From Patescibacteria group bacterium (GTDB lineage: Bacteria > Patescibacteriota > Patescibacteriia > 2-02-FULL-49-11): a stretch of DNA of 62,587 bases. The translations under genes and the position numbers were made by a program. This document shows, piece by piece, positions 1-62,587 of the stretch. The notes beneath the pieces are model-generated. The model saw only the letters and a list, made by a program, of their open reading frames with translations. It had not been told where the DNA came from and searched no databases. The number at the start of each line of letters is the position of its first letter. Positions within the stretch are counted from its first letter, which is position 1. The DNA is taken from positions 1 through 62,587 of the forward strand of contig JBFLWV010000010.1 in NCBI GenBank assembly GCA_040757655.1. The letters are read 5' to 3'.

Positions 1-58
1 GGTCAAGCAGACGCGGATCGACGGGTTGTGCGGTATATTCCTTTTGTTTTGGTGGCAT
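1..58 (-). CDS. 5' end of an unidentified CDS running off the left edge (MPPKQKEYTAQPVDPRLLD...)
   Basis: ATG at 56-58 on the minus strand opens a frame that stays open to position 1. Too short to identify. Confidence 0.25.
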   Translation of the reverse strand, partial: MPPKQKEYTAQPVDPRLLD

Positions 59-133
59 ACGTTTTGTTTTTAACGGTAGTATGCCACTATTATCTCAAAT
101 TATTGGTTTTTGCGTAACATCAGTTATATAACT

Positions 134-163
134 TCTGCCCTCCGATGGACATCGGAGGGCAGA
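134..163 (-). terminator. Strong hairpin downstream of the pilin gene (possible terminator; no clear U-tract)
   Basis: Perfect 13-bp stem tctgccctccgat / atcggagggcaga with a 4-nt loop, 30 nt after the pilin stop codon. Confidence 0.35.
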
Positions 164-192
164 TTCGTAATTGACCTTACACTGCGTTACTT

Positions 193-636
193 TTACTGTA
201 CTCCACTAGGCGTTGCGGTATGCGTGCCCGCGCCCAATCCTCCCGTACCGCTCTCGAGATTAAACGTAATCGTATATGAGTTATCAGCTCCAGTATACGT
301 ATATGGCAAACCGTTTGGCGACGGATTTGACGGGATCAAACCCATATACGCTCCGCCGCACGCGGCCGAATTAAGGGTGCCTAGCCCTCCTGTGCCAAGA
401 CATTGGAGACTGGTTAATCCAAGGACGCCATTAGGCACATTTGTCGCGTACTTATTCTGATCCGAATAGTAGAGCTCAAGCGCGGTTTGGATCTGTTTGA
501 TATCTGAAACGCGCTTTGAGTCGCGGGATTTTGACCGCGCATTGTTCAATGCCACGACGGCAAGAGTTGCGAGCAAGCCGATGATCGCAATGACCACCAA
601 CAATTCAATAAGCGTAAAACCTTTTCGTGTACGCAT
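193..636 (-). CDS. Type IV pilin / pseudopilin with prepilin N-terminal cleavage-methylation motif
   Basis: N-terminus MRTRKGFTLIELLVVIAIIGLLATLAVVAL is the canonical G/FTLIE class III signal plus hydrophobic helix. The ATG at 636 is preferred over the TTG at 648. Confidence 0.9.
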   Translation of the reverse strand: MRTRKGFTLIELLVVIAIIGLLATLAVVALNNARSKSRDSKRVSDIKQIQTALELYYSDQNKYATNVPNGVLGLTSLQCLGTGGLGTLNSAACGGAYMGLIPSNPSPNGLPYTYTGADNSYTITFNLESGTGGLGAGTHTATPSGVQ

Positions 637-968
637 GGGATAATACAATTTATGATTAAGACTCTTGATTTTAATCTCTTATTCTTATAGAGAGCGAGGT
701 ACCTCAGCGCTCTCTAGGACTATACACTTTCGACCTTTTCTTCATATGCGCTCCGCGCATATCGCAGATCAACGCGGATCACGCTTCGCGGGACGCCCCG
801 TTACCGCGGGGCAGACGCAGATTTAGGCAGATTGATCATTTTTTTACCCCGCACTTTCCACTTACCTACGGTTTGTTATCGCACTATCCAGAGCAGAGCG
901 GCTTCGCCTTACTGAAGTGTTCCTAACGCACCGTCAGTATGCCGAAAGTGCGGGGTGAACTTATCCAC

Positions 969-1003
969 ATTATACCATAAAATAATGAAAAGACGTAACT
1001 TTC
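969..1003 (-). promoter_or_regulatory. Candidate extended -10 promoter (TGgTATAAT) for the pilin transcript, preceded by a terminator-like hairpin
   Basis: Minus strand reads aatgaaagttacgtcttttcattattttatggtataatgtgg. That is a hairpin plus T-run, then TGgTATAAT. There is no good -35. Confidence 0.4.
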
Positions 1004-1008
1004 ATTAG

Positions 1009-1148
1009 GTAAGTATTCACCTCTTCCCAAACATTTCCCCTCTCAACGGCAGAACGCTCAAGGTACGACGATTTTTTCTTCTCCGCGATTCTCACGCGGG
1101 ACGATGAGAGCCCTCAAAAATCGCGATTCTCTTCGCGTTCCGGGAAAC
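1009..1148 (-). repeat. 140-bp dispersed repeat, copy A (inverted relative to copies B and C)
   Basis: Near-identical to 13422..13561 and partly to 9990..10107. Core: gaatcgcgatttttgagggctctcatcgtcccgcgtgagaatcgcgg. Confidence 0.85.
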
Positions 1149-1167
1149 ATGGAATTTGAGATTCTTC

Positions 1168-1327
1168 CCAGTGAGGCCCTTCGGGCGCTCACTCCCTCCG
1201 GGCAGCACGAAAGCTGCGCTTAACCGCTGGATCGTATCGGCACGGTAGCCTAACACAGTCCAGCGCTTACCTGAAGGGTAAAGTGTCTGTCGGAATTTCA
1301 ACGCTTTGAAATTCCGATACGATAAAA
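1168..1327 (-). ncRNA. Unclassified ~160-nt structured repeat element, copy 1 (strand assignment tentative)
   Basis: Aligns along its length with 4335..4493. It has a perfect 10-bp hairpin ggaatttcaa-agcg-ttgaaattcc. The stem cgctgg/ccagcg here is replaced by gtgcggg/cccgcac in copy 2, a compensatory change. Confidence 0.4.
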
Positions 1328-1395
1328 GTACTCCTCTATGCCCTTGAAACATATATCCGCGTTTATCTGCGTCTTTATCTGCGTCCATCCGCGTC

Positions 1396-2598
1396 TTAGA
1401 GTGATGACGCCAAGTTATACATCGGCATGATGATGGCAGCGACCATGACGCCTACCGCCAATCCCATGAGGATCATGATGAGCGGCTCCACGAGCGAGAC
1501 GAGATTAGATACGAGGTTATCAACTTCCCTCGCATAAAACTGAGTCAGCCGATCCAAAATCTGCTCAAGCTGCCCTGTGGTTTCCCCCACCGACAACATA
1601 TGAGACACCATGACTGGCACCTGCGGGCTGTTGATGAACTCAACCGCGATTGGGTTGCCGTCCTGTACCTGCTTCACTGTCCGTAAGATAAGGTCGCGAT
1701 AGACTGCGCTGCCCACGACCTCTGCGGTAATCTCTAACGCGTGCGGCAGCGGCACGCCCCCCTTAAGGAGCGTATTCATGGAGCGCGTGAAGCGGATGAT
1801 GTAAATGCGCTGAAAGAGCTTACCGAAGATGGGCAGCTTGATTTTTAGCCAATCCCACCAACGACGCACTGACTTTCGCTTCAGCGAAAAGCGGAGTCCT
1901 GCCACTGCGCCGACCACGACGACCAGGAGCAGCCACCACAGCTTGCTCATAAAACTCGAGGTGCCGATGAGGATCTTGGTCGTTAAGGGGAGCTCTCCTC
2001 CGGTCTCAATAAGGATTGACGTGAGGCGGGGGACCACAAACACCATCATGATCACGCCCACCACACAGAGCGCGGAAAGGATGAAGGCAGGGTAGATCAT
2101 GGCACCGCGAATCTTGCTCATGAGGTCATAATCTTTCTCCCGCTGATCCGCGAGATAGGAGAGCACCTCATCGAGATGCCCTGAAGTCTCTCCTGAGCGC
2201 ACCATGTTCACATAGAAATTATTGAATACCTCTGGGTGCCGCGCGAACGCCTGTGAAAGCCGCGCGCCGCCGTCCACTTCATCTGCAATTTCTGAGATAA
2301 TGGTTTTTAACTTCTGGCTTTCGGTCTGCTTGATAAGGATGCGCAACGCCGCAACGATGGGGAGCGTTGCTGCAGACATGGTGGAGAGTTGGCGAAAAAA
2401 CACCACCAGCTCTTTCGGTTTCACGCGGTCAAATAATTTAAAAGCCTGCAGCTTTGATTCTGCCCCGCGCGCGGCAATCATGAGCGGCGTAAGGGACCGC
2501 TCCATCAACGCGTCCTGCGCTGCCTGCTCGGAAGGCGCCTCCACCACCCCTTGGATGTCTTTCCCCGCGAAATCCTTTGCCCGAAAATCGTATAACAT
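1396..2598 (-). CDS. pilC: Type IV pilus assembly platform protein PilC (GspF family)
   Basis: 400 aa with the duplicated T2SS-F architecture, three TM segments and typical size. Adjacent to pilT and pilB. Confidence 0.93.
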   Translation of the reverse strand: MLYDFRAKDFAGKDIQGVVEAPSEQAAQDALMERSLTPLMIAARGAESKLQAFKLFDRVKPKELVVFFRQLSTMSAATLPIVAALRILIKQTESQKLKTIISEIADEVDGGARLSQAFARHPEVFNNFYVNMVRSGETSGHLDEVLSYLADQREKDYDLMSKIRGAMIYPAFILSALCVVGVIMMVFVVPRLTSILIETGGELPLTTKILIGTSSFMSKLWWLLLVVVVGAVAGLRFSLKRKSVRRWWDWLKIKLPIFGKLFQRIYIIRFTRSMNTLLKGGVPLPHALEITAEVVGSAVYRDLILRTVKQVQDGNPIAVEFINSPQVPVMVSHMLSVGETTGQLEQILDRLTQFYAREVDNLVSNLVSLVEPLIMILMGLAVGVMVAAIIMPMYNLASSL

Positions 2599-2723
2599 GT
2601 AAGAGGTAATTTTCTGCGTTTATCTGCGTGTCTATCTGCGTTGATCTGCTTCTATGAAATTTATAGAAGCGGAAATACGCGGAATGTCACGCGGAATAAC
2701 GCTGACTGTGATACTACGTAACA

Positions 2724-3815
2724 TTATGCGCCTTTCACCATCCTCTGGAAACTCTCCTTGTCAGATACTTCCCGCAACGCGTCTTCAAGGAGCACTTCTC
2801 CGGTCTTCACGAGTTCCGCTAAAGAACGATCAAGGCTTACCGTACCCCCCTCCCTGGCGGTTAAGACCCACGAACTGATCTGGCTGAAGCGCCCATCGCG
2901 GATAAGCGCCTTGACCGGCGCAGACACCACCAACACCTCCGCAACCAGAATACTCCCACCCCCCACACGCGGTACTAATCGCACGCCGATCACTGCAATG
3001 AGATTGTCTGCAAGGCTATGGCAGATTCGTTCACGCTCGTGCGCGGCGTACGATTCAACAATATGTTCAAATGCCTGGGATAACGTCTCCGCGTCAAGGG
3101 GAGCAACCACGAGCCGCCCCCCCTCCGTGAGATTGATAAGCTCCTCAAAGACAAAACGGTCTGGTATCTCAGACACCGCAACGACGTTCACATCTTCATT
3201 TTTCAATGCCTGCAACCCCTCCAAGATGCTCGGCACATCTCTCCCTACTTCCTGCTGTTCTATCACGCTCTTATCCGCCGTGAGAATATATTCAATCGGA
3301 TGTTCTATGGTGACGATATTTTCCGGCCGGTTTATATTGATAGTGTTGAGAAACGACGCCATGGTGGTCGATCGTCCTGATCCATGGGGTCCGGTAACGA
3401 ACATGAGGCCCTTACGTGTGAAGCTCAATTCCTCTACCACTTTTGGGAGACCTAATTCTTTCAACGTTCTCAACGTCGGTGAGAGGAAATGGAGAAATAT
3501 GAAAGGATACCCCTGCTGGTAGATCACGGTCGCTTTGAAACGCACGCGGCTGCCGACGGTCCTGGCGATAGTCGCTCTCCGCTTGACTGACAGTTCCTGC
3601 CGTGCCTGTTCGTCAAAAAGGAGCATCACGAACTCTTCCATAGTCGCAGGTGCAAGGATCCCTTCATCCTCAAGAGGAGTGAGAGTTCCGTCCACCCGCA
3701 CGAGAGGAGGCTGACCCACGGTCAAGTGCACATCAGTTGCCCCCCGCGCTGCGGCGGACGCAATAATTTTTTGAAAAAACACGTCTGTTTGAGAAGACAT
3801 ACTACGATAACTCAA
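2724..3815 (-). CDS. pilT: PilT-like hexameric ATPase paralog with degenerate catalytic motifs
   Basis: 363 aa with a PilT-type N-domain (DVHLTVGQPPLVRVDG). Walker A reads GPHGSGRST (Lys replaced by Arg, codon cga at 3372-3374). The GEMRD motif reads SEIPD, and the His box TLHT reads APLDA. Confidence 0.8.
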   Translation of the reverse strand: MSYRSMSSQTDVFFQKIIASAAARGATDVHLTVGQPPLVRVDGTLTPLEDEGILAPATMEEFVMLLFDEQARQELSVKRRATIARTVGSRVRFKATVIYQQGYPFIFLHFLSPTLRTLKELGLPKVVEELSFTRKGLMFVTGPHGSGRSTTMASFLNTININRPENIVTIEHPIEYILTADKSVIEQQEVGRDVPSILEGLQALKNEDVNVVAVSEIPDRFVFEELINLTEGGRLVVAPLDAETLSQAFEHIVESYAAHERERICHSLADNLIAVIGVRLVPRVGGGSILVAEVLVVSAPVKALIRDGRFSQISSWVLTAREGGTVSLDRSLAELVKTGEVLLEDALREVSDKESFQRMVKGA

Positions 3816-3849
3816 AAGTCAAAACTCAAAATAACGAAGTGAAACATCC

Positions 3850-4296
3850 TCATCCCGAGCGAGCCTGCCCTGAGCCGGGTCGAAGGGAGGGAGTCCCCTT
3901 CTTTTTCTTTATGTCCAGAGAGCTTTCCACTACCTTTGCGAGCACTTCGTCCGGCCTCTGGTGATGCATACTGAAGAGCATGGACGCGTAGGGTTGCAGT
4001 TCTGGCGCGGATACTGGGGTGAGATGAGACCATGTAGTGACGAGCGCGAGCAATGGTGTAGCGCCCTGCGTGTCCGCAAACCAGCGTGCCAGTGAAGCGC
4101 CAACTTCACGATGCGCTTCCTCCGCGTGGTACACGATTGCGGCGATAGACTCACGTGCAAGGAGGAGCGCAGCCTCCCCCATGCTGGCTGCATAGTGCAC
4201 CGTGCCATAGGGTGCAGCGTAACGTTGGTAGGCAGGCAGCACGAGGGGAGGGGCAATCACGAGGACGGCACCATGGTGGGGAGAGTGTTTTGACAT
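3850..4296 (-). CDS. Hypothetical protein, receiver-domain-like pattern lacking the acidic pocket
   Basis: The ATG at 4296 (MSKHSPHHGAVLVIAPP...) is preferred. The upstream part of the 218-aa ORF is a translation of the repeat element. The alternating beta/alpha pattern resembles CheY but lacks the DD and D57 equivalents. Confidence 0.45.
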   Translation of the reverse strand: MSKHSPHHGAVLVIAPPLVLPAYQRYAAPYGTVHYAASMGEAALLLARESIAAIVYHAEEAHREVGASLARWFADTQGATPLLALVTTWSHLTPVSAPELQPYASMLFSMHHQRPDEVLAKVVESSLDIKKKKGTPSLRPGSGQARSG

Positions 4297-4334
4297 AATG
4301 CTATAAATCCCAAATCCCAATTTCAAATTTCCAA

Positions 4335-4493
4335 CCAGTTGGCCCTTCGGGCACTCACTCCCTCCGGACCGCACGAAAGCTGTGCTTACGTGCGGGGTCG
4401 TATCTCCTGCGAAGCCTAACGCAGTCCCGCACTTACCTGAAAGGTAAAGTGTCTGTCGGAATTTCAACGCTTTGAAATTCCGATACGATAAAA
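4335..4493 (-). ncRNA. Unclassified ~160-nt structured repeat element, copy 2
   Basis: Homologous to 1168..1327. Flanked by inverted simple-repeat arms (4300..4330 and 4520..4580). Lies between pilB and the receiver-like gene. Confidence 0.4.
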
Positions 4494-4581
4494 TCTCAAA
4501 CCCCAATGCTCACACGGTTTTGAGTATTGGACATTTGGATTTTATTTGACATTGGGATTTGGAAATTGGGATTTCTCAGTC

Positions 4582-6312
4582 TTATTCTTTCGTCGCACTC
4601 AATACCTCTTCTATCGTCGTAATACCCGCGATCGCTTTCACAATACCATCCTGCTTGAGGGTAAGCATTCCTTGCCGATTGAACGCGTCGCGAATCTGAT
4701 CGTACCTTGCGCCACTGGCGACAATCGCTTTTAACTCCTCGCTCACGCCTAACACCTCAGCGATAGCGGTCCGTCCCCCATACCCTTCTCCGCCGCACCG
4801 CTGACATCCTTTCCCTCTCCAAAACGTGAATGGCGCATCGAGCTTCACGGTCGCGGGGAGATTCTTCCGCACGGGTTCAAGCTCCTTGCGCACTTCTTGC
4901 ACAAGCGTATCAGGCGCCTCAAATGGCTCTTTGCAGAATTGGCACATCTTCCTGACCAACCGCTGTGCCACCACGACATTCAGCGTGGATGCGATAAGGA
5001 ATGGCTCCACTTTCATATCAATAAAACGCGGCATTGCCCCGAACGCATCATTCGTGTGAAGGGTGGAGAGCACAATATGCCCCGTGAGCGCTGCGTGAAT
5101 CGCAAGCTCTGCAGTTTCATTATCACGGATTTCTCCCACCATGACCGTGTCAGGGTCCTGCCGGAGGATAGAACGAAGGCCTGAAGCGAAGGTATACCCT
5201 ACCTCGGGGCGCACCTGGGATTGATTTACTCCTTTGAGATAATACTCCACCGGATCTTCCAACGTGACAATATTCACCCCCTCACTATTGAGGATGTTCA
5301 AAATCGCGTAGAGGGTAGTGGATTTGCCGCTTCCCGTAGGCCCCGTCACAAGGAACATGCCGTGGGGCTTGTCAATGTTATCCCGCATCACCGTAAGGTT
5401 CTTTCCTTCAAATCCCAAATCTTCAAGGGTGGGCACCCCTTCCGCAGTATCAAGGATACGCATGACCACCTTTTCATTGCTATAGAGGGGCAGCGTGGAT
5501 ATGCGGAAATCTATTTCCCTTCCCTCAATCTCGACCCTGATCCTCCCATCTTGTGGTACACGAGTTTCGTCAATTTTTAAGTCCGCTAACACCTTCACGC
5601 GCGACACAATGGCCGAATGGATATATTTAGGGAGCACGAGCGACGTATGCAATTCACCATCAATGCGGTACCGCACGCGCGTCTCGTTAAATACCGGCTC
5701 GATGTGGATGTCAGATGCCCGCGCTTCTACTGCGTGCTTCAGGATCGCCGAAACCATTTTTGAGACTGGCGCCGCTTTCACCACCTCTTCCATGCCTTCC
5801 ACCTTCTCTTTTGCGGTTGGCGCAAATTTACCAGCCGCTACATCTAAGGCCTCTTTCGCTTCCGTGCCAAGACTCCCATATTGCTTAATAATCCCTTGAT
5901 ACGCACGGGGTGTGGTAATGACATAATGAACTTTGAGTCCTTTTTCGCGCGCTAAGAATTCTACTGCTTCTTGAGCTTTGAGATCGGTCGCGTTCACCAG
6001 GGCGACCAAAAGCACATCCCCTTTGAGATCGAACACCGCGACTTGGTAATGAGTGGCTACTTCAAGGGGGATGTTCCTCAGCACCGTTTGATCTACCTTG
6101 CGTCCTATCAAATCTTCATAAGGAAGCCCAAATGCCTTTCCGCGCGCCCGTGCCATCACCTCTTCGGAAATCTGCCCCTGTGCAGCAAGAATCTTCTCTA
6201 CCGCATCGATGCTTTCCTCCTTTATTAAATGCTGATATGCATCAAGCGTAATAGCCTTCTCCTGAAGAAGGCTTTTTAAGAATTCTGTTTTTGGTTGTTC
6301 TCTGCGGGGCAT
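4582..6312 (-). CDS. pilB: Type IV pilus assembly ATPase PilB (GspE family)
   Basis: Walker A GPTGSGKSTT, VGEIRD, His box LSTLHTND and a C-terminal tetracysteine motif CQFC...CQRCGG. 576 aa. Confidence 0.95.
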   Translation of the reverse strand: MPRREQPKTEFLKSLLQEKAITLDAYQHLIKEESIDAVEKILAAQGQISEEVMARARGKAFGLPYEDLIGRKVDQTVLRNIPLEVATHYQVAVFDLKGDVLLVALVNATDLKAQEAVEFLAREKGLKVHYVITTPRAYQGIIKQYGSLGTEAKEALDVAAGKFAPTAKEKVEGMEEVVKAAPVSKMVSAILKHAVEARASDIHIEPVFNETRVRYRIDGELHTSLVLPKYIHSAIVSRVKVLADLKIDETRVPQDGRIRVEIEGREIDFRISTLPLYSNEKVVMRILDTAEGVPTLEDLGFEGKNLTVMRDNIDKPHGMFLVTGPTGSGKSTTLYAILNILNSEGVNIVTLEDPVEYYLKGVNQSQVRPEVGYTFASGLRSILRQDPDTVMVGEIRDNETAELAIHAALTGHIVLSTLHTNDAFGAMPRFIDMKVEPFLIASTLNVVVAQRLVRKMCQFCKEPFEAPDTLVQEVRKELEPVRKNLPATVKLDAPFTFWRGKGCQRCGGEGYGGRTAIAEVLGVSEELKAIVASGARYDQIRDAFNRQGMLTLKQDGIVKAIAGITTIEEVLSATKE

Positions 6313-6321
6313 ACCTTAGTG

Positions 6322-6413
6322 TGAAATTCAAAAATCAAAAGCCAAAATGAAGGAAAGTCATCCCGCTTTGCTGGATTCCATAATTTTGCATTTTGGATTT
6401 TGAATTTTGCATT
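6322..6413. repeat. Palindromic intergenic element built from degenerate A/C-rich and T/G-rich short repeats
   Basis: Left arm gaaattcaaaaatcaaaagccaaaatgaagg; right arm ccataattttgcattttggattttgaattttgcatt. Confidence 0.8.
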
Positions 6414-6416
6414 GTC

Positions 6417-6743
6417 TTATGGTCCGAATGTCGGAATAAACGGATTGACCCTTCCGGTGCGCGCCTCTCCCAACGGCCAGGTACCGTACTTTTGCAGCGA
6501 CCTAAACTCTTCGCTCTCAATAATGGAGCGATCTATCCCCTCCGCGAGCGTCTCAATGGCCGCGAGCGCTTCACTCACCTTGGGAGAAATAACGCTCACC
6601 ACAGGCGCTTCCTCCGCACGGGGCGCGCTCTTTGTATAGAAAAAATTCTTATACAACAAATACCCTCCCACGCTGTTGGTGAGTACAATCGCTATTAACA
6701 TGATGGTTTGTTTCTTCCGTGAGACTTGTCGTTCAATTAACAT
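6417..6743 (-). CDS. Small membrane-anchored protein in the pilus operon (function unknown)
   Basis: One N-terminal TM helix (IMLIAIVLTNSVGGYLLY). Sits between pilO and pilB. Confidence 0.5.
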   Translation of the reverse strand: MLIERQVSRKKQTIMLIAIVLTNSVGGYLLYKNFFYTKSAPRAEEAPVVSVISPKVSEALAAIETLAEGIDRSIIESEEFRSLQKYGTWPLGEARTGRVNPFIPTFGP

Positions 6744-6864
6744 ACCCGCCTAAATTTTGCACCTGTATAGTGCGTTATACCCGATAATAACAATAATTCG
6801 ACCCATTGTTACTAACTTGGTTTTACCAGCAAAACTTAGGCGGGCATACTCAAAACAATATTTT

Positions 6865-7497
6865 CTAATTCTGCGCACCGGGAGCACGCTGATAATAGGC
6901 AGTAACGCTCATTTGTATAACGTCGTCTTTTGGATTAAATGAAATCGACGGCACATCAAGGAGGCGAAGATTTGTTTCTATACGATGCAATAACTCCTTA
7001 AAGGTAGAGTAATTATTACCATTGGCACGCAGGGTAATGGGAACTGAGTGAATACTTCCAGATAATCCTGCAGCGATCATCTCGGAGGGTGCGGACCTTT
7101 GAGGGTCAGAAGATTGGGTGACTGATACGGACTCAAGTGTTAATCCGCTTAAAAGTACAATCGCTTCTATGTTCGGAATGAGGTCGGCAGCGCCTGGTTC
7201 AGTCGGAAGCACAGCATTTATTTTTTCATAATCCCCCGGCGTGATTTGCGAAGATTGTTCCTCAATGAACCGAGCCTTCTCAAGGCTCCTACGCCGCTCG
7301 GTAAGACGGACCTCTAAATCCGAGAGAGAAGTCTCACTCACGCGCTGGTACGCCCCCATCGCAGGACGTATCAGAAAGAACCATCCCACGAGTGTCATCA
7401 CGGTAAGGACAGTTACACCAATGAGCACAAGGTGCTGCTCAAAAAAATCGCGCACATTTCGCTCTGAGGGATGAGAAGTGATGACAGGAGTAGCCAT
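6865..7497 (-). CDS. pilO: PilO-like pilus assembly protein
   Basis: N-terminal TM helix followed by a coiled coil and an alpha/beta domain. Gene order pilM-pilN-pilO. Confidence 0.6.
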   Translation of the reverse strand: MATPVITSHPSERNVRDFFEQHLVLIGVTVLTVMTLVGWFFLIRPAMGAYQRVSETSLSDLEVRLTERRRSLEKARFIEEQSSQITPGDYEKINAVLPTEPGAADLIPNIEAIVLLSGLTLESVSVTQSSDPQRSAPSEMIAAGLSGSIHSVPITLRANGNNYSTFKELLHRIETNLRLLDVPSISFNPKDDVIQMSVTAYYQRAPGAQN

Positions 7498-7510
7498 ACG
7501 ATAACCCTCA

Positions 7511-8590
7511 CTATGGGAGTAATGAAGGGAAAATAATCTTCGGATTAACTAACAACGTAAAATTGACTAACACTGATGCATGACCGGTCTTATCCTCGTC
7601 CTTTGCCTCAAGAGGTGACACGACAATTCTCTTTATTTCCGGAACATGCGCGAAACTGATAACTTGTTCTGCCACGGCTTTGTAACTCTTCGCCTGTGCC
7701 TTAAGGTTCACGGCGCCATCGGGGCTTGCCTGCAACGAATCATAGAACAATTCTTGGGAAGTGTGTTGCTCAATAAATGCCAACAGCTTCAACCAGTGGG
7801 TATGCTTTTTGAGCAGCGCTCCTACCGCATTGCTCCTTTCATAAAATAGTAACGCCCGCTTCAAAAGCTCTGTACGGATGCCTAAGTCGCGCTCTACGCT
7901 AGAAATCTCTTGCAACTTCATATGGATATCGCGCTCCAGCACGGCGGCGCGATACCGATACCATACCGTGATACCTCCTATCACGAAAATGACGCATATG
8001 CCCAGCCCCATGAACAAAGTCACCAAATTCTCAAAGCTGATCCTCTGCCGCCCGCGAAGGGGGAGGAGGTTCACATCCAAAAATTCTGATCTTCGTTCCT
8101 CAATGGGTATGGAAAGTTTCGCACCTTGTTGGATAACTGACGCGGTCTGTTGTGATAATGGAAGAGGAGGGGGAGGGGTTGGCTGAGCGACGAACGTGGG
8201 TGGGGGGGGCGGAGCGGATAGCTCTTGCTTTTCTCCTTGCGCAACCTGAGAGGAAGAAGGTAATGAAATTTTATGACGGGTAAAAATCTTATGGAAAAAT
8301 ACTGCAAGGGGGTTTGGCCGCACGGCAAGAGGAGGAGGCGGCGGCGGCGGAAGCTTTACTTTAACTAAAGGCTTTTCCGGCTTAAGGAGAGGATGCTCTA
8401 CAGAAGATGAGGGAGTTTTTTTTCGTGCGGGAAAATGTAACCTTTGGAGGAGAGTCTTTAATGACCATGGTACAGGCGCCACTCTTTTGGCGGCAGGATA
8501 CGATAAATCAATCTCCCGCTTCACGGGGAGACGGCGGAGCGGTTTTTCTTTTTCTGACTGAGGAGAAAGAAAATCAATATCGTCGAACAT
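7511..8590 (-). CDS. pilN: PilN-like pilus assembly protein with a proline-rich N-terminal extension
   Basis: Central LDVNLLP motif followed by a TM helix and coiled coil. PPPPPPP tracts are present. The ATG at 8590 is preferred, because the ORF start at 8614 lies in the repeat arm. Confidence 0.6.
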   Translation of the reverse strand: MFDDIDFLSPQSEKEKPLRRLPVKREIDLSYPAAKRVAPVPWSLKTLLQRLHFPARKKTPSSSVEHPLLKPEKPLVKVKLPPPPPPPLAVRPNPLAVFFHKIFTRHKISLPSSSQVAQGEKQELSAPPPPPTFVAQPTPPPPLPLSQQTASVIQQGAKLSIPIEERRSEFLDVNLLPLRGRQRISFENLVTLFMGLGICVIFVIGGITVWYRYRAAVLERDIHMKLQEISSVERDLGIRTELLKRALLFYERSNAVGALLKKHTHWLKLLAFIEQHTSQELFYDSLQASPDGAVNLKAQAKSYKAVAEQVISFAHVPEIKRIVVSPLEAKDEDKTGHASVLVNFTLLVNPKIIFPSLLP

Positions 8591-8594
8591 GGAA

Positions 8595-8704
8595 ACTTGA
8601 AAATCAAAATGCAAAATGCAAAACTCAAAATGAAGGTATTCCGTCCCGACTATCTAGTCGGGACTCCATAATTTTGACTTTTGATCTTTGACTTTTGCAT
8701 TTTC
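8595..8704. repeat. Palindromic intergenic element with central gtcccgac-N6-gtcgggac hairpin
   Basis: Arms aaaatcaaaatgcaaaatgcaaaactcaaaatgaagg and ccataattttgacttttgatctttgacttttgcatttt. Core hairpin at 8643..8664. Confidence 0.8.
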
Positions 8705-8705
8705 A

Positions 8706-9830
8706 TCATCCAATCTCTCTCATCGCCAATCCTATGGCGACCGCAAACCGTGGTCCGAGCTCTTCGAGCGCGGGACGAAGTTCTGTCGGATAAATCACCC
8801 GCGCCCAGGGATCACCCACAAATACTTTAATCGCGAGCAGACGCGAAAGATAATCAGAAAGGCCGGGGAGGAATGCAGACCCTCCCGTGAGAATAATCTT
8901 TGACACATGCCCTATGCCCTCTTGAGAACGGTAGAGATCAAAGCAATATTTCAATTCATTGATGATAGGGTTAATACTTGTCTCAATGGTCTTTAAGATT
9001 CCACCATCGCCTTGGCCGGTAAAACCGATGTCCCGTTTAAACTGTTCTGCGCGCATAGTATCCACCCCCAAGCTCCCTGCAATCATTTTGGTAATGGAAG
9101 TACCTCCCACATCCACACTCCTATTCAAAAGTGGTATCCCCTTTTCGACAATAATGATATTTGAGGTGAGCGCCCCAATGTCAACGATCATGATAGCGTT
9201 AGGGTCATTCCCCACGAGCGACCGCTCAAGCGCAAAAGATTCTGTCTCCAGCCCCACCAGTTCCAACCCTGCTTCTTTAAAGAGCGCCACATAGCGTTCA
9301 ACTAAATTCTTAGGAGCTGCGGTAAGAAGAACTCTCACACTCCCTTGCTTTTCCTCGGGCTTTTGCGGCGTCTCCTTTTCTGGAGACGCGGGTACCTTTG
9401 ATGCCGCCGGTGAAAGAAGGTGAGAAGGCGAGGGCGGGTTGCTTCCTTCCGGTAACATTTTCCAATCAATAACCATTTCATCAATTGGAAGCGGTACGAT
9501 CTTCTTCGCTTCCCACTGTACGGCTTGCGCAAGGTCCTTTTTCGACATCTGTGGAAGACTCATAATAGAGCTAAAGACCGAGAAGTTTGGAAGGGCGGAT
9601 ACTGTTTTTTTCGTGGTGGTCTTTGCCTTCTCCAGCACTGCGTGAAGAAGGCCAATAACCTGTTTCCTCATCTCCTCGGAGCTCGCCTTCACAAGGTCAG
9701 TGGATTGCTCCACAAACCCATACGTGAATAAACGCGCCCGGCCATGTTCATTGCTCAATTCCACTACTTTAATATTCGCAGAGCTTATATCGACGCCCAA
9801 ATAATGTTCTCGGCTCGCAAAGAATCCCAT
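8706..9830 (-). CDS. pilM: Type IV pilus assembly protein PilM (actin-like ATPase fold)
   Basis: N-terminus LGVDISSANIKVVEL, then DIGALTSNI and ILTGGSA motifs typical of PilM/FtsA-like proteins. Confidence 0.9.
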   Translation of the reverse strand: MGFFASREHYLGVDISSANIKVVELSNEHGRARLFTYGFVEQSTDLVKASSEEMRKQVIGLLHAVLEKAKTTTKKTVSALPNFSVFSSIMSLPQMSKKDLAQAVQWEAKKIVPLPIDEMVIDWKMLPEGSNPPSPSHLLSPAASKVPASPEKETPQKPEEKQGSVRVLLTAAPKNLVERYVALFKEAGLELVGLETESFALERSLVGNDPNAIMIVDIGALTSNIIIVEKGIPLLNRSVDVGGTSITKMIAGSLGVDTMRAEQFKRDIGFTGQGDGGILKTIETSINPIINELKYCFDLYRSQEGIGHVSKIILTGGSAFLPGLSDYLSRLLAIKVFVGDPWARVIYPTELRPALEELGPRFAVAIGLAMREIG

Positions 9831-9923
9831 ATGACAAATATGAATCCTCCCCCTGTCGCGTACGGCAGGCTCACTGGAAATGTATGAAAAAAGTATGTGT
9901 ACCTTAAGAATTTATACATCCAA

Positions 9924-9952
9924 ATTATAGCACAAATTGCTCTCTGTGTCTA
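9924..9952 (-). promoter_or_regulatory. Candidate promoter of the pilM-led operon
   Basis: Minus strand reads TAGACA-17 nt-TGcTATAAT. This is 5/6 on the -35 and a perfect extended -10, about 90 nt upstream of the pilM ATG. Confidence 0.5.
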
Positions 9953-9989
9953 AAAAGGGATTGGTACGTGCTCACTGATTGTGACTCAG

Positions 9990-10107
9990 GAAGCGAGGGA
10001 ATCGCGATTTTTGAGGGCTCTCATCGTCCCGCGTGAGAATCGCGGCCCGAAAAAATCGTCGTACCCTGAGCGTATTGCCGCGATGGAGATGGTCAGTGAG
10101 CATTTAC
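9990..10107 (+). repeat. 140-bp dispersed repeat, copy B (more diverged at its 3' part)
   Basis: Shares gaatcgcgatttttgagggctctcatcgtcccgcgtgagaatcgcgg...cgtcgtac.ctgagcgt with copies A and C. Confidence 0.75.
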
Positions 10108-10111
10108 GGGA

Positions 10112-10140
10112 TTGACTTATTCAAAAAAAACATCATAATA
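10112..10140 (+). promoter_or_regulatory. Candidate clpC promoter positioned for a leaderless or near-leaderless mRNA
   Basis: TTGACT-16/17 nt-CATAAT. The ATG at 10147 lies about 7 nt after the -10. Confidence 0.45.
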
Positions 10141-10146
10141 AGACCT

Positions 10147-12636
10147 ATGAGAGAAGACTCTATCCTCAATAAATTTACGTCGCACTATCAACACGTGATA
10201 AGCATAGCACATCGCTTTGCGATGCATGCCCATACTCCCACCATCGAACCCATCCATATTTTATGGGGGTTGGCCAGTGAAGCCGGCTCGCTCGCGCATG
10301 AAATTCTCCAAAAAGCAGGTCTTCCCACTCCCTCTCTTCCGCAAGAAGAGATAAAAAATGTGACAGGATCTGTCTTTGCCCTCCCTCTTACCGACACGGT
10401 AAAAACGCTTATAAAAAAATCAGTGCTTGCCGCTTCCCATTATCGCCATAAATACATCGGCACAGAACACCTCCTCTTAGGGCTTCTCAATGTGAGAGAT
10501 GCACGGGTCGAACGTGCCCTGCAGGAACATCACATTGATCTACGCCTGCTTAAAAAACAGGCAGTACTCGTCATGAAGTCTACCTCAAGGTTTCCTGACC
10601 TCACCCACGTAATCACCCATGATGAAATAGAAGAGGAGGAAGATATCCGAACCCACGCACCGAAGACAAAAACGCCCGCGCTTGATTTTTTTGCGAACGA
10701 GCTCACCTCTGACGCGACGCAGGCGCGCCTCGACCCAGTCGTGGGCCGCGCGAGAGAAATCAATCGCATCATCCACATCCTCTCCCGTAAGACAAAAAAT
10801 AACCCCATTCTCCTCGGTGATCCGGGAGTTGGGAAAACGGCGATTGTCGAAGGCCTTGCCAAGCGTATCGGGGAAGGTAAGGTGCCAGACTTGCTCCTGC
10901 GCAAACGCATTTATAGCCTTGACCTGACGCTCCTCGTTGCGGGCACCATGTACCGCGGCGAGTTTGAATCGCGCATCAAACAGGTACTCGATGAAGTGCG
11001 CGCAGACCCCAATATCATCCTCTTTATTGATGAGATCCATAATATCATTGGCGCTGGGTCTGCCTCGGGATCGCTTGATGTGGCCAATATTTTGAAACCG
11101 GCGCTCGCACGAGGAGAAATACACTGTATCGGCGCGACGACCTATGAGGAATACAAACAGCACCTCGAAACTGACCCAGCCCTTGAACGCCGCTTCCAGG
11201 CGATACAGGTGAACGAGCCTTCAGTGGAGGAAGCCATAGAAATCCTCAAAGGGGTGAAAGCGTCGTACGAAGCGCATCACCACGTGAGTGTGGAGGACGA
11301 TGCGCTTGTTGCGGCGGCTCAACTTTCCGCACAATACTTGCCTGAAAAACGCCTCCCTGACAAAGCAATTGACTTGATTGATGAAGCGGCTGCCATGAAA
11401 CGTGTGCGCAGTCCAGGAAGCTCCTCCTTACGCGAACTGCGGAATAAAGAATCTGCACTCGAAAAGGTAAAGAGAGAAAAGGAAGAAGCGGTAAGAAAGG
11501 AAAATTTTCCCCTCGCTTTGAAGAAGAAAGAGGAGGAGAGAGCCCTTGCTGCCGCCATTGCGGAATTGCATAAAAATGAGCGGGAATACGAATCAGACGT
11601 CACGCGCTATGGGAACGTAAACCGAGACGACATTATCCATGTGCTTTCAGATATCACTGGCATCCCTTTAGGGAAAATTGAGGAGGAAGAGCGTGGGCAT
11701 TTGGTAAACTTGGAAACACTTCTCCGTGAAAGGATTATCGGCCAGGAAGAAGTGCTCCATGAACTCGCAAGCTTTATCAGGCGTTCGCGCGCAGGGCTTG
11801 CGGGCGACACACGTCCTTTAGGTTCGTTTATGTTCCTCGGACCCTCGGGGGTGGGTAAAACAGAAACAGCAAAAGTGCTCGCGGAAGTCATGTCCCACGA
11901 CCCCCAAGCCTTCATCCGCTTCGACATGTCAGAATTCAGCGAGAGTTTTAATATCTCAAAACTCATCGGCGCGCCTGCAGGATATGTGGGATACCGGGAA
12001 GGCGGAAAACTTACCGAACTCGTCAGGCGCAAACCCTTCTCAGTTATCCTCTTTGATGAAATCGAAAAAGCGCACCCTGATGTGTTTAATCTCTTCCTCT
12101 CTATCCTCGATGAAGGATTTGTTATGGACGCGGCGGGGCGGCGAGTGAATTTCCGTAATACTATCATTATCATGACTTCCAATATTGGACTCTCCTCCTT
12201 TAACGCAAGCGCGGCGTTGGGATTCTCATCTTCAGGTAATAAGGGCGGAGGATGGGAACAAACAAAATTACAAGTTATGGGCGAACTGCAGGAGCGGTTC
12301 CACGCGGAATTCTTAAACCGCATTGACCGCATCCTGATCTTCCGTCCCCTCACCATTGCGTCACTTACCTTAATCACAGAACAACAACTCCGCCAACTCC
12401 AGGCACAGTTAGCAAAACAATCCATTGTGCTGGAGTGGAATAAAAAGGGAGTCGATCTTATCACGAAGCTTTCCCAGAGTCCGACTGAGGGCGCAAGAAA
12501 AATATCTCGGGTTTTGAGGAAGGAGGTGGAAGATCCTGTGACTGATCTTCTGCTTACGCACAAAGTAAACGCCGGCGCAGTGATTCGCGTAGGGGTACGA
12601 AAAAACACTATCGTTATTGTGAACTCAAAAAAATAA
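10147..12636 (+). CDS. clpC: ClpC/ClpA-type AAA+ unfoldase (two ATPase modules, Clp_N repeats, ClpP-docking LGF loop)
   Basis: Walker A motifs [15 protein letters not shown] and [15 protein letters not shown], a short middle domain and an ALGFSS loop. The ATG at 10147 is preferred, because the ORF 5' extension covers repeat copy B. Confidence 0.9.
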
Positions 12637-12645
12637 ATTCTCTTT

Positions 12646-13413
12646 GTGTCGATTGACAACCGCTCACTGCTCCGACATCTCACTTCCTTGAGTAAATCTT
12701 TTGCCTCTACGGCACTCAACCTCATCACTCCCCGCGAATGTTTCCACTGCGGGAGGGTGGGGGCGTGGCTCTGTGAGCGATGCACGGCGTCTTTCCCGCT
12801 TCTTCATCCCATTCCCTGTCCTCTCTGCCGGCGACCTACCACGCGAGGCAGCGCTCATAGTCAGTGCAGAAAAAAGTTGGGGCTGGAGGGATGCTTGTTG
12901 GCTGCCGATCTGTCCAATCGGATGTTGGAGCAACTGCTCTATGGGCTTAAATACCATGGGCTCCAATCAGCTGCCATGCTATGTGCACGCCTCCTTGCGC
13001 GCGTGCTCTCTGAATATACTCCACTCTCCGGACTCGCAGACCGCAACGCTGCAGTCCTCTGCCCTATTCCGCTCCATCCACAGCGTGCGCGGGAACGCGG
13101 CTATAACCAGGCAGACTTGATTAGTAACGCGCTCTCGTATGAACTCTCGCTTCCCACCAGAGCGCTCCTCACGCGCACGCGTGCGACCAGAGACCAAGTG
13201 AAATTAAACCGTGCGCAGCGGCTCCAGAACCTTACAGGCGCATTTGAGCCATATAAAAACGCAACACTGCAGGAAGAGGTGGTGTTTCTTGTTGACGACG
13301 TCGTTACCAGCGGTGCAACTATGCACGCGGCAGCATCCGCGCTGCGGACGCAATGGCCGCACCTCACCATCTGGGGGCTCGCAGTAGCCTACCACGCACG
13401 TATTGAAAAGTAA
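12646..13413 (+). CDS. comF: ComF family protein (ComFC-like phosphoribosyltransferase with N-terminal Cys4 motif)
   Basis: CFHCG..CERC..CPLC zinc-finger-like cysteines and the PRTase motif VVFLVDDVVTSGATM. GTG start. Confidence 0.85.
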   Translation: MSIDNRSLLRHLTSLSKSFASTALNLITPRECFHCGRVGAWLCERCTASFPLLHPIPCPLCRRPTTRGSAHSQCRKKLGLEGCLLAADLSNRMLEQLLYGLKYHGLQSAAMLCARLLARVLSEYTPLSGLADRNAAVLCPIPLHPQRARERGYNQADLISNALSYELSLPTRALLTRTRATRDQVKLNRAQRLQNLTGAFEPYKNATLQEEVVFLVDDVVTSGATMHAAASALRTQWPHLTIWGLAVAYHARIEK

Positions 13414-13421
13414 CCATTCAG

Positions 13422-13561
13422 TGTTTCCCGGAACGCGAAGAGAATCGCGATTTTTGAGGGCTCTCATCGTCCCGCGTGAGAATCGCGGAGAAGAAAAAAC
13501 GTCGTACGCTGAGCGTTCTGCCGTTGATAGGGGAAATGTTTGGGAAGAGGTGAATACTTAC
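13422..13561 (+). repeat. 140-bp dispersed repeat, copy C
   Basis: Near-identical to the reverse complement of 1009..1148. Confidence 0.85.
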
Positions 13562-13572
13562 ATTGAAAAAAC

Positions 13573-13601
13573 TTGATAATTCTGGTCATTTCTCGTATCC
13601 T
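13573..13601 (+). promoter_or_regulatory. Candidate promoter of the tRNA-Ser cluster
   Basis: TTGATA-17 nt-TATCCT, immediately after repeat copy C. Confidence 0.35.
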
Positions 13602-13669
13602 TCACTCATGGGAAGATATTAAGGAGAGGTGGCTGATCCAGCGTAGCAGGACCCAATCCGCACTTTTAT

Positions 13670-13756
13670 GGAAGGGTGGCTGAGTGGCCGAAAGCGGCGC
13701 CGTGCTAAGGCGTTAGGGATGAAAGTCCCTCGTGAGTTCGAATCTCACCCCTTCCG
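13670..13756 (+). tRNA. tRNA-Ser (anticodon GCU), long variable arm, no encoded CCA
   Basis: Acceptor ggaaggg/cccttcc, anticodon stem gcgcc/ggcgt with loop gtGCTaa, variable arm tagggatgaaagtccctc, T arm gtgag-ttcgaat-ctcac. Confidence 0.9.
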
Positions 13757-13907
13757 AATGAGTACAACGAATGAGGAGAGAGCGAGCCAACTGCTTGGCT
13801 CGCGTGGTGGATTCGAACGCCAGAGCGATGTGCGACGAGCTCAAGAGGCGAGGAGCGCCGCGAGGCGGTGGCTCACCCGAGGAGGCGGAAGCCGACGAGA
13901 GGTGAAG

Positions 13908-13929
13908 CCGAATCTCACCCCTTCCGAAT
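13908..13929 (+). repeat. Duplicated 3' end of tRNA-Ser(GCU) (cgaatctcaccccttccgaat)
   Basis: A 22-nt exact copy of 13739..13760, lying about 150 bp downstream of the intact gene. Confidence 0.8.
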
Positions 13930-13955
13930 CATCAAAATCTACTCGCACAAATCCA

Positions 13956-14040
13956 GGAGGGGTCGCATAGCGGTTTAGTGCACCGGTCTTGAAAACCGGA
14001 GTACCGCAAGGTACCGTGAGTTCGAATCTCACCCCCTCCG
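13956..14040 (+). tRNA. tRNA-Ser (anticodon UGA), no encoded CCA
   Basis: Acceptor ggagggg/cccctcc, anticodon stem ccggt/accgg with loop ctTGAaa, variable arm gtaccgcaaggtac, T arm gtgag-ttcgaat-ctcac. Confidence 0.9.
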
Positions 14041-14068
14041 AATAATTAACAATCTTACACATTGCTCT

Positions 14069-14554
14069 ATGCCTGATAACAACCCCGCCTTCTCCTATCC
14101 CCTCGCGTGGTCCTTCCCAGAATACCCAAAACATGAGAGGAGCGTAGTGTGGTTCATTTTCGCTCTCCTCATCGGCGGCGGTCTCTTTGCATTCGCGCTT
14201 CTTTCGGCAAACTACTTATTTGCGAGCATTATTATCTTCATCGCCCTCATCATTGCGCTCCAACACTTCCGCCGCCCCCTTACGATTGACTTTTCCATCA
14301 CGGAAGATGGCATCGCACTTGCAGGGAAACAGGTGCCCTGGAAAGACATCAAATCCTTTTGGATGATCTATGAACCGCCGGAGATAAAAATGCTCTATTT
14401 TACCTTCAAAGGATTCCGCCCAACTTTGAAAATCCCACTCATAGACCAAAACCCACTCCACATCCGCGAAGCACTGAGCCCTTATGTGGAAGAAGATCTG
14501 GAAAAAGAAAACGAATCATTTTCAGACGCGGTGGGAAGGATGTTTAAGCTCTAG
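14069..14554 (+). CDS. Small membrane protein with two N-terminal TM helices and a PH-like C-terminal part (hypothetical)
   Basis: VVWFIFALLIGGGLFAFALL and YLFASIIIFIALIIAL hydrophobic helices. No catalytic motifs recognised. Confidence 0.55.
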   Translation: MPDNNPAFSYPLAWSFPEYPKHERSVVWFIFALLIGGGLFAFALLSANYLFASIIIFIALIIALQHFRRPLTIDFSITEDGIALAGKQVPWKDIKSFWMIYEPPEIKMLYFTFKGFRPTLKIPLIDQNPLHIREALSPYVEEDLEKENESFSDAVGRMFKL

Positions 14555-14560
14555 CGAGCT

Positions 14561-14648
14561 TAAATCCCAAGTTCAAAATTCCAATGTCAAATTCGATATT
14601 TGAACTTTGGATTTTATTTGACATTTGACATTGGGATTTGGGATTTTC
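14561..14648. repeat. Palindromic intergenic simple-repeat element
   Basis: Left arm aaatcccaagttcaaaattccaatgtcaaat; right arm atttgaactttggattttatttgacatttgacattgggatttgggattt. Confidence 0.8.
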
Positions 14649-14656
14649 CAAGATGT

Positions 14657-14734
14657 GCCCTTGTCGTTCAACGGACCCCGCACGAGAGCTCACTTTGTTC
14701 GCACAGTACGGGGCAAGTAGGACACAGGATTGCG
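14657..14734 (+). pseudogene. Partial tRNA-Arg(GCG) copy: 5' half with a 42-nt insertion in the D loop, truncated in the anticodon loop
   Basis: gcccttgtcgttcaacgga + 42-nt insert (14676..14717) + taggacacaggattgcg matches the intact gene at 14827. The sequence then diverges. Confidence 0.7.
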
Positions 14735-14753
14735 CCTGCCCGCCATCACTTAA

Positions 14754-14801
14754 GCCACTATAGTTCAACGGGTAGAACGCGAGATTGCGGATCTCATGAT
14801 C
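14754..14801 (+). pseudogene. Second degenerate tRNA-Arg-like fragment (D arm, anticodon arm with GCG, no T arm)
   Basis: gccactatagttcaacgggtagaacgcgagattgcggatctcatgatc. It has the D loop and the ttGCGga loop but no T stem-loop. Confidence 0.55.
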
Positions 14802-14826
14802 CAAGCCCGCCCCGCATCAACACCAC

Positions 14827-14898
14827 GCCCTTGTCGTTCAACGGATAGGACACAGGATTGCGGATCCTGTAATCGAGGTTCGATTCCTCGCAAGGGCA
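14827..14898 (+). tRNA. tRNA-Arg (anticodon GCG)
   Basis: Acceptor gcccttg/caagggc, anticodon stem cagga/tcctg with loop ttGCGga, T arm cgagg-ttcgatt-cctcg. Confidence 0.88.
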
Positions 14899-14940
14899 AT
14901 TGGTGCGGGGTGAAATTCCCCGCGGCGGCAATGGCACTTT

Positions 14941-14968
14941 GAAACCCTATAAATGGGTTTCGTTTTGT
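14941..14968 (+). terminator. Rho-independent terminator after the tRNA cluster
   Basis: gaaaccc-tataaat-gggtttc followed by gttttgtt. Confidence 0.6.
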
Positions 14969-15007
14969 TAAGTTGATATTTTCTCATAAGACCATCATAC
15001 TAATATC

Positions 15008-17215
15008 ATGCACGCAATGACGCTCTCCCCACCTCTTACCGAGCTCGGACTAATGGGGAAACGGCTCGCTTCCCGATTACGAAAACTCGGTATCGCAACC
15101 ATCGAACACCTGCTCTATCACTTTCCATTCCGCTACGAAGACTGGTCGCGAGTGGCGCCCATAAAAAATCTCACCCCAGGAATGCAGGCCACGGTGAGCG
15201 CGACGGTACAAACGATTTCATTCCGCCCGGGGAGGTGGAGGATAAAACCAGCAACAGAAGCGCTCCTTAAGGACCAAAACGGCGACTCTATTCGTGCCGT
15301 CTGGTTCAACGCACCCTACTTAGTAAAAACGCTTCCCCCCGGCACCGCGCTCTTGCTTTCGGGGAAAATTGATCGCGCAGGCAACGCGCTCCGGCTCACC
15401 CATCCCATGTGGGAAAAAAGCACAACCCAGGCGCCGACGCACACGGCGCGATTGGTTCCTATTTACCATACGACTGCTACGCTTTCCCAGAAACAAATCC
15501 GTGCGCTTATCTCTATTGCGCTGAAACGTGTCTCCGCGATTCCTGATTCGCTGCCTTCATGGATAAGGGCGAGTGCTAAACTCATACCCCTTGACCAGGC
15601 GCTGCGCACCATCCACTTCCCTTCCTCATGGGCGAATTTAAGCGCCGCACAAACTCGTCTCAAATTTGATGAATTGTTCTTCCTGCAGCTGCGCGGCGCG
15701 CTTGCCCGGCACGAGCTTACCACGCTCAGGAGTATTTCTATTCCATTCAATGAATCATTGACGCGATCCTTTGTCGCCCGCCTCCCTTTCAAACTCACCA
15801 CCGCGCAGCGCAAGGCAACGTGGGAAATTATCAAAGACCTTGGGAAAGATGCCCCAATGAACCGCCTCTTGGAAGGCGATGTGGGATCGGGAAAAACAGT
15901 GGCCGCAGCGATCGCTGCCCTCAACGTGGTCGCAGGCGGTTTTCAGGTGGCCTACCTTGCGCCCACGGCTATCCTCGCGGCACAACAATTCGAGACGTTT
16001 TGCCGGCTCTTCACCCACCCATCCCCCCCTTGCCAAGGGGGGGGCAAAAGGGGGGTATCTTTCACGATCGCGCTCATCACGCAAGGCGATATACGCCTTC
16101 GGCAAATCCAAAATCCAAAGCTTGTCCCGAGCCAAGTCGCGGGATCCAAAATCCAAAATGATGGAAACTACGAAAAAATATCCAAACATGAGTTGGCGAT
16201 ATACCTGCAACAAGGGAAAATCAATATCGCCATCGGCACGCACGCCTTGCTTTCTGAATACGTGCAATTCAATAACCTCGCGCTGGTCATTGTGGACGAA
16301 CAACATAGATTCGGAGTCAAGCAACGCCATGCGTTGCTTCGCGGATCAACGCAGATAGACACGCAGGTCAACGCAGATGGTGCATTTACGCCACATTTGC
16401 TTTCGATGACGGCAACGCCTATCCCGCGCTCGCTCGCCTTGGTCGCCTACGCTGACCTAGATCTCTCTATCATCAACGAACGCCCTTTGGGCCGCGCGCC
16501 GATCACGACAAAAATCATTCCCGCTGAATACCGTAAAGACGCCTACGAGCTCATCCATCAAGAACTCGCCGCTGGTCATCAGGCATTCATCATCTGTCCG
16601 CTCATTGATCCTTCTGACTCTTTGGGCGTGAAATCGGTAAAGGAGGAATCAGAGCGGCTGCAGAGGGAACACTTCCCCCATGCGAAACTTGCCGCGCTCC
16701 ACGGCCGCATGGCGCCGCAAAAGAAAGATGCGATTATGAAAGACTTCGCAGAAGGAAAGATCCAGGTGCTGGTATCCACACCCGTGGTTGAAGTGGGTAT
16801 TGACGTGCCAAATGCCACGGTCATTCTCATTGAGAGTGCGGAACGCTTTGGACTTGCTCAGCTCCACCAGCTCCGCGGCCGGGTGGGAAGAAGCACCTAT
16901 CCCTCGTGGTGCCTGCTCGCGACCGACACCGAACAGGAAGAAGCCCTCAAACGCCTCCATGCAGTCGTTACGTCCCGCGATGGATTTGCGCTCGCTGAAA
17001 TTGACCTTGCAATGCGCGGGCCTGGCGAGGTGTATGGCACAGAGCAATCAGGTTTTCTCGACACGCTAAAAATCGCCAAACTCACTGATGTAATTATCCT
17101 TAAACAATCAAAAGACGCAGTGGACAGGCTTCTGTCACAAGATCCATGCCTTGAACGGCATCCGGCACTGCAAAAACAGCTCGCAACGCTAGAACAAACC
17201 CTCCATCTTGAATGA
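15008..17215 (+). CDS. recG: ATP-dependent DNA helicase RecG, carrying repeat-derived in-frame insertions
   Basis: Wedge domain, helicase motifs GDVGSGKT, DEQHRFG and QLHQLRGRVGR. 735 aa. Confidence 0.95.
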   Translation: MHAMTLSPPLTELGLMGKRLASRLRKLGIATIEHLLYHFPFRYEDWSRVAPIKNLTPGMQATVSATVQTISFRPGRWRIKPATEALLKDQNGDSIRAVWFNAPYLVKTLPPGTALLLSGKIDRAGNALRLTHPMWEKSTTQAPTHTARLVPIYHTTATLSQKQIRALISIALKRVSAIPDSLPSWIRASAKLIPLDQALRTIHFPSSWANLSAAQTRLKFDELFFLQLRGALARHELTTLRSISIPFNESLTRSFVARLPFKLTTAQRKATWEIIKDLGKDAPMNRLLEGDVGSGKTVAAAIAALNVVAGGFQVAYLAPTAILAAQQFETFCRLFTHPSPPCQGGGKRGVSFTIALITQGDIRLRQIQNPKLVPSQVAGSKIQNDGNYEKISKHELAIYLQQGKINIAIGTHALLSEYVQFNNLALVIVDEQHRFGVKQRHALLRGSTQIDTQVNADGAFTPHLLSMTATPIPRSLALVAYADLDLSIINERPLGRAPITTKIIPAEYRKDAYELIHQELAAGHQAFIICPLIDPSDSLGVKSVKEESERLQREHFPHAKLAALHGRMAPQKKDAIMKDFAEGKIQVLVSTPVVEVGIDVPNATVILIESAERFGLAQLHQLRGRVGRSTYPSWCLLATDTEQEEALKRLHAVVTSRDGFALAEIDLAMRGPGEVYGTEQSGFLDTLKIAKLTDVIILKQSKDAVDRLLSQDPCLERHPALQKQLATLEQTLHLE

Positions 17216-17286
17216 CTCCGTATAACCACATTTTACCTGCTTCACGCCATCCCGTACTGGACTTCACGTGATCCAGCAGAAAGGGA

Positions 17287-17532
17287 TCACTTATTGACGA
17301 TCGTCAATTGTTGATCCCTCTGCCGCCCAAACCGTGTCAACACCCCAATCATCCAATCTTGGTTTGATAAAAGCACGTCACACTTTTTGTCATGTTCGGA
17401 AATTTTCTCATTCATCTCCATTACACTCTTATGGGTATTCACAACAACTCCCAATACCCGCTGAAGCGTCTCATCCATTTTCTTTAATTGGTCATTCTCC
17501 ATAGTATTTTTCAAGTATCCCCATTGTATCAT
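17287..17532 (-). CDS. Small coiled-coil hypothetical protein
   Basis: 81-aa ORF with no recognisable motif. Coding status uncertain. Confidence 0.35.
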   Translation of the reverse strand: MIQWGYLKNTMENDQLKKMDETLQRVLGVVVNTHKSVMEMNEKISEHDKKCDVLLSNQDWMIGVLTRFGRQRDQQLTIVNK

Positions 17533-17660
17533 AGATCATCCCTACGTCTCCAAGGCATGATGCCCTCCCACCGTCCTTCCAATCTGCAAGATTGAACTAA
17601 TGATGTAGAATAGTGTGCTTTGCCCTGTAATGCTCTCAAGAGATTCTATGGGGCTTTGCG

Positions 17661-17696
17661 CTCCTGCCCTGAGCAATCAGTGCATTTTGAATAAAC
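17661..17696 (+). repeat. 36-bp direct repeat, left copy, flanking the AbiEii cassette
   Basis: ctcctgccctgagcaatcagtgcattttgaataaac versus ctcctccccctgagcaatcagtgcattttgagtaaac at 18753..18789. Confidence 0.85.
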
Positions 17697-17704
17697 TATA
17701 AAAG

Positions 17705-18325
17705 TCAAATCTGCAGACTAAATTCCGTCAAAGCTTTTTTCACAATTTTATCACTCACCTTAAAGCCGGGCAGATATTCAACTTCTTCCTCATAATTTAT
17801 ACCTTCAAAGTAGGCAAGTTGGCCCCTAAAAAGCTTTTCATTGAATCCGTCAAAGATCTCGCGACTCCTTCGAGAAATTTCACTCACGGAAAAATAATCT
17901 TTAAGAATAAAATACAAATCCACGTAATCTTTCCATTTGGCTCTCTGCCCCAGAGCAAAGGCCTTCATGGCGGAGAGAGTAAGGAGATCGGGCATTTTTA
18001 AATTATCACCAAGACTTTTAGGGCAGGAAATTGTATATGGGTAATGAAAAAAAGTAAATTTCACGCCCTGAACGATAAGCGTAAGTTCGCCAAGCTTGTT
18101 AACGATTATTTCATCCGGAGCGGCCAAAGAAAGAATCTTGTTTAAAATGCTCTGATTGCCAAATTTTTCTTTAGAAAAAAGATCAAAATCTATTGACCGG
18201 CGGTGTCCGAGATGAAGAGCGATCGCGGTGCCCCCAACCAGATAAAAATTTTTTGAAAACATTCTCACTAACGGCAAAAGTTTATTTTGTTCGCTAGTGA
18301 AAATTTCTTTATGTATTTTTATCAT
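17705..18325 (-). CDS. Nucleotidyltransferase AbiEii/AbiGii-family toxin (type IV TA system)
   Basis: The motif FYLVGGTAIALHLGHRRSIDFDLF is the family signature. The ATG at 18325 is preferred. Confidence 0.8.
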   Translation of the reverse strand: MIKIHKEIFTSEQNKLLPLVRMFSKNFYLVGGTAIALHLGHRRSIDFDLFSKEKFGNQSILNKILSLAAPDEIIVNKLGELTLIVQGVKFTFFHYPYTISCPKSLGDNLKMPDLLTLSAMKAFALGQRAKWKDYVDLYFILKDYFSVSEISRRSREIFDGFNEKLFRGQLAYFEGINYEEEVEYLPGFKVSDKIVKKALTEFSLQI

Positions 18326-18581
18326 ATTTATCGAAATATAACTGAAAATAATGTTTGATTTCGGGACGATAATTCTGTCTGCCAAACTTGTCTGGGGTTG
18401 ATTTCTCGCGAAAAATCCGCGCGGCTTTTTTAATGCCTAATATCTTTATCACCTTCTGCACATCGTCCCAATCACCGTAATTTAAAACTGCTTCCAGAAT
18501 AGCCGCATCTGAAAGCCCGTCATAATTCCTTGTGGACCATACCAGATATGGTCTCGTTTTGATAAATGTTTGCAGTGTCAT
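18309..18581 (-). CDS. Small protein upstream of and overlapping AbiEii; presumed cognate antitoxin
   Basis: 90 aa. Its stop overlaps the toxin start by 17 nt. No HTH recognised by eye. Confidence 0.45.
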   Translation of the reverse strand: MTLQTFIKTRPYLVWSTRNYDGLSDAAILEAVLNYGDWDDVQKVIKILGIKKAARIFREKSTPDKFGRQNYRPEIKHYFQLYFDKYDKNT

Positions 18582-18752
18582 AATCTCAATAAAGGAAACC
18601 GCCCCATCCCCTCCTTAGTAAGGAGGGGACACGCGAGAGGGAGGTCTCCGTCATACGACGAAACAAGAATTACCGCGCTCCATGACTTAGTGACTCAATG
18701 ACTCAACACCCGCCGCCTCACCGCATTCGCGTGCATGGTAGCGTGCTCTGCA

Positions 18753-18789
18753 CTCCTCCCCCTGAGCAATCAGTGCATTTTGAGTAAAC
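18753..18789 (+). repeat. 36-bp direct repeat, right copy, immediately after the stop of the pilin-like gene
   Basis: See 17661..17696. Confidence 0.85.
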
Positions 18790-18790
18790 C

Positions 18791-19954
18791 TTAATAACAC
18801 GTTCCACTTTGGCTTCCCCCATCACACTGACATACACCAGAACAACAGTTATCTGTTTCGACCAATTCTGTATAAATCTGACCGGGGAACCGAACTCGGC
18901 ATGTAGGGGTGCACACTGCACCTGGTTGCTTCCAAGGCGTAGAGCGGAATTCCGGTTTCAGTTCACACGTTCCGAGTTGGCTACTAACAGCAACACAGGT
19001 ATAACACGATCGACACTCAGCTAAACTCGCCAGTCCAGATGTAACGCATGCACCATGCGGCTCCACAAGGCACTGATGAGGTATGATAGATTGATCGCAT
19101 ATCAATGGAAGATTGGCGAGAAATGTAGTACCGTCATAAGCGGGAAACATCGCACAATCACTGTTATTTTTACACTCTGTTCCGGGTTGTTTCCAGTCAC
19201 ATAAACCACGCCCGTCTGGCCCACCAGTGGTAAAATGTGTACATAAATTATAACTTGGATCACGTTTCTGGCAATCCGCAACCGTATTACACCCCTCCTC
19301 ACACTTCGCTATGTCGTGACTATATTTATGGCATACGCAGGGCTTGCTTGCACACTCATTGCATGGCGTGCCTGATTCTTTAAATCCTATAGGGACGCCC
19401 TCTTCATTCGTAAGAACGCACGTATCAGCCGATGTACCGGTAAGGGGCGAGACTTTTGCAGGAGTCGCGCACTTTTCAGCCTGTGCGTCCTTTCCCCCTT
19501 CTTTGTATTTCCTGCACGGCGTAATCCACCACGCGTCGTTTGAAAAAATGGTGGCAGGCTTGCCTTCAGTGGGTATGCCTTTAAGTGAAATAATGACCCA
19601 GTTAGGCCACACCCATGCGGCAAGCAGGATGATGAAGAGCCCCACCACTGTGCCGCTTATCATCTTTTTCCCGTGCTCCACTGCCTCTGCTTTGCCTTGG
19701 GAAATCAAGAGCTGAAATCCTCCATACACAAGCAACGCAAGGGCAATGGCGCCAGAAAGCGACAACAAAAACCGCATGCCCTTGCTTGCCATGAGCAAAA
19801 GGTCGCAGATTGAACACGCGCCGCAGTCGAAGCAATCCCGCGCCACCACTTTGTCGGAGAAGAAACTGAAGGCGTGGACGGGAAGCGCGGAAAACGCGAA
19901 GAAGCTGAGTACGAATACAAGGATTATTATATGTAAGAAGCGATAACGCGACAT
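18791..19954 (-). CDS. TrbC/VirB2-like T4SS pilin module fused to a large Cys-rich extracellular domain
   Basis: Signal-like N-terminus, then two hydrophobic helices separated by a QGKAEAVEHGKK loop (VirB2 topology), then about 250 aa with more than 30 Cys. The ATG at 19954 is preferred over the GTG at 19972. Confidence 0.55.
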   Translation of the reverse strand: MSRYRFLHIIILVFVLSFFAFSALPVHAFSFFSDKVVARDCFDCGACSICDLLLMASKGMRFLLSLSGAIALALLVYGGFQLLISQGKAEAVEHGKKMISGTVVGLFIILLAAWVWPNWVIISLKGIPTEGKPATIFSNDAWWITPCRKYKEGGKDAQAEKCATPAKVSPLTGTSADTCVLTNEEGVPIGFKESGTPCNECASKPCVCHKYSHDIAKCEEGCNTVADCQKRDPSYNLCTHFTTGGPDGRGLCDWKQPGTECKNNSDCAMFPAYDGTTFLANLPLICDQSIIPHQCLVEPHGACVTSGLASLAECRSCYTCVAVSSQLGTCELKPEFRSTPWKQPGAVCTPTCRVRFPGQIYTELVETDNCCSGVCQCDGGSQSGTCY

Positions 19955-19971
19955 AATTTTCCAAGTTACCA

Positions 19972-20103
19972 CAAATCCAAAACCAAAAATCCAAACACTA
20001 AAATGATATCTGTTAATCCAAAATTACCGATGGCCTTTCAACGAAATCCTTTTTGAATTGTTCTCTATCATTTTGGATTTTGGGGTTTGGATTTTGGATT
20101 GGC
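19972..20103 (-). mobile_element. Internal-deletion (miniature) derivative of the four-helix-bundle palindromic element
   Basis: Both ends align at high identity with the ends of the element at 40515..40995. The left junction is ...aaaattaccgatggcctttca and the right junction is acgaaatcctttttgaattgttctctatcattttgg.... The roughly 330-bp gene body is missing. Confidence 0.8.
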
Positions 20104-20229
20104 ATAGGAACAGTGGAGGTCTGACATTTGAGTTAATAATTCATTCCATGTGAAATCGTGTAGTAATAATACAAGGGTGATAGAAGAAGAGAGGTTAGTA
20201 GGGCAGCTATTCCTACGGCGGCATCGGCC

Positions 20230-21732
20230 CTATCGTCCATCATCAGCATCTCCTGAATTATTCTTCGGACAATTCTTGGTCTGATTGATATCATATACGC
20301 CCGGCGCGCAGCATGCTGATCGGTGAGTTCCGAGGTCGTTGCCTGATTCAAAATGCCACCATTCCTCACAGAATCTATCGAAACCCACTTCGTTCATCTT
20401 CGCCTGGAATTCCTTGACGACGGGGCCTGTGGGCGGAGTGCCGTCGGGCGGAGCGTAATTTCTGTTAAGCATATTGCACGCAGCGTCATTTGTTACCCCT
20501 GAAGGGAGACTGCCCTGACTTACTTCAAGACACACATCTACCGCAAATCCTGTCTGGTGAGGGGCGTCACATGAGGGTGTCGCCGCTTTCGCGCAGCCTG
20601 AACATTTATACGGACAGCTCACAGGTGTCGTAGCCACGCTGTAATCATAACATCCCCTTAATCCTGTCTGATTTGCCATGGTGCGGTACGCAGACATGAT
20701 GACAAGGGTGAATTTCACTTTCTCATTTTTCCAACTATTCTCTCCTTTAAGCCAATTTTCGAGCTTTTTATTATTAAGCATAGCTATCACTTGAGCCATA
20801 AGTCGCGGCGGCTGTTCCACAGCACCTGGATTATTATTAACAACGATAGACTTATTTGTGAACACCGTAGGATCTGCAATCGACAAAAAATTGGACGATG
20901 ATACGGTCTTAGTGCACTCTTGCGGACCGAAATTGATATCGATGTTTGCCGCTTGTGATTCTACATCTTCCAGAGTGCTCAATGCCGTGTCAAACTCCAC
21001 AAGGCGCGGGTTGATGGTGTAGAAGAGCAAGTATGAGGTGAGCGCAATGATGAAGCCGACAATGGCGCTCATAATGGATGATTTTGCTTCCGTGATCTTT
21101 TCCGGTGACCCGCCTGCCATCAAATACTTGAATCCCCCAATCATGATGCCAATGACTGCCAAGAGGCCGATGGAGGCAATGAGGAAATAATAGATGCCGG
21201 CAATATACTCGCCTATGGTTTTGCTATCCAAAGGAACCGGCTTCCCTGAAATAAAGCCCGTGCCTGGAATTGACACCTGGGGTTTAAATTGAATGGGATC
21301 ACGCTTGGAAGGCGGCACATAGACCTGCATCTTGTCACCAACAGGCGCAAACGCCTGCACTGATTGTTTTACGTCAGGACACGATGCTGCAGCACAATCA
21401 CCACTGTTTTGGTACGTGCACGCATAATACACGCCGTTTTGGGTTTTGATGCCGGTGACGCTAATCTTATTTCCTCCAACCTTGGGCTGAGGAGAGAGCG
21501 GTGCGAGATATTTAAAAGTCACTGGCCCATCGCATGCATCGGGACTAAGTGTTGGATAACAGACGTTCTGTAAGTAATCTTCCTTCTTTATACCTGTCGG
21601 CTGCTTATCATTTATCTTACACACGCAACACTGCGCATGGGCGGGAAGCGGAAAAAAATATGCACCAATCACCAAGAGTCCTGTAAGAAAGGTATATACT
21701 CTTTTACCAATTTGGTTATGATGCATAAACAT
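20230..21732 (-). CDS. Membrane protein with central VirB2-like pilin module and C-terminal M15 (VanY/LAS) peptidoglycan peptidase domain
   Basis: Pilin-like segment IAGIYYFLIASIGLLAVIGIMIGGFKYLMAGGSPEKITEAKSSIMSAIVGFIIALTSYLLF. Peptidase motifs SAYRT..Q, HQTGFAVDV and EWWHFE. Confidence 0.65.
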   Translation of the reverse strand: MFMHHNQIGKRVYTFLTGLLVIGAYFFPLPAHAQCCVCKINDKQPTGIKKEDYLQNVCYPTLSPDACDGPVTFKYLAPLSPQPKVGGNKISVTGIKTQNGVYYACTYQNSGDCAAASCPDVKQSVQAFAPVGDKMQVYVPPSKRDPIQFKPQVSIPGTGFISGKPVPLDSKTIGEYIAGIYYFLIASIGLLAVIGIMIGGFKYLMAGGSPEKITEAKSSIMSAIVGFIIALTSYLLFYTINPRLVEFDTALSTLEDVESQAANIDINFGPQECTKTVSSSNFLSIADPTVFTNKSIVVNNNPGAVEQPPRLMAQVIAMLNNKKLENWLKGENSWKNEKVKFTLVIMSAYRTMANQTGLRGCYDYSVATTPVSCPYKCSGCAKAATPSCDAPHQTGFAVDVCLEVSQGSLPSGVTNDAACNMLNRNYAPPDGTPPTGPVVKEFQAKMNEVGFDRFCEEWWHFESGNDLGTHRSACCAPGVYDINQTKNCPKNNSGDADDGR

Positions 21733-21740
21733 GGACAAGC

Positions 21741-21840
21741 TCAAAACTCAAATCTCAAAACGCAAAACCATAACTCAAAACCCATTAGCTTTGAGTTCTA
21801 AGATGTGGATTTGAGTTTTGAGTTCTGACATTTGAGTTAT
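21741..21840. repeat. Palindromic intergenic element of the caaaactcaaatctca type
   Basis: Left arm caaaactcaaatctcaaaacgcaaaaccataactcaaaa; right arm ctttgagttctaagatgtggatttgagttttgagttctgacatttgagttat. Confidence 0.8.
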
Positions 21841-22661
21841 AGTTTAATCAATCTCTCAATCTCCTCCGTTGTGATTCCTCCCGTTAATCTGTACTCTCCT
21901 ACAAACAAAGTAGGTATCCCTTCAATATCCAACGCCTGCGCCTCCTCCATGCCTTGGTTTACGAGATCCGTTGTTGCGCGCTCTTCCACGCAGCGGTTGA
22001 ATTCATTTAGATCTAGCCCAAGCTCTGTAATAATTGTACCATAATTTTGGGTTTTGGGTTTTGGGTTTTGGATTTCCACAATTGCCTCATGAAATTCCCA
22101 GAATTTCCCCTGGTTTTGGGCGCAGCGAGCAGCAAGCGCCGCAGGGCGGGAATCAGGGTTTAAGGGATTGGGGAAGTCCTTCCACACTAGATACGCGGAT
22201 GGTCGCAGATAAGACGCAGATGAACGCAGATCAGTTGACGCAGATCTACGCAGATCGTCACGCGTGGAATTATCGCGGATATACGCGGATACTTGTGTGA
22301 CCGCATTGCGGCATGTTTGGCTAAGGTGGTCGCAAAACAGCACCATTGCTACCTCACCCTCTCCCCATGTCGGATCAGTGGGCAGGATGGTGGGCGTGTA
22401 AGGCGTATCTTCGCGCAAAGGAGCAGAAGGTCTGACCAAGGTGATGAGAGGATCGCGAAAGGTGCCCTGTGAAATATTGTCGGAGATAGGGTAGTCAGAG
22501 ACAACCCCCCGTAGTAGAACTGATTCACTACGGGGCAAGTCTGACGCTATATTATATGAGGTAATAAAGCCAACCGCACTGCTGCCAAACGCAAGCGCGC
22601 CAAGACCGAGGGTGGCGAGGGAGAATAAAATAATAGTGAATGTATGCGAGGGTAGTTTCAT
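21837..22661 (-). CDS. DsbA-family thioredoxin-fold protein with atypical active site and two repeat-derived insertions
   Basis: N-terminal TM helix and a C-terminal IEGIPTLFVGEYRLTGG motif. The active-site position reads SQTC rather than CxxC. The ATG at 22661 is preferred. Confidence 0.6.
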   Translation of the reverse strand: MKLPSHTFTIILFSLATLGLGALAFGSSAVGFITSYNIASDLPRSESVLLRGVVSDYPISDNISQGTFRDPLITLVRPSAPLREDTPYTPTILPTDPTWGEGEVAMVLFCDHLSQTCRNAVTQVSAYIRDNSTRDDLRRSASTDLRSSASYLRPSAYLVWKDFPNPLNPDSRPAALAARCAQNQGKFWEFHEAIVEIQNPKPKTQNYGTIITELGLDLNEFNRCVEERATTDLVNQGMEEAQALDIEGIPTLFVGEYRLTGGITTEEIERLIKL

Positions 22662-22798
22662 AACTAAATGAGCACAAATCCAAATCCCAAAATAAGAGAA
22701 GTAACTCAAAACTCAAATCTCATAACTCAAAACCATAACGTAAAAACGATAAATCCCAAATCCCAATATCAAATTTCCAATAAAATCTCAAATCACAA

Positions 22799-23179
22799 CT
22801 AACTTTTAGATCTACTTCCGCTTAAAATTGAAGAAAATATAAAGACGAACTCCTGCGCTTCTTTCCACAAGACACGACATTGCGGTTGCGTTACTGGATT
22901 CGCCTTGGCAACCATGCGAAACCAATGCATACTTTCTTTTGCTTCTTTTCGCGCAATACCGATCTTGTGTTCGAAATCCTTCTTTGACTCTGCCGCGTCT
23001 GCCTCCATATAGTTGGCGCCAATACTCGTCGCAGCCCGAATAAGTTGGCTAATGAGAGGTGAATTGAGTGCGTTTCGTTCTAATCCTTGCACAAAGGTAA
23101 TCACGTTCTCTCCAAATCTTGCCGTACGCTCTATGAGGTCATATGTTTTTGTATTTGGGCTTGGGATTTTATTTGACAT
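22799..23179 (-). CDS. Four-helix-bundle protein (23S rRNA intervening-sequence protein family)
   Basis: Family motifs QLIRAATSIGANYMEA and KDFEHKIGIARKEAKESMHWF. Flanked by inverted simple-repeat arms. Confidence 0.85.
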   Translation of the reverse strand: MSNKIPSPNTKTYDLIERTARFGENVITFVQGLERNALNSPLISQLIRAATSIGANYMEADAAESKKDFEHKIGIARKEAKESMHWFRMVAKANPVTQPQCRVLWKEAQEFVFIFSSILSGSRSKS

Positions 23180-23280
23180 TGGGATTTTGAAATTGGGATT
23201 TACCCGCTGGTTCTGACATTTGAGTTCTCCTATGTGGGTATGACGTTCATCTCTATAAAGTTACTCTCCTTAAACACATC

Positions 23281-24561
23281 TCATTTTAATCTTACTCGAA
23301 ACACTTTCTCAAACGTCTCCAGGAAAAGTGAGGAGCTGTCCTGCGTAAGGTAGAGCTTACTCACGTCTTTCACGGTTTGCAGTCCTTCTTCCACTGGCAC
23401 GGCAATGCGGTGGTTGATGCCGCTGCCCAAGTCTGTCCGCCACAGGCTGTAGACGATGTTGCGCGCGGCATCCGGCACAAGCCCCGCACCAGGCGGGAGC
23501 TCGTCAGGCACGGCGCAATACACCGTCATGCTGTCTGCACCAAACGCGCAGCGATCTACCCACGTCGACAATCCCAATGCGTATTGACGCTGACCTGTCC
23601 GCTCTCCCCCAACGTCTGCCACCCACACCACAGGGATATACCCAGCGCTTGCAAGCACCGTGGAGTAGAGCATGCGCCTGCCGTCCGGAGACCAGATGCC
23701 GGAGAATTGCGACCCTTCCACTTCAAGCGACTTGAAATTCTCTCCCTGCATGCCGATGAAAAATATCTCTTCGCGGTCGATGCCAGAGGGCTTTCGGTAC
23801 GTGGCAACGACTTTGTAGTCAGGCGACCACTGGGGATCCACGAGCATCCCGCGGTCGCCGGTTGCCTGCACTGCTTTTGCGCCAGTCCCGTCCACATTGG
23901 AAACCACGACCCAGTTATCGCGCACGTCTCCGGTCTCTAATTTATAGGATAGAGCCCCCCCGTCTTGCCTGAAAGAGGGCGCCGTCAAGTCCCGCGGCAG
24001 CACCGCGCTCTTTTTGGTCGTGAAGTCGTAGTACACGTTCGAGCCGTCCTCATACTCAAGGATCGCGCTGTCCCCTTGCGGCGCCCATACGACATCTGCA
24101 ACGCCAGGGAAGGACTCATTAGAAAGCAGACGCTTTCCTGTCCCGTCAGCGCTTACGCGGTAAAATTTGGTATCAGTTGGATTGTAATAACTCAAACCCC
24201 CGCTAGGACTCACGTCAATGTTCATAGGGAACCCTTCCACAACCGCTTCCGCGCGCGTTTCTCTTCCGCGCGCCACGTCATCAACCACGGGCTGATAACC
24301 GGTACCTAAAGGCTGACCAGCAGTTTCTCCTCCGCGCTCAATCGGCAGTCCTCCCTCTGTAGGCCCTCGCACCTGCCCGCCTCTCCCTTCCTCGGCACCC
24401 GGCAAAGCGCCCACGCCGCCCCCTTCCCGCGGCGCGACGCCGGGTACGCTAAACAAACCAAACCGCCAGCCGATGAAAATAATGATTGCGGCGGTGCCGA
24501 TGACCCCAAACATGATGAGGCCGATGCCGATTAAAAATCTGACATTGAAACGTGGTAACAT
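23281..24561 (-). CDS. Membrane-anchored TolB-like beta-propeller protein (PD40/WD40-like repeats)
   Basis: N-terminal TM helix, a Gly-rich linker, and repeated WSPDG/WSPDY/WAPQGD motifs. Confidence 0.7.
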   Translation of the reverse strand: MLPRFNVRFLIGIGLIMFGVIGTAAIIIFIGWRFGLFSVPGVAPREGGGVGALPGAEEGRGGQVRGPTEGGLPIERGGETAGQPLGTGYQPVVDDVARGRETRAEAVVEGFPMNIDVSPSGGLSYYNPTDTKFYRVSADGTGKRLLSNESFPGVADVVWAPQGDSAILEYEDGSNVYYDFTTKKSAVLPRDLTAPSFRQDGGALSYKLETGDVRDNWVVVSNVDGTGAKAVQATGDRGMLVDPQWSPDYKVVATYRKPSGIDREEIFFIGMQGENFKSLEVEGSQFSGIWSPDGRRMLYSTVLASAGYIPVVWVADVGGERTGQRQYALGLSTWVDRCAFGADSMTVYCAVPDELPPGAGLVPDAARNIVYSLWRTDLGSGINHRIAVPVEEGLQTVKDVSKLYLTQDSSSLFLETFEKVFRVRLK

Positions 24562-24589
24562 AGTAAATCAAACACAAAATTACTAACTG

Positions 24590-24758
24590 TAAGATATAAA
24601 CTCAAAACTTAAATCTCAAAGCGCAAAACTATAACGCAAAACTAAAAAGCTTTGAGATTTGAGATATGGATTTGAGATTTGAGTTCTGACATTTGAGTTA
24701 TGCTGTTGCGGTTTGAAATTCTCGTTGGCATTTGAACTTTGATCTTTGGCATTTTCAA
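24590..24758. repeat. Compound palindromic intergenic simple-repeat element
   Basis: aaactcaaaacttaaatctcaaagcgcaaaactataacgcaaaac ... ctttgagatttgagatatggatttgagatttgagttctgacatttgagtt, plus a second arm pair. Confidence 0.75.
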
Positions 24759-25634
24759 TTAGCCGGGCAACTCCTTCTTCTCCTCCAGAGAGGACGGCTT
24801 GGTTTCCACTTCTGATCGGAAATAAATGTAGAGCACCGAAAAAGTCCAGATGGGGATAAAGCCAAGCCCCGGAATCATCTCTAAAAGGGCAGGCCCCAGT
24901 GAGCGGACAAGGCGCGTCGCGAAAGAGAGATTGTTCTTCCCCAACATCGCCCAAAACGTCAACCCGATCAAAGCGTCCACGATCCAATCAAGCCATGAGG
25001 CAAGCTCCAAGGTACCTACGTCCAGACAATCCTTAAACACTGCCATGCCGATGAGAATGAGCCACACCATGAATGAATGCGGCCGCGCCTGTATTCCATG
25101 CAATTTCTTCGGCCTTTTCTTAAATTTATCCCACGCGCCTTTTACGTTTCCCTTCATTAAATTTTTCTTCCATTCATTACGCTGCTGGTCATTCATTCGC
25201 TTAAACGCCGCTTCGCGTTCTGCTACACGGCTCATGGCGCCCGCGACGCCTTGGGGGCTCTTCGCCATGGCTCCGAAAGAATTTGCTAAAGGGCCTCCCC
25301 CCATCATTTTTGTCATACCCTTCCCCATTCTTCCCGCCGTCTTTCCAATACCAGCCATATGTTTCTCGTTCTGCTTCTGCCGCGCCAACTCATGCACATA
25401 CTGCTGCTGTTGACGCGCGGCATCATGCTCTGCCTGACGCTGGCGAATTTTATCCAGAAACCCCTGCTTCTCACCCTCCGGTGGACGTTGTCCCGTCGCG
25501 CTATAGCTTCGGTCCCCTCGATCCTTTGCCTGCATCACACCTCCTGCGCCTACCTGTCCTTGCTTGTACAAATTCTTCAATTCCTTCTTTCTATCCTTGC
25601 TGGGGATGTTTGGTTGTGCTTCCGTAGCGGGCAT
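24759..25634 (-). CDS. Hypothetical membrane protein (charged N-terminal half, 3-4 C-terminal TM helices)
   Basis: Long ORF in an operon context with hydrophobic helices in the last roughly 110 aa. No motif recognised. Confidence 0.55.
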   Translation of the reverse strand: MPATEAQPNIPSKDRKKELKNLYKQGQVGAGGVMQAKDRGDRSYSATGQRPPEGEKQGFLDKIRQRQAEHDAARQQQQYVHELARQKQNEKHMAGIGKTAGRMGKGMTKMMGGGPLANSFGAMAKSPQGVAGAMSRVAEREAAFKRMNDQQRNEWKKNLMKGNVKGAWDKFKKRPKKLHGIQARPHSFMVWLILIGMAVFKDCLDVGTLELASWLDWIVDALIGLTFWAMLGKNNLSFATRLVRSLGPALLEMIPGLGFIPIWTFSVLYIYFRSEVETKPSSLEEKKELPG

Positions 25635-25649
25635 ATAGATCTGCGAGAT

Positions 25650-25750
25650 AATTCAAAGGTCAAAAATCAAAACTTAAAATTGCAACTTAAAATCCAAAAG
25701 TTTTAACTTTTAACTTGAACCTTTGACTTTTGCCTTTTGAATTTTGACTT
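25650..25750. repeat. Palindromic intergenic simple-repeat element
   Basis: Left arm aattcaaaggtcaaaaatcaaaacttaaaattgcaacttaaaatccaaaag; right arm ttttaacttttaacttgaacctttgacttttgccttttgaattttgac. Confidence 0.75.
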
Positions 25751-26399
25751 ATGGTTCAGCTTTCTCCGGGCGCCAGTACGCGCCACTCACCTTCCACATC
25801 CCCTCCTCCTTAGCCATGCGCACTTCCAGCTCCTGATACCACACCCGCATATTTCCTCCAAGACCATGCGATTCCACGCGCTGGGTATTGACTATAAAAG
25901 TCGCCAAATCCTGGTTTGGGTTGAATTCATGCTCCTTCACGCTCAACGCTTTCGTGCGCACGCCAAGATAAAGGGTACGATCTGCCCCTGTTACGCCTTG
26001 CGCGCGCTCCTGCGTGAGGGCAAACGCTTGCATGCCTTTAGTCATGAAGGGTATGATGGTCTGTGCATGAAAAACGTCCTGCTGGTTTGAATAACTTCCC
26101 CATCGTTCTGCAAATACGAGCGCAAGCTGGGTGAGGTCGCTGTGAAGCTGCGCCTGTGGGTCGAGAGGTAGGGATGCTTTGGGTGTGGCAGGATTGGCGC
26201 GCGGCTGATTTTGCGGCGGCGCAGTAGGTTGTGGGGGGGTGGCAGCGGCTGGCTGCTGCTGCACTGACTCGATTAACGTTTTCGTATCCGTAGAGAGAGG
26301 CGCGCGCGTCCTGCGGAGTGCAAAAAAGTACGCGAACGCGGCGAGAAGAAGAATGCCGGAAAATATTAACAATAATCTTATACGAGAACTCATAAGCAC
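25749..26399 (-). CDS. Hypothetical secreted or membrane-anchored protein
   Basis: N-terminal TM/signal helix LLLIFSGILLLAAFAYFFAL, then a Pro/Gln-rich linker and a globular domain. Confidence 0.55.
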   Translation of the reverse strand: MLMSSRIRLLLIFSGILLLAAFAYFFALRRTRAPLSTDTKTLIESVQQQPAAATPPQPTAPPQNQPRANPATPKASLPLDPQAQLHSDLTQLALVFAERWGSYSNQQDVFHAQTIIPFMTKGMQAFALTQERAQGVTGADRTLYLGVRTKALSVKEHEFNPNQDLATFIVNTQRVESHGLGGNMRVWYQELEVRMAKEEGMWKVSGAYWRPEKAEP

Positions 26400-26482
26400 T
26401 TACTAATCCAAATCCCAAAAACCAAACGAAGAAATAACAACTCAAAACTCAAATCTCAGAACTCAAAGCCATAACGTAGAAC

Positions 26483-26908
26483 TTAGAACTTCTTTTTGCC
26501 TTTCATGGTAAGGAGGCTCGCACTGATCATCTTGCTCAACTGCTCTGCCTCGTCTAATAACGGGGTGATTGTTTCCTTGGTAGATAACTTACTGTCGCGC
26601 AACAGACAAAACCAGTAGAGGGTCTCATTGCAGCTTTTAAGGGAAATTTCGTAATACTTAATGAACTCTCTTTTGGAACTTGAGGATTTCGCTTCTACGA
26701 GATTGGCGCCTATCGAGGTGGCTGATCGCAAGAGCTGGTCGGTGAAAATCGCGTAGATTCTGTCATGAGGAAAATCCTTAACTAACATGATGACATCCAA
26801 TGAAAACCGATAGGCACGGTACTTCACATGAGCTTTGAGATCTGAGCTGTGGTTTTGAGATTTGAGTTCTGACATTTGAGTTGATAATCTTGAATTGTTC
26901 TTTATCAT
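26483..26908 (-). CDS. Four-helix-bundle protein (23S rRNA IVS-protein family)
   Basis: Motifs QLLRSATSIGANLVEA and REFIKYYEISLKSCNETLYWF. Sits inside nested inverted repeat arms. The exact start is uncertain. Confidence 0.8.
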   Translation of the reverse strand: MIKNNSRLSTQMSELKSQNHSSDLKAHVKYRAYRFSLDVIMLVKDFPHDRIYAIFTDQLLRSATSIGANLVEAKSSSSKREFIKYYEISLKSCNETLYWFCLLRDSKLSTKETITPLLDEAEQLSKMISASLLTMKGKKKF

Positions 26909-26941
26909 TTTGCATTTTGGGATTTGGATTTTGGATTAGGG

Positions 26942-28873
26942 TTATTGCTGTTGTGTTGCTGTTTGCGCCCCTCCCGCAGCAGAGGGCGCCCCTTCCTGCT
27001 CCATCGTCTGGTCGAACTGGCGTTTGGCTTCCTCAATCTCCAAAAGCTGCCGAGGATCTGACGTGATGATCTGGTCCTCGGTGTAGGACGCAACCACCTT
27101 GATGGCCGCGTGCTTATTGCCCGCGAAGAAAATACCCTCTCCCACCCCGCTCTCGAGAAGCAGATACCGCTCCCCTTGCGTGAGGAGGAACACTTTTGCC
27201 ACCGCGTCAATGGCAGAAGGCGACTGGCGCAAGAGTATCTGGAGCCCGGAATTGTTCACAATCGCCTGCCCATAAGGGGATCCCAAGAAGTCATTCACAT
27301 CCTGCGTAATGGTGGAGAGGCCCAGGTAGTATTTGCGGCAGCGCTTTGCGAGGGCGTAGATGAATTTTGCAGAATCCTCGTGCTGCATAAGCCACCATGC
27401 CTCGTCAATGACAAGGATGCGTTTTTTAATGCTTGAGCGCACCACGTTCCAGATGAAATTGATGATGGTGTAGATTGCCATTGGACGGAGCTCGTCTTCC
27501 AAATCGCGCACCGAGAATACGACCAGCTGGTTATTGAGGTTAATGTTCGTGCGGTTATTGAGGAGCCCTGCAAACGTACCTTCAGTGTATTTTTTAAGTC
27601 GCAGCGCGATATCGTCGCCGCCTTCCATGCCGCGCAGGATATCCTCAAGGTCAGAGAGCACCGGCATTTCCGCGTGCGAAAGGTCCGAAGAGGGGGTAAT
27701 GTCTTTCTTGGCGTAGGTCTCAAGGATGGCGCGGTCGAGGAGCGAGTCCTCTTGGTGCGTGAGCTCCCCGATCATAATCCGGGTAAGCCCTTTGAGGGTA
27801 ATCACCGCGGAGCGGATGATATCGCCTGCCTTCGTGTCTTCCCCAACGGCACGGGGCAGGTCAAACGGGTTGATTTTGCTGTCAGAATTCAAGGATATGT
27901 TAATATAGGTGCCGCCCACCGCTTGCGCGAGGTATTGGTACTCGCGCTCCGGATCAATGATGATGACTTCCGTGCCGAACATGAGCGAGCGAAGGATCTC
28001 AAGCTTGATGGCATACGACTTGCCTGCGCCCGAGGTGGCAAACACCACCATGTTCGCATTTGGGAGCGAGAAACGGTCAAAAAGGACCAGGGAATTATTG
28101 TGGCGGTTGATGCCATAGAGCACCCCATGGTCGCTTGAGAGCTCCGCGGAAACAAAAGGGAATGACGATGCGGCAGGGGACGTATTCATGTTGAAACTTA
28201 CCCCCAGCTCATCAATGCCAAGGGGAAGCGTTGAATTGAACCCCTGCTCTGACTGCCAGGTGGCGCGCCGCGTAAACACGAGCTTTGATCCAATGAGGCT
28301 CTCCACCCGTTCAGTAAGCTTATTAAGCTCCTTAATGTCCGATGCGTACAAAGTAAGGTACAATGCACATTGGAAGAAGTGCTCTACCCCTTGAGTAATG
28401 TCATCACGCAGCTTTTCAATGTCTTGAAGGGCGGTCTCGCGTACCGGGTCGCGCGGAGCTCCTTTTTCCCGGTCTGCGGCAAGCTGCGCTTCCAGCACGC
28501 CTACTTTGTTCCTTAATTGCTTTAAGATGATTTCAGGATCAATGGGGTAAAAAAACATTCCCACGTCAAAGGTGGCGCTTAAGTCAATGATCGGCTCAAA
28601 CCATCCAACCGACACATAGCGAGGATAGGTGACCACGAACATCGTGCGCAGGAACATCCCCCCCAGTTCCAGATGGTCTGGCTGCACCCGAAGGGAAGAG
28701 GGCGCGATGAAGTCGCGGATGGACACTACCCCTTCCCGGTAGACTTTTTCCGCGCGCAGGAGCTCTTCTGAAGGAAGAGCGCCCTTTTCCACCCGCGCCG
28801 CCTCTCCTTGCGCTCTTGATACCGCTGAAGGAGCCTTTGGGGCGGACGATTTTTTCTTTAAGAAGTTGAACAT
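26942..28873 (-). CDS. virB4: VirB4/TrbE/PrgJ-family T4SS ATPase
   Basis: Walker A FATSGAGKSYAIK and Walker B ILVIDEAWWLM, with an N-terminal VirB4-type domain. The ATG at 28873 is preferred. Confidence 0.85.
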   Translation of the reverse strand: MFNFLKKKSSAPKAPSAVSRAQGEAARVEKGALPSEELLRAEKVYREGVVSIRDFIAPSSLRVQPDHLELGGMFLRTMFVVTYPRYVSVGWFEPIIDLSATFDVGMFFYPIDPEIILKQLRNKVGVLEAQLAADREKGAPRDPVRETALQDIEKLRDDITQGVEHFFQCALYLTLYASDIKELNKLTERVESLIGSKLVFTRRATWQSEQGFNSTLPLGIDELGVSFNMNTSPAASSFPFVSAELSSDHGVLYGINRHNNSLVLFDRFSLPNANMVVFATSGAGKSYAIKLEILRSLMFGTEVIIIDPEREYQYLAQAVGGTYINISLNSDSKINPFDLPRAVGEDTKAGDIIRSAVITLKGLTRIMIGELTHQEDSLLDRAILETYAKKDITPSSDLSHAEMPVLSDLEDILRGMEGGDDIALRLKKYTEGTFAGLLNNRTNINLNNQLVVFSVRDLEDELRPMAIYTIINFIWNVVRSSIKKRILVIDEAWWLMQHEDSAKFIYALAKRCRKYYLGLSTITQDVNDFLGSPYGQAIVNNSGLQILLRQSPSAIDAVAKVFLLTQGERYLLLESGVGEGIFFAGNKHAAIKVVASYTEDQIITSDPRQLLEIEEAKRQFDQTMEQEGAPSAAGGAQTATQQQ

Positions 28874-28887
28874 GAACTTTAATGTAA

Positions 28888-28972
28888 ACCCCAAAATCCA
28901 AAAACCAAAATGATAATCAAGAATTTATAAATTTTGGGCTATCATTTTGCATTTTGGGATTTGGATTTTAAA
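28888..28972. repeat. Miniature palindromic element (caaaatgata ... tatcattttg core)
   Basis: Left arm ccccaaaatccaaaaaccaaaatgataatc; right arm gctatcattttgcattttgggatttggatttt. Confidence 0.8.
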
Positions 28973-28981
28973 TTAGTACCG

Positions 28982-29668
28982 TTATTCTTCCACCTCCATC
29001 TTCTCCATCGCGGGCGCTCTTTCGCTCACCATCACCTCTGGATTGTAGGTCGCATAGAGAAGTTCTATAAGCGACTGGGTATCAAGCTCCACCGCATTCA
29101 AACCCATCGCCTGCAGGCCGCCTCGCAGGTGCGCCACATTCCTATCAAGTGATAAGCGGTACTGCCGGAATTTCTCTTCCTTCATTTTAATAAGTTTGGT
29201 AAGTGAGAATGTTTCGGAGAGTCTGGTAACGAGACTCTTCTGTTTATCAGAAACCGGATTATAGGGAACCGCGACATAGAACCGCTTCGACACAATATCG
29301 CCAAGGCTCACGAGCTCCGTAATGAATTGCCGGTAATCTGCCATCTGAATGCGGAGAAGGTCATTGGACTGCTCCCGTTCGCGCTGTTTCAGGTCGTCAA
29401 GGTACGTATCAATGAGAAAGCGGCGCGACTGAATGATGATTTGCACGGAAAAGGAAAGTGAATTGAGAAACGAAATGTATCCCTGGACCGTGGCCGCCTG
29501 CTCTTCGGGAGATTTGAGCGCAAAGTTCACTGAGGACACGAGGAGTACTGCGCGGAGGCTCCCATCCTTGAGGATAATCGTATTATCACGAACCTCCGCA
29601 ATCGGCAAATACCGCTGGGTTGATGGCGGATGAGTCTTTTTCTTACTGACGCCTGGTTGGATGGACAT
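28982..29668 (-). CDS. Hypothetical T4SS-associated protein resembling a stand-alone VirB4 N-terminal domain
   Basis: The segment LPIAEVRDNTIILKDGSLRAVLLVSSVNFALKSPEEQAATVQGY resembles the N-domain start of VirB4/TraC-type ATPases. It has no Walker motifs. The ATG at 29668 follows aaggaagg. Confidence 0.45.
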   Translation of the reverse strand: MSIQPGVSKKKTHPPSTQRYLPIAEVRDNTIILKDGSLRAVLLVSSVNFALKSPEEQAATVQGYISFLNSLSFSVQIIIQSRRFLIDTYLDDLKQREREQSNDLLRIQMADYRQFITELVSLGDIVSKRFYVAVPYNPVSDKQKSLVTRLSETFSLTKLIKMKEEKFRQYRLSLDRNVAHLRGGLQAMGLNAVELDTQSLIELLYATYNPEVMVSERAPAMEKMEVEE

Positions 29669-29682
29669 ACCTTCCTTAATGT

Positions 29683-29792
29683 AAAAACCAAAATCCAAAA
29701 ATCAAAATGATAGATGATAATCCAAAATATTTGAGGTTATCGTCCCGAAGGGACTCTTTCATTTTGGATTTTGGGATTTGCATTTTGCATTA
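29683..29792. repeat. Palindromic intergenic element with gtccc-gaa-gggac core
   Basis: Arms aaaaccaaaatccaaaaatcaaaatgata and tttcattttggattttgggatttgcattttgcatt. Core at 29742..29754. Confidence 0.8.
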
Positions 29793-30218
29793 TTTATCTT
29801 GCTCTGCCTCATACACCCCTCCCGTATCCACTTCAAGCGCAAGCTCCGCAAGACGGGCGTGACTAAAGCGTCGATGAGGCTGTTCAAGTACGGCAGATAC
29901 CTCCTCGCCCTGCATGGTCGCTTCAAGACTCTCCGCATCAGATTTGCTCCACACCCGCAATGAGGGTTTCATCCCGAGCTGAAACACAGAAAGAAGAAAA
30001 TGATGAAAATACCTTCCATTTACTTTATAAAAGCCAAAGAGCCCCACCAGTCCAAACGTGACGAGCGCAATGAGGATAAACAGAGAGATGTCAAACAGCT
30101 TGTAGCATATCACAAGGAAGAGGCCGGCCACGATCATTATGATGAACTGCCGCGTGGTAATCGGCCCTAAGATTTTATCTTCCACATCGATAAATTGTGG
30201 CACGACGAATTGATCCAT
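29790..30218 (-). CDS. PrgI-family (VirB3-like) small T4SS membrane protein
   Basis: The N-terminus FIDVEDKILGPITTRQFIIMIVAGLF followed by two TM helices is the PrgI-family pattern. The ATG at 30218 follows aaggaagg. Confidence 0.6.
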   Translation of the reverse strand: MDQFVVPQFIDVEDKILGPITTRQFIIMIVAGLFLVICYKLFDISLFILIALVTFGLVGLFGFYKVNGRYFHHFLLSVFQLGMKPSLRVWSKSDAESLEATMQGEEVSAVLEQPHRRFSHARLAELALEVDTGGVYEAEQDK

Positions 30219-30232
30219 ACCTTCCTTAATGT

Positions 30233-30345
30233 AAACTCCAAAATTCAAAACCCAAAATGATATATTATAATTTAAAATATTTGAGGGGATCGTCCCGACC
30301 GCGTCGGGACACCTTCATTTTGATTTTTAGGATTTGATTTTTGCA
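30233..30345. repeat. Palindromic intergenic element with gtcccgac-cgc-gtcgggac core
   Basis: Core at 30291..30309. Arms ctccaaaattcaaaacccaaaatgata and ccttcattttgatttttaggatttgatttttgcatt. Confidence 0.8.
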
Positions 30346-30351
30346 TTACTA

Positions 30352-31650
30352 CTAGTATGCCAGTTTTCGGTTGATGTCCGCAATAGCGTCAAATTCATCT
30401 TTGGTAAACACCGGATGCTTTTTCTTCACGTGCTCCTCGATCACGTGCGCCACGTCCATCCCTTTCTCGAGGCTTTCTGCGCCGACCACCAGATACAGCT
30501 GATGCAAGGGTGATGATTTCCAGGCGAGCACTCCCTCGTTTCTCTTCAAAAGCGATTCATCAGCGAGCAATTCTATTTTTTCCACCACCTTTGCGGCCAT
30601 CATGGGCGCCGTGGCGCCTAAACGACGGAAATCTTCAATCGTCATAGTTTTGAGTTCGTCAATTGGCCCCATCACCCTCCGAAAGGTGCGCACATCCGTG
30701 ACCGTCGAACGTAATTCTGCCGCTGGCGCCTTCGGAGGCGCGACAGGAGGAGAGACTTTGACTGGAGGCGTAACCGCTTGACGAGCCACTTCTGTTATGG
30801 CTTCTGGCTTCTGGCTTCTGGCTTCTGGCTTATAGGATGGATGCACAAACGGCCGCGGTTCCTTGACCACAAGTGACGGCACCTCAAATGGCTTTGCAGG
30901 AGCCGCAGCAACACGAGCAATCGCAGGTCCTCCCCCTTCCTTCTGTGGGACACGCAAAGGCGCGGGAGCTTCTTCTTCTGGTTTCACTGGAGTCACTTTC
31001 ACTCCTCGCACTTCATCTTCAAACGCGCCTCGTCGCTCCTCTATAAACTGGAGAAGCGTCTGCGCGGCTGCATTATCCATATTCACACCTCCCAATTCCC
31101 GCGGCCGCATCAACACCTCTTTTGTTTCCATGAGATCCCTTACGTCTCTGAGTCGAGAAACAATGACCCGCACAAGCCGAGGACGAATCTCTGGGTCAAC
31201 CGGGAGGTTTGCTGTCTTCAAAATTTCATCTGCCTTCTTATTCACGAGCTCGTGGATCTTCTCAATGCGCTCTTTATCGCCCGCCTGACGGTACCCGTCA
31301 ATTTCCTCCTCATCGCCCACATCTACATAATAACGGGCAACGGGCTTCAGAGCCTGCCTAGCGGCCACAGGCGGAGATGCGCGTGCGGGCACGTCTGCAC
31401 GCGCGGGAGGCGTGGTCGGCGATTTCACCGGTGCGCCAACCGGGAGAGGAGCACGTTCGAGACCTATGTGCTTTACGCGATCATTATGAGATGCGCGCGA
31501 CGCATCCCAATCCTCCAGTTTGCCGTTCTTGAGCACCTTGAAACGCCCGTCCGCATCACGGACGACCAGCTCATTCATTGGATTGTGCACCACAGAATCT
31601 GCCATACCGTTACTATGTGTTAAAACTGGTTGCAGTGAACATTTTATCAT
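30352..31650 (-). CDS. Hypothetical Pro/Ala-rich protein containing a 7-bp tandem repeat
   Basis: 432 aa. Its start overlaps the upstream stop in an ATGA arrangement (31647-31650). No motif recognised. Confidence 0.6.
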   Translation of the reverse strand: MIKCSLQPVLTHSNGMADSVVHNPMNELVVRDADGRFKVLKNGKLEDWDASRASHNDRVKHIGLERAPLPVGAPVKSPTTPPARADVPARASPPVAARQALKPVARYYVDVGDEEEIDGYRQAGDKERIEKIHELVNKKADEILKTANLPVDPEIRPRLVRVIVSRLRDVRDLMETKEVLMRPRELGGVNMDNAAAQTLLQFIEERRGAFEDEVRGVKVTPVKPEEEAPAPLRVPQKEGGGPAIARVAAAPAKPFEVPSLVVKEPRPFVHPSYKPEARSQKPEAITEVARQAVTPPVKVSPPVAPPKAPAAELRSTVTDVRTFRRVMGPIDELKTMTIEDFRRLGATAPMMAAKVVEKIELLADESLLKRNEGVLAWKSSPLHQLYLVVGAESLEKGMDVAHVIEEHVKKKHPVFTKDEFDAIADINRKLAY

Positions 31651-32420
31651 GTTTTGAACTTCTCACGAATCCGTGCCTGCTCAACCTGGTACCATTTCTG
31701 CTCGTCATCTAATTTCTTTTCCAGCGATTCAACCAATTTCCTCATCAACCAGTCGGTTTTATTGATGAGTTCCAGGAATATCTCGCATGTCAAGTCTTCC
31801 GGTTGAATCTTGGCTAAAGGAGAATAAAGGACAGTTAAAGGACGATACGTGAAATTATTATCCTTTATCATCCTATATCTTCCTTTATCACCCTGTAACG
31901 CGCGATGAAATTCCCCAAGGTCAGTGCCGATGCTCTCAAAACTCGATCCTGGTCTAGATCTTAAAAACCCATCCTCGGTCATCTCGCGCACATCGCCTTT
32001 CACTTCTTCCAAACTGCCTTGACTGTAACTGATGAAATCGAGATACTCCCGCGTCGTCGCTCGCTTGTAGCCCTCCTCAATGTTCCGCACCACGCTCCTG
32101 GCAGCGTCATCAACCTGTGCTTTCCTGCGATATTCAGATTTCGGCAACGCATCAGTCGTGAGACGAACCAAATAGCGCAGCAATACAGCGTTCGACCACT
32201 GCACCAGGTAGCGATATCCTTCCGGATCCTGCCATACCCGTGATCGCTGTTGCGGACGCTCTGGCTGCGATAATTCCCATAGGGTTTTCATCCGCATGAA
32301 GGCTCCTACTTCGCTAGAATTCAATCCCGCCAAATCACAATGAGGAAAATCATTTGGTGCTTGTGACCAATCGGGATTATGGTCATCAAATTTTGCTATA
32401 AACTTTTTCACGTCCGACAT
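31647..32420 (-). CDS. Extended four-helix-bundle-family protein (257 aa)
   Basis: The core DDAARSVVRNIEEGYKRATTREYLDFISYSQGSLEEVKGDV matches the family motif (aNIaEG...f..fl.iA.gSl.E), with extra N- and C-terminal regions. Confidence 0.65.
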   Translation of the reverse strand: MSDVKKFIAKFDDHNPDWSQAPNDFPHCDLAGLNSSEVGAFMRMKTLWELSQPERPQQRSRVWQDPEGYRYLVQWSNAVLLRYLVRLTTDALPKSEYRRKAQVDDAARSVVRNIEEGYKRATTREYLDFISYSQGSLEEVKGDVREMTEDGFLRSRPGSSFESIGTDLGEFHRALQGDKGRYRMIKDNNFTYRPLTVLYSPLAKIQPEDLTCEIFLELINKTDWLMRKLVESLEKKLDDEQKWYQVEQARIREKFKT

Positions 32421-32483
32421 ATCGAGCCTTTATTTACGTTCAACCATCCTTTATCCTCCTCTTTCTTCCTTTATATCATCCAA

Positions 32484-32558
32484 CCACCTGAACTCACCCG
32501 TCTCTAAATCTCCATATGCTAAATGAGAATATTCAAGTTCGCCTGCCTTGCGGCATTC
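32484..32558 (-). pseudogene. Copy 4 (most diverged) of the 3' coding end of the 474-aa gene
   Basis: Translates ECRKAGELEYSHLAYGDLETGEFRW, versus ECRKAGDEEYAHLAYGDLETGEFKW in the intact gene. Confidence 0.7.
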
Positions 32559-32817
32559 ACCCCGTTAGAGAAAGGAAACGCTTCAAGCGATTTTTAAGAT
32601 ACCGCTTCCCCATCCCAGTCTTCAGATATTTTTCCCGAACTCGCGCATCATGGTCATTAATGCAAGCTTCATAGTAAATCAACTGAAATGGACCCCTGCC
32701 TGTTGTCGATGTTACCTTTCCTTCATTGTGCTCCCTGAAGCGTTTCCGTAGATCGCCCGAAGAACCTGTATACCATTTCCTATCCTTTAAACTTTGCAAA
32801 ACGTACGTATAGACCAT
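32557..32817 (-). CDS. GIY-YIG nuclease superfamily protein (stand-alone, 86 aa)
   Basis: VYTYVL...KWYTGSSGDLRKRFREHNEG is the GIY-(10)-YTG...R..EH signature. Confidence 0.85.
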   Translation of the reverse strand: MVYTYVLQSLKDRKWYTGSSGDLRKRFREHNEGKVTSTTGRGPFQLIYYEACINDHDARVREKYLKTGMGKRYLKNRLKRFLSLTG

Positions 32818-32943
32818 AAACTTACTTCTCTAGCCCGTTAAAACTATTCCTCTTAATGCTCTCTACGCGACAATGTCATAAATAATATATGCCAGATATA
32901 TCTCGTGACTCAGCTCAACTTTTAACGGGCTCTAACGGGGTAA

Positions 32944-33045
32944 ATTCCACTTAAACGTCCCTGTCTCCAAATCCCCCCGCCTAAATCTCTGCAAGAAAAT
33001 TGGGCGGGCGTCGGTTAATTTTTAACGTTCTATCAAAATATGTTT
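32944..33045 (-). pseudogene. Copy 3 of the 3' coding end of the 474-aa gene (tail variant beta)
   Basis: Near-identical to 33693..33795. Translates KHILIER*KLTDARPIFLQRFRRGDLETGTFKWN. Confidence 0.75.
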
Positions 33046-33069
33046 CGGATTATCCACTGTGCCCGTACC

Positions 33070-33165
33070 TTGACAAAAAATTCATACGTGCTATACTTTT
33101 TTTGCCTTGCTAAGGCAAGGCGGAACCAAATTTTCCTCGGGTAACACCGAGGAACTTTTTATTTC
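33070..33165 (+). ncRNA. Predicted ~60-nt transcript (promoter + two hairpins + terminator) convergent on NYN gene 1
   Basis: TTGACA (33070-33075)-16 nt-TATACT (33092-33097). Then hairpin gccttgc-taag-gcaaggc, then ttcctcgg-gtaaca-ccgaggaa followed by ctttttattt. Confidence 0.55.
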
Positions 33166-33677
33166 ATCAACTCAAATTCATTCCGCAGTTTCTTTAAATC
33201 AATAAACTTCGCCTGTTGCACGAGATCCAGTGCGACACTCCCTTTCGTGGACATGACTACGCATCGTTTGCCATGCGCTTTAAGAAATTTGAGTAAAAAT
33301 GCAAAATCGCTGTCACCGGACAATAAAATGAATGACTGATAATCGAGAAGCGTATGAACCGCGTCAATGGTAAGCTCAACATCAAGATTGCCCTTATGGA
33401 ATCCTCCTTCATCGCGCAACTGATCCCTGATAAACTTCACCTTCTTTGTACGAACAGTATACCCTATCAAATCGAGAAAATCGAGAAAACGTCTCTGCTT
33501 ATCCGATGTGGGGTCATACGCGGTATAGAAATAACAGCGATGAAGTTCGGCTTCGCGTGCGAAGTAAACAAGCAACTTTTGAAAATCAATGCGCCAACCA
33601 AGCCTCTTTTGGGAATGATAAATATTAGAGGCATCAATGCATATTATTGTCTTTCCATGAACAAAGGTGGAAATCAT
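33159..33677 (-). CDS. NYN-domain (LabA/DUF88, PIN-like) putative RNase, copy 1
   Basis: Motifs IICIDASNIYH and ILLSGDSDFAFLLKFLKAHGKRCVVMS. The ATG at 33677 lies 11 nt after the stop of tail copy 2. Confidence 0.85.
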   Translation of the reverse strand: MISTFVHGKTIICIDASNIYHSQKRLGWRIDFQKLLVYFAREAELHRCYFYTAYDPTSDKQRRFLDFLDLIGYTVRTKKVKFIRDQLRDEGGFHKGNLDVELTIDAVHTLLDYQSFILLSGDSDFAFLLKFLKAHGKRCVVMSTKGSVALDLVQQAKFIDLKKLRNEFELMK

Positions 33678-33688
33678 AAATACGTTTA

Positions 33689-33952
33689 TTACGCATTCCA
33701 CTTAAACGTCCCGGTCTCCAAATCCCCCCGCCTAAATCTCTGCAAGAAAATTGGGCGGGCGTCGGTTAATTTTTAACGTTCTATCAAAATATGTTTCAAA
33801 AACGCTAAGAAATACTTCGGTGCAGCAGGATCTTTCAAAAATTCCTGCACGGGCGTTGCATGCAACGCCCCTACATTATCCCCTGATTCCTGATTCATAA
33901 TTCTTGATTCCCGCTTCTCAAGTTGATGTCTCCAATACTTCACGAATCGTTC
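33689..33952 (-). pseudogene. Copy 2 of the 3' coding end of the 474-aa gene (constant part + in-frame TAA + tail variant beta)
   Basis: ERFVKYWRHQLEKRESRIMNQESGDNVGALHATPVQEFLKDPAAPKYFLAFLKHILIER*KLTDARPIFLQRFRRGDLETGTFKWNA*. The first roughly 170 bp is close to identical to 35770..35945. Confidence 0.8.
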
Positions 33953-33983
33953 TGGTCGGCTATCCATACACGGATGTCCCCAC

Positions 33984-34068
33984 TTGACAAACATTTACAA
34001 TACTATATACTGTAAATGTGATTTGACTCTGGAGTGCCTTGTAAAAGGCAGCTCCAGATTCTTTTTTA
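33984..34068 (+). ncRNA. Predicted ~50-nt transcript convergent on NYN gene 2
   Basis: TTGACA (33984-33989)-16 nt-TATACT (34006-34011). Then hairpin ctggagtgcc-ttgtaaaa-ggcagctccag followed by attctttttt. Confidence 0.55.
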
Positions 34069-34575
34069 TCTCGCAATTTCCGTCTTAAGTTTCCGAAAAT
34101 CGACAAACTTCGCAACTTCCAACAACTCTCGCGCTATATGACCGCGGGTGGACATCACGATCACTCTTTTCCCTTTTTCCTTCACGCGCTCCAATACCGG
34201 CGCGAAATCACTGTCGCCAGAGACAAGAATAGCCGTATCATAACGATCTGCGAGCTCCATCATCTCTAACGCGAGTTCAATATCAAGGCTTCCCTTCCGT
34301 TTGCTCGTGCCATCACTTGAATTGATTTCCTTAATCACTTTTGTGCGTACGATGTAGCCGTTGATCTCCAGCATGTCCAGAAACTTGCGCTCGCCAACCT
34401 TGTTGTCATTGAATGCTGTGTACGCGAAGCACTTCACCGAAACACCGCACTCATGCTTAAAATACGCCATTAATTTCTCATACCCAACGCTCCATCCGAG
34501 CGTACGTCTCGTGAAAAAGACGTTCGCCACATCAATGAATACGTATACTCGCCCTTGAATGTATTTTGAAATCAT
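34066..34575 (-). CDS. NYN-domain (LabA/DUF88, PIN-like) putative RNase, copy 2
   Basis: Motifs VFIDVANVFF and ILVSGDSDFAPVLERVKEKGKRVIVMS. The ATG at 34575 lies 11 nt after the TGA of tail copy 1. Confidence 0.85.
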   Translation of the reverse strand: MISKYIQGRVYVFIDVANVFFTRRTLGWSVGYEKLMAYFKHECGVSVKCFAYTAFNDNKVGERKFLDMLEINGYIVRTKVIKEINSSDGTSKRKGSLDIELALEMMELADRYDTAILVSGDSDFAPVLERVKEKGKRVIVMSTRGHIARELLEVAKFVDFRKLKTEIAR

Positions 34576-34586
34576 ATCATTTACAT

Positions 34587-34742
34587 TCACGCATTCCACC
34601 TGAATTCTCCCGTTTCCAGATCGCCGTATGCCAAGTGTGCGTACTCCTCATCTCCGGCTTTGCGGCATTCATTGCTTAAGGTCAAAACCGCCAGTTTCGC
34701 GCTTTCTTCAGTTAATTTTAAACGATCAATCGGGATATACCT
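34587..34742 (-). pseudogene. Copy 1 of the 3' coding end of the 474-aa gene (tail variant alpha, last 47 codons)
   Basis: Translates IDRLKLTEESAKLAVLTLSNECRKAGDEEYAHLAYGDLETGEFRWNA*. Near-identical to 35619..35765. Confidence 0.85.
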
Positions 34743-34756
34743 CAAGATTATTAACA

Positions 34757-34846
34757 TTGACAAAAAAAATCATAATGCTATGCTGTCAATGTACCTCCCT
34801 TATCTAAGGCTCTCTCGAGTACAGGTAACGGGGGTGTTTTTATTAT
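34757..34846 (+). ncRNA. Predicted ~55-nt transcript convergent on the DUF3800 gene
   Basis: TTGACA (34757-34762)-16 nt-TATGCT (34779-34784). Then a structured segment ending in gggggtgtttttatt, about 10 nt before the DUF3800 stop. Confidence 0.45.
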
Positions 34847-34855
34847 GAACAGTTC

Positions 34856-35467
34856 TTATAAGTGCAATAATATCTTCTCTTTATTCATGATCATTTCGTG
34901 ATAGTGGGGATCGCCCCGCTCATACTCTCTAAAAATACTCCCCGCAATCATATCTGCTATCTGGATCATCGCATTGTTCCGAGAACGTTGCTGCCTGATT
35001 TTTCTAACCACATTCTTGCTCATATACTGTTTAAGCACCGCATTGAATTCTCGCCGATGGATTTGAGCTGACGCTTCGTCAATGACGAGGACAGATTCAA
35101 CTATCGGCGGATCGTTATCATAAAACAATCTTCTCACTGCTTCGCAGTAGAGCTGATGGGGATGGAACTTCAGTGCTGGCGCGGTAAGTTCACGTTTATC
35201 AACAACGACTGCCTTATAGCGGATTAACCGCTCTGATAACGTACGCAAAAACGCTTCGCGAAATGTACGCTTGCATCGTGAAAACTTAAACTCAAAATCC
35301 TGCGCCAATCGCAATTCCAACCTTAACCTTTCCATTGTAATCTCAATCTCCTTCGCCTCGCATCCAAGAAACACCGCTGCCACTACAAAAAATCTCGAGG
35401 ATCCGCGTTCAAACTTGAAACCACAATCACTTGCTTCGTCTATCCAGAGATATGATATTGTCTCCAT
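34856..35467 (-). CDS. DUF3800-family protein
   Basis: N-terminus YLWIDEASDCGFKFERGSSRFFVVAAVF and C-terminal IQIADMIAGSI are typical DUF3800 motifs. The ATG at 35467 is preferred. Confidence 0.7.
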   Translation of the reverse strand: METISYLWIDEASDCGFKFERGSSRFFVVAAVFLGCEAKEIEITMERLRLELRLAQDFEFKFSRCKRTFREAFLRTLSERLIRYKAVVVDKRELTAPALKFHPHQLYCEAVRRLFYDNDPPIVESVLVIDEASAQIHRREFNAVLKQYMSKNVVRKIRQQRSRNNAMIQIADMIAGSIFREYERGDPHYHEMIMNKEKILLHL

Positions 35468-35618
35468 AATTATAGCACAATAATCTATCTCATATCCTAG
35501 CTGCAATTTCCTTAAGTCATACAAGCATCACTCACTCGCGATCGCGAGTCTTTGATTCCTTTCGGATTTAAGCCCTTCAGACACATGTCTGCGTAAGTCC
35601 GCGCAAGTCCGCGTTTAC

Positions 35619-37043
35619 TCACGCATTCCATTTGAATTCCCCAGTCTCCAGATCGCCGTATGCCAAGTGTGCGTACTCCTCATCTCCGGCTTTGCGGCAT
35701 TCATTGCTTAAGGTCAAAACCGCCAGTTTCGCGCTTTCTTCTGTTAATTTTAAACGATCAATCAAAACATGTTTCAAAAACGCTAAGAAATACTTCGGTG
35801 CGGCAGGATCTTTCAAAAATTCCTGTACGGGCGTTGCATGCAACGCCCCTACATTATCCCCTGATTCCTGATTCATAATTCTTGATTCCCGCTTCTCAAG
35901 TTGATGTTTCCAATACTTCACAAACCTTTCCGACTTGCCAAATGACTGTTTGAGAGACCCACGCCGGGCCAATCGCCAAAGACAAGTCAATACTCCGACT
36001 ATATCACCTTTGTTCACGGCGCTGTAAAACCCATTCAGCTCTTCCTCTTCGTTCGCTCCACTCCCGCCTGCTTGTTCCAACTGCGCCAACGCCGGAGCGA
36101 TCACGGTATCCAAAGTCCATTGCTCATACTTCTTTATCATCTTATTCACCATAAAGTCCCTCTTCGCTTCCCCGCCCAAATTTTCAACAATATCCGCCGG
36201 CGCCTCCTCTCCCAGCGCATGCAAAATCACTTCCCGCATCTCCTGCAATCCTTTCTTAATTTTTACTTCATCAATCTCTTTGATCGGCTCAAATTTCCCT
36301 TCCCGAATTGTTCCCTTTATATCAGACTCATCAATAGGTATCGCATCCTCCATTCCTTCTAGAGTAAGAGACGATTTGAGTAAATGTCCATAAAGGGTAA
36401 TAAGCGTACGTAATTGTTCCTGTTGCTTAGTAGGTAAACGTCGTGCCTGTTCATCGCTGGATAGAAAACTATTGACATCAAGCGCTGTATATATTTTTTT
36501 CCCTAATTTCACAACCACCCGTTGTAACCACTGTCCAATCGTTAAAGCACTATTCATCAACACTCTCTCTCCTAGCAACGGCGCTATCTGACCAAACGGC
36601 TCCTGATTCTTCTCCAATGCTTCCCGTAAAACAACTTTCAGTCGATCACGATCATCTAGAAGCGGGTAAGTGAGAAACCAAGCTTTAACTTTCTCCCAAA
36701 TATCAAACCCCTCGCTCTCAAGCGCCTGAACTAGATGATGCGCAAAGAGATCAATCGCTTCAGTGTCACTCTTCACGGTATGAAATACCGTCCATCGCAA
36801 AATTACCATCATGCGTTGCAACGCGTGATACTGCTCGGGATAACGAATGGCGAACTCAGGAGATGCGTGCAAAAATGCATTTAAATCGTTGAGTAACGCC
36901 GCCGATTCTGCCACATATCCGAAAAACATCATTTCCTCTGCACGTCGCTTCAAACCGTCCAAAAATTCGACGTCACCAAGTTTATCCCCTACTTGCGTAA
37001 GAAGATCCGTTAGAGAAACTGATTTAAGAAACGCTGTACTCAT
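35619..37043 (-). CDS. Hypothetical 474-aa protein whose 3' end is the recurrent cassette boundary
   Basis: Long ORF immediately downstream of the VirB6-like gene. No motif recognised. Confidence 0.7.
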   Translation of the reverse strand: MSTAFLKSVSLTDLLTQVGDKLGDVEFLDGLKRRAEEMMFFGYVAESAALLNDLNAFLHASPEFAIRYPEQYHALQRMMVILRWTVFHTVKSDTEAIDLFAHHLVQALESEGFDIWEKVKAWFLTYPLLDDRDRLKVVLREALEKNQEPFGQIAPLLGERVLMNSALTIGQWLQRVVVKLGKKIYTALDVNSFLSSDEQARRLPTKQQEQLRTLITLYGHLLKSSLTLEGMEDAIPIDESDIKGTIREGKFEPIKEIDEVKIKKGLQEMREVILHALGEEAPADIVENLGGEAKRDFMVNKMIKKYEQWTLDTVIAPALAQLEQAGGSGANEEEELNGFYSAVNKGDIVGVLTCLWRLARRGSLKQSFGKSERFVKYWKHQLEKRESRIMNQESGDNVGALHATPVQEFLKDPAAPKYFLAFLKHVLIDRLKLTEESAKLAVLTLSNECRKAGDEEYAHLAYGDLETGEFKWNA

Positions 37044-37059
37044 AACAATACGTGCTTAA

Positions 37060-40000
37060 TCAAGCAAGTGTGGGGCCGTAACCAATCGCTGATGCGCCTG
37101 CATAGAATTTCGCGCCCACACCTCTTAAGATTCCACGAAACTCCCTGAACTCACTATCCGGATCGATACCGCCATAATCTCTAACCGTCCCTATTCTCGA
37201 ATTCATCAATCGTTCAAATTCGTCATAGAGTTTCCGTTGAGGAGCGGTAAGTGTGTCGCGCATTGCCATAAGAATATTCCTATTTTCGTCCGTCCATATA
37301 TTTAGCATGACGTTAGGATTCATGCGGTTGCGCTGTACTAACTCTACCAAACCTTGCAAACTATTACGAATTTCCAATAATCCGAACTCATTAAGCTGCG
37401 CCCTTCTGCCTTTACTGTGATCATTGGAGTCACGCCAGTATTCTGTAAACCACCCTCCCAAACGGTTGGCATTACGGATCCGGTGCTCAGAATCACGTTT
37501 CGAAGTCTCTATCAATACCCGCGCCCGCTGGCCCGCAAGATCGCGCTGGAAATACCTGCCGTTTTCCACACCCACTGACTGCGCCAACGACCAATGATTA
37601 ATGCCCTGGGCAATATCGGAAAGATTATTTTGGAATGCGTAAGCCCATTGCGGGTTCATTCCCATATGCTTAATAAAATTCTTATTGATAAATGTATTTA
37701 GTCCGTTCACGTCCGACTGATCTTGCCCGGGAATACCGAACTCGTTAACCAATTCGTTCAAATGCCCGACCTCAGCGGCGTGCTGAGCAATGCCTGCGGC
37801 AAGAAACCGATCGTGATTCGCCGTGGCGTTACGGAAAAGTGAGATAAGCTCGTCTTCGTTGTCAGTGACGATTTTACGCGCCTCTTCCATGATTTTTGAC
37901 CGTGCGTCGCGCAGGGCATAATAATCCTGCGGAATATACTGCTCAATCTTGTTTTTCTGCTCGGTTAATTCCCCGACCGTCTTTCTCATTGCCTCTACCT
38001 CGCGTCCAATCCGCTCACGATCCGCTTCGGAATAATTACGATTTGCCTGTCTGCTATAACGCTTCGCTTCTTTCTTGAGCTCACTAAATATATCTTTATC
38101 TTTATTCTCCTCCTGCGCTTGCTGTAATGCTTCCGCAACTTTTGGCGCAAGCTTGTTTTTCTGCACATCCGATAATCCGCCGCCCTTCCCCAATAAAAGC
38201 GCGATTTTATCCAAATCATCCTGAATAAGCTCGAGCTCACGCAATTCTTCCGCGCTTACCTTTCCACCTTTATCTTGCTTATCTTTGATGCTCGCCTGCA
38301 TGGTAATCCTCTTCAACTCTAACTCCTTTTCTTTTTGACCATATGCTGCTTTCTGTGCCTCTGACAATCCGCCGTTCTTCACGCGCATCGCTTCTTCGCT
38401 CTTCTCTCTTGCTTTCTTGGCATAATACTTTCGAGCTATATTCCGAAGCTCATTGTATTTTTTGTCTTTCTTCATTTCTTTCACAGCATTATAATCATCT
38501 TCGGCTTTTTTCTTTGCAACCTGCGCTGTACCGCGCTCTTGACTTAACTCATTGAGATTTTCGTGTCTCTTCTTTACATTCTCTTCCTTCTGAAAATCTT
38601 CTTTCTCTGCTTTTAATGCTTTGTCCTGTACATTGAGCAATTCCTGCATTTGAGCCGTATCGCTTACCGGTCGAATCTGATCATAATGCTTAGCGATCTG
38701 ATTAGATATGCGGGTAAAAAGCTTGTCATATTCTTCAGTATTACCCTTCCCTTTAGCTTCCATATCCTTTAATGCCTTCAACCCCTCCTGCCAGCCAGAT
38801 AATTTCCTTAAATTTGCCTCCAGCTCTTTAGGTAAAGCATCCTTGTCTGTTTCAAACCTCTCGAGTTCCATAACATCTGCGTCCAATTTTTTAAACTTAG
38901 CCTCCGCCTGATCAAATTCCATCTTCATGTCCTGCTCAAACGCTTCAGGCGCATTCAAGCCTTTCCGATCGTCCTCGCGCTCGGCGAGCTGCTTCGCCAA
39001 ATCTTTAATTTGTTCATCCAGTTGCGCCATCAATGGCTCATTTGGTCTCCACCAGGCAGATAGCAATTTATTATAGCCCAAACCCGCAAAAAGCTGCTCA
39101 TGACCGGCATCGGACGATAGCATGCCGGCGAGACGGAAAAGACTGTTAACTACACGTCCGCGTTTAGGATCGCCTTTCATGAGCTCCAAAGACATCATTT
39201 TAGCAGCCACCTCTTCCTTCTCTTTCTTGCGCTTGCGTGATTCCATAAAACGTTTAGGCAGATGGAAGGGATTTAAGTCAATGCCGGCGAGCCCGCGTCG
39301 TTTAATCTCGCCTGTCTTCTCATCCTGTTTCCAACTTGCGAGCCAACCTGCTTCTCCTGCGTGTATTTTTTCCGCCAAGACCGCAGGTGCCTTGAGGAAA
39401 GCAAGACTCGCTGCGCCAACTCCTAATTTCTGCAACTTCCCCGACACTTGGCCGGCAAACTGCCCGCCCATGACCCCGAGCTGCTGGGTAAGGGTGAGGG
39501 ACCCTAAAAGGAGCGCGATCACGATGATGAAATTGATGAGGTTGTCGGTGGCGCCTGCTTCCGTACCATAGGGGTTATACTCTTCAATCGTCACTTTTTC
39601 GCCTGCCAAGAACTTCCCGAACGTGCTGTTTTCCCGCCGGGTAAAAAGCCCCTGGTTCATGATGGCAAACGAGAGCCAGAGGAAAAACGCAAGCACCGGG
39701 CCCACGATCAGGTGCGACGTGAACTTTTCCCACCACTGGGACGCATATTTCTGCCCGCCGGGGAAAGACGAGAGGAGATAGGCAAGCGGCGAGAGCACGG
39801 TAAGGGTCCAGAGCATGATGACCCGGAACACCAACACGAGGATAAACACAAGCAACACCCCTGCGGTGATTGCGGTAATGGCAAGCCCGAGAAGCAGCGC
39901 GCCAAATATTTTTAGGCTCTCAATATCCTGGCCTTTTTCAACCGCTTTTCGCGTGAAACTTAAAATGTTCCCAATACCCGTGGCATCCACGATATTCCCT

Positions 40001-40512
40001 CCGGCAATGTCCCGGAAAGAATTCACGAACGTGAGCATGACGATCTGGGCAAAGTCAATGAAGAGCCCGGTGATCATCTTTGAAAAATTGATGAGCACCG
40101 CCATGATGAGGAGCTTCGGGAGAAGCGCGCGGTACGAGTACGACTCCACCTTGAAGATGGTGGCAACCGCGATCACCAAGAGGATCACGATGAAAAACAT
40201 GTTGGACACATCCCGCACCACAGTCCACCCGAGCTGCACCCCGTATTCGGTCGCAAAATCGTTATAGCTTGCCACCATCACGAGGATGGGAATGAGCGAC
40301 TTGGTCACCAGAAGCCCGAAGACCCAGACGAGGGCGTAAATGATTGCGGTAATGATCGAAGCAACCATGGTCTCTGCCGCATTTCCCAACCAGCCCCAAT
40401 CTGCGCTTATCCCTTCATGTGCATACAAAAACACGCCCCCGAGCGCGAGCGCCATAACGAGGAGAAGGGAGGAACGTTGCGGTATGAATTTTTTAACAAA
40501 GCCGCCTGTCAT
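37060..40512 (-). CDS. Large polytopic membrane protein (VirB6/TrbL/PrgH-like N-terminal ~400 aa) with long Lys/Glu coiled coil and unknown C-terminal domain
   Basis: At least 7 hydrophobic helices in residues 1-400, and about 450 aa of KE-rich heptad-like sequence. Sits in a T4SS gene neighbourhood. Confidence 0.55.
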   Translation of the reverse strand: MTGGFVKKFIPQRSSLLLVMALALGGVFLYAHEGISADWGWLGNAAETMVASIITAIIYALVWVFGLLVTKSLIPILVMVASYNDFATEYGVQLGWTVVRDVSNMFFIVILLVIAVATIFKVESYSYRALLPKLLIMAVLINFSKMITGLFIDFAQIVMLTFVNSFRDIAGGNIVDATGIGNILSFTRKAVEKGQDIESLKIFGALLLGLAITAITAGVLLVFILVLVFRVIMLWTLTVLSPLAYLLSSFPGGQKYASQWWEKFTSHLIVGPVLAFFLWLSFAIMNQGLFTRRENSTFGKFLAGEKVTIEEYNPYGTEAGATDNLINFIIVIALLLGSLTLTQQLGVMGGQFAGQVSGKLQKLGVGAASLAFLKAPAVLAEKIHAGEAGWLASWKQDEKTGEIKRRGLAGIDLNPFHLPKRFMESRKRKKEKEEVAAKMMSLELMKGDPKRGRVVNSLFRLAGMLSSDAGHEQLFAGLGYNKLLSAWWRPNEPLMAQLDEQIKDLAKQLAEREDDRKGLNAPEAFEQDMKMEFDQAEAKFKKLDADVMELERFETDKDALPKELEANLRKLSGWQEGLKALKDMEAKGKGNTEEYDKLFTRISNQIAKHYDQIRPVSDTAQMQELLNVQDKALKAEKEDFQKEENVKKRHENLNELSQERGTAQVAKKKAEDDYNAVKEMKKDKKYNELRNIARKYYAKKAREKSEEAMRVKNGGLSEAQKAAYGQKEKELELKRITMQASIKDKQDKGGKVSAEELRELELIQDDLDKIALLLGKGGGLSDVQKNKLAPKVAEALQQAQEENKDKDIFSELKKEAKRYSRQANRNYSEADRERIGREVEAMRKTVGELTEQKNKIEQYIPQDYYALRDARSKIMEEARKIVTDNEDELISLFRNATANHDRFLAAGIAQHAAEVGHLNELVNEFGIPGQDQSDVNGLNTFINKNFIKHMGMNPQWAYAFQNNLSDIAQGINHWSLAQSVGVENGRYFQRDLAGQRARVLIETSKRDSEHRIRNANRLGGWFTEYWRDSNDHSKGRRAQLNEFGLLEIRNSLQGLVELVQRNRMNPNVMLNIWTDENRNILMAMRDTLTAPQRKLYDEFERLMNSRIGTVRDYGGIDPDSEFREFRGILRGVGAKFYAGASAIGYGPTLA

Positions 40513-40514
40513 AT

Positions 40515-41050
40515 CATAACAAATCCAAATCTAATCCAAATCCCAAAATCCAAATACCAAAATGATATCTGTGAATCCAAAATTATCGACGGCCTTTCAT
40601 GGTAACGATACTTGCCCCAATAATTCTGGCAAACTCATTAGCCTCGCGAGAGAAGGCTTCAACTTCGTCTCGATGTGAGACGCTCACTGTTTCCTGGAGC
40701 ACCATGAGCCAGTAGATCGTCTCATTGGCTGATTTAAGTGCAATCTCGAAAAAATGAATGTAATCTCTTTTTGAACCTGAACCTTTCGCCTCTACGACGT
40801 TCGCACCAATTGAACCTCCACTGCGGATTACTTGATCGACGATTGACCACAGCAGTCTATTCTCACCTTTAATCCTCTCCCCAAGCTTGATGATATGCAC
40901 GGTGAATTGGATCAACCTTCTGATGAAATCCTTTTTGAATTGTTCTCTATCATTTTGGGATTTGGGATTTGGGTTTTGGATTGGCATAGAGGCTGTGGGG
41001 ATTTGGAATTTTATTTGACATTGGGATTTGGAAATTGGGATTTAATGCGT
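40515..41050 (-). mobile_element. Full-length palindromic element carrying a four-helix-bundle gene
   Basis: Left arm aaatccaaatctaatccaaatcccaaaatccaaataccaaaatgata; right arm tatcattttgggatttgggatttgggttttggatt, plus a second arm set. A miniature derivative lies at 19972..20103. Confidence 0.7.
40583..40987 (-). CDS. Four-helix-bundle protein (23S rRNA IVS-protein family)
   Basis: Motifs QVIRSGGSIGANVVEAKGSGSKRDYIHFFEIALKSANETIYW. The N-terminus MPIQNPNPKSQND is encoded by the repeat arm. Confidence 0.85.
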   Translation of the reverse strand: MPIQNPNPKSQNDREQFKKDFIRRLIQFTVHIIKLGERIKGENRLLWSIVDQVIRSGGSIGANVVEAKGSGSKRDYIHFFEIALKSANETIYWLMVLQETVSVSHRDEVEAFSREANEFARIIGASIVTMKGRR

Positions 41051-41116
41051 TGATGCTGAGATTTAAGTAGGTGTATAGAGTTTAGGGTTTAGAGTTTAGG
41101 ATTTAGGATTTTTCAA

Positions 41117-44100
41117 CTATGGTTTCACCCTGATCTCTCCCCCATACGGCGTCCAGACAGGCAAAGGTTGGTCGCTCACGCCAGTAGGAGCGCGGTAAAA
41201 TACATTATCGTACCGATAGGGTGCAGCGCAAAGAGAACCCGCGCATACGGCTGGCGCGCAGTTCCCATTGCACAATCCCCAGTTATCCGTCACCTGCACG
41301 AAGGGCTTGAATTTACATACTCCTTCACTACTATCCCAGCAATTTTCATCCAACGTGAGCCCATTGACTACCGTACCGCAGTCAGGAAGGTCGTCCCGCC
41401 CCACTTGCTTCCCACCCTCGCCGCACTCGTACGTATGCGTCACGAGGTAAGGGTCTGATAGGGTGGACCGCTCCGCGCTCCGCAATCCCGCCACCTCGGT
41501 GACCGGCGAACCATCGCCCCACTCCACCCGATATCCTGCAAGCGGTTTATGGTCAGGATGGACGTTTGCAGTAAACTCAAGCACCACTCCCCCTGCGTGC
41601 TCGATGATATTCGGCAAATACTGTATCCTCATCTCCCCTACGCGCGGCTGCATAGAAGGACCCGTACTGAGCCCTACGGTATCCCACGCCTCCACGGTAC
41701 AGGCGGCCGGGACATTGGGGCACGTCGTGGCATTATACTTGCACGAACAGAACGCATATTTCTTCGTGCGCTCATCAAACGCCCACACCCCATATACTTT
41801 CGCGAAAAGCTTCTTTAAGGTATCTTCACCTTTTGCTGCTCCCATGAACGTTGCATCATACATTGCCTTATAGAAATTCTCCCACAACTTCACCTCCTTT
41901 GGCTTATCAACCCCGGCGCAAATCCCTGGGGATCCCACATCACCCTCCACATAGCCACAATCGGGGTTCTCCTCGCATGATTTTCCTACCCGATCATCGC
42001 CACCTGTAAGACACACCCGTCCCCCTTCTTTTCTGGTAGTGACACTACAGGTACCATACACATGACATGCAGCATCATTTCCGATATCAGAAGCAGAACA
42101 AGAAGTAGCTGATAAATTATCACATCGATACTCCGGCTCATACTCACCCTGTATTTCTATACACTGACCAATATCATCGCAATCATTATCCGTTGCACAC
42201 CATTGGCCTTCTGTGCCGGCAGGAGCGGCGCACGTTTTTATGAAACACGTTCCTGTCAACTGTTGCGTACGGCAATCACTGTCATATTGACAATACAGAC
42301 TTGGCCCTGTGGCAACTGCAGCGCCCGTGGCATCCCTCCAGTCACCGCAACCACCTACAAACCTCATGCCATACGGCGATCCTGCGCGATACTGATAGGG
42401 AGGTTCTGCGCCTGCCTGCTGCGTGAGCGGCGCTTCCACGTAGGCAGGCCCTGGCCACGTGGTAGGATCACCCGGGTCAACGCCAGCACCTTTGGGAGGC
42501 ACCAAACCGCCATATGGTTCATAGTCTTGGGTATACGGATAGTGCGGCGCATTATACGGAGGCCTGAATCCTCCTGGCTCCAACCGTGAGGTATAAGGAA
42601 TGGCGTCTCCCTCGGGCGTCACTACCTGCGCAATCACATTGCACCGCTCTCCGCGGTAGGTGATCGTTGCGGAAGAGGCTTTGATCCTCCCATCGCCGCT
42701 GACGTTTTTAAAGAACACTTCTAGGTTCGTTAATTCATCATAGGGGTTAAATTCCAAACGCGCGGATACCATTCTACAATCATCTTCATGATCATTTGCC
42801 TCGCACCGCAGATAGGTATGAGGGTTGTGCGCCGCAGTAACGCCGCCTCCACAATTCTTTGAAGAAAGGAAACCATCGCTCCAATGATCCTTATTCATCT
42901 GATTCAGGATAATCGTCCCTTTTTTCCCCTCAAGAGAGGGATTTATATCCTTGCTGTCATTCCGCATGAAGCACGCCCAAGGATCGTCTTTAGTATCATC
43001 CATTTCTATATCATTGACCCGCACTTCAATAATTTCATTCTTTAAGATATGCAACCCTATCACGTTTACACTAAACAATTTCCTGTCCGCCCCTCCATCC
43101 CACTGTAGGTAGTTGGCGCTCATGATCTTGCGATCATAGTAAGGCCAATCGCCCTTTGATTCCAGGCAATAGTACAAAGGTTTCCTACCTTTATAGCCTA
43201 CCACCTCTCCGCCCGCAAACAGATCAGAAGCTCCCAAGAGCACATCCACCGGCCACCAAATCAAACAGTCATTCTTGGAATCAAACGCGCGCTCCGGGTC
43301 AGGATCTTGCCGCTCCACGCAATACCCTTTCCATCCACGGTACTCCTTGCCGGTTTCCTCCTCCAAAAAATCACATGCGGGCGCGTCTGGTTTGGGATAG
43401 GTCCGGCAGGAGCGGGGGATGGTGCTCACCTTGGCGACCGTAAGCACCGGCTGGAGACTAACCTCATCAATATATATTGCCGAAGGCGATTCTGATGAAG
43501 AAGCTCCTTGGACAAATTGCAGGTTTGCCTGACCGCTTACCGAAAGGGGCAGTGCGCCGTCTTCCGCTTTCGTGCCAAGCCGCATCTGGTAGGTTGCCCA
43601 GCCATACCCAAGAGTCACTCGCTGTGCACCTTTGCCGATCACAAAATTATGGTAATCTCTCCCGTTCACGGCAAGCTGGACCGCAATGGTCTTATAGAGG
43701 CACGCCTGGTTCCTGTCTTTGTCCGGAATCCAAGGACAGTCAGCGCTGGTACTGCATGGTTCGTCGATATCTTCCTCGCAGTATCCTTCATTCTGGTCCG
43801 TACGCGCGCGGAAGGTCAGCATCAAAGGATCAAGACCCGGGGTGGTATTAAACGCGCCGAGCGGCACATATGCGCCTGACCACCGCGGCTCTCCTGGCAC
43901 TACTTTAAGCGCAAATGAAGAGTTCACCGTATCGCCGGGTTTGCGATACACGTAGAGACTCGCTTTGTTTTGCGCGCGCCAGGGTGAAGCATAGCCGCTT
44001 TCAAAATTTCCGTTTTGCACTTTCAACAACCTCCCCACTTCATCCATGCGCACATAAGGGTAAAGACCCTCTATGCGGGTATCAAGGATGCAAGTTTCTG

Positions 44101-46051
44101 TCGGGGGACATGAGGAATAACATCTTTGATTCGTGGTTGTCGAGCAGGTATTTGCCGCAGTACACGACTCTCCCGCAGGGCACGAAGGCGCGCATTTCTG
44201 CGTCTTCGTGATGGAACAGTGACCTTCGCCCCAATTAAGCCCCACCTTCGCATACCCTGATATATCCTTGATAAAGTGTACCTTTGAGGGGGTGTCAAAG
44301 GTAAGGTTTGCCCTGCCGGTTGATCCTTCAAGCGCGACAGGATTTGCGCAGTAGCCCATAGGGTCGAGCGCATCACAGATGCCAAGATCAAAACACAGGT
44401 CATCGTATTTGCCCTGTTGATTCTTCAAACGCACGGAAGACCTGCAGTAGAGCCAATTCTTGCACACGCGGTCGCGATCCACCTTCATGATCACATTCGC
44501 ATCCGGCTCGATCGCAGGGCAGGCGGGTACTGATACTCTCCAATATTTTGGGCCTGCACTCTCTGGTGGATTCGCAATTGCCGCGGTAATGTTGACGCAA
44601 TACTGGAAGCGGCATTGCGCGGGAGCAGTACAATCGCTATTACTGGTGCAGGTGTTAAAAGGCAGCTTTGAACATATACCATTCGTTAATGAAAGCGGTG
44701 TAGCCACCGTCGCGTGGGAAAGGCTGTACGTGTTATCAGTCCGTGAAGAAGCCGCTCCGCTTACTGTACAAGATCCGAGACCCCATGGGATGCTTTCCCA
44801 TGCTACTGTCCCAAGCGCAGGCTTTGTCGTGCCATAGGTCACACGGAAGGAGCGACACGTAATATCAGAGATACCCACGTCAATAATCCGCAATATGTCT
44901 GCTTCGCTCTCACTCACGATGAATTGTCCTTGGTAAGTCGCGTCCACATAACCAGTAGCAGTACAGGTGATCGTGAAATTATAAGTTGCGCCCGGCGTCA
45001 ATCCGCCCAACTCCACCTTATGGTTAATGGGAGGGTTGCCTGTGCCAGTACTTGACACGGGACCGCCGCTGGCGCCGGGGGGTTGCACTTGGGTGTACGT
45101 GGTATTACAACTCGCACCCACTGGCGTTTCAGGATCAGTGTTCCAAATAATCGTTTCTGTTCTCGGTGCTGAAGTCAAGCTATTGACACTCAGAATAGTC
45201 AGCTGTTCCATGGTGGGAGGTCTGCACGGCCTTGAGCAGCACACGGTGGTAGGATCAGCGTCTGGATATTCTGTACCGCCGTCATAACACCCCTCTCCTA
45301 CCCCGCAAATGAACCCTCCCCATCCATCAGGAGAAGGCGGTGTACAAGGAAGCGCGCCCACGATGGTATAGGAACCGTTGTGCACCTTTGTGCGGTCAAG
45401 GATATCCGCAGTACCGCCGTTGGACGCAACCATGACCACGTGGGAATCCGTGAGGTTGAATTCTACTGGGGTCGTGACAGGTAATGGATCAGTGGGAGGG
45501 ACGATGGTCCTGAACCTAAGTGATACAAAATATGCAGTTGTGCTTCTCTCCCCTGGATAGGGTGCGCCGCGCACGAGGTGTATGACATTACATCCCGGAA
45601 TCGTAGTAGGACAACTCGTGGGCGTACCTGCGGCTGCATTACCCGGCACCACTTCCCGCGTCACCTCTTCCGTAAAGAGCGAATCTCCAAGTTCAATGCA
45701 CCGATCCTCACCACTGACACAAATCTTGTGTGAAATATCAAGATATTGCGGATCGTAGAAAATATACATTTCCACCGCGTAAATATCCTGGGGGGTTGGA
45801 TTTATAATATCCACCTCCACACTAAGCGTAGCATTATTCGCCACCATGCCCGTGGCAGGTTTAAGCACCAACTCTGCATTAACAATTGCGGGAGGCGAAG
45901 GCGCTACCTGCGCGAGGATAAACCCTATCCCTGCCGCAACCGCCAAAAATATCACGATCTTCACCCACAGGGAAAGCGCGCTGAACCATCCTCTGAACCG
46001 CGTCCAGAGATAACGAGGAGTAAGCGTCATTTGATGCTGATCATTCGGCAT
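41117..46051 (-). CDS. Giant secreted or cell-surface protein (1644 aa): N-terminal TM anchor, cohesin-like domain, CBM4/9-like module, many Cys-rich segments
   Basis: TM helix VKIVIFLAVAAGIGFILAQV. The segment LVLKPATG..LSVEVDIINP..IYAVEMYIFYDPQYLDI is cohesin-like, and QNGNFESGYASPWRAQ is CBM-like. More than 90 Cys. Confidence 0.75.
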   Translation of the reverse strand: MPNDQHQMTLTPRYLWTRFRGWFSALSLWVKIVIFLAVAAGIGFILAQVAPSPPAIVNAELVLKPATGMVANNATLSVEVDIINPTPQDIYAVEMYIFYDPQYLDISHKICVSGEDRCIELGDSLFTEEVTREVVPGNAAAGTPTSCPTTIPGCNVIHLVRGAPYPGERSTTAYFVSLRFRTIVPPTDPLPVTTPVEFNLTDSHVVMVASNGGTADILDRTKVHNGSYTIVGALPCTPPSPDGWGGFICGVGEGCYDGGTEYPDADPTTVCCSRPCRPPTMEQLTILSVNSLTSAPRTETIIWNTDPETPVGASCNTTYTQVQPPGASGGPVSSTGTGNPPINHKVELGGLTPGATYNFTITCTATGYVDATYQGQFIVSESEADILRIIDVGISDITCRSFRVTYGTTKPALGTVAWESIPWGLGSCTVSGAASSRTDNTYSLSHATVATPLSLTNGICSKLPFNTCTSNSDCTAPAQCRFQYCVNITAAIANPPESAGPKYWRVSVPACPAIEPDANVIMKVDRDRVCKNWLYCRSSVRLKNQQGKYDDLCFDLGICDALDPMGYCANPVALEGSTGRANLTFDTPSKVHFIKDISGYAKVGLNWGEGHCSITKTQKCAPSCPAGESCTAANTCSTTTNQRCYSSCPPTETCILDTRIEGLYPYVRMDEVGRLLKVQNGNFESGYASPWRAQNKASLYVYRKPGDTVNSSFALKVVPGEPRWSGAYVPLGAFNTTPGLDPLMLTFRARTDQNEGYCEEDIDEPCSTSADCPWIPDKDRNQACLYKTIAVQLAVNGRDYHNFVIGKGAQRVTLGYGWATYQMRLGTKAEDGALPLSVSGQANLQFVQGASSSESPSAIYIDEVSLQPVLTVAKVSTIPRSCRTYPKPDAPACDFLEEETGKEYRGWKGYCVERQDPDPERAFDSKNDCLIWWPVDVLLGASDLFAGGEVVGYKGRKPLYYCLESKGDWPYYDRKIMSANYLQWDGGADRKLFSVNVIGLHILKNEIIEVRVNDIEMDDTKDDPWACFMRNDSKDINPSLEGKKGTIILNQMNKDHWSDGFLSSKNCGGGVTAAHNPHTYLRCEANDHEDDCRMVSARLEFNPYDELTNLEVFFKNVSGDGRIKASSATITYRGERCNVIAQVVTPEGDAIPYTSRLEPGGFRPPYNAPHYPYTQDYEPYGGLVPPKGAGVDPGDPTTWPGPAYVEAPLTQQAGAEPPYQYRAGSPYGMRFVGGCGDWRDATGAAVATGPSLYCQYDSDCRTQQLTGTCFIKTCAAPAGTEGQWCATDNDCDDIGQCIEIQGEYEPEYRCDNLSATSCSASDIGNDAACHVYGTCSVTTRKEGGRVCLTGGDDRVGKSCEENPDCGYVEGDVGSPGICAGVDKPKEVKLWENFYKAMYDATFMGAAKGEDTLKKLFAKVYGVWAFDERTKKYAFCSCKYNATTCPNVPAACTVEAWDTVGLSTGPSMQPRVGEMRIQYLPNIIEHAGGVVLEFTANVHPDHKPLAGYRVEWGDGSPVTEVAGLRSAERSTLSDPYLVTHTYECGEGGKQVGRDDLPDCGTVVNGLTLDENCWDSSEGVCKFKPFVQVTDNWGLCNGNCAPAVCAGSLCAAPYRYDNVFYRAPTGVSDQPLPVWTPYGGEIRVKP

Positions 46052-46076
46052 ATACGACCTATAGGACTTATAAGAC

Positions 46077-46739
46077 TTATTTCACCATAAACACATCATC
46101 CCTTATTTCACTGAATTGGTATTTCTCCGCGGTCATATATGGCACAAACTGCGACTCTTTTGCGTCAATGGTGAATTTCACCTCTCCTGCCTTCAAAGGC
46201 TTCACCCGCAAACTCGTAAACAGACCACTCCCTGCAAACCCTCCCTCGCCGCCTTTTGCGCCGGGCCCTGGAATAAAGCGCACGAGCTCAATCCTGCCAC
46301 GAGTATCCAAAGCACCCGGAGGATTTACTTCCATTGGCAGGCTCGTATCTTTTGCATTCTGTCCTAAAAACGCAACCTGTGTTGGGTCAAAGGTAAGCAC
46401 GGCGCGCACGACCGTGATGTGCGTGTCATAGGTATTGAAACGAACCTCGACCAACCCTTCCTTGCCCACGCTCAAACTCTTCCCTTCAGGAAGCGAGAGG
46501 GAAATCGCGCCTTTGAGGTCTGGCCGTTTGAGGGGTACTGGTTGAGATTTCTTCTGCGCAGGCAAGGGTGGCGGGACCTCCCGCGGCGACGGCTTCGGAG
46601 TAAAGTAATTGACTGCAAGCGCCACGAGCACCACGCCAGAGAGAATCCCTAATAGCGCCAAGAGACGGAAGGAAGAACGATTTTTTCCTTCTATGGGAGG
46701 AGTATTCGTATTTTCTGTAGATGAGTTTTGAGTAGGCAT
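46077..46739 (-). CDS. Membrane-anchored cohesin-like domain protein (220 aa)
   Basis: The ATG at 46739 (MPTQNSS...) is preferred. It has a TM helix, then ISLSLPEGKSLSVGKEGLVEVRFNTYDTHITVVRAVLTFDPTQVAF...GSGLFTSLRVKPLKAGEVKF. The longer ORF version overlaps the upstream giant gene. Confidence 0.6.
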   Translation of the reverse strand: MPTQNSSTENTNTPPIEGKNRSSFRLLALLGILSGVVLVALAVNYFTPKPSPREVPPPLPAQKKSQPVPLKRPDLKGAISLSLPEGKSLSVGKEGLVEVRFNTYDTHITVVRAVLTFDPTQVAFLGQNAKDTSLPMEVNPPGALDTRGRIELVRFIPGPGAKGGEGGFAGSGLFTSLRVKPLKAGEVKFTIDAKESQFVPYMTAEKYQFSEIRDDVFMVK

Positions 46740-46809
46740 AGGGCAATTACTAATTGTGTTAAATTCCAAATCCCAATTCCATTTTGCATTTTGGGATTTG
46801 GATTTTGGA

Positions 46810-49800
46810 TTAATACTTATTTTGTTGGTACCCGCACGTTCCTCCAGCGTCACAATCGCTATCAATAACGCACGGCTGCGGATCCCCTGCGGGAGAGTTT
46901 GAACAGTACTTTGCCGTGATGATCGTATCAGGTCCTCTGCCAGTCTCATGCAGCCCCACGCAGCCCGCTTCAGGATCCAGCACGCCGTTGCACTCACCCT
47001 CCTGGCTCGAAATTTTATCTTTTGGCGCATAGAGGAAATCGCATGCAACCACCGAACAGGTGCCGCCAGGACCGGGGGGAGTTGCCGCAGTACTGCACTG
47101 CGCATCGGTGGTGCAGGTGAAGGGAGTGGCACCTTCACTGCATACCTTTTGTCCATACACAAGCGTTTTATTGCACCCCTCTGGCAGCCGCGGATCCTGA
47201 TACTCGGTGCAGGTGGATACTTGTGGACTGCACTTTGCCACTGCATTTGAGCATGTTCCCCTACTTCCTGGTCGAGCAAAATCAAGACAATCATTATCGC
47301 TCACGCAGAGATTCCTTTCCTTATACGTCACGCCATTGGCGTCAGCGGTGAGATTTTTGCTTCTTCCCCCAATGCAGTGACCCAAAGGACGGCACGTCGC
47401 GCCTGCAGGACACCTCGTACCCACGTTGGCAGCAGTACAACTCCGATACGGCGCGTTGGAACACACACTCGTCACGGTGGGACAAGGAATAGAAGAGCCG
47501 ATCTCATACCACGTGGTCACGGTGCCTTCTGTCTTATATTCACAGACATAGCCGGTAGGATCTTTAAATACTTTCCTTGACTGGCTCGCATCAGTGCCGG
47601 TCCATGTGGCGCAATATTCTTCGGGCAGTGTGCACAGGCTCGTACTCTTCCCTACCTCGTCGCTGAATGTGTCTGGATCAACCATCACGATCGTATCCGC
47701 AAACGTGCTCGTGGCAACCCCGCTCGCGGAATTCCAAAATGCCACGCTTGCCTGCCCCAGCAGGGTACATCCTGCCTGCGTGTTCGTGCATGAGGCATCT
47801 ATGGAAGGAATGAGGTAGGTGAGCGTATCCGCAGGCACGGTGAGCGCTGAGGCGGGGCTATAGATGCGCCCTGCGTCAGTGGAGTTATAGAATGTCTGCT
47901 CAGCAGGATTGCTTGAATTCTGCGTGTCAATCAAGACCTCGCATCCCACAAACCGTTCAGGACATAGCGTAGAAAATTGTTTGAAATAGAAGGTTGTATC
48001 TGTCCCTCCTTGCCGGTACGCGGCGCAGTTGAGCTGGGCGCCTATCACTGTGGCTATTGGCGGAACTTGACTATTCTGATCGCAGGTCTCTGGCGTATAC
48101 CAACTATCCTTGATCGCGTACACCTGCGCAGTTTGCAGGACCACATTGTCAAGGTAGGTATAGGCGAAAGGACTCATCCTCACTTGCGCAGGCCCGGCGC
48201 TTGTTGCAGTAAACGGCCCAAGCGTATATGAGTTCCACGATGTGGTTACATTAGCCGCGTAGGACGCGGGAGTGGCCACCGGCACTTGTCCGGTGTTATC
48301 AACAAGTGAAACAGTTATCGTGCCCGCGGTATCAGCCCGCGCCCAGAATTTCACGTTATAGAGCTTGCCGGTTTCAAGAGAAAACCCAGGCCGGTAGGCA
48401 TTCAGTCCAACAATTTTGAGCGAATGGTTATTCAACACCGCTGCTTCATTGGAAACGGAAAGCGTGGTGGCCGCATCAGGATGCCACGGCTCATACGATC
48501 CGCTCTCGAACGTATCAGAGAAAAATGTCTGTACATTGCCGCCATCGCCTCTCCGATACTCACGGCAACCGGCAGAGAAGGGTGCGCATGTGGTGCTATA
48601 GGTGGGAATTGCCTTATATACGCAATTATTTCCCTGCATGGTTCCCCGATGGCTCGTACACCACGCGGCTGCGGTCTCGAGGAGCGTACGCCGCAGGGGA
48701 TGGCAATCGTCTGATGCGATGATCACTTTTGAGAAATAACGGTAGTAGTAATTAAGGTTGCCATCAATAAACTGCCGACAATCAAGATCGGGGGTGGGGG
48801 AATTGAAATCATTTTCACAATCAATGCCATCAGGGCTCCGCGACGGATCTACTTGCTTTTGTCCTGTCACCGCGGGCGCGGTATTCGGGCCGCCGCTGGG
48901 AATCAATGTCCACACCTTCAGCTGAAAACCCGTCGTATCTGATCCTTCCCACGTGTAGTAGGGCGCCTCGCCGCTCCCGAGCTGTTCGCATTGCATGAGC
49001 GCCGTGTAGTACTCCTTGCCCTCGCCTCCCCGCGCCACCTCATCAAGGTTCGTGAATTCATCGCACCCCACGTCTTGCGCAGGACAGGATTGAGCGGTAG
49101 CGGGTATGAAATTAACCCCAGGACTAAACCCAATGGCTGCTTCAAAATTCGTTTCCCTCTGTTCAAACTTTTTATATCCCACGCACTCTGCCGGACACTC
49201 ATCATTCCAATCCGTGACATTGCCTTCCACATCAATAGAGGCCATGGTTGGCTTTGCAGGAATTGCCACTTGCAATTCCGTCGGATCAAGCGGCGTATAA
49301 AGGTTACATCCTACATACTTACTCTTTTCCTCAAGCGACGCCGCGGGATCTGAAGAACCAATGCATGATTCGGCAGTGTTATTTAAGTATACCGACTCAG
49401 TTTCTCGCTCATTAAAATTCCGGTAAGAATCAGTGCCCGCGATGACATTATTAAGCAGCGTAGTGTATTCCGCGGGTGTGAGGAGGTGTTTCGCCTCATC
49501 CTTATGCCGTATGCGAACATAATCTTTGCACCCCACTGCGTTCGGCTCTTTACACGCAGCTTCAGCCATATTTAAGGCGCTTTGGTTTAAGAAATAATTA
49601 TCTGCTGCTGCCACGCTATTCACCCATCCTCCCGCATCCCTGCGTCTTGTGTAGCGGCGGCACCCTTCGGACGCCGTTCGCGTACAACCCTCTGCATCAG
49701 TGGTATTCATGAGGAAGCTTACTGCTTGCTCTGATCCTGTTTTTTTAAGCTCCAAACATGAGGCAAACTGCGCAGGACACGACTCGCCCAAGGTCCACAC

Positions 49801-51747
49801 TTGTTTTTCCTTCACGCAATATCCATACGCGAGACACCCTTCTGACCCCCCTTCAACTATACACGTACGTTCCTTACTGCAGACATTTGCGCGATCGATA
49901 GGAGGGGTGGCGATATCGGGTGGGCAGGCAATAAAGCCATCGCCATTCGTGTCAGTATCGCAGATGGGCGTTTGAAGTTCGCTCGTGTTGTCTTCACCTG
50001 GCCCCTCGCTGTAGCAGCGGCTAAGAGGCGCTTTCAGAATCCAGTTCGGATCTACCAACCGGCAATATGGTGAGAGCGGACGACCAGCTTGTCCACATTC
50101 GTCATACGCGTCTAGAAGCTGACCTAATGTCACCATTTGTCGCGAGAAATCTCTCATATAGAGGGCAGCAAGCTCCCATCCCACGGGCACGATGCGGTAC
50201 TTCCGCATAATCACAATCGAGCGGTAGGGAATGCCTTGGTCCCACTTTGGCTGCGCGCCATTGGTTTCAAATCCAAAGGTCAAGTTGCGGGAGAGGAGTC
50301 CTTTGCATTTTGGACAGCTGCCAATGGGTTCCACTGCTTCGCGGAGAGACAGTTTTTGTTCAATCGCCTGACGGAAATCGTCGGTGAGCACGCAATGCTC
50401 CTGCAGAGGGACTCCTGATCCTGAAGCAGTGCAGGTGGACAATTCATTTAAGAGATCTATCGCGCTATCGGTCGTGAAATCCGTTTTCATGATATCGGCA
50501 AATGCAAGTTGCGCGCCTGCGGTAAAGCCGATGAGGCCGCTTGAAGGGCCGTAGCTTGAGAGCGAACGGTCGGTTGCCGGATTAAACCCTCCGCTCGTGA
50601 TGCGCTTGAAGAGTTTGGAGACCAAGGTATTGGTAAAGACCTTAAACGCGTCTGCAACCGCATTGCCGGTAAAGGTGAGGTAGGTGCTGTAGGATTTCTC
50701 GGTGAGCGCTTTTTCGATCGCTTCGGATTTGAGCGATGCGGGTGTCTTGATTTCACCAGTCACCAAATCTTCCACCGGTTGGAAGCCCTTTGTTTCCTCA
50801 CGTTTATAGATGCCTGCTTTCTGCGCCTCAATTTTAGTCCGATACCCATCTGCGACGATAGAGAGCACAGCGCCGAGATCATTCTCCGAAGGATTGAAGT
50901 ACGTGGCAAATTTGGGGAGGTCTTTGAGTTTCAACCGCCGATAGTTGGTGCGGAAAATATCCATGCCATTGACTCGCACCGATGCCTGCGGTAAATTCTT
51001 TCTAATCTGACTAAAGGTACACAAAGGCTTTGAAGGCTCTAAAATTTCACGCGCCGACAGCTTGATTTTTGCTTCAATATCTACAGAAATGGGGGTGCAG
51101 AGAGTAAGCTTCCGATGAAGCGTATCGCGGAGTTTTGCACGGCTCCCTGCGGTTTTCGCGTTCTGCGCTTGTATTTTCTCATTCTTCGCGAGACAAGCCA
51201 TGAACTTACTTATCAATTGTTGTTCTGCTGGCGTATTTGGATTTGCAGGTTGACCTGTTTCGGGATCATAGAAAGCTTCACAAAAAGGTCCTGCGCCTAA
51301 ATCAACGATCTCGCCACTTAAACAATATTTCGCGCACTCTTCAAGTTGTCCTGCCATGGTCGCCACGTCAATCCCTACTTCAACGCCTGTTGTTAAAAAT
51401 TCCCCGAGCGCTTGATCGCCTACCCCGCCTTCGCCAAAAAGATAATTGCCCCAACCCTTCGTAATAAAAGCAGGCTTGCCGCCTTGTCCGCCGCTTCCCA
51501 AGTAATTCGCAGTGTCATACGCAATCCTATTCAAAAACATCTGCAACCCGCTCTTGTACGCGACCGCCACCACGGTTTTTAAGGCTTTATCTACTACTTT
51601 CCAAACCTTATCTGCAATATCCACCACCGGCATACCAGTCGCAAACACGCTACGCGGGTGCGATAATGTGCCAGCCGCAATAAATCCCAAAACCGTGAGG
51701 AGGGTGATGATAGTAATCGCGATCTTCCGTGGTGGCCTTAAAAACAT
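46810..51747 (-). CDS. Giant secreted or cell-surface protein (1645 aa): N-terminal TM anchor, CBM4/9-like module, Cys-rich repeats
   Basis: TM helix IAITIITLLTVLGFIAAG and the CBM-like segment FSDTFESGSYEPWHPD...LYNVKFWARAD. Many CxxC-type pairs. Confidence 0.75.
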   Translation of the reverse strand: MFLRPPRKIAITIITLLTVLGFIAAGTLSHPRSVFATGMPVVDIADKVWKVVDKALKTVVAVAYKSGLQMFLNRIAYDTANYLGSGGQGGKPAFITKGWGNYLFGEGGVGDQALGEFLTTGVEVGIDVATMAGQLEECAKYCLSGEIVDLGAGPFCEAFYDPETGQPANPNTPAEQQLISKFMACLAKNEKIQAQNAKTAGSRAKLRDTLHRKLTLCTPISVDIEAKIKLSAREILEPSKPLCTFSQIRKNLPQASVRVNGMDIFRTNYRRLKLKDLPKFATYFNPSENDLGAVLSIVADGYRTKIEAQKAGIYKREETKGFQPVEDLVTGEIKTPASLKSEAIEKALTEKSYSTYLTFTGNAVADAFKVFTNTLVSKLFKRITSGGFNPATDRSLSSYGPSSGLIGFTAGAQLAFADIMKTDFTTDSAIDLLNELSTCTASGSGVPLQEHCVLTDDFRQAIEQKLSLREAVEPIGSCPKCKGLLSRNLTFGFETNGAQPKWDQGIPYRSIVIMRKYRIVPVGWELAALYMRDFSRQMVTLGQLLDAYDECGQAGRPLSPYCRLVDPNWILKAPLSRCYSEGPGEDNTSELQTPICDTDTNGDGFIACPPDIATPPIDRANVCSKERTCIVEGGSEGCLAYGYCVKEKQVWTLGESCPAQFASCLELKKTGSEQAVSFLMNTTDAEGCTRTASEGCRRYTRRRDAGGWVNSVAAADNYFLNQSALNMAEAACKEPNAVGCKDYVRIRHKDEAKHLLTPAEYTTLLNNVIAGTDSYRNFNERETESVYLNNTAESCIGSSDPAASLEEKSKYVGCNLYTPLDPTELQVAIPAKPTMASIDVEGNVTDWNDECPAECVGYKKFEQRETNFEAAIGFSPGVNFIPATAQSCPAQDVGCDEFTNLDEVARGGEGKEYYTALMQCEQLGSGEAPYYTWEGSDTTGFQLKVWTLIPSGGPNTAPAVTGQKQVDPSRSPDGIDCENDFNSPTPDLDCRQFIDGNLNYYYRYFSKVIIASDDCHPLRRTLLETAAAWCTSHRGTMQGNNCVYKAIPTYSTTCAPFSAGCREYRRGDGGNVQTFFSDTFESGSYEPWHPDAATTLSVSNEAAVLNNHSLKIVGLNAYRPGFSLETGKLYNVKFWARADTAGTITVSLVDNTGQVPVATPASYAANVTTSWNSYTLGPFTATSAGPAQVRMSPFAYTYLDNVVLQTAQVYAIKDSWYTPETCDQNSQVPPIATVIGAQLNCAAYRQGGTDTTFYFKQFSTLCPERFVGCEVLIDTQNSSNPAEQTFYNSTDAGRIYSPASALTVPADTLTYLIPSIDASCTNTQAGCTLLGQASVAFWNSASGVATSTFADTIVMVDPDTFSDEVGKSTSLCTLPEEYCATWTGTDASQSRKVFKDPTGYVCEYKTEGTVTTWYEIGSSIPCPTVTSVCSNAPYRSCTAANVGTRCPAGATCRPLGHCIGGRSKNLTADANGVTYKERNLCVSDNDCLDFARPGSRGTCSNAVAKCSPQVSTCTEYQDPRLPEGCNKTLVYGQKVCSEGATPFTCTTDAQCSTAATPPGPGGTCSVVACDFLYAPKDKISSQEGECNGVLDPEAGCVGLHETGRGPDTIITAKYCSNSPAGDPQPCVIDSDCDAGGTCGYQQNKY

Positions 51748-51781
51748 AATTTCTTTATCGTGAGAGTCTACAAATCGCCCT

Positions 51782-52141
51782 TCAAGGCACAGCGAACATG
51801 AGGCCGGTCCCCTGAATATAAGGACCGATGCTCACCCCAAAACCTATAATACTGCCTCTCTTCCTTACGATACCTATGATGGGCGGCCGTGTCGGTCCTT
51901 TCAATAACATTTGCTTCCCCCGTGGCCCTTGAAGAGTGACAATCAGATCGCTGCAAACAAGGGGAAGAGGCGCGGGACATGGCGCCGGCACTATTGCGGT
52001 CACCTTGCCGCCAACGACCATCTTAGCCGCACGTGTACCCACGGATGCATACACTATTGACACCACGCCGATATTCAACACGAATATCATGGAGAAAAAA
52101 TAAATCCATCGCTTATAATTTTGTTTGATGTGTTTTACCAT
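51782..52141 (-). CDS. Small membrane-anchored hypothetical protein
   Basis: 119 aa with N-terminal TM helix IYFFSMIFVLNIGVVSIVYA. First gene after the four-helix-bundle element. Confidence 0.45.
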   Translation of the reverse strand: MVKHIKQNYKRWIYFFSMIFVLNIGVVSIVYASVGTRAAKMVVGGKVTAIVPAPCPAPLPLVCSDLIVTLQGPRGKQMLLKGPTRPPIIGIVRKRGSIIGFGVSIGPYIQGTGLMFAVP

Positions 52142-52272
52142 AAAATCTTTATATCACAATGAGGAGAATGACGAGGAGAGAGAATAATTTACGACGAGAA
52201 GAAAAATGCACCATATCCTATAAATCCAAATCCCAAAAACCAAAATCCAAAATGATAATAAATAATGTAGAA

Positions 52273-52650
52273 TTATCGTCTATCCTTCATGGTAAGTATG
52301 CTTGCGCCGATTATCTTCGCAATCTCCACGTTTTCACGGTACAAAACTTCAATTTCGTTCCGCAACCCGCTCTCCACGGTTTCGCGCAGAACCATTAACC
52401 AATAGGTCGTCTCATTCGCGGATTTGAGCGCAATTTCAAAATAGTGGATGTAGTCTTTCTTGGAACCAGAACCTTTCGCTTCCACGACATTCGCGCCGAT
52501 CGAGCCGCCGCTGCGAATGGACTGATCCACGAGCGACCATAAGAGTTTATTGCGCTCTTTGACCTTTTCTCCCAATCTAATGAGGGCTATCGTAAACCGT
52601 ATGAGCCTGCGGATAAAGTCCTTTTTGAATTGTTCTTTATCATTTTGCAT
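52273..52650 (-). CDS. Four-helix-bundle protein (23S rRNA IVS-protein family)
   Basis: Clear sequence similarity by eye to the protein at 40583..40987 (QSIRSGGSIGANVVEAKGSGSKKDYIHYFEIALKSANETTYW). Flanked by inverted repeat arms. Confidence 0.85.
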   Translation of the reverse strand: MQNDKEQFKKDFIRRLIRFTIALIRLGEKVKERNKLLWSLVDQSIRSGGSIGANVVEAKGSGSKKDYIHYFEIALKSANETTYWLMVLRETVESGLRNEIEVLYRENVEIAKIIGASILTMKDRR

Positions 52651-52676
52651 TTTGGGATTTGGATTTTGGATTAGGG

Positions 52677-53330
52677 TTATTGCCCTTGCTGCTGCACCGT
52701 CTGCTCTTGTTCTTTCAGCGTTTCCTGGTACATCTGCATCAGGGTCGCGTCGTCAATCTGCTTGAGCTGTTCTTCCGTCACCTGGCCGGTCTGGAGGAGA
52801 AGTTTCCGAAGTTCGCTCGGCGTCATGCTTGAGAGGTCTGGAGGAGGCGCAGGATTCTCGCTGCTCGGAGCAGGGGGGTTGAGTTCATTAAACTGCGGTG
52901 ATGAATCTGCCTGCGCAGGCGCACTCGTGCGGCATTCCGTGCCCTTCGGGCAATTCGGATCATTATTGGAATCAATTTCCACCTTGTCGGTATACGTATC
53001 GCCATCTGAATCTTTAAGATAAGGCGAGGTGCCATACACATTCAGCTCATCCCAGTCAGAGAGCCCATCGCTGTCCGTGTCCTTTGTTTTTAATTCTTCG
53101 CCACTTGCTGAAAACTGCGCTCCCGCTTGCGGGATAGCGCTCACGCTCCCTGAACCTTCTTGATTGGCAGAACCCGTGGAGAGCTCCAAATCGCGCCAAA
53201 TCTTAAAACCCCCTAAGGAGAGCGCTAAAAACCCAAAAAATAAAATAGACCCAAATAATACTTTTGGGCTTATCCCTTGAGAAGACTTACCTTCTTCGCT
53301 TATGTTTTGCGGCAAAGAGGAGTTAGCCAT
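52677..53330 (-). CDS. Secreted protein with thrombospondin type-3-like calcium-binding repeats
   Basis: TM/signal helix, then DTDSDGLSDWDELNVYGTSPYLKDSDGDTYTDKVEIDSNNDP. Confidence 0.65.
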   Translation of the reverse strand: MANSSLPQNISEEGKSSQGISPKVLFGSILFFGFLALSLGGFKIWRDLELSTGSANQEGSGSVSAIPQAGAQFSASGEELKTKDTDSDGLSDWDELNVYGTSPYLKDSDGDTYTDKVEIDSNNDPNCPKGTECRTSAPAQADSSPQFNELNPPAPSSENPAPPPDLSSMTPSELRKLLLQTGQVTEEQLKQIDDATLMQMYQETLKEQEQTVQQQGQ

Positions 53331-53416
53331 CTATTATATTTTATCTTTATTTTAACGAAGAGAAAATAGGAAAATGCTGATAACAATATAGCATAAAATT
53401 GTATTCTTGTCAAAAA

Positions 53417-54295
53417 CTATATTGCACCATATTTTGTGGTATAAAGCATAGTCCAATCATCAAGAGAAAGCTCTCCCGGACGCCTCTCTATAAACGCGGA
53501 TGAACGCGGATTACTACGCAGATCAACGCTGATGTTGATTGTGTTTAAAATCTTCCTACGAGGGAAGCGAAAGGCAGGTTTGATAAAATGTAAAAACGTT
53601 TCACTCTTGATGCCGTTCCTCCGCGCTAAAACGAACGAGTCGTGTAAGTCAATCTTCACTAATGCGCTCTCCACGGCAGGCATCGGCCAAAATGCGGAAC
53701 GCGGGATGAAGCGTACCATCTCCACTCTGCCGAACCACTGCGCCACCACAGAGAGGAGAGACATATACGGCGGGCGCGCAGCAAGGCGCTCGGCGACTTC
53801 CTTCTGGAGGATGAGCACTAAACGTTTTGGGAGGCGATCATCCTTCAACACGGATGAAAAAAAATCCGAAGTAATGGAATATGGAAGACTCGCTACTATA
53901 GATAACCGTTTCACCTTGTGACAATGTAACAATGTAACCATTTGACTATTCAACCATCCGATGAAGTCTCTCTCTATCACTTCCACATTCTTAATCTTTT
54001 GACGCGCCAATTCACTTTTTAAAAATTGTACCAACTTCGGCTCAATCTCCACCGCTGTCACGCGCCGCGCCTGCTTCGCCAATCCAAACGTTAACGCCCC
54101 AAACCCCGGTCCTACTTCAATGACTTCGTCATCTAGGTGGAGGCGCGCGGCATGGATCGTCTCTCGCGCCACCTTTTCATCAATGAGAAAATTTTGGCCG
54201 CGATCATGGCTGGGATGAAAACGGTATTGCGCACAAATTTTTTTAAGTTCGCCTGCGGAGTAAAGAGAAGACACAGGATTAAACTCAAATCTCAA
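53417..54295 (-). CDS. rsmA: 16S rRNA (adenine1518/1519-N6)-dimethyltransferase RsmA/KsgA
   Basis: GQNFLID and VIEVGPGFGALT motifs. The C-terminal region contains a CGCGGAT/CGCAGAT repeat insertion. Confidence 0.9.
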   Translation of the reverse strand: MRFEFNPVSSLYSAGELKKICAQYRFHPSHDRGQNFLIDEKVARETIHAARLHLDDEVIEVGPGFGALTFGLAKQARRVTAVEIEPKLVQFLKSELARQKIKNVEVIERDFIGWLNSQMVTLLHCHKVKRLSIVASLPYSITSDFFSSVLKDDRLPKRLVLILQKEVAERLAARPPYMSLLSVVAQWFGRVEMVRFIPRSAFWPMPAVESALVKIDLHDSFVLARRNGIKSETFLHFIKPAFRFPRRKILNTINISVDLRSNPRSSAFIERRPGELSLDDWTMLYTTKYGAI

Positions 54296-54382
54296 ATGTC
54301 AAAGCTCAAAACCATATCTTAAATCTCAAAGCTATCGGGTTTTGAGTTGTGGTTTTGAGATTTGCGCTTTGAGTTTTGAGAT
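54281..54382. repeat. Palindromic simple-repeat element overlapping the rsmA start and tsaC end
   Basis: Left arm aaactcaaatctcaaatgtcaaagctcaaaaccatatcttaaatctcaaagc; right arm gggttttgagttgtggttttgagatttgcgctttgagttttgagat. Confidence 0.75.
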
Positions 54383-55093
54383 CGGGATAGGACCGCGCCT
54401 CAATACGTCCATCTCACCGTCTAGGTGTACTTGAATAATGGTTGATGGCTTCCTCCGTGGCAATGTTCCCGCATCGATAATCAAATCCGGCCGATGCTTC
54501 CTCCTTTGGAATTCTCTTACCACTGCGGCGGCGCTATAGAGATTTTCCCCTCCGGATATGTTCGCGCTCGTGGCGATTATTGGCCTACCTAATCCTCGTG
54601 CCAATTTCTGTGCAATCGGATGCGAGGAAATACGGAGAGATAACGCACCGCCGACACCCTCACCCTCGCCTCCTGGCGTCAGGAGGCGAGCCTCTCCCTT
54701 TTTAGGGAGAGGAACTTGTTGCCTTTGAGTCTCTCCCCCTAATAAGGGGGAGAATCGAAAAAATCCACTGGATTTTTTCGATGAGAGGGTGTGTCGTTTC
54801 AATGGCAACACCAACGACAACGGCCCCGGCCAAAACGTATGTGCGAGTTTGCGAGCGAGGGGGAAAAACTCCACATACTGCGCTGCTATTGCATGCGTAG
54901 ACACAATAACCGGCAATTGTTTCTCTGCCGGCCGCTGTTTGATGCGCCTCACTTTCTCATGCACCCGCGGATTGGTCCAGTCGCCGCCTAAACCGTAAGA
55001 AGTTTCGGTGGGATAGACCACCACGCCTCCCTTACGAAGCACTGTTACAGCAATCTGTATCATGTTGTGTTCGCTCACTGAAACCGCCTGCAT
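54332..55093 (-). CDS. tsaC: L-threonylcarbamoyladenylate synthase TsaC/YrdC family, with a ~50-aa hairpin-derived insertion
   Basis: GGVVVYPTETSYGLG and ATSANISG motifs. The start is at 55093 or 55063. Confidence 0.85.
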   Translation of the reverse strand: MQAVSVSEHNMIQIAVTVLRKGGVVVYPTETSYGLGGDWTNPRVHEKVRRIKQRPAEKQLPVIVSTHAIAAQYVEFFPLARKLAHTFWPGPLSLVLPLKRHTLSSKKSSGFFRFSPLLGGETQRQQVPLPKKGEARLLTPGGEGEGVGGALSLRISSHPIAQKLARGLGRPIIATSANISGGENLYSAAAVVREFQRRKHRPDLIIDAGTLPRRKPSTIIQVHLDGEMDVLRRGPIPISKLKAQISKPQLKTR

Positions 55094-55096
55094 AAT

Positions 55097-55187
55097 GCAA
55101 AACCCAAAATCCAAATACCAAAATGATAGACCAAAATTTATAGATTATTCATTTTCATTTTGGATTTTGGGATTTGGATTTTGGGTT
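55097..55187. repeat. Miniature palindromic element (caaaatgata ... core)
   Basis: Left arm caaaacccaaaatccaaataccaaaatgata; right arm ttcattttcattttggattttgggatttggattttgggtt. Confidence 0.8.
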
Positions 55188-55188
55188 A

Positions 55189-57837
55189 TTATTGCGCCAC
55201 AATATTGAGCAGCTTCCCCTTCACATATACCTTTTTCGTGACCGTAATTCCTCTCAAGTACTTCTGAATTTCCGGCGCTGCTCCCACCGCCGCAAACACC
55301 TCTTCCTCTCCTGCACCTCGGAGGACTTCCACCATTCCTCTCTTCTTTCCGTTGATCTGGATGACCACGCTTACCTTCATCTCAAGTATCAACCGAGGAT
55401 CAAATTTCGGCCACGGCTCCTTAAAAATACTCGACACGTTTTCTGAATCATCTGCGTTGATCTGCGTATTAGATCTGCGTTGATCTGCGGCATGCGCAAA
55501 GCGCATGCGTTGCCACAGCTCTTCGGCTATATGAGGGGCAAAAGGAGCAAGGAGTACAATGAGTAAAGTATAATAATCACGCATCGCGGGATCCCGCAAG
55601 TCAGCTTTGACAAGCTCATTGGTATAGGTCATGAGCTGCGCAATCGCCGTGTTGAATTTGAAACTTTCAATATCCTCTGTCACTTTCTTAATCGTCTGAT
55701 GCGCCAGCATCTGTAAACGCTTTTTCTGAACCGCAGGATATTTATTAATAAATGTCTCCTTAGTTTTGAGTTTTGAGTTTTGAGTTTTGAGTTTGTTACC
55801 CAACATCCACACTCTCTCCAAAAATCTCCTCACGCCCACGATGCTGTTCATCGACCAAGGATACGCGCCCACCGTCGCATACGGCCCGATGAAGGCGAGA
55901 TACATACGAACCGCATCAGCCCCCAGCCGCTCCACTTGCTCGTCAGGATCCACGACGTTTCCGTGCGACTTGGACATCTTCTGCCCATCGGGGCCTAAAA
56001 TAATACCCCGATTAAGTCTCCGCACGTACGGCTCACACCATGGAACCAATTTCAACCTCTCCATCGCTTTGATCCAAAACCGCGAGTAAAGCAAGTGCAT
56101 AGTCGTATGCTCGGCGCCGCCCGAATAAAGGTTGACGGGCATCCACTGCGCCATTTTCTCTTGCGCGGCAAATACTTTTTCATTTCCCGGATCGGTATAA
56201 CGCAAAAAATACCATGATGAATCAATAAAGGTGTCTAGCGTATCCGTTTCCCTCTCGGCCGCTCCCCCGCACTGCGGGCACTTTACCCGCACCCAGTCTG
56301 CGGCTTTCGAGAGCGGCGACCTCCCGTCATCGCGCGGTTTATAATCATCTAATTCAGGCAGCTCAACTGGCAGCTGATCACCAGGAACGGGAATCACTGC
56401 GTGCATAACACCATCAATCTCACTGCCAACTAATTTTGGATTTTGGATTTTGGATTTTGGATTTTCCCAGCATCTACGACAGTAGATGATGGGAATGGGG
56501 CATCCCCAATACCGCTGGCGTGAAATCAGCCAGTCGCGCAGTTTATAACTTGTGGATCTTTTGCCTAACTTATTTAACTCCAACCATGCTACAATCCTCT
56601 CCCTCGCGGTTTGAGAATCCAAACCAGTAAATTTACCAGAGTTCACTACGGCGCCCTCGCCTTCATACGCACCTTGTACGGGCGAACGGCCGTTCGCCCC
56701 TACCTCTGGACTGATAACCTTCCGTATCGGCAGATGAAACTCTTGAGCAAAAGCAAAATCCCTTGCATCATGACCAGGCACCGCCATAATCGCCCCCGTC
56801 CCGTATCCCATGAGCACGTAATCAGCGACCCATATAGGGATTTCCTCCTTAGTTGCCGGGTTCACCGCTCGTATCCCCGCCAACTCAACACCGGTTTTCT
56901 CCTTCTGTAGCTGCCCCCGTTCCATTTCAGTCTTGGTCTTCGCCCGCTCAATATATTCTTTCACTTCTTCTAGATTCTTGATTCCAGATTCTAGATTCTC
57001 GATAAGCGGGTGCTCCGGTGCCAATACAAGGTACGTCGCACCAAAGATGGTATCTGGTCTGGTGGTAAAAACTTCAACGTACAAATTTGAATTTGTGATT
57101 TGGGATTTATTTGGAAATTGGAAATTGGAAATTGGAAATTTCACAAGAGCTCCTTCGCTTCTCCCAATCCAGTTCCGCTGCGCTTCCTTTATCTCCTCCG
57201 GCCACGGAAGCGTTTCTAAATCATGTAATAGCGCATCTGCAAAATCTTTGATCTTCAGCAACCATTGTTTCATCTTCCGCTGCATGACTGCTGATTCGCA
57301 CCGTTCGCATCTGCCGTCGATAACCTGCTCATTCGCGAGCACGGTCTTGCACGAATGGCACCAGTTCACCAAGCTATCCGCTTGATAGGCGAGCCCCGCT
57401 TTGAAAAACTGAAGGAAGATCCACTGGGTCCAGCGATAATAATCAGGTTCGCACGTCACGACTTCCCGTTCCCAATCAAACGAAGCGCCCATGCGCCTGA
57501 GTTGCTTCCGCATGTACTCAATATTGTCATGCGTCCACGTGCGGGGATTGATGCCGCGCTTCAATGCGGCGTTTTCTGCGGGAAGTCCGAACGCGTCAAA
57601 GCCGATGGGAAAAAGCACATTGAACCCGCGCATGCGCATGAAGCGCGCAAAAATGTCAGGAATGGCAAATGCATACCAATGGCCGATATGGAGATTGCCT
57701 GAAGGATAGGGAAATTCAACGAGCAGATAAAAATTCTTTTTACCCCTCACTACATCTGCAGCATGGAATATGCCTTGTTCCTCCCAATGCTTCTGCCACT
57801 TTGGTTCAATTTGTTTGTGATCGTAGGTTGAGGACAT
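55189..57837 (-). CDS. leuS: Leucine--tRNA ligase, carrying four repeat-derived in-frame insertions
   Basis: HIGH motif (PSGNLHIGH), KMSKS motif (QKMSKSHGN), CP1 editing-domain motif TTRPDT and a zinc motif CPQCGG. Confidence 0.97.
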   Translation of the reverse strand: MSSTYDHKQIEPKWQKHWEEQGIFHAADVVRGKKNFYLLVEFPYPSGNLHIGHWYAFAIPDIFARFMRMRGFNVLFPIGFDAFGLPAENAALKRGINPRTWTHDNIEYMRKQLRRMGASFDWEREVVTCEPDYYRWTQWIFLQFFKAGLAYQADSLVNWCHSCKTVLANEQVIDGRCERCESAVMQRKMKQWLLKIKDFADALLHDLETLPWPEEIKEAQRNWIGRSEGALVKFPISNFQFPNKSQITNSNLYVEVFTTRPDTIFGATYLVLAPEHPLIENLESGIKNLEEVKEYIERAKTKTEMERGQLQKEKTGVELAGIRAVNPATKEEIPIWVADYVLMGYGTGAIMAVPGHDARDFAFAQEFHLPIRKVISPEVGANGRSPVQGAYEGEGAVVNSGKFTGLDSQTARERIVAWLELNKLGKRSTSYKLRDWLISRQRYWGCPIPIIYCRRCWENPKSKIQNPKLVGSEIDGVMHAVIPVPGDQLPVELPELDDYKPRDDGRSPLSKAADWVRVKCPQCGGAAERETDTLDTFIDSSWYFLRYTDPGNEKVFAAQEKMAQWMPVNLYSGGAEHTTMHLLYSRFWIKAMERLKLVPWCEPYVRRLNRGIILGPDGQKMSKSHGNVVDPDEQVERLGADAVRMYLAFIGPYATVGAYPWSMNSIVGVRRFLERVWMLGNKLKTQNSKLKTKETFINKYPAVQKKRLQMLAHQTIKKVTEDIESFKFNTAIAQLMTYTNELVKADLRDPAMRDYYTLLIVLLAPFAPHIAEELWQRMRFAHAADQRRSNTQINADDSENVSSIFKEPWPKFDPRLILEMKVSVVIQINGKKRGMVEVLRGAGEEEVFAAVGAAPEIQKYLRGITVTKKVYVKGKLLNIVAQ

Positions 57838-57849
57838 ACCACGATAATG

Positions 57850-57943
57850 TAAAAATCAAAAGTCAAAAATCAAAATTATGGAGTCCCGACCGAGTCGGGA
57901 CGTAATACCTTCATTTTGCATTTTGAGATTTGCACTTTGCATT
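57850..57943. repeat. Palindromic intergenic element with gtcccgac-cga-gtcgggac core
   Basis: Core at 57883..57901. Arms aaaaatcaaaagtcaaaaatcaaaatt and ccttcattttgcattttgagatttgcactttgcatt. Confidence 0.8.
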
Positions 57944-57962
57944 ACGTTATGATTGTACCATT

Positions 57963-57991
57963 GACGCAATGAATTTCCAATGGTATACCCA
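57963..57991 (+). promoter_or_regulatory. Candidate promoter of the M23 peptidase gene
   Basis: TTGACG-17 nt-TATACC. Confidence 0.35.
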
Positions 57992-58055
57992 GTATATCAA
58001 CATCCTTGATTGTTGTATTTAGTATACTCAGAAATAGACACGTACGCATATTGCC

Positions 58056-59366
58056 ATGCATATATCACTACGCCACATTACCCTCACCCTGCTACGGTTC
58101 TTCGTCCGCATGCTCATTGGATTAGGGAAAGGCATCGCCCTCGCGGGGAGCTACTTCTACCACTCGCTGTCCTCATCGCAAAAAATCGTTATCAGTATAC
58201 GGCGTGTCATGGTGCGTGGATATGAAACCGTTCGTATCCTTCGCGCACACGCCCGTATCATTCACCCTCAAGGAAAAATCCGGATCCTCCTCGCACATCC
58301 TTTCGTACTTAAGACAACCCTCGCAGGGATCCTCCTCCTTATTCTCATCACTAATATACGCTCCCATTCTGTTACCGCTGACGAACTGGGGCATGATAGC
58401 CTCATCTATCACCTTATCGCTCTTGACACCCATATGATTGTGATTGATGCAACCCCCGCCGCACTCCCTCAGCTTGGAAGAATGGGAAGGAGTACTATTG
58501 AGAGAGAAAACTCACTGGATGAGGAAGGAGAGGATATGCCAATTGTATTCAGTAGGGAAATAGGCTCGCTGCTGCGCCCCAACCCTACCGAAACTCTGCG
58601 CGGCAGTCGCCCGCGTGACAGCATCATCACCTACACGGTGCAACTGAATGATACCATCAGCGGCATCGCGTACCGTTTTGCGCTCTCTTCACGTACGATT
58701 CTCTGGGCGAATAGTTTAAGCAGCACCTCGGTAATCCGACCTGGAGAGACGCTCCGTATTCCTCAAGTAGACGGTGTGATTCATGCCATAAAGCGCGGCG
58801 ACACGCTCAAGGCAATTGCGACGAAGTACCGATCGAGCGTGGAAAAAATAATCGCTCTCAATAATCTCTCACCGGATGCGAAACTCGAACCAGGCGCCCT
58901 GCTTACTGTTCCGGATGGCCGGCCCCCTTCGGTCAGTATGCCGGTGCAGACGCGTATCGCTTCTCGCCCCGCTCCCAGAAGCGCGGGCGGCGCGCGTGTA
59001 TCAGGAGGCGGTCTTCTCTGGCCTACCATCGGCCGCACCATAACCCAATATTTCAGCTGGCGCCACAGTGGGATCGATATTGATGGAACCTTAAGCTCTC
59101 CGATCTATGCCGCGGAGAGCGGCACGGTAGAAATCGCTCAGGGAGGATGGAATGGCGGCTATGGCAATGTCATCGTGATAAGCCATGGCAAAAGCACGAA
59201 GACGAGATATGGCCACCTCTCGCGCATCTATGTGCGTCCAGGGGAACAAGTACAGCGAGGGCAGATCATCGGCATGATGGGATCGACCGGCCGCTCCACA
59301 GGCTCCCATCTCCATTTTGAAATCCTCATCAATGGTATCCGCAAGAACCCGTTGAGCTACTTCTAG
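58056..59366 (+). CDS. LysM-domain M23-family peptidoglycan endopeptidase
   Basis: Two LysM motifs (YTVQLNDTISGIAYRF and AIKRGDTLKAIATKY). M23 motifs HSGIDIDG and GSTGRSTGSHLHFEI. The exact start is uncertain. Confidence 0.9.
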   Translation: MHISLRHITLTLLRFFVRMLIGLGKGIALAGSYFYHSLSSSQKIVISIRRVMVRGYETVRILRAHARIIHPQGKIRILLAHPFVLKTTLAGILLLILITNIRSHSVTADELGHDSLIYHLIALDTHMIVIDATPAALPQLGRMGRSTIERENSLDEEGEDMPIVFSREIGSLLRPNPTETLRGSRPRDSIITYTVQLNDTISGIAYRFALSSRTILWANSLSSTSVIRPGETLRIPQVDGVIHAIKRGDTLKAIATKYRSSVEKIIALNNLSPDAKLEPGALLTVPDGRPPSVSMPVQTRIASRPAPRSAGGARVSGGGLLWPTIGRTITQYFSWRHSGIDIDGTLSSPIYAAESGTVEIAQGGWNGGYGNVIVISHGKSTKTRYGHLSRIYVRPGEQVQRGQIIGMMGSTGRSTGSHLHFEILINGIRKNPLSYF

Positions 59367-59463
59367 TGGAGCACCAACAAAATTTCCAGAAAATGCTTTC
59401 TCGGTATTACCTTACGTAAGCGCAAGACACGGCATCGGAATGCTCAGTTGGCGCTCCACGAGC

Positions 59464-61218
59464 TCAATGGTCATCAATGATGAACCTCACGCTCCCCAGC
59501 CGGTCAAGTTCCAGCCCTCCCTGCACTCCCTTGAAGTCCCTCTCTTCAAAAGTAAAGGGAGGAATTTTTAGACTTCCCTCGCCGCGTATCATGAGGAGCG
59601 CACCATCCTGCCGTTTAACGATCCCGTACTTTCCTTCTGAGAGGATGTGCCGAAATTGGGGGGCCATATGCGAGGCGTAAGGGGAAGTCCAGGCAAGTGT
59701 CTGCGCTTGGATGAGGTCTGCCCACACTTCTTCTTGATCAAGTAAAATATAATTGGGAAGCACGGAGGCATAAGGCGCCGCAGCGTACTGCTGCACCCCG
59801 AGGAGCAGAAGCGGGAGGAGGGTGAGGCCGCGGCGCGAAGAGAGAGGCGCAAGGAAGCGATCAGTCGCAGCGATGGAAGCAGAAGGAGGGACCGCGGAAA
59901 TGAGATTTCTTGGCGCGAGCTTACGATCGCGGCTCGTCACTGCGCGAAGGGCGGGAGTAAGAGGTCCAAAGGCAAGCGCAGCGCTGAGTGAGGCAGTTAT
60001 GAGCGCGACGAAAAGAATGCTCTTTTTCTTCAATGAATCTATACACGCAAGAAATATTCCGGGAAGCAACAACAACCCATAGTGTGTCTGCCAGATGAGC
60101 GCGCCGCCGCCTGATTGCGAAAACACGATTGCGGCAAGCGGGGGAAGTGAGAGCAGAAGCCATGTGGGTTTAAGGAGAGGAAGAAAAAGGAGTGGCAGGA
60201 GCAGTCCGATGAGCATTTCCAGATTGGGAAGGGTGAACAGATGCGCCATAACTCCTTTGAATGTTGCGCCCCAAGAGCCGAGCTGTAGGATCCATTCATA
60301 ATACCCACGGAATTGATACCCCCCCGAAGGGGAAAAGCGCGCAATGAGGTGCTGTGCGAGGAGGAACCATGTGCTGCTTATTGCTATAGTGAGGAGAGAT
60401 AATATCCACCCTACCACGGCGGCGCGGCGCGGCTCAATTTCCTTCTGCGGAACTCGCATGCCTTCGGCACCGTCCCGACAAGCCCCCTCATCACGATCAT
60501 GGCTTGTCGGGAGTTGCTCGGACAGTCCTCGTGCGGAAATTGTTCCATCGCCGCGCCGATACCAAATTTCAACCATCCATATGAATCCGAGAGGAAAGGT
60601 AATAAGTGCCACGTCCTCGCGCACCGAAAGGGAGAGGAGAAGAAACAGAATAAATAGGGAGGGGTGAAGAGCATTCGCCTGCACCTTGAGGTGCGCCCAG
60701 AATAGAAAAAAGAGAACCAACGGCGCAAAAGCGAGAGAGTGAAATTCGAAGAGATTTGCATTCTGCACGGCAGGATGCAAGAGCCAGAGGACGCCGACAC
60801 ATGGGGGCAGCCACGCGTGTAACCATGGAGCCATGGAGCCATGTTCTTGTCGGCTAACGGACGCAGCGAGAACTATTTTGGTAATGAGGAAAAGAGGAAT
60901 CGCAGCCAATGCGAGTGCGAGCGTCTGAATGATAAGGACCGTCCGCGGGTCTGGAAAAAGCGCATACAAGGGAGCAATGAGGAGAAGGATGGGTTCAACG
61001 TGATCTCCTAAATAATTGTGGCCTTGGATTGATGAATAGAAATTATCTACAATGTTTGTATCTTGTTTCTCATTTCTTGTATCTTGTAACTGCCATAAAA
61101 TTTGATTATAAATTGCCAAATCCCGCGCATTATAACGGAGACCATTATACTTCCATAAAGAAATACAAGAAAAAACGATGGTATAGAGTGCAATACACAA
61201 TATGAATACTCTTTTCAT
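59464..61218 (-). CDS. DUF2079-family polytopic membrane protein (putative glycosyltransferase-like)
   Basis: N-terminus ARDLAIYNQILWQ...GDHVEPILLLIAPLY and at least 10 TM helices. Contains repeat and hairpin insertions. Confidence 0.7.
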   Translation of the reverse strand: MKRVFILCIALYTIVFSCISLWKYNGLRYNARDLAIYNQILWQLQDTRNEKQDTNIVDNFYSSIQGHNYLGDHVEPILLLIAPLYALFPDPRTVLIIQTLALALAAIPLFLITKIVLAASVSRQEHGSMAPWLHAWLPPCVGVLWLLHPAVQNANLFEFHSLAFAPLVLFFLFWAHLKVQANALHPSLFILFLLLSLSVREDVALITFPLGFIWMVEIWYRRGDGTISARGLSEQLPTSHDRDEGACRDGAEGMRVPQKEIEPRRAAVVGWILSLLTIAISSTWFLLAQHLIARFSPSGGYQFRGYYEWILQLGSWGATFKGVMAHLFTLPNLEMLIGLLLPLLFLPLLKPTWLLLSLPPLAAIVFSQSGGGALIWQTHYGLLLLPGIFLACIDSLKKKSILFVALITASLSAALAFGPLTPALRAVTSRDRKLAPRNLISAVPPSASIAATDRFLAPLSSRRGLTLLPLLLLGVQQYAAAPYASVLPNYILLDQEEVWADLIQAQTLAWTSPYASHMAPQFRHILSEGKYGIVKRQDGALLMIRGEGSLKIPPFTFEERDFKGVQGGLELDRLGSVRFIIDDH

Positions 61219-61221
61219 ATC

Positions 61222-62448
61222 CTATTCGTCGTGCCATGAATACAGAGAAAGATCAGCGCGCAGCTGTTGCCAGGGCGTAAAATCCCTCTTTTGCACATGA
61301 AATACGGCAGCAGCTGCAATCATGGCAGCATTGTCGGTGGTATACGATGTAGCAGGTATGAGGTATCTGGCATGAGGTAGTTGAATTGAAATTGCTGCGG
61401 CGAGTTGTCGGCGCAGTTGTGAGTTCGCAGCGACGCCGCCTCCTAAGAGGACTGTTTTTGCGTTGTGCTGTTTGGCCGCGCGGATGGTTTTCTCAACCAA
61501 CACATCCACGACTGCTGCCTGGAAGGAGGCACAGAGGTCTTTGAGTGTAGAAGTTGGAATATGGAAGTTAGAAGTTGGAAGTTGAGGGTCGTGGGTGCGT
61601 GAGTGTTTTTTTTGTTTTTTGTTTCTGGATTCCGAAACTAGTTCGGGATGACATTGAAGGGTATATAAAACGGCGGTTTTGAGACCGGAGAAGGAGAAAT
61701 CGTAATCGCCGCTCTTTATCATACCGCGGGGAAAGTCAAATGCCTGGGGGTCTCCTAGTCGCGCAAGGCGGTCTATTGCCGGCCCGCCCGGATAGGGAAG
61801 CCCCAAAAGCTTTGCCACTTTGTCAAACGCTTCTCCTGCCGCATCATCGCGCGTGCGGCCAAGCAATGTGTATTTAAGGAAATCCTTTATGAGAATAAGT
61901 TCAGTGTGCCCACCGGAGACCATGAGGCCAATGGCTGGGAAATAAATATCATTTATTCCATAGTTTTGAGTTTTGAGTTTTGAGTTTTGAGTTTGGTTCT
62001 GCGTTGCAGGGAGCAACGCAGAGTAGAGGTGCCCTTCTAAGTGATTGACCGCAACAATGGGTTTCTTCCACACCGCGGCGAGCGTGCGGGCAGTTTCGAC
62101 ACCGACGGAGAGCGCGATCTGGAGCCCCGGCCCCACCGTGACGGCGAGGGCGTCGAGGTGAGGTATTATAAATCTGGAATTATGAATTATAGTTCCGCGT
62201 GTTGTTCCTAATTCCTGATTCTTTATTCCTAATTCTTCGTATGCTTTGGCGAGCGCCTCTTCTATGACTGGTATGATAAGCTCCACCTGTTTCCGCGCGG
62301 CAACTTCTGGCACTACGCCGCCGAATTTTTTGTGGATCTCAATTTGCGACGAAACGACATTGGAATGTACGGCAAAGCTGCCGTGGGAATACTCCACCAC
62401 CGCTGCTGCGGTCTCATCGCAGGAGGTTTCAATGGCAAGAATAATCAT
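61222..62448 (-). CDS. tsaD: tRNA N6-adenosine threonylcarbamoyltransferase TsaD, carrying three repeat-derived insertions (408 aa versus ~340 typical)
   Basis: ILAIETSCDETAAAVV, VSGGHTEL and GGVAANS motifs. Confidence 0.95.
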   Translation of the reverse strand: MIILAIETSCDETAAAVVEYSHGSFAVHSNVVSSQIEIHKKFGGVVPEVAARKQVELIIPVIEEALAKAYEELGIKNQELGTTRGTIIHNSRFIIPHLDALAVTVGPGLQIALSVGVETARTLAAVWKKPIVAVNHLEGHLYSALLPATQNQTQNSKLKTQNYGINDIYFPAIGLMVSGGHTELILIKDFLKYTLLGRTRDDAAGEAFDKVAKLLGLPYPGGPAIDRLARLGDPQAFDFPRGMIKSGDYDFSFSGLKTAVLYTLQCHPELVSESRNKKQKKHSRTHDPQLPTSNFHIPTSTLKDLCASFQAAVVDVLVEKTIRAAKQHNAKTVLLGGGVAANSQLRRQLAAAISIQLPHARYLIPATSYTTDNAAMIAAAAVFHVQKRDFTPWQQLRADLSLYSWHDE

Positions 62449-62472
62449 TGTGTGAAAGGGATGTAAATCTGC

Positions 62473-62494
62473 CCTGTGGCAGAGACCACAGGGC
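62473..62494. repeat. Perfect hairpin ccctgtgg-cagaga-ccacaggg next to the TnpA-like fragment
   Basis: An 8-bp stem directly downstream of the partial CDS stop. It could be a terminator or an IS200/IS605-type subterminal hairpin. Confidence 0.4.
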
Positions 62495-62495
62495 G

Positions 62496-62587
62496 TTAAA
62501 GCTCGAATAGTCTCAACTGCTTAAGATTATGCTCTCGACCTTGCTGTTTGATATAGTTTTCAATGATGTGCTTATTCCCTTTCCCAC
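62496..62587 (-). CDS. 3' end of a CDS entering from the right edge; C-terminus resembles IS200/IS605 TnpA
   Basis: Translates ...GKGNKHIIENYIKQQGREHNLKQLRLFEL*. The I..YI..Q ending is typical of Y1 transposases, but only 29 aa are visible. Confidence 0.3.
   Translation of the reverse strand, partial: GKGNKHIIENYIKQQGREHNLKQLRLFEL

What the first reader, a model, noticed from the sequence alone, without database searches (positions are those of the whole stretch)
33070..34846. Three cassettes each carry a convergent mini-transcription unit with a consensus promoter and intrinsic terminator
Directly 3' of the NYN, NYN and DUF3800 genes, the opposite (plus) strand carries three near-consensus sigma70-type promoters, all with 16-nt spacers. 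They are TTGACA-16-TATACT at 33070 and 33984, and TTGACA-16-TATGCT at 34757. Each is followed 10-60 nt later by a strong hairpin plus T-run that ends at or just before the stop codon of the cassette gene. The predicted 50-60-nt RNAs differ in sequence between cassettes. Consensus promoters are otherwise scarce in this window, so three in the same relative position are unlikely to be chance. The architecture recalls type I toxin-antitoxin pairs with convergent 3'-overlapping antisense RNAs (the bsrG/SR4 style). Under that reading the PIN-like NYN RNase or DUF3800 protein would be the toxic partner. This is a hypothesis only.
Basis: partly seen in the sequence, partly recalled or inferred. Interest (0 to 1): 0.75.

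Follow-up and report, generated by a model that had tools for sequence, protein, structure and literature searches.

The report
Nuclease genes paired with convergent small RNAs
Three small nuclease genes in this Patescibacteria-like window each face their own strongly promoted, structured small-RNA gene of about 55 nt, and this pairing is conserved in relatives across many phyla, so it is a real and largely undescribed nuclease-plus-RNA module, most likely toxin/antitoxin-like.

Summary
Promoters TTGACA-16-TATACT (33070, 33984) and TTGACA-16-TATGCT (34757) lie on the + strand. Each is followed by a stable hairpin and a U-run that ends at, or 14 nt before, the stop codon of a minus-strand gene (NYN, NYN, DUF3800).

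It is not chance. Homologous genes elsewhere keep the same convergent unit: 30 of 47 NYN loci and 26 of 29 DUF3800 loci, against 1 of 718 other ORFs in the same loci.

The three RNAs belong to three different families. Each family has covarying helices and invariant unpaired bases, and each was found only beside its own protein clade. None matches Rfam 15. More distant DUF3800 relatives carry Rfam's DUF3800-IX RNA in the same position.

The DUF3800 unit is therefore a new member of the known, functionally unexplained "DUF3800-associated RNA" kind. I found no description of the NYN pairing.

My best reading (about 0.45) is that the abundant sRNA restrains its cognate nuclease, mainly by direct recognition (inferred). 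Antisense pairing to the read-through transcript would add a second layer.

The modules behave as mobile cassettes. They sit directly behind host genes, often inside type I restriction operons.

The parts
33070..33097 (+). Promoter of unit 1: TTGACA, 16-nt spacer, TG-extended TATACT
   Evidence: The same promoter type is conserved in homologous loci.
33104..33160 (+). sRNA 1, about 57 nt. It has hairpin 1 (33103-33122, loop UAAG), the linker GGAACCAAA, a terminator hairpin (33133-33154) and a U-run (33156-33160) that overlaps the NYN stop codon.
   Evidence: Fold -27.6 kcal/mol, z -5.75. Family alignment A5: all 7 pairs of hairpin 1 covary, 98.4% of cells are paired, and 0 of 500 shuffles reach the observed value. 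The transcription start is inferred from the -10 position.
33159..33677 (-). NYN-domain gene 1 (172 aa, PIN-like nuclease), partner of sRNA 1
   Evidence: Pfam PF01936, E 1.2e-26. The gene call of 172 aa is confirmed by P0184. 735 homologues in several phyla.
33984..34011 (+). Promoter of unit 2: TTGACA, 16-nt spacer, TATACT
34016..34067 (+). sRNA 2, about 52 nt. It has the 5' tail GUGAUUUGAC, a hairpin at 34028-34058 with a bulged G, and a U-run (34062-34067) that overlaps the NYN stop codon. It is a member of 'NYN class A'.
   Evidence: Fold -22.2 kcal/mol, z -5.28. Alignment A3: 5 pairs covary, and the motif GUGAURRCAC + UCUGGNG/CNCCAGA is invariant. Model R2 scores 66 bits here, though this sequence was in the training set; it also recovers the held-out loci L007, L010 and L044.
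34066..34575 (-). NYN-domain gene 2 (169 aa), partner of sRNA 2
   Evidence: Pfam PF01936, E 7.5e-32. The gene call is confirmed by P0001. Acidic residues D15, D98, D121 and D123 are invariant.
34757..34784 (+). Promoter of unit 3: TTGACA, 16-nt spacer, TG-extended TATGCT. It is flanked by the 8-nt inverted repeat CATTGACA/TGTCAATG.
34790..34841 (+). sRNA 3, about 52 nt. It has a long basal stem (34792-34836), a conserved internal loop UAAG/ACA, an apical helix GCUC/GAGU and a U-run (34837-34841).
   Evidence: Fold -18.8 kcal/mol on the + strand against -12.5 on the - strand. Alignment A4 of 22 sequences: 11 of 15 pairs show compensatory changes. Model R1 scores 61 bits here, though this sequence was in the training set.
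34856..35467 (-). DUF3800 gene (203 aa, RNase H-like fold), partner of sRNA 3
   Evidence: Pfam PF12686, E 1.8e-12. The gene call is confirmed by P0121. The DE motif (D10, E11) and Q169/D172 are invariant. The fold assignment comes from PMC10910872 and PMC7736814.
32944..34731 (-). Context: direct repeats of the 3' end of the 474-aa gene (35619-37043) bracket each module. They lie at 34587-34731, 33695-33952 and 32944-33046.
   Evidence: (families D2, D3, D5).

Best explanation
Each unit is a two-gene module. It consists of a small nuclease gene (PIN-like NYN or RNase H-like DUF3800) and, tail to tail with it, an independently transcribed, structured sRNA gene of about 50-60 nt. The sRNA gene has a near-consensus sigma-70 promoter and a one-directional intrinsic terminator that abuts the nuclease stop codon.

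Shown:
- The anatomy of the three units.
- Conservation of the arrangement across phyla.
- Three distinct RNA families, each with covarying helices and invariant unpaired bases.
- Each RNA family was found only beside its own protein clade.
- None of the RNAs is in Rfam.
- The DUF3800 unit has the same architecture as Rfam's DUF3800-IX RNA beside distant DUF3800 genes.

Inferred mechanism: the sRNA is made constitutively and in excess. It is recognised directly by its cognate nuclease and keeps it harmless, acting as an RNA antitoxin or pseudo-substrate (type III-like in logic). Because no sense-strand terminator separates gene and sRNA, the nuclease or host-operon transcript reads through. 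It is then fully complementary to the sRNA, which adds antisense control (type I-like).

The module as a whole would behave as a compact addiction or abortive-infection cassette. It is inserted directly behind host genes and expressed by read-through or translational coupling. It is often embedded in type I restriction-modification operons, much as the PrrC anticodon nuclease is.

My confidence that nuclease and sRNA are functional partners is about 0.85. My confidence that the RNA is the inhibitory (antitoxin-like) partner is about 0.45.
For: Anatomy.

Conservation: the convergent unit is present at 30/47 NYN and 26/29 DUF3800 homologues, against 1/718 control ORFs. The sequences are shown.

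Promoters: in 29 non-redundant NYN loci that have a TTGAC[AT] -35 box, all 29 read TTGACA exactly, 23 have a 16-nt spacer and 23 have a TGn extended -10. This points to strong constitutive expression, as expected for a labile antitoxin.

Structured RNA:
- A4: 11 of 15 pairs show compensatory changes.
- A3: 5 pairs covary and there is an invariant 5' motif.
- A5: hairpin 1, which is not a terminator, has 7 of 7 covarying pairs and 0 of 500 shuffles reach it.
- Many G-U pairs fit only the promoter-driven strand.

Specificity: models R1 and R2 hit once beside each cognate gene and nowhere else in the loci where each was run. R1 was run on the window plus the DUF3800 loci, and R2 on the window plus the NYN loci.

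Selection on the RNA exceeds that on the ORF. Between the window and L182 the NYN region is 77.5% identical. By my own reading of the two sequences, the sRNA 5' tail and stem are identical apart from one A-U to G-U change and the loop.

The class A 5' motif has no conserved trans-complementarity to the NYN mRNA (z about 0). This argues against a trans-antisense role and fits protein recognition.

The NYN genes mostly lack their own SD and start 0-25 nt after the upstream gene.

Context:
- Between hsdS and hsdR: L177-179, L187-188, L192-194.
- Next to other methyltransferase or restriction genes: L175, L180.
- Next to an integrase gene: L172-174.

PADLOC gives weak matches to defence candidates: PDC-M04A for DUF3800, and NYN and HEC-09 for the NYN proteins.

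Literature: DUF3800 genes are associated with 11 different terminator-bearing RNA motifs of unknown function (PMC5737381). DUF3800 is an effector-type nuclease domain in type VII retrons (PMC7736814).
Against: There is no expression, toxicity or binding evidence of any kind. Transcription starts and RNA ends are predictions.

High RNA conservation shows constraint, not the direction of the interaction. The RNA could equally be a cofactor, guide, substrate or toxin.

A strain-specific DUF3800 gene scored as essential in Legionella Tn-seq, alongside antitoxin genes (PMC7811196). That would fit the nuclease being the protective partner rather than the toxin.

Some NYN clades lack the sRNA: Chthonomonadales, Ktedonobacterales, Aquificota and a Sinorhizobium plasmid copy.

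The fixed convergent, stop-abutting geometry in these clades is not required by a pure protein-binding model.

The defence-island context rests on nine context look-ups, not on a statistical survey.
Confidence: 0.45

Rival explanations
1. Pure type I-like cis-antisense control. The sRNA acts only by pairing with the 3' end or 3' UTR of the nuclease mRNA (bsrG/SR4, txpA/RatA style). This would trigger RNase III cleavage or decay, possibly helped by head-on transcriptional interference. The RNA would not contact the protein.
For: The tail-to-tail geometry is conserved, with the sRNA terminator at the stop codon. In some homologues the ORF extends about 14 codons into the sRNA (L013, L015, L017). 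The hairpins have no U-run on the sense strand, so read-through, and hence a perfect duplex of 50-60 bp, is expected. In operon contexts the host mRNA must cross the sRNA gene: in L177, hsdR starts 102 nt after the NYN stop.
Against: A cis-antisense RNA is complementary to its target automatically and needs no conserved primary sequence. Yet the unpaired bases and lower stems are invariant across proteins only 45-65% identical. The non-terminator hairpin 1 of the NYN-1 class covaries at all 7 pairs. The toxins would be 169-203-aa nucleases rather than small hydrophobic peptides. DUF3800-linked RNAs elsewhere occur on either side of the gene and in either orientation.
Confidence: 0.2
2. The sRNA is a positive partner of the nuclease, for example a cofactor, scaffold, guide or specificity subunit. 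The two would form a ribonucleoprotein enzyme used in defence or in the spread of the cassette itself, rather than the RNA acting as an inhibitor.
For: The RNAs are structured, protein-clade-specific and carry invariant loops. DUF3800 has an RNase H-like fold, a fold shared with RNA-guided nucleases, and has been suggested to work with ncRNAs (PMC10910872). The modules are clearly mobile and are bracketed by direct repeats of the host gene's 3' end.
Against: The RNAs are very short. In the DUF3800 class the 5' tail is only about 8-10 nt and variable, and in NYN class A it is invariant, so there is no plausible guide segment. Two unrelated nuclease folds share the same architecture, which fits a generic restraint logic better than a specific catalytic RNP. 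Nothing in the sequence predicts a target.
Confidence: 0.17
3. Reversed polarity. The highly expressed sRNA is the harmful component, and the nuclease is the antidote that cleaves it, as in type V or type VIII toxin-antitoxin logic.
For: A strain-specific DUF3800 gene behaved as essential in Legionella Tn-seq, in a list dominated by antitoxin genes (PMC7811196). The sRNA promoters are near-consensus. Many of the sRNAs carry pyrimidine-rich CCUCC-like 5' stem arms that resemble anti-Shine-Dalgarno sequence.
Against: The CCUCC-like arm is base-paired and covaries, so its sequence is not conserved. The nuclease genes are usually poorly equipped for expression, with no SD or promoter, which is odd for an antidote to a constitutive toxin. 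A single Tn-seq observation in a distant family member could be a polar or technical effect.
Confidence: 0.06
4. The hairpins are DNA-level elements, such as attC-like recombination sites or ends of a small mobile element, rather than RNAs. The promoters would be incidental.
For: The genes lie in a cassette array with repeated flanks. One homologue follows a tyrosine-recombinase gene (L172-174). Helices that covary would also be expected for structured single-stranded DNA sites.
Against: A perfect TTGACA box with 16-17-nt spacing, a TGn-extended -10 and a U-run immediately after the hairpin are conserved across all RNA classes. Frequent G-U pairs favour RNA on the promoter-driven strand. The GIY-YIG and four-helix-bundle cassettes of the same array have no such element. 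The modules also occur singly, outside any array.
Confidence: 0.04
5. Chance promoter matches next to ordinary terminators of the minus-strand genes.
For: The generic scan of the 16-kb region finds no excess of promoter-like or terminator-like sites over shuffles.
Against: The U-runs are on the + strand only. The unit recurs at 56 of 76 homologous genes against 1 of 718 control ORFs. The RNAs show covariation.
Confidence: 0.01

Closest known systems
DUF3800-associated RNA motifs (DUF3800-I to -XI; Weinberg et al. 2017, PMC5737381; Rfam, e.g. RF02968 DUF3800-IX)
   Same: These are small structured RNAs, several with their own rho-independent terminator, found next to DUF3800 genes, and their function is unknown. 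In my loci, distant relatives of the window's DUF3800 protein (29-38% identity) carry DUF3800-IX in exactly the same convergent position next to the stop codon.
   Different: The window's DUF3800-linked RNA, and those of its close relatives (45-61% identity), have a different structure and match no Rfam model. The two NYN-linked RNA families accompany a different, PIN-like nuclease fold. The main text of that paper does not mention NYN; its supplement was not available.
Type I toxin-antitoxin pairs with convergent 3'-overlapping antisense RNAs (bsrG/SR4, txpA/RatA; from my own knowledge)
   Same: The layout is tail to tail. The antisense RNA has its own strong promoter and terminator, and pairing with the 3' part of the partner transcript is expected.
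   Different: The putative toxins here are 169-203-aa nucleases, not small membrane peptides. The overlap with the ORF is 0-5 nt in the window. The RNAs carry conserved sequence and structure that a cis-antisense role does not need.
Type III toxin-antitoxin systems (ToxIN, CptIN, TenpIN; also AvcID)
   Same: The proposed logic is the same: an RNA directly neutralises a nuclease or enzyme toxin, cognate RNA and protein co-vary, and the systems are linked to phage defence and mobile DNA.
   Different: Type III antitoxins are tandem repeats upstream of the toxin on the same strand and are processed by the toxin. Here there is a single-copy, convergent, separately promoted sRNA, and the protein folds (PIN-like NYN, RNase H-like DUF3800) are unrelated.
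PrrC/RloC anticodon nucleases embedded in type I restriction-modification operons (from my own knowledge)
   Same: A latent RNase gene is inserted between hsd genes. NYN-1 homologues lie between hsdS and hsdR in three independent lineages.
   Different: The protein family is different. PrrC is silenced by the restriction-modification proteins, not by an RNA. The window's own copies lie in a cassette array near type IV secretion-like genes, not in a restriction-modification operon.
Type VII retrons (reverse transcriptase + ncRNA + DUF3800 effector; PMC7736814)
   Same: A DUF3800 nuclease is functionally coupled to a non-coding nucleic acid.
   Different: There is no reverse transcriptase and no msr/msd-type RNA here.

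Membership tests
DUF3800-associated RNA motifs (Rfam DUF3800-I to -XI) | The RNA gene lies next to a DUF3800 (PF12686) gene | tested here: met
   Unit 3 lies 14 nt from the stop codon of a PF12686 gene. The same holds in 26/29 close homologues.
DUF3800-associated RNA motifs (Rfam DUF3800-I to -XI) | Matches one of the curated Rfam covariance models | tested here: not met
   There is no Rfam hit on the window at E up to 10, nor on close homologues at the gathering score or at E up to 5. DUF3800-IX does hit the distant homologues, at 46-66 bits.
DUF3800-associated RNA motifs (Rfam DUF3800-I to -XI) | Conserved secondary structure supported by covariation, with a 3' intrinsic terminator | tested here: met
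   11 of 15 pairs show compensatory changes. A U-run follows the basal stem.
Type I TA with convergent 3' overlap (bsrG/SR4 type) | The toxin is a small, usually hydrophobic, peptide | tested here: not met
   The partners are 172-, 169- and 203-aa NYN and DUF3800 nucleases.
Type I TA with convergent 3' overlap (bsrG/SR4 type) | An antisense RNA with its own promoter, convergent with the toxin gene and overlapping the toxin transcript | tested here: inconclusive
   The convergent promoter and terminator are present. Overlap with the ORF is only 0-5 nt in the window, and about 40 nt in L013, L015 and L017. Overlap with the mRNA depends on read-through, which is likely because there is no sense-strand U-run but is unmeasured.
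Type I TA with convergent 3' overlap (bsrG/SR4 type) | The protein is toxic and the RNA relieves the toxicity | not testable with these tools
   This needs expression experiments.
Type III TA (ToxIN/CptIN/TenpIN) | The antitoxin is a tandem array of RNA repeats upstream of the toxin, on the same strand | tested here: not met
   The RNA is single-copy, downstream and convergent. Only L024 shows two tandem hairpins.
Type III TA (ToxIN/CptIN/TenpIN) | The toxin belongs to the ToxN/AbiQ, CptN or TenpN families | tested here: not met
   Pfam and PADLOC give only NYN or DUF3800-type matches.
Type III TA (ToxIN/CptIN/TenpIN) | The RNA directly binds and inhibits the protein | not testable with these tools
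   This is inferred only from clade-specific conserved RNA features.
NYN domain nucleases (PF01936) | Pfam match above the gathering score, with the acidic active-site residues retained | tested here: met
   111 and 94 bits against a cut-off of 24.2. D15, N18, D98, D121 and D123 are invariant in A1. The nearest solved structure is 2QIP, of unknown function.
DUF3800 (PF12686) | Pfam match above the gathering score, with the N-terminal DE motif and the C-terminal Q..D motif | tested here: met
   48.6 bits against a cut-off of 21. D10, E11, Q169 and D172 are invariant in A2. The motifs are as described in PMC7736814.
Integron cassettes with attC sites | An imperfect DNA palindrome with R''/R' core sites at the 3' end of each cassette, and an integron integrase with attI | tested here: inconclusive
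   Core sites were not searched for formally. The elements carry a conserved promoter and U-run, and G-U-rich pairing that fits RNA. The GIY-YIG and four-helix-bundle cassettes lack them.

The most novel reading that the evidence does not exclude
NYN and DUF3800 modules together define a widespread, previously unrecognised class of mobile nuclease-plus-sRNA systems. Unrelated nuclease folds would each be held in check, or armed, by a cognate, constitutively expressed, structured sRNA of about 50 nt encoded tail to tail with the gene. This would amount to a new RNA-antitoxin or abortive-infection type. It would also supply the function, missing since 2017, of the DUF3800-linked RNA motifs, and possibly of the drum and skipping-rope motifs. 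Such systems would be especially abundant in Patescibacteria and recurrently embedded in type I restriction operons.
Probability: 0.35. Interest if true: 0.85.

Novelty: new variant of a known kind. Interest (0 to 1): 0.68.

Why it matters
If the reading holds, it gives a testable function to a set of conserved bacterial RNAs, the DUF3800-associated motifs. These have been called "curious" and have lacked any functional hypothesis since 2017. The result extends the same architecture to the very common stand-alone NYN/LabA-type nucleases: 428 and 735 homologues were retrieved for the two window proteins.

It adds at least three RNA families that are absent from Rfam.

It would also help explain why tiny nuclease genes are among the commonest insertions in the reduced genomes of Patescibacteria and inside restriction-modification operons. 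They would be self-stabilising or defensive cassettes rather than housekeeping enzymes.

In practical terms the modules are about 650-750 bp and self-contained, so they can easily be tested in a surrogate host.

Tried and rejected
1. Rfam. Five scans at the gathering score or at permissive E-values covered the window and 39 homologous loci. Nothing hit the three RNA families; only DUF3800-IX appeared, next to distant DUF3800 genes.

2. Trans-pairing of the invariant class A 5' motif with its own NYN mRNA (-40 to the stop). Energies did not differ from shuffles, and the best positions were not conserved. Rejected.

3. A conserved 5' UTR or SD target upstream of NYN. The upstream regions are unrelated and mostly lack an SD. 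Rejected.

4. A peptide encoded by the sRNA. Unit 3 has an AUG-initiated 19-codon frame and class A often reads AUGUGA, but the AUG is not conserved in homologues. Rejected.

5. Mimicry of the anti-Shine-Dalgarno sequence of 16S rRNA by the CCUCC-like stem arm. The arm covaries and its sequence is not conserved. Not pursued.

6. Resemblance of the DUF3800-class internal loop to the sarcin-ricin or kink-turn motifs. By my own inspection there was no convincing match.

7. Other strong promoters in the window (9952, 19274, 53413 and others). These are ordinary gene promoters, not mini-units. The fourth hit of my detector, at 30244-30310, belongs to a repeated intergenic element between secretion genes.

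8. Looking for a cultivated host with expression data. Sinorhizobium plasmid NYN genes (38% identity) have no such sRNA, and there were no phage hits.

9. Solved structures. NYN matches only 2QIP, of unknown function, and DUF3800 matches nothing.

10. Literature searches for NYN with RNA antitoxin, sRNA or defence terms found no description of this pairing. The supplement of Weinberg 2017 was not available.


Full report
**What is in the window**

Between 33070 and 34846 the + strand carries three promoter-like sites with a perfect -35 box and a 16-nt spacer:
- TTGACA-16-TATACT at 33070-33097
- TTGACA-16-TATACT at 33984-34011
- TTGACA-16-TATGCT at 34757-34784

Two of them have a TG-extended -10. 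Across the whole 62.6-kb window only 17 sites on both strands reach 10 of 12 matches. Only five reach 11 of 12, and two of those five are units 1 and 2. The other strong sites precede ordinary genes.

Each promoter is followed by a short region that folds far better than shuffled sequence:

| Unit | Energy (kcal/mol) | z-score |
|---|---|---|
| 1 | -27.6 | -5.75 |
| 2 | -22.2 | -5.28 |
| 3 | -18.8 | -3.15 |

Each region ends in a run of U. The U-runs of units 1 and 2 overlap the TAA stop codons of the minus-strand genes at 33159-33161 and 34066-34068. That of unit 3 ends 14 nt before the stop at 34856-34858.

The hairpins have no U-run on the minus strand. Unit 3 also folds clearly better on the + strand (-18.8 against -12.5). 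The hairpins are therefore terminators for the + strand units, not for the genes.

The three genes are two NYN-domain proteins (172 and 169 aa, 40% identical to each other) and a DUF3800 protein (203 aa).

**Is it more than chance?**

The generic scan of the surrounding 16 kb finds no overall excess of promoter-like or terminator-like sites. The argument therefore has to rest on position and conservation.

I fetched 80 genomic loci for NYN relatives and 80 metagenomic loci for DUF3800 relatives. I added contigs for individual homologues.

I used a strict detector. It required a promoter of at least 10/12 on the opposite strand, a hairpin of -8 kcal/mol or better, and a T-run within 30 nt of the stop codon. 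Results:
- NYN homologues of at least 38% identity: 30 of 47.
- DUF3800 homologues of at least 38% identity: 26 of 29.
- Other ORFs of at least 150 aa in the same loci: 1 of 528 and 0 of 190.

Several misses are technical, for example a stop codon misplaced inside the sRNA or a slightly weaker -35 box.

I also examined 29 non-redundant NYN loci, selected for having a TTGAC[AT] -35 box. All 29 read TTGACA exactly, 23 have a 16-nt spacer and 23 have a TGn extended -10.

More distant NYN clades (Ktedonobacterales, Aquificota, Promethearchaeota, Chthonomonadales and a Sinorhizobium plasmid copy) lack the unit.

**The three RNAs are members of three conserved, structured families**

*Unit 2 (NYN class A).* It has a 5' tail GUGAURRCAC and an invariant lower stem UCUGGNG/CNCCAGA. 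It usually has a bulged G and a variable upper stem. Five pairs show compensatory changes among 12 sequences. A covariance model built from them recovers the held-out loci L007 (57 bits), L010 (39) and L044 (38.5). It hits nothing else in 564 kb.

*Unit 1 (NYN-1 class).* This is a two-hairpin RNA. A first hairpin has the loop U-A-M-G. It is followed by a conserved linker (G)GAACCAAA and then by the terminator hairpin. The first hairpin is not a terminator, yet all seven of its pairs covary. 98.4% of cells are paired, no shuffle of 500 reaches this value, and shifted registers give 33-46%.

*Unit 3 (DUF3800 class).* It has a long basal stem and a conserved internal loop (YAAG opposite ACA). Its short apical helix GCUC/GAGU itself covaries to GCCC/GGGU. 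11 of 15 pairs show compensatory changes in 22 sequences, and there are many G-U pairs that would be A-C mismatches on the other strand. Its model hits once beside each close DUF3800 gene, including the held-out L119 and L121, and nowhere else in 344 kb.

The closest relative of NYN-2 (L182) has a gene region 77.5% identical in DNA. By my own reading of the two sequences, the sRNA 5' tail and stem are identical apart from one A-U to G-U change and the loop. The RNA is thus under at least as much constraint as the protein.

**Relation to what is known**

None of the three families matches any of the 4227 Rfam 15 models. This holds for the window at E up to 10 and for homologous loci at the gathering score or at permissive thresholds.

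However, more distant relatives of the window's DUF3800 protein (29-38% identity) carry the Rfam family DUF3800-IX (RF02968, 46-66 bits). It lies in exactly the same convergent position next to the stop codon.

Weinberg et al. 2017 described eleven unrelated RNA motifs, DUF3800-I to -XI. Several have their own terminator. They are associated with DUF3800 genes on either side and in either orientation. The authors stated that no functional hypothesis was obvious (PMC5737381).

DUF3800 is predicted to have an RNase H-like fold. It also serves as the accessory or effector domain of type VII retrons.

The DUF3800 unit is therefore a new structural member of a known but unexplained kind. For the NYN genes I found no description of an associated sRNA. 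The main text of the 2017 paper does not mention NYN, and its supplement was not available.

**Genomic behaviour of the modules**

The NYN genes rarely have their own Shine-Dalgarno sequence or a conserved 5' region. They start 0-25 nt after, or overlapping, the stop codon of an unrelated upstream gene. In some loci they start right after a TGnTATAAT box.

Hosts of NYN-1-type modules include:
- a tyrosine recombinase gene (L172-174);
- cysS, next to a DNA methyltransferase (L175);
- an Eco57I-like restriction-modification gene (L180);
- a split pyruvate phosphate dikinase gene (L189-191);
- the interval between hsdS and hsdR of type I restriction operons, in three independent lineages (L177-179, L187-188 and L192-194, the last also with a four-helix-bundle gene).

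In L177 hsdR starts 102 nt after the NYN stop. By my reading of the sequence, the sRNA gene and its promoter fill most of that gap. The operon transcript must therefore read through the sRNA gene in antisense.

In the window every module is bracketed by direct repeats of the 3' end of the 474-aa gene: 145 nt at 96% identity and 103 nt at 99%. L182 shows six such fragments. L189/190 and L192 show direct repeats of 126 nt and 80 nt of the host gene end at about 81-82% identity.

The modules are thus compact mobile cassettes of about 650-750 bp that ride on host transcription.

**How it most likely works**

What is shown is a conserved gene pair. A nuclease is paired with a separately and strongly promoted structured sRNA, and each RNA family was found only beside its own protein clade.

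I infer that the sRNA is the restraining partner of the nuclease, for these reasons:
- The promoter is built for high constitutive output, while the nuclease gene depends on read-through. This is the expression asymmetry typical of labile antitoxins.
- The invariant unpaired bases and lower stems, the covarying non-terminator hairpin and the one-RNA-family-per-protein-clade pattern point to recognition by the protein rather than pairing alone.
- The invariant class A motif has no conserved complement in its own mRNA.
- DUF3800-linked RNAs elsewhere do not need to be antisense.

The sense transcript must nevertheless cross the sRNA gene. A perfect duplex of 50-60 bp, and hence RNase III-type control, is therefore likely as a second layer.

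The recurrent position inside type I restriction operons recalls the latent anticodon nuclease PrrC, which suggests an abortive-infection or addiction role. PADLOC gives only weak matches to candidate defence proteins.

I put about 0.85 on nuclease and sRNA being functional partners, and about 0.45 on the RNA being the inhibitory partner.

**Rivals**
It fits the geometry but not the conserved RNA features or the size of the proteins.
- A positive cofactor or guide role (0.17). It cannot be excluded, but there is no plausible guide segment.
- The reversed polarity, with a harmful RNA and a protective nuclease (0.06). It is hinted at only by a strain-specific DUF3800 gene scoring as essential in Legionella.
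- A DNA-level recombination site (0.04), and chance (0.01). Both are contradicted by the conserved promoter and U-run, by the strand-specific G-U pairing and by the control statistics.

**Verdict**

The DUF3800 unit is a new member of the known DUF3800-RNA kind. The NYN units extend that architecture to a second nuclease fold with two RNA families not in Rfam. No expression or functional data exist, and the decisive experiments are simple.

Noticed in passing
window 31647-35930 (- strand); also L182: This is a cassette array. There are five copies of the 3' end of the 474-aa gene (35619-37043): the real end at 35619-35763, then 34587-34731, 33695-33952, 32944-33046 and 32484-32559, at 71-99% identity. 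Each copy ends in ...GDLETG(E/T)FKWNA-stop and is followed by a small gene: DUF3800, NYN, NYN, GIY-YIG (32557-32817) and a 23S_rRNA_IVP/four-helix-bundle gene (31647-32420). A related contig (L182) has six such fragments. Modules elsewhere are flanked by 80-126-nt direct repeats of the host gene end (L189/190, L192). This suggests insertion by recombination of small circles that carry a piece of the target gene.
   Followed up: partly
window 28869-28998, 29666-29815, 30216-30310, 40521-40603, 40947-41006: A repeated intergenic element lies between type IV secretion-like genes (PrgI-like 29790-30248, TraC-like 28982-29698). It contains short GGATTTTGG-type repeats, a TATAAT-like box and a GTCCCGA...GGGAC hairpin. 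My mini-unit detector also flagged the copy at 30244-30310, but it looks like a shared promoter/5' UTR/terminator region rather than an sRNA unit.
   Followed up: partly
window 31850-31898 and 32446-32474: Decamer-type repeats (ATCCTTTATC...) occur both inside the 257-aa ORF that contains the 23S_rRNA_IVP domain and just upstream of it. The ORF may be a chimera created by insertion of the four-helix-bundle cassette.
   Followed up: no
window 32818-32945: The region upstream of the 86-aa GIY-YIG gene is bracketed by a 12-bp inverted repeat (GCCCGTTAAAAC ... GTTTTAACGGGC) about 80 nt apart. The + strand folds with z -3.7 and the - strand with z -1.6. This cassette has no convergent promoter/terminator unit.
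   Followed up: partly
L177-179, L187-188, L192-194 (homologues of the NYN gene at window 33159-33677): NYN-plus-sRNA modules are inserted between hsdS and hsdR of type I restriction operons in three different lineages, with the NYN start overlapping the hsdS stop in L177-179 and L187-188. In L192-194 a four-helix-bundle (bAvd/23S_rRNA_IVP) gene follows the NYN gene, the same pair of gene families that occurs in the window's array.
   Followed up: partly
alignment A3 (window 34018-34027 and homologues): The predicted mini-hairpin loop in the 5' tail of the NYN class A sRNA reads AUAA, AUAG or AUGA in 11 of 12 sequences. It thus contains UAA, UAG or UGA, and never UGG. With so few sequences this may be chance.
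   Followed up: no
L013, L015, L017 (NYN homologues): In some homologues the NYN ORF runs about 14 codons further (...IPPPKRGEV-stop) through the sRNA terminator hairpin. There the sRNA is antisense to the end of the coding region rather than only to the stop codon.
   Followed up: partly
window 33773-33994 (- strand): The 73-aa ORF here is not an independent gene. It is a copy of residues about 372-434 of the 474-aa protein joined to the variant C-terminal fragment.
   Followed up: yes

Follow-up and report, generated by a model that had tools for sequence, protein, structure and literature searches.

Four-helix-bundle genes framed by inverted heptamer arms

Why should a gene of the family that accompanies rRNA intervening sequences (IVSs) lie, between positions 40515 and 41050, within long inverted arms in the middle of a protein-coding operon? 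In rRNA, IVSs that carry this ORF are enclosed by a stem, which RNase III cuts (PMC4990558), and CPR rRNA insertions carry 23S_rRNA_IVP ORFs (PMC11270868). The window analyzed here, i.e., the whole 62,587-nt stretch of DNA from a Patescibacteria group bacterium, contains no rRNA according to Rfam, and all copies of the gene lie between protein-coding genes, not in an rRNA helix. The initial annotation had recognized four such genes (elements A to D), assigned them to the IVS-protein family, and proposed that each is bracketed by inverted arms, which also encode its first codons, in a gene-in-long-stem design inserted between the cistrons of operons. These assertions are borne out. The four ORFs, all on the minus strand, match both PF05635 and TIGR02436, the arm sequences that had been quoted were recovered in place, and the genes occupy operon spacers in sense orientation.

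At the site in question, the ORF of element C (40583-40987, minus strand) specifies a 134-aa protein of pI 9.75 (PF05635, E = 1.7e-18; TIGR02436, E = 3.9e-23), for which an exact look-up returned no identical protein on record. It separates the genes for a 1644-aa and a 1150-aa protein. Read on the gene strand, its A/C-rich 5' arm (40933-40982, minus strand), the right arm in window coordinates, is built of heptamers (TRF, period 7) and overlaps codons 2-18. The U/G-rich 3' arm (40533-40582, minus strand) pairs with it in the MFE fold, and the start codon of the 1150-aa gene follows about 20 nt past its end. Repeat finding returned the two arms as inverted repeat I1 (50 nt, 78% complementarity). 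Upstream of element C, positions 40990-41050 (minus strand) hold the remnant of an A-type 5' arm, as judged by comparison with element A and with the hairpins at 4305-4574 and 14562-14646; within this remnant, ATGTCAAATAAAAT corresponds, out of frame, to the initial codons of the A-type gene.

Element A (ORF 22799-23179, minus strand, 126 aa; PF05635, E = 1.8e-15) lies between the genes for a 426-aa protein and a DsbA-like protein. Its 5' arm (23161-23202, minus strand) is partnered by 22750-22798 (inverted repeats I7/I9, 41-42 nt, 76%). The interval 22676-22798 (minus strand), which comprises this own 3' arm followed by 3'-arm remnants of the B type (AACTCAA) and the D type (AAATCC), is a compound or nested site. 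Element B spans 26391-26953 (minus strand; inverted repeat I1, 61 nt, with MFE folding and TRF) between a VirB4-like ATPase gene and p216. Its ORF (26483-26908, minus strand; PF05635, E = 2.7e-25; PDB 2RLD, E = 5.4e-15) is listed with 141 aa, and its true start is likely the internal Met at 26875. The inner arms of this element are of the CTCAAAA type (26829-26882 and 26439-26467) and the outer ones of the D type (26907-26941 and 26405-26425), the outer 5' arm retaining the initial 26 nt of a D-type ORF. Element D spans 52205-52698 (minus strand; inverted repeat I5, 44 nt, 82%, and MFE fold), with arms at 52629-52672 and 52223-52266, between p217 on one side and p119 and a 1645-aa protein on the other. 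Its 125-aa ORF (52273-52650, minus strand; PF05635, E = 1.2e-16) is 87% identical to P0002, which is located at a different junction. A fifth PF05635-domain ORF (31647-32420, minus strand, 257 aa, domain at residues 74-155; E = 6.8e-13) has no obvious arms at its site; its homologues in the related loci L011, L014, and L018 lie between arms.

All four ORFs pass the gathering score of PF05635 (57.5-89.1 bits; cut-off 33.8) and reach 71-96 bits with the TIGR02436 model "four helix bundle protein" (cut-off 24). Members of this family are described as "23S rRNA IVS protein," "S23 ribosomal protein," or Avd-like four-helix bundle. The AlphaFold2 monomer model of the element D protein (pLDDT 95.3) has predicted helices at residues 2-33, 35-59, 64-91, and 94-121. 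Foldseek placed it nearest to the non-DGR members 2RLD (TM 0.77-0.89, 32% identity), an entry with five chains, and 2GSC (TM about 0.7), and also matched the Avd structures 4DWL and 8UB7 (TM about 0.7-0.79) at 11-13% sequence identity. This very large family, to which the DGR protein Avd also belongs, is not known to have a role other than in DGRs.

The arms of the elements other than C measure 42-61 nt and are 72-82% complementary. When each element was folded with its flanks, the arms paired in context, so the objection that they might not pair fails; the MFE structures of the gene strand joined the 5' and 3' flanks by 86, 79, 55, and 35 long-range pairs in A, B, C, and D, respectively, those of A spanning 22686-23238. 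Arm complementarity surpassed that of all 2000 composition-preserving shuffles of each element (0/2000; z 6.6-11.5). Pairs enclosing the ORF had a median of 59.5 and a minimum of 22 in 26 helix-bundle ORFs, against a median of 15 in 214 other ORFs of 90-180 aa from the same loci (Mann-Whitney p = 1.6e-13), a control with a high background, as 35% of its ORFs reach 20 pairs. We adopted these enclosing MFE pair counts in place of RNAduplex energies of the 145-nt flanks, which are a poor statistic because their background median is already -39.5 kcal/mol. Self-comparison with blastn is insensitive to such degenerate arms.

TRF identified the arms as degenerate tandem heptamers, a feature that the initial annotation had overlooked. 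Period 7 or 14 dominates the TRF output for the window and all loci, with 229 arrays of period 7 versus at most 114 for any other period, and a typical array has 2-5 heptamer units. Every gene subtype is associated with a particular arm type, whose heptamers are also found in gene-less hairpins and within coding genes. Outside the arms, heptamer arrays are 4.7x denser in gene-carrying loci (0.43 versus 0.09 per kb; p = 6e-4). A scan of a genome collection with a 22-nt arm motif returned only hairpins of a Doudnabacteria MAG and of Chitinophaga japonensis. Substitutions within the arms carry no signal of selection at the RNA level: sense-strand transitions comprise 27 G·U and 29 A·C, and 121 of the 177 arm mismatches are transversions. 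This lack of G·U excess and the preponderance of transversions suggest that arm complementarity may have a DNA-level origin or function rather than reflect a selected RNA stem.

Gene-less hairpins of the same arm families

At least 12 gene-less hairpins of the same arm families, also missed initially, occupy other junctions of the window. The arms are part of genome-wide heptamer-hairpin families that are mostly gene-less, and they are not private to the helix-bundle genes. Between two pilin-like genes, positions 19965-20105 (minus strand) hold an internal-deletion derivative of a C-type element, in which 62 of 67 nt at the 5' end and 61 of 69 nt at the 3' end match element C and 323 nt of the ORF are gone; the remaining sequence is about 90% identical to element C and folds into a hairpin (dG -37.8, z -4.1). 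Gene-less D-type hairpins lie at the junction of the VirB4 N- and C-parts (28880-28975; I3, 48 nt, 77%; dG -26.5, z -5.1) and between LeuRS and Sua5 (55091-55187; I6/I17; dG -35.6, z -9.5), and their loops match in reverse orientation. Another, at 46760-46815, has a D-type 5' terminus, and the same junction in L084/L085 contains a complete cassette. The splitting of VirB4 is not attributable to the hairpin at its junction, since the N- and C-parts are separate in 80/80 relatives, hairpin or not.

A-type arms form a gene-less hairpin at 14562-14646 (I15/I23) and, at 4305-4574, surround a 215-nt structured non-coding insert (I18/I20; dG -105, z -5.7). B-type hairpins without a gene are found between DsbA and a pilin (21740-21845; TRF; dG -41.1, z -7.5), at 24598-24697 (I22), and between Sua5 and KsgA (54284-54380; I8, 40 nt, 80%), and a further gene-less heptamer hairpin lies upstream of PilB (6305-6426; I4). 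Three heptamer hairpins have GC-rich tips, namely 8600-8697 (GTCCCGAC...GTCGGGAC; TRF and folding), 29677-29791 between PrgI and the VirB4 N-part (I24), and 57851-57943 upstream of LeuRS (TRF and folding). Rfam, searched at gathering and permissive thresholds, returned nothing real for the hairpins or the 215-nt insert.

Cassettes vary among related operons

Comparison with 80 related VirB4 operons (1.02 Mb) revealed that most relatives have junctions shorter than 20 nt and that helix-bundle ORFs are rare among them (14, clustered in few genomes and at differing junctions). At the junction of one of the window's empty hairpins, L084 carries a complete cassette; its counterpart of the window's D junction contains no helix-bundle gene. 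Window element D and L084 have an identical 5' terminus of ~55 nt, TAATCCAAAATCCAAATCCCAAAATGCAAAATGATAAAGAACAATTCAAAAAGGA, which is nearly identical in L086; its first ~33 nt also occur in the outer arm of window element B and in the empty 46.8-kb hairpin, so that termini of this type are found at five different junctions. Sequence comparison thus presents the cassette as an apparently discrete unit with conserved termini. Between window element D and the L084 copy, which sits at a non-orthologous site, dS is 0.64 and dN/dS 0.11, as against a dS of 1.33-1.66 for the flanking orthologues. Judged from these rates, the L084 copy is younger than the divergence of the hosts and under purifying selection, which would fit a function useful to the host as well as a selfish one.

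The elements are also nested: B sits within a D-type hairpin, and arm remnants of other types adjoin A and C. In CPR loci, every one of the 19 distinct copies lies on the operon strand. The mobility that had been suspected for these elements is favored, on comparative grounds, by their varying presence at orthologous junctions, the younger copy, the deletion derivative, and the nesting. Fixation at identical sites in distant relatives, which would speak against mobility, is largely not observed, because occupancy differs at most sites. Element C is an exception: a cassette is present at its junction in L086 as well (76% identity between the ORFs), indicating that some copies are long-lived. 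No direct repeat indicative of target-site duplication adjoins the shared termini at the five sites, where boundaries are blurred by the degenerate repeats, and neither the elements nor the scanned window ORFs encode a transposase, recombinase, or reverse transcriptase.

The design recurs in other phyla

Eleven of 12 plasmid-borne homologues from Cyanobacteriota, Bacteroidota, Chloroflexota, Spirochaetota, and Bacillota combine pairing inverted heptamer arms with a position inside operons, and 11 of the 12 are co-oriented with the downstream gene. Their sites include the junctions helicase/methyltransferase, DrmD/MmeI, RND adaptor/permease, hsdS/hsdR, and csx2/cas1. These homologues share the design and have unrelated heptamers. 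The gene-in-heptamer-arms design is not lineage-specific. Xanthomonas XCC0516, which adjoins bccP and encodes the PDB 2GSC protein, has a GGGAATC array overlapping its start codon; the array over this start codon is present in the heptamer studies' own supplementary table (PMC4692102, PMC4679880). We found no paper tying the PF05635/TIGR02436 family to heptamer repeats or intergenic hairpins.

What the cassettes may be

The elements are probably mobile IVS-like cassettes that settle in operon spacers, are transcribed by read-through and looped out by their stem, and decay to solo hairpins. Such a cassette consists of a gene for a basic four-helix bundle of ~125 aa, with the start codon, the first codons, and the 3' untranslated end within the arms, and occupies, in sense orientation, the short spacers that separate host cistrons. 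Comparison shows that cassettes spread to further junctions and even into the loops of hairpins already present, which generates the nested elements. Purifying selection keeps the gene for a time, and later internal deletion leaves the gene-less heptamer hairpins that fill the operon junctions of this genome. With no evident promoter of its own, the cassette is presumably transcribed by read-through, whereupon the arms would zip into an imperfect stem of ~30-60 bp, from which the cassette would protrude as a looped-out side branch, with the host cistrons brought together again. Looping out by the stem would make the insertion tolerable, as for an rRNA IVS, and the stem would be a likely substrate of a double-strand-specific RNase such as RNase III. 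Copying might proceed by recombination or gene conversion between arms, through a hairpin-specific transposase acting in trans, or through an activity of the helix-bundle protein itself.

More speculatively, PF05635 proteins and inverted heptamer arrays might together constitute an unrecognized cross-phylum class of elements, in which the pentamer would bind its cognate array, as RNA or ssDNA, and be needed to make, copy, or maintain the hairpins. If this tentative proposal were true, rRNA IVSs, STRRs, and the Xanthomonas GGGAATC pairs would be footprints of one protein-driven system, which would also lie behind in-frame heptamer arrays in CPR housekeeping genes and behind the "four helix bundle" genes in R-M, CRISPR, DISARM, and efflux operons.

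Alternatively, the genes and hairpins might serve host regulation, which we regard as possible but rather doubtful. Pentameric rings would bind heptamer-repeat RNA or ssDNA in a TRAP-like manner, with one heptamer type for each paralogue. Acting in cis, the hairpins would punctuate operon mRNAs through effects on stability, processing, and start-codon accessibility in a genome without Shine-Dalgarno (SD) signals, and each gene would be autoregulated via the array over its own start codon. The proteins are indeed basic (pI 9.5-9.75) and resemble in fold pentameric 2RLD, 2GSC, and Avd, which serves as a scaffold for RNA in the DGR ribonucleoprotein 8UB7, and the invariant polar residues (Q43, R46, S50, N54, E57, E80, and W84) suggest a putative binding site. 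Besides, SD motifs are essentially absent from this genome and 3' arms abut downstream start codons, the arrays typically have 2-5 units (mostly four in Xanthomonas; PMC4692102), and the protein shows purifying selection. Subtype-specific arm types, with the same heptamers occurring in trans in gene-less hairpins and coding genes, likewise suit specific binding, but the match of subtype and arm type fits common descent of the whole element equally well. Further, in most relatives the same operons have tight junctions and neither hairpins nor such genes, so the hairpins are dispensable, and deletion derivatives and nesting resemble the decay of an element, not designed regulation.

The pattern of arm mismatches, which lacks an RNA-specific bias, is also what a DNA-level hairpin transposon could leave, an explanation that we deem unlikely. 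In this view, the arms would be recognized as ssDNA hairpins by an HUH/Y1 transposase (IS200/IS605 or RAYT kind) acting in trans, with the helix-bundle gene as a passenger and the empty hairpins as non-autonomous copies akin to REPINs or MITEs. A gene between inverted repeats accompanied by many solo hairpins is the RAYT/REPIN design. Moreover, at the window's D junction L084 has a Y1-transposase-like ORF inside outer heptamer arms, with a weak PF01797 match (E = 2e-3), the motifs NHLHFI and YIHNNP, and REP-like palindromes on its flanks, and a second Y1 gene with palindromes on its flanks occurs in L040 (PF01797, E = 2.4e-6). However, the L040 copy is without heptamer arms, these are the only 2 Y1 genes in about 1.1 Mb, and tblastn found none in the window. 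Neither a conserved cleavage tetranucleotide nor a target motif was apparent, and helix-bundle cargo in at least six phyla would be left unexplained.

Coincidence, i.e., hairpins of slippage-born heptamer microsatellites that share spacers by chance with ordinary helix-bundle genes, is already disfavored and very improbable. Among long simple repeats, heptamers are the most frequent in many bacteria, with slippage as a proposed origin (PMC4679880, PMC4692102), and many hairpins here are gene-less. Nonetheless, enclosing arms accompany 26/26 helix-bundle ORFs, whereas other small ORFs have a median of only 15 pairs; 11/12 homologues from other phyla repeat the design with unrelated heptamers; and the start codon within the array, the termini common to copies at different sites, and the deletion derivative all go beyond chance proximity. 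Lastly, that these are DGR accessory (Avd) genes targeting the neighboring giant surface proteins is almost certainly wrong and was rejected for want of a reverse transcriptase: candidate phyla are rich in DGRs, giant surface-protein genes adjoin, and the structure is Avd-like (4DWL, 8UB7; TM about 0.7-0.79), but no sizeable window ORF has a reverse transcriptase domain, the nearest structures 2RLD and 2GSC are both non-DGR, copies also occur in T4SS, R-M, CRISPR, and efflux operons, and PADLOC gave no match.

Relation to known systems and significance

Mobile IVS-like cassettes of this kind share features with several known systems. As in transposons and MITEs with terminal inverted repeats, full and internally deleted copies with common termini coexist, several per genome; unlike these, the cassette encodes no transposase, no target-site duplication was seen, and its termini are fuzzy owing to the degenerate repeats. 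The REP/REPIN and RAYT system likewise consists of a single small gene between inverted repeats and many solo extragenic hairpins, and a RAYT-like gene resides in one such heptamer hairpin of relative L084. Unlike RAYT, the cassette gene encodes a four-helix bundle lacking HUH and Tyr motifs and is present in several copies per genome; REP is one imperfect palindrome that contains a conserved tetranucleotide, whereas the cassette arms are tandem heptamers. Avd, the DGR accessory variability determinant, is alike in fold, small size, and basic charge, but it has an adjacent reverse transcriptase, a domain lacking in the window ORFs scanned, and the window proteins are closer to 2RLD than to Avd.

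Heptanucleotide repeats such as the cyanobacterial STRR, Xanthomonas GGGAATC, Nostoc GGGGA(C/T)T, and Beggiatoaceae TAACTGA are, like the cassette arms, tandem 7-nt units, mostly 2-5, between co-oriented genes, often in convergent pairs forming stem-loops and with fast turnover between close relatives (PMC4692102, PMC4679880). In those studies, the repeats are treated as free-standing (G-quadruplexes or translational signals) with no link to a gene, whereas here they are the arms of a cassette. The STRR, GGGAATC, and TAACTGA repeats have been catalogued without a source; in the present case, they have counterparts in the arms and decay products of a gene cassette. As a constant partner, heptamer arrays offer a concrete candidate ligand for the PF05635 family. 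The hairpins also explain the variable lengths of operon spacers in candidate phyla, may be a hazard to metagenome assembly, and may account for "four helix bundle" genes in defense operons that are counted as defense-associated.

The closest parallel is with the rRNA IVSs of Leptospira, Coxiella burnetii, and CPR, whose ORF belongs to the same protein family and whose complementary termini form a long stem (PMC4990558, PMC11270868). Like the cassettes, they lie in sense orientation in a highly transcribed unit and have a sporadic distribution, taken as a mark of horizontal transfer or mobility; they encode no transposase. They differ in sitting within a 23S/16S rRNA helix, whereas the window cassettes occupy spacers between protein-coding cistrons and have tandem heptamer arms, several subtypes per genome, nesting, and many gene-less derivatives; excision by RNase III is established for rRNA IVSs and would be expected for the cassettes. 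Three puzzles would hereby be joined: the rRNA IVSs with their ORF, the heptanucleotide repeats, and the PF05635 family. The origin and function of the rRNA IVS and its ORF are unsettled (PMC4990558), and since the same cassette is found far more often between ordinary operon cistrons, the rRNA case may be a special case of a gene cassette at home in operon spacers.

Results

The four ORFs at 22799-23179, 26483-26908, 40583-40987 and 52273-52650 (elements A to D, with their arms), all on the minus strand, had been named four-helix-bundle genes in the initial annotation, and each scores above the curated cut-offs of both PF05635 (23S_rRNA_IVP) and TIGR02436 ('four helix bundle protein'); their products are members of this family. 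These proteins are basic (pI 9.5-9.75), and their named homologues come from Portnoybacteria, Doudnabacteria, Kaiserbacteria and Omnitrophota. The AlphaFold2 model of the 52273-52650 product (pLDDT 95.3) has four long helices and best matches 2RLD, a Bacteroides 'S23 ribosomal protein family' structure (TM 0.77-0.89), with 2GSC (Xanthomonas Xcc0516) and Avd of the Bordetella phage diversity-generating retroelement (DGR; 4DWL and 8UB7) also among the best matches. A fifth ORF with a PF05635 domain (31647-32420, 257 aa, domain at residues 74-155) has no obvious arms, contains a GATAAAG-type heptamer stretch and overlaps the start of the p432 gene; homologues in three related loci (L011, L014, L018) are placed between arms, that of L018 between both VirB4 parts.

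The proposed IVS-like design, a gene within pairing arms, is upheld for all four elements, and the arm sequences first quoted were confirmed in place. A repeat search of element C (40515-41050) returned a 50-nt inverted pair with 78% complementarity (40533-40582/40933-40982), and comparable pairs surround the genes of A, B and D. As had been claimed, the arm encodes the first codons: the right-hand arm of C spans codons 2-18 of its ORF. When each element is folded on the gene strand together with its flanks, long-range stems of 35-86 pairs close all four, and the arms are more complementary than in any of 2000 composition-preserving shuffles (z 6.6-11.5). MFE pairs enclosing an ORF, a count with a high background, reach a median of 59.5 across 26 helix-bundle ORFs, compared with 15 across 214 control ORFs of 90-180 aa from the same sequences (p 1.6e-13).

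The arms consist of degenerate heptamers in tandem. In Tandem Repeats Finder output for the window, arrays of period 7 or 14 predominate, and 93 sequences yielded 229 period-7 arrays versus at most 114 for any other period. Three arm types, with ...CCCAATGTCAAATAAAATCC (A), ...ACTCAAATGTCAGAACTCAAA (B) and ...AAATCCCAAAATGCAAAATGATA (C/D), each hold the start codon and first codons of their own gene subtype. Gene-less hairpins built from the same families occupy at least 12 further window sites, mostly operon junctions (e.g., LeuRS/Sua5, Sua5/KsgA, PrgI/VirB4N, VirB4N/VirB4C, DsbA/pilin, giant1645/p224). A TAGGGTT x5 array adjoining element C (41076-41111) equals (TTTAGGG)n, the plant-type telomere unit, and is probably just another heptamer variant. 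A hairpin subclass (8600-8697, 29677-29791, 57851-57943 and the p152/VirB4N spacer of the related locus L004) carries in its loop a short GC-rich tip hairpin, GTCCCGAC...GTCGGGAC or GTCCC..GGGAC, perhaps the spacer's original hairpin or a further small cargo.

Several elements are compound or decayed. Element B is nested in a D-type hairpin whose outer 5' arm retains the first 26 nt of a D-type ORF, 3' arms of the B and D types follow element A, and an A-type 5' arm remnant precedes element C. Element C recurs in shortened form as the 141-nt hairpin at 19965-20105, which lacks the central 323 nt and keeps 67 nt of the 5' end (62/67 identical, about 21 codons included) and 69 nt of the 3' end (61/69, with the last codons and stop). 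Therefore, at least some gene-less hairpins derive from gene-bearing elements by deletion. The loop of one A-type heptamer hairpin holds a 215-nt non-coding, strongly structured insert (4329-4543; whole fold dG -105, z -5.7) containing CCCCGCAC-type stems also present at 843-959 and 14668-14710; it matches no Rfam family and is possibly a small RNA of a novel kind or another cargo.

The window resembles a Candidate Phyla Radiation genome and carries housekeeping genes (ClpB, RecG, LeuRS, KsgA, Sua5, TsaD) as well as type IV pilus and T4SS-like genes. A metagenome scan with its VirB4-like ATPase recovered 80 loci (68-85% identity, 1.02 Mb) sharing the operon p432-PrgI-VirB4N-VirB4C-p216-...-p426-DsbA; the comparative set thus gathered consists mostly of metagenomic contigs. 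The ATPase is split into two genes (26942-28894 and 28982-29698; TraC_F_IV-like N part, P-loop C part) in the window and in 80/80 relatives, whether or not a hairpin lies between them. Junctions are shorter than 20 nt in most relatives, and the 80 loci contain just 14 helix-bundle ORFs, clustered in few genomes (five in L018, three in L024) at differing junctions. Every complete copy lies inside a long-range stem with heptamer-array arms, the heptamer varying by locus (AAACTCA, GAATAAC, AAAATGC, AATTTCC and others); what these loci conserve is the design, not the heptamer sequence. For heptamer arrays situated over 250 nt away from every helix-bundle gene, density is 4.7x higher in gene-carrying loci (p 6e-4).

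Presence and absence vary at orthologous sites, in line with the mobility first suggested. An NCBI MAG (L084/L085) has a gene 87% identical to that of element D between giant1645 and p224, exactly the junction where the window has an empty hairpin (46760-46815), and no helix-bundle gene at the p217 junction occupied by D in the window. The related locus L086 carries a cassette at giant1644/p1150, as does the window with C. The 5' terminus TAATCCAAAATCCAAATCCCAAAATGCAAAATGATAAAGAACAATTCAAAAAGGA is identical in D and L084 and almost so in L086, and its first ~33 nt are found again in B (outer arm) and in the 46.8-kb empty hairpin; these five copies are at five different junctions. Synonymous divergence between D and the L084 gene (dS 0.64) is below that of three flanking orthologue pairs (dS 1.33-1.66); therefore, the copy at the non-orthologous site postdates the host split. 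The dN/dS of 0.11 for the same gene pair indicates purifying selection on the protein. Mobility is thus upheld by differing sites, this young copy, the deletion derivative and nesting.

Homologues were found by tblastn on 34 PLSDB plasmids, and in 11 of the 12 copies examined the gene lies between pairing inverted heptamer arrays: (TAATTCG)4/(TTACGAA)4 in Dolichospermum, (AATTCGC)4/(GCGAATT)4 in Nostoc punctiforme, (TTAGTGA)~18 in Bernardetia, (AATCCCC)6(AATCGTA)4 in Planktothrix, (TCACTGG)13 in Euhalothece, TTTTAGA/TCTAAAA in Gloeocapsa, and likewise in Chlorohelix, Chondrinema, Treponema, Monoglobus and Pseudanabaena. Eleven of 12 are co-oriented with the downstream gene, and most are wedged in operons, at an RND adaptor/permease junction or, within defence operons, at helicase/methyltransferase, DrmD/MmeI, hsdS/hsdR, DUF1156/HEPN and csx2/cas1. 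Cassettes in such defence operons (Dolichospermum, L087; Chlorohelix, L090; Planktothrix, L091; Monoglobus, L094; Gloeocapsa, L096; Pseudanabaena, L098) may account for reports of the family as cas- or defence-associated. In Chitinophaga japonensis, hairpins lacking a gene have arms nearly those of the window. According to a supplementary table in Rehm et al. 2015, the bccP neighbour XCC0516, whose protein is that of 2GSC, has a GGGAATC array 'overlapping the start codon'. A full-text literature search found no paper linking PF05635 to heptamer repeats or intergenic hairpins, and published heptamer-repeat papers do not mention the family.

In-frame heptamer arrays, perfect or nearly so, about 30-36 nt (10-12 codons) long and with an A/C-rich coding strand, also occur within housekeeping genes, those for LeuRS (55762-55794, 56433-56465, 56968-57003, 57111-57140), TsaD (61962-61994, 61550-61584, 62205-62235), DUF2079 (61056-61088), p432 (30798-30831) and a DsbA-like protein (22045-22075). 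They encode low-complexity loops (e.g., KLKTQNSKLKT, ENPKSKIQNPKL, KPEARSQKPEA), and several share AAACTCA, AAAATCC or AATTTCC with cassette arms. In the L084 LeuRS, another low-complexity insert occupies the corresponding position, and a Doudnabacteria uvrC (L001) encodes AKFQNPNPKM. A second family of ~10-nt units, TCTGCGTTTA/ACGCAGATGA, is both intergenic and intragenic (1354-1397, 2613-2649, 22193-22256, 35587-35613, 53493-53511, 55450-55489); in the LeuRS C-terminus it encodes ADQRRSNTQINADDSEN, kept in the L084 orthologue.

Elsewhere, 14651-14826, directly upstream of tRNA-Arg(GCG) (14827-14898), duplicates the tRNA 5' half with a ~43-nt hairpin in the D-loop, followed by further tRNA-like fragments; ARAGORN and Rfam call only the downstream tRNA in 14651-14898. 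Mobile- or defence-type genes (a stand-alone GIY-YIG of 86 aa, two NYN-domain RNases and a DUF3800 protein) form a small island (32557-35524) between the T4SS-like and giant-protein operons, and an AbiEii toxin gene is found at 17.7 kb (17705-18385).

Discussion

Comparative evidence, the basis of all our conclusions on the element, identifies arms plus gene as a discrete unit in several subtypes. Judged from the sequences compared, this cassette sits at junctions that differ between close relatives, is copied within a genome, inserts into pre-existing hairpins, is under purifying selection, is nearly always sense-oriented and is turned into solo hairpins by internal deletion. Expression would rely on read-through from the host operon, and the stem would loop the insert out, making it tolerable between cistrons. 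By analogy with rRNA IVSs, for which cutting of the stem has been demonstrated (PMC4990558), RNase III would cut the cassette stem.

Arm oppositions on the sense strand show no G·U excess (27 G·U vs 29 A·C), and mismatches are mainly transversions; therefore, the sequence bears no sign of selection on an RNA stem as such. Some DNA-level mechanism could have produced the arm complementarity as a side effect. The p217/giant1645 junction, occupied by D in the window, holds in L084 a 165-aa RAYT-like Y1/HUH transposase (within 3487-4292; motifs NHLHFI and YIHNNP; PF01797, E 2e-3) that lies inside outer heptamer arms, bordered on either side by the REP-like palindrome GGTTCAATCT..AGATTGAACC. Hairpin-specific transposases thus exist in this ecosystem. 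L040 has another Y1 gene (816-1355), with TTTATAAATCTTTAGATTTATAAA on its flanks and no heptamer arms; Y1 genes are rare, numbering two across 1.1 Mb, neither of them from the window.

Shine-Dalgarno-like motifs are nearly absent upstream of 21 window genes, and heptamer 3' arms in the window often stop no more than about 15-20 nt short of the following start codon. Together, these features would allow the hairpins to serve the host, in translation initiation or mRNA punctuation, and would equally allow binding of heptamer arrays by a putatively pentameric helix-bundle protein. A DGR reading was dropped because no RT was found in the window ORFs scanned.

Among known systems, RAYT/REPIN systems resemble the cassette in layout and differ in protein. 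Terminal repeats and deleted derivatives recall MITEs, whereas the cassette has no transposase and no visible target duplication, its edges being degenerate repeats. The cassette would most likely work like an ORF-bearing rRNA IVS, but one residing outside the rRNA genes whose interruption defines an IVS.

Follow-up and report, generated by a model that had tools for sequence, protein, structure and literature searches.

How can an essential gene carry tandem repeats with a unit of 7 nucleotides and still be read as a single open frame? The question is raised by leuS, the gene for leucyl-tRNA synthetase (LeuRS), in a 62.6-kb stretch of DNA from an uncultivated Patescibacteria group bacterium (contig JBFLWV010000010.1, positions 1 to 62,587), the whole of which we refer to as the window. 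The original prediction, made from the sequence alone, was that 4 in-frame insertions in this gene consist of the same repeats that occur between genes, and that these are either surface loops tolerated under a strong constraint on copy number or segments dealt with after transcription. It was correctly pointed out that slippage by one unit would shift the reading frame of leuS.

Repeat-encoded segments in an intact leuS gene

The leuS gene is located at positions 55189 to 57837 on the minus strand and is an intact open reading frame of 2,649 nucleotides that encodes a protein of 882 amino acids. The HIGH (amino acids 50 to 53) and KMSKS (amino acids 620 to 624) motifs are both intact, and the product contains the complete set of LeuRS Pfam domains and no other Pfam domain, lacks the leucine-specific domain, and matches T. 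thermophilus LeuRS 1h3n (E=3e-231). With the frame whole and the catalytic and editing motifs present, the description of leuS as an intact gene was borne out. The nearest orthologue was 70% to 75% identical to leuS and retained the gene order LysM/M23 gene, leuS, and sua5. Such near relatives were obtained solely via protein searches and contig look-ups; in the genomes and metagenome contigs that were scanned for closer ones, the LeuRS genes found were all at 51% identity or less.

Three perfect heptamer arrays were identified in leuS, each with a period of 7 and not of 8, along with one ATCTGCG-type array of period 10 to 13. The coordinates and peptides originally given for the 4 segments were all as stated, but the 8-bp units ttttggat and ttttgagt were miscounts of ATTTTGG x 4.7 and AGTTTTG x 4.7, both of which are 100% perfect with a period of 7. 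Insert A (57079 to 57141, minus strand; amino acids 233 to 253, KFPISNFQFPNKSQITNSNLY) is located at the editing domain's entry hairpin and consists of a perfect (AATTTCC)x4.3 array at 57111 to 57140 and a degenerate AAATCCC/AAATCAC stretch at 57081 to 57110; it is 89% to 93% identical to positions 4303 to 4330 and to the intergenic positions 22749 to 22776. Insert B, 23 amino acids encoded by 69 nucleotides (56401 to 56469, minus strand; amino acids 457 to 479, WENPKSKIQNPKLVGSEIDGVMH), immediately follows the first of the CxxC motifs in the second zinc knuckle. The perfect (CCAAAAT)x4.7 array at 56433 to 56465 (ATTTTGG on the forward strand) makes up about 35 of the 69 nucleotides, and the insert is 90% to 93% identical to at least 8 intergenic arms in the window; its nonrepetitive half of 34 nucleotides had no match elsewhere in the window.

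Site C (55732 to 55797, minus strand; amino acids 681 to 702) is the variable loop that opens the anticodon-binding domain, here overwritten by a perfect (AAACTCA)x4.7 array at 55762 to 55794 (AGTTTTG on the forward strand). This array equals that in the tsaD gene over 35 of 35 nucleotides (E=2e-15), including the same imperfect first unit. Insert D, 20 amino acids encoded by 60 nucleotides (55441 to 55500, minus strand; amino acids 780 to 799, RFAHAADQRRSNTQINADDS), contains a GCAGATCAAC-type array of period 10 to 13 (spacings of 10, 13, and 10 nucleotides) at 55450 to 55489. Inserts A and D match intergenic elements as well as arrays within other genes of the window, and each of the 4 segments has matches there, in agreement with the original prediction that they consist of repeats also found between genes. 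Predicted LeuRS peptides such as ENPKSKIQNPK, LKTQNSKLK, and SNTQINADDSENVSSIFK would span the inserts. A fifth heptamer-periodic stretch (56968 to 57003, minus strand; TCTAGAA-type x 5.1, 82%), which encodes ENLESGIKNLEE, is shared with the closest relative at unchanged length and is not an insertion.

Comparison with LeuRS relatives, protein model, and RNA folding

In the alignment with T. thermophilus LeuRS, the gaps amounted to 11 amino acids at A, 23 at B, and 21 at D, and site C was 8 codons longer than in the nearest relative and about 2 longer than in T. thermophilus. The proposal of 4 insertions therefore needs amendment: with T. thermophilus LeuRS as the reference, only A, B, and D qualify as clean insertions, and C is an overwritten variable loop. 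Insert B is missing in 16 of 16 aligned relatives and in T. thermophilus, and insert D in all relatives aligned, so that both are lineage-specific, being confined to one genome in the alignment. A and C are located in loops whose length and sequence differ from relative to relative, and the relatives have different arrays at these sites: AAAGTTC x 4.4 in L081 and CTAAAAG x 3.4 in L082 at site A, and AAGGAAT x 3.9 in L165 at site C, where L166 has a plain 21-nucleotide tandem duplication of native codons seen in L081. No shared target-site motif or target-site duplication flanking the inserts was evident by eye in the codon alignments. The sole strong palindrome internal to leuS (56676 to 56703) is not an indel relative to L081.

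An AlphaFold2 model, built from a shallow set of 17 sequences, had a mean pLDDT of 72. A, C, and D fall in what the model presents as low-confidence loops, with pLDDT values below 50 at amino acids 243 to 250, 688 to 700, and 790 to 800, respectively, and insert B was moderately confident, at about 62 to 78. None of the leuS inserts folds as RNA (z=+0.5, -2.0, +0.15, and -0.55), and in the fold of the whole transcript they were unpaired or paired locally only. No inverted partner was found for any leuS insert, and the idea of a whole palindrome within the gene was rejected on this ground. An intron, an intein, or another removed insertion was likewise rejected, in view of the lack of structure, the Pfam result, and an Rfam gathering search of the window that identified only 3 tRNAs and no intron, other family, or rRNA.

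A heptamer repeat family between and within genes

The window contained 76 arrays detected with TRF, 49 of which had a period of 7 (41 arrays) or 14 (8 arrays), as compared with a mean of 1.3 and a maximum of 3 in 30 dinucleotide shuffles. The 50 nonoverlapping arrays of period 7 were distributed over gene interiors (18), intergenic regions (14), and gene edges (18). Their units are of the TTTTGRN / NYCAAAA type, and CCAAAAT, CAAAACT, and CCCAAAA are the commonest in intergenic or cassette arms. The intergenic arrays constitute both arms of palindromes of 80 to 110 nucleotides with RNA fold z values of -3.5 to -7.3, and the copy number of the arms peaks at about 4.4. The spacer between leuS and sua5 contains one such element (55115 to 55188; z=-3.5), in which an A/C-rich heptamer arm is followed by a centre and a U/G-rich heptamer arm, and another is located upstream of leuS (57851 to 57943; z=-4.3), with heptamer arms flanking the GC hairpin GTCCCGAC..GTCGGGAC.

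The family recurs across the clade with turnover between species, and the sequences compared indicate that it pervades this Patescibacterial lineage. A literature search found no description of heptanucleotide or tandem repeats in Patescibacteria/CPR, and no transposase or target-site duplication was identified for the family. G-quadruplexes were rejected as a general explanation: some units, such as TTTTGGG, TTTGGGA, and TAGGGTT, give four G-tracts, but most, such as AGTTTTG, TTTGAGT, and CATTTTG, contain single Gs.

Arrays were also observed in other genes. A perfect (AAACTCA)x4.7 array (61962 to 61994, minus strand) is located in tsaD (61222 to 62448), inside an insertion of 17 amino acids relative to T. 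maritima TsaD. The recG gene contains an in-frame insert (16104 to 16159, plus strand; QIQNPKLVPSQVAGSKIQN) in which two AAATCCA arms in direct orientation surround a small GC hairpin, and the gene for a DsbA-like thioredoxin contains in-frame arrays (22045 to 22256, minus strand), namely (CCCAAAA)x4.4 at 22045 to 22075 and ACGCAGAT-type arrays at 22193 to 22256. Further in-frame arrays were found in a DUF2079 gene and in the Sua5 tail. The leuS, tsaD, recG, DsbA-like, and DUF2079 genes are each intact despite their internal arrays, and no gene interrupted at an array was found in the window; a candidate frameshift at an array between the open reading frames 1092 to 1388 and 1396 to 2598 was dismissed, as the end of pilC is normal and the array lies between genes.

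The genic copies are single arms only, without stop codons, and their peptides are rich in K, N, Q, S, T, and P. On the coding strand, the ratio of A/C-rich to T/G-rich orientation was 12:1 for internal arrays versus 5:7 for intergenic arrays, and 16 of the 18 internal units are free of stops in every phase, which is the outcome that selection acting through translation would produce. Furthermore, among arrays of 4 or more copies, 5 of the 11 in genes were 100% perfect versus none of the 10 between genes, and each perfect genic array consists of 4 full units and a partial one, 30 to 34 nucleotides in total.

Cassettes with a PF05635 gene

A cassette (52223 to 52672, minus strand) contains a PF05635 four-helix-bundle gene (52273 to 52650) in the loop of an inverted repeat of 44 nucleotides made of heptamer arrays, and 3 similar cassettes are located at 40533 to 40982, 26405 to 26930, and 22750 to 23202. 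A long terminal inverted repeat with a PF05635 gene in its loop was thus seen in the 4 cassettes of the window as well as in 5 of 5 loci tested from other genomes; the cassette is conserved in other CPR genomes, in one of them in a different genomic context. PF05635 is the four-helix-bundle protein of 23S rRNA intervening sequences (IVSs). The cassettes sit between protein-coding genes, and there is no rRNA in the window.

Discussion

We consider it probable that the leuS segments are tolerated, translated loops derived from single A/C-rich arms or arm fragments of a lineage-wide repeat family. The family comprises heptanucleotide arrays and a second type of tandem array of roughly 10 nucleotides, which between genes normally form the arms of palindromes as well as the terminal inverted repeats of the PF05635 cassettes. 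The copies that persist in genes would be those that pass a translation filter: a net length divisible by three, a strand that is read without stops (CCAAAAT and CAAAACT are open in all three frames), a hydrophilic peptide (K/N/Q/S/T/P/I), a permissive surface loop as the site, and no complementary arm nearby, so that no long RNA duplex or terminator would form inside the mRNA. Such A/C-rich heptamers give one cycle of 7 amino acids, for example PKSKIQN, whatever the frame. This suggests a rule of survival, according to which heptamers that are stop-free in all frames on one strand yield the same hydrophilic cycle wherever they land, so that only the total length and the orientation matter. 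We infer from the sequence that transcription and translation turn the inserts into low-complexity loops in LeuRS and that they are nearly neutral, that is, neutral or slightly deleterious passengers and not functional modules.

The first alternative of the original prediction, that of tolerated surface loops, is thus the one that gains support: B and D are lineage-specific, A and C are located in variable loops, A, C, and D are modeled with pLDDT values below 50, and other genes, tsaD and recG among them, contain the same arrays in frame, stop-free and predominantly A/C-rich. As to the strong constraint on copy number, the number of copies at site A was identical in 7 near-identical sequences from a sister species, which is consistent with purifying constraint. 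With only 4 to 5 copies, the risk of slippage at the leuS arrays is not paradoxical.

As to how the arrays are created, there is support both for existing arms as the source, through copying or templated repair, and for local duplication in a 7-nucleotide register. A purely local genesis, in which slippage or tandem duplication in place builds the arrays from native codons under a shared mutational bias and no copying is involved, is a real possibility, albeit short of a probable one. The survivors in an essential gene would then be events that add three units (21 nucleotides), giving 4.3 to 4.9 copies, and the 4 full units and a partial one of the perfect arrays would represent 1.x native units plus 3. 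At site A, the array in the window and that in L081 begin alike at conserved K-F codons but differ in their units, which fits local genesis better than insertion, and the duplication at site C in L166 is of the kind expected. Some perfect arrays have units without an intergenic counterpart (GAAGCCA at 30798 and AAAGTTC in L081), and the perfection of the genic arrays implies that they are young. Simple copying of degenerate intergenic arms does not predict perfect genic arrays, which suggest either recent expansion or homogenization in situ or a perfect source array outside the window. Against a purely local origin are the match between the leuS site C and tsaD arrays, imperfect first unit included, the use of the commonest intergenic or cassette-arm units CCAAAAT, CAAAACT, and CCCAAAA, and the nonarray or degenerate parts of A, B, and D that match intergenic elements. 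Moreover, the intergenic arms peak at about 4.4 copies without a frame filter, and the addition of exactly three units in one step would be atypical slippage.

The remaining explanations concern the fate of the segments. Recruitment of K/N/Q-rich peptides for LeuRS function, for example for extra contacts with tRNA or a partner in a reduced-genome organism, with maintenance by positive or purifying selection, would agree with the repeat-derived peptides at sites A and C in several lineages, the stable copy number in the sister population, and the RNA binding that lysine-rich peptides could favor. We regard it as improbable, given that sister species differ completely in units and peptides at the same site, that B and D are found in one genome alone, that unrelated proteins (TsaD, RecG, DsbA-like) have the same peptides, and that the arrays, perfect at the nucleotide level with zero synonymous drift, look young and not conserved; A, C, and D are, moreover, low-confidence loops in the model. 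Post-transcriptional handling, the second alternative of the original prediction, is very improbable, whether the arrays were removed or bypassed or paired with U/G-rich arms into RNase III sites that regulate the leuS mRNA. Array B could pair with the U/G arm in the spacer downstream at -30.6 kcal/mol, nearly matching the -32.8 kcal/mol of that arm's own partner, and RNase III acts on the related IVS elements (PMC4990558). Yet the inserts show neither local structure (z=+0.5 to -2.0) nor, in the global minimum free energy fold, long-range pairing, no intron or ribozyme family was found in the window, and no gene there is interrupted at an array; RNase III cuts without religation and so cannot restore a reading frame, and the filters on frame, stop codons, and orientation would be needless for untranslated segments. 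Hardly credible, finally, is decay of leuS as a pseudogene-in-progress backed by another copy, or misassembly of the arrays. The visible part of the genome is only 62.6 kb, which leaves room for a paralogue, but the frame is open over all 2,649 nucleotides with every catalytic and editing motif, the identity of 70% to 75%, and the synteny preserved, and arrays of 30 to 40 nucleotides are far shorter than the reads and have analogs in independent assemblies of relatives.

The arrays resemble several known systems. Ogata and coworkers reportedly described the Rickettsia palindromic elements (RPEs) in 2000 as selfish repeats that enter protein-coding genes without breaking the frame. In-frame insertion of RPEs in Rickettsia genes has also been reviewed in PMC10969869. 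As with RPEs, a dispersed family is present in a reduced-genome host both between genes and in frame in unrelated housekeeping genes, with the frames kept open; RPE inserts lie at positions compatible with the protein fold, as the leuS inserts may. However, RPEs are palindromes of 100 to 150 bp that are inserted whole and encode a conserved peptide, whereas the genic copies of the leuS type are nonfolding single arms of 30 to 70 nucleotides, with units that vary by site and sister species, in another phylum and with no sequence relationship to RPEs. The short tandemly repeated repetitive (STRR) heptanucleotides of cyanobacteria, said to have been described by Mazel et al. in 1990, are likewise genome-wide arrays of few copies that are mostly intergenic, and there, too, an essential gene (rnpB) can host arrays and keep its function. 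The STRR units are CCCCAGT, TTGGTCA, and CAACAGT, in heterocystous cyanobacteria, unlike the units in this Patescibacterium, and we know of no described link between STRRs and palindromes or PF05635 cassettes. STRRs are found inside the RNase P RNA gene according to Vioque (1997; cited in PMC2858038); unlike leuS, this intragenic case is an RNA gene with no reading frame at stake.

The repeats of Borgs create disordered protein regions, and their units inside open reading frames are all divisible by three (PMC9879509). Like them, the arrays described here can be perfect, recent, and A-rich, occur both between and within genes, evolve fast with independent origins at hotspots, and encode low-complexity segments, but the unit is 7 nucleotides with the frame kept by the total length only, and the hosts are essential bacterial housekeeping genes, whereas the proteins affected in Borgs, which are archaeal extrachromosomal elements, are mostly extracellular. 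Contingency loci, as in Haemophilus and Neisseria, are nonessential surface or restriction genes with many repeat copies and visible variation in copy number. The intragenic unit is not a multiple of three in either case, so that a change by one unit shifts the frame, but the arrays here have 4 to 5 copies in essential genes and the array length at site A was the same in the 7 sequences from the sister population.

The cassettes, in turn, recall the S23p IVS of Coxiella burnetii, with its heptameric repeats, terminal stem, and excision by RNase III (PMC4990558). In both, long terminal inverted repeats form a stem whose loop contains a PF05635 reading frame, in an element regarded as selfish, and both have heptamers beside the start of that frame (2 to 3 strain-variable copies of GACAGAT in Coxiella; here the ATG lies within a CAAAATG unit). 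Unlike the IVS, which resides in 23S rRNA helices, the cassettes are located between protein-coding genes in operons, their stems are wholly heptamer arrays, and versions without the reading frame fill most spacers; RNase III excision is a feature of the S23p IVS, whereas the stems here are thermodynamic predictions.

Inserts of this kind make CPR marker proteins look more divergent than they are and could mislead alignment-based phylogeny, the calling of gene starts, and homology modeling. More broadly, even genes under the tightest constraint in a minimal-genome bacterium (LeuRS, TsaD, RecG) repeatedly absorb nontriplet tandem repeats, and these repeats are linked to a cassette that is conserved, has the architecture of an rRNA intervening sequence, and is located between protein-coding genes. 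To our knowledge, where the IVS/S23p elements come from and how they move has been debated since about 1990, and the cassettes offer a concrete system in which to study this; their link to the arrays is a more novel lead than the leuS loops themselves. More speculatively, and in our opinion unlikely, an IVS-like cassette conserved in Patescibacteria may still be active, its arms being written as perfect arrays of about 33 nucleotides into new sites, essential genes included, by an undescribed repeat-generating or homing mechanism that involves the four-helix-bundle (S23p/Avd-like) protein or a partner. If so, new protein loops and spacer hairpins would arise continually.

The leuS gene and its repeat-derived segments

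The minus strand of the window encodes an intact LeuRS of 882 amino acids at 55189-57837, in which class-I catalytic, editing, and anticodon-binding domains were identified and both the HIGH and KMSKS motifs were kept, and which matched the Thermus thermophilus LeuRS (1h3n) with an E-value of 3e-231. The coordinates and peptides predicted for 4 repeat-derived segments, here called A to D (amino acids 233-253, 457-479, 681-702, and 780-799), were all verified. The units described as 8 bp long, however, were both resolved into heptamers by Tandem Repeats Finder. The arrays consisted of 4.3 copies of TTGGAAA in A (57111-57140), 4.7 copies of ATTTTGG in B (56433-56465), and 4.7 copies of AGTTTTG in C (55762-55794), each with 100% matches, and of an imperfect, ATCTGCG-type array with a period of 10-13 in D (55450-55489).

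Aligned with the T. thermophilus protein, segments A, B, and D corresponded to gaps of 11, 23, and 21 residues, whereas C aligned with a variable stretch. The window belongs to a Patescibacterium, and the LeuRS protein closest to its own (P0002) was 70-75% identical and 65 amino acids shorter. In an alignment of 17 sequences, B and D were found in the window protein alone, and A and C were located in loops that varied across all relatives. Codon alignments with the 3 closest contigs (L081, L165, and L166), which share the gene order LysM/M23-leuS-sua5, gave 23 extra codons for B, 20 for D, 8 for C, and 9 to 11 for A. A fifth stretch with heptamer periodicity (56968-57003) was common to L081 and the window, and its length was unchanged.

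It was also noted that leuS contains a near-perfect, GC-rich palindrome of 28 nt at 56676-56703 (GTACGGGCGAACGG/CCGTTCGCCCCTAC), which codes for the residues VGANGRSPVQ where the editing domain is variable, has no indel relative to L081, and has pLDDT values below 50 at amino acids 380-385. The leucine-specific domain (T. thermophilus residues ~577-634) was missing from the window LeuRS and its CPR relatives; at amino acids ~616-621 the alignment skips from T. thermophilus residue 580 to 638 over 5 query residues.

A lineage-wide family of heptamer repeats

The repeat load of the window is far above chance: 49 of its 76 tandem arrays had a period of 7 or 14, whereas 30 shuffles that preserved dinucleotides had a mean of 1.3 and a maximum of 3. 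In the long operon on the minus strand, ~25 of 38 spacers contained imperfect palindromes of 80-110 nt, each consisting of an A/C-rich heptamer arm, a centre with either a small GC hairpin (GTCCCGAC..GTCGGGAC) or GATAG..CTATC, and a T/G-rich heptamer arm. As RNA, they folded well above shuffles (z -3.5 to -7.3). A second repeat family had arms with a period of 10-12 (ATCTGCGT), for example at 2599-2723. An Rfam search of the window recognised 3 tRNAs and no other family.

The density of period-7 arrays was 0.78 per kb in the window and 1.11, 0.76, and 0.69 per kb in L081, L165, and L166, compared with a median of 0.044 per kb in 166 other loci. Palindromes with heptamer-type arms, of different sequence, also occurred in the spacers flanking leuS in the relatives. 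The heptamer repeats are a family found throughout the lineage, and between genes they follow a defined architecture.

Spacer palindromes were present in almost every spacer of 2 regions (1396-9830 and 18791-30248) with type IV pilus genes (pilC, pilB-like, pilM, and a weak, sub-threshold PilO-like match) and a T4SS-like cluster (TraG-like ATPase, PrgI, and T4SS pilins). The plant-type telomere repeat is TTTAGGG, a permutation of which, TAGGGTT, was repeated 5 times at 41076-41111; this unit has stops on both strands, is confined to spacers, and is probably a member of the TTTTGRN unit family that resembles the telomere repeat by coincidence. A separate dispersed repeat of ~60-100 nt containing GAATCGCGATTTTTGAGGGCTCTCATCGTCCCGCGTGAGAATCGCGG, with no relation to the heptamers, recurred in the long spacers 9831-10032, 13414-13667, and 649-1091 (inverted in the last). 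The window also contained an AbiEii toxin gene (17705-18385) and, at 33159-35524, 2 paralogous NYN-domain genes and a DUF3800 gene with a lower GC content (0.44), preceded by long repeated segments in spacers 32421-33158 and 33702-34065 (TTAAACGTCCC..GGGCGGGCGTCGGTTAATTTTTAACGTTCTATCAAAATATGTTTC twice); this may be a defence or toxin-like module that has been duplicated.

Single arms inside genes

BLAST searches of each leuS insert against the window supported the original prediction that all 4 consist of the repeats that fill intergenic regions. Insert C was identical to an array in tsaD (35/35 nt, E=2e-15) and shared 89-96% identity with several arms between genes, B matched at least 8 arms with 90-93% identity, A matched 4303-4330 and intergenic 22749-22798, and D matched intergenic 2634-2649 and arrays of 3 other genes. 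The inserts differed from the spacer elements: they did not fold (z +0.5, -2.0, +0.15, and -0.55), no inverted partner was found for them, and in the whole-transcript fold they were unpaired or only locally paired. The leuS inserts are members of this repeat family, but single arms.

In bearing arrays, leuS is not special among the window genes. The tsaD gene (61222-62448) contained 3 repeat-built insertions relative to T. maritima TsaD, one of which, of 17 amino acids, was located at a perfect array; recG contained QIQNPKLVPSQVAGSKIQN within its DEAD domain, and arrays were also present in genes for a DsbA-like protein, a DUF2079 protein, and an unannotated protein of 432 amino acids, and in the C-terminal tail of Sua5. 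No gene in the window was broken at an array; the junction of a suspected broken ORF at 1354-1397 was simply intergenic.

PF05635 cassettes

Five genes in the window encode PF05635 proteins (23S-rRNA-intervening-sequence protein, four-helix bundle), 4 of which (cassettes at 22750-23202, 26405-26930, 40533-40982, and 52223-52672) form the loop of inverted repeats of 42-61 nt built of heptamer arrays, with 340-404 nt between the arms. The leuS inserts A, B, and C matched arms of types that belong to different cassettes. In other CPR genomes, homologues with 87-59% identity were all flanked by heptamer-type inverted repeats of 43-52 nt located 350-354 nt apart (for example, L167 5979-6421, L169 5977-6430, L170 2972-3425, and L171 2978-3417), and the ATG of the PF05635 gene lay within a CAAAATG unit both there and in the window. 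By Tandem Repeats Finder, one or both arms contained a period-7 array in L167, L168, L169, L171, and L172, and neither did in L170. One copy, from a Kaiserbacteria genome, was located between rpmB and a peptidase-M50 gene. The cassette is kept across CPR lineages in differing genomic contexts, as an IVS-like element outside rRNA.

The fifth PF05635-related gene (31647-32420) is a longer fusion of 257 amino acids with a large insertion in the bundle and a period-10 array (31855-31894), and has no heptamer inverted repeats. Identical arms of 31 nt (AATCCAAAATCCAAATCCCAAAATGCAAAAT, minus strand) were found at 26907-26937, 46781-46811, and 52642-52672, and since 2 of these share identical flanks, including the adjoining stop and start codons, they suggest that entire cassette ends were recently duplicated or converted. 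The tandem genes at 41117-46051 and 46810-51747 encode proteins of ~1645 amino acids each with no more than weak CBM_4_9 matches, and the presence of a PF05635 cassette after one such gene was conserved in L167, L169, and L170.

Turnover of the arrays

Among arrays with at least 4 copies, 5 of 11 genic and 0 of 10 intergenic arrays were nucleotide-perfect, and an array without mismatches must be of recent origin or homogenised. At site A, perfect arrays started at conserved K-F codons in both the window and L081, with different units (AATTTCC and AAAGTTC, respectively), and the more distant relative L082 contained 3.4 copies of CTAAAAG. At site C, L166 had a 21-nt tandem duplication of native codons still present in L081, and its 88.5% identical sister L165 instead had 3.9 copies of AAGGAAT; this loop held one third of all amino acid differences between L165 and L166. 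Within the L081 population, a sister species, the site-A array did not vary among 7 near-identical sequences of different assemblies, and one 95% identical fragment had point changes. The arrays are thus constant within populations and replaced between species. Two origins have support: copying from existing arms, because the leuS and tsaD arrays are identical, and duplication in place, in a register of 7 or 21 nt, because of the 21-nt duplication in L166 and the seeding at the K-F codons.

Fate of the inserts

The inserts had been proposed to be either tolerated loops or segments dealt with after transcription. Arrays deep inside genes were A/C-rich on the coding strand in 12 cases and T/G-rich in 1 (binomial p ~0.003), with a ratio of 5:7 for intergenic arrays, and 16 of the 18 internal units were stop-free in every phase of the sense strand. 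With a unit length of 7, which is coprime to 3, an array of at least 3 heptamer units gives an identical cycle of 7 amino acids in all frames (CCAAAAT gives P-K-S-K-I-Q-N), so that the entry frame is irrelevant and nothing but the strand and the total length counts. The A/C-rich strand encodes K/N/Q/S/T/P/I and the opposite strand F/L/W/G/C, or TGA. In an AF2 model of LeuRS based on the 17-sequence alignment (mean pLDDT 72), values were below 50 at 243-250 (A), 688-700 (C), and 790-800 (D), and moderate (~62-78) in B. Taken together, these observations favour translated, tolerated loops, and the signatures of a translation filter argue against post-transcriptional removal.

Comparison with known systems

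As judged from sequence, the PF05635 cassettes are built like the intervening sequences of rRNA that carry an ORF. In Coxiella, the IVS is closed by a terminal stem of 28 bp and cut out by RNase III, and its S23p ORF is preceded by 2-3 tandem heptameric repeats, in strain-dependent number (PMC4990558). The spacer palindromes, which have no ORF, resemble shortened derivatives of the cassettes. A search of one paper library gave no account of an IVS-like heptamer cassette architecture in CPR. Like Rickettsia palindromic elements, these repeats are scattered and are tolerated in the reading frames of housekeeping genes (PMC10969869), but here the genes hold just single, non-folding arms of 7-nt units. 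In type, the repeats are reminiscent of the cyanobacterial STRR heptamers, which likewise occur within the essential gene rnpB (cited in PMC2858038). In Borg tandem repeats, the unit length within ORFs is always divisible by three (PMC9879509), whereas the units in leuS and other genes here are of 7 nt. A less likely possibility, and the most novel one, is that the PF05635 cassette is linked to an active mechanism of repeat writing or homing.
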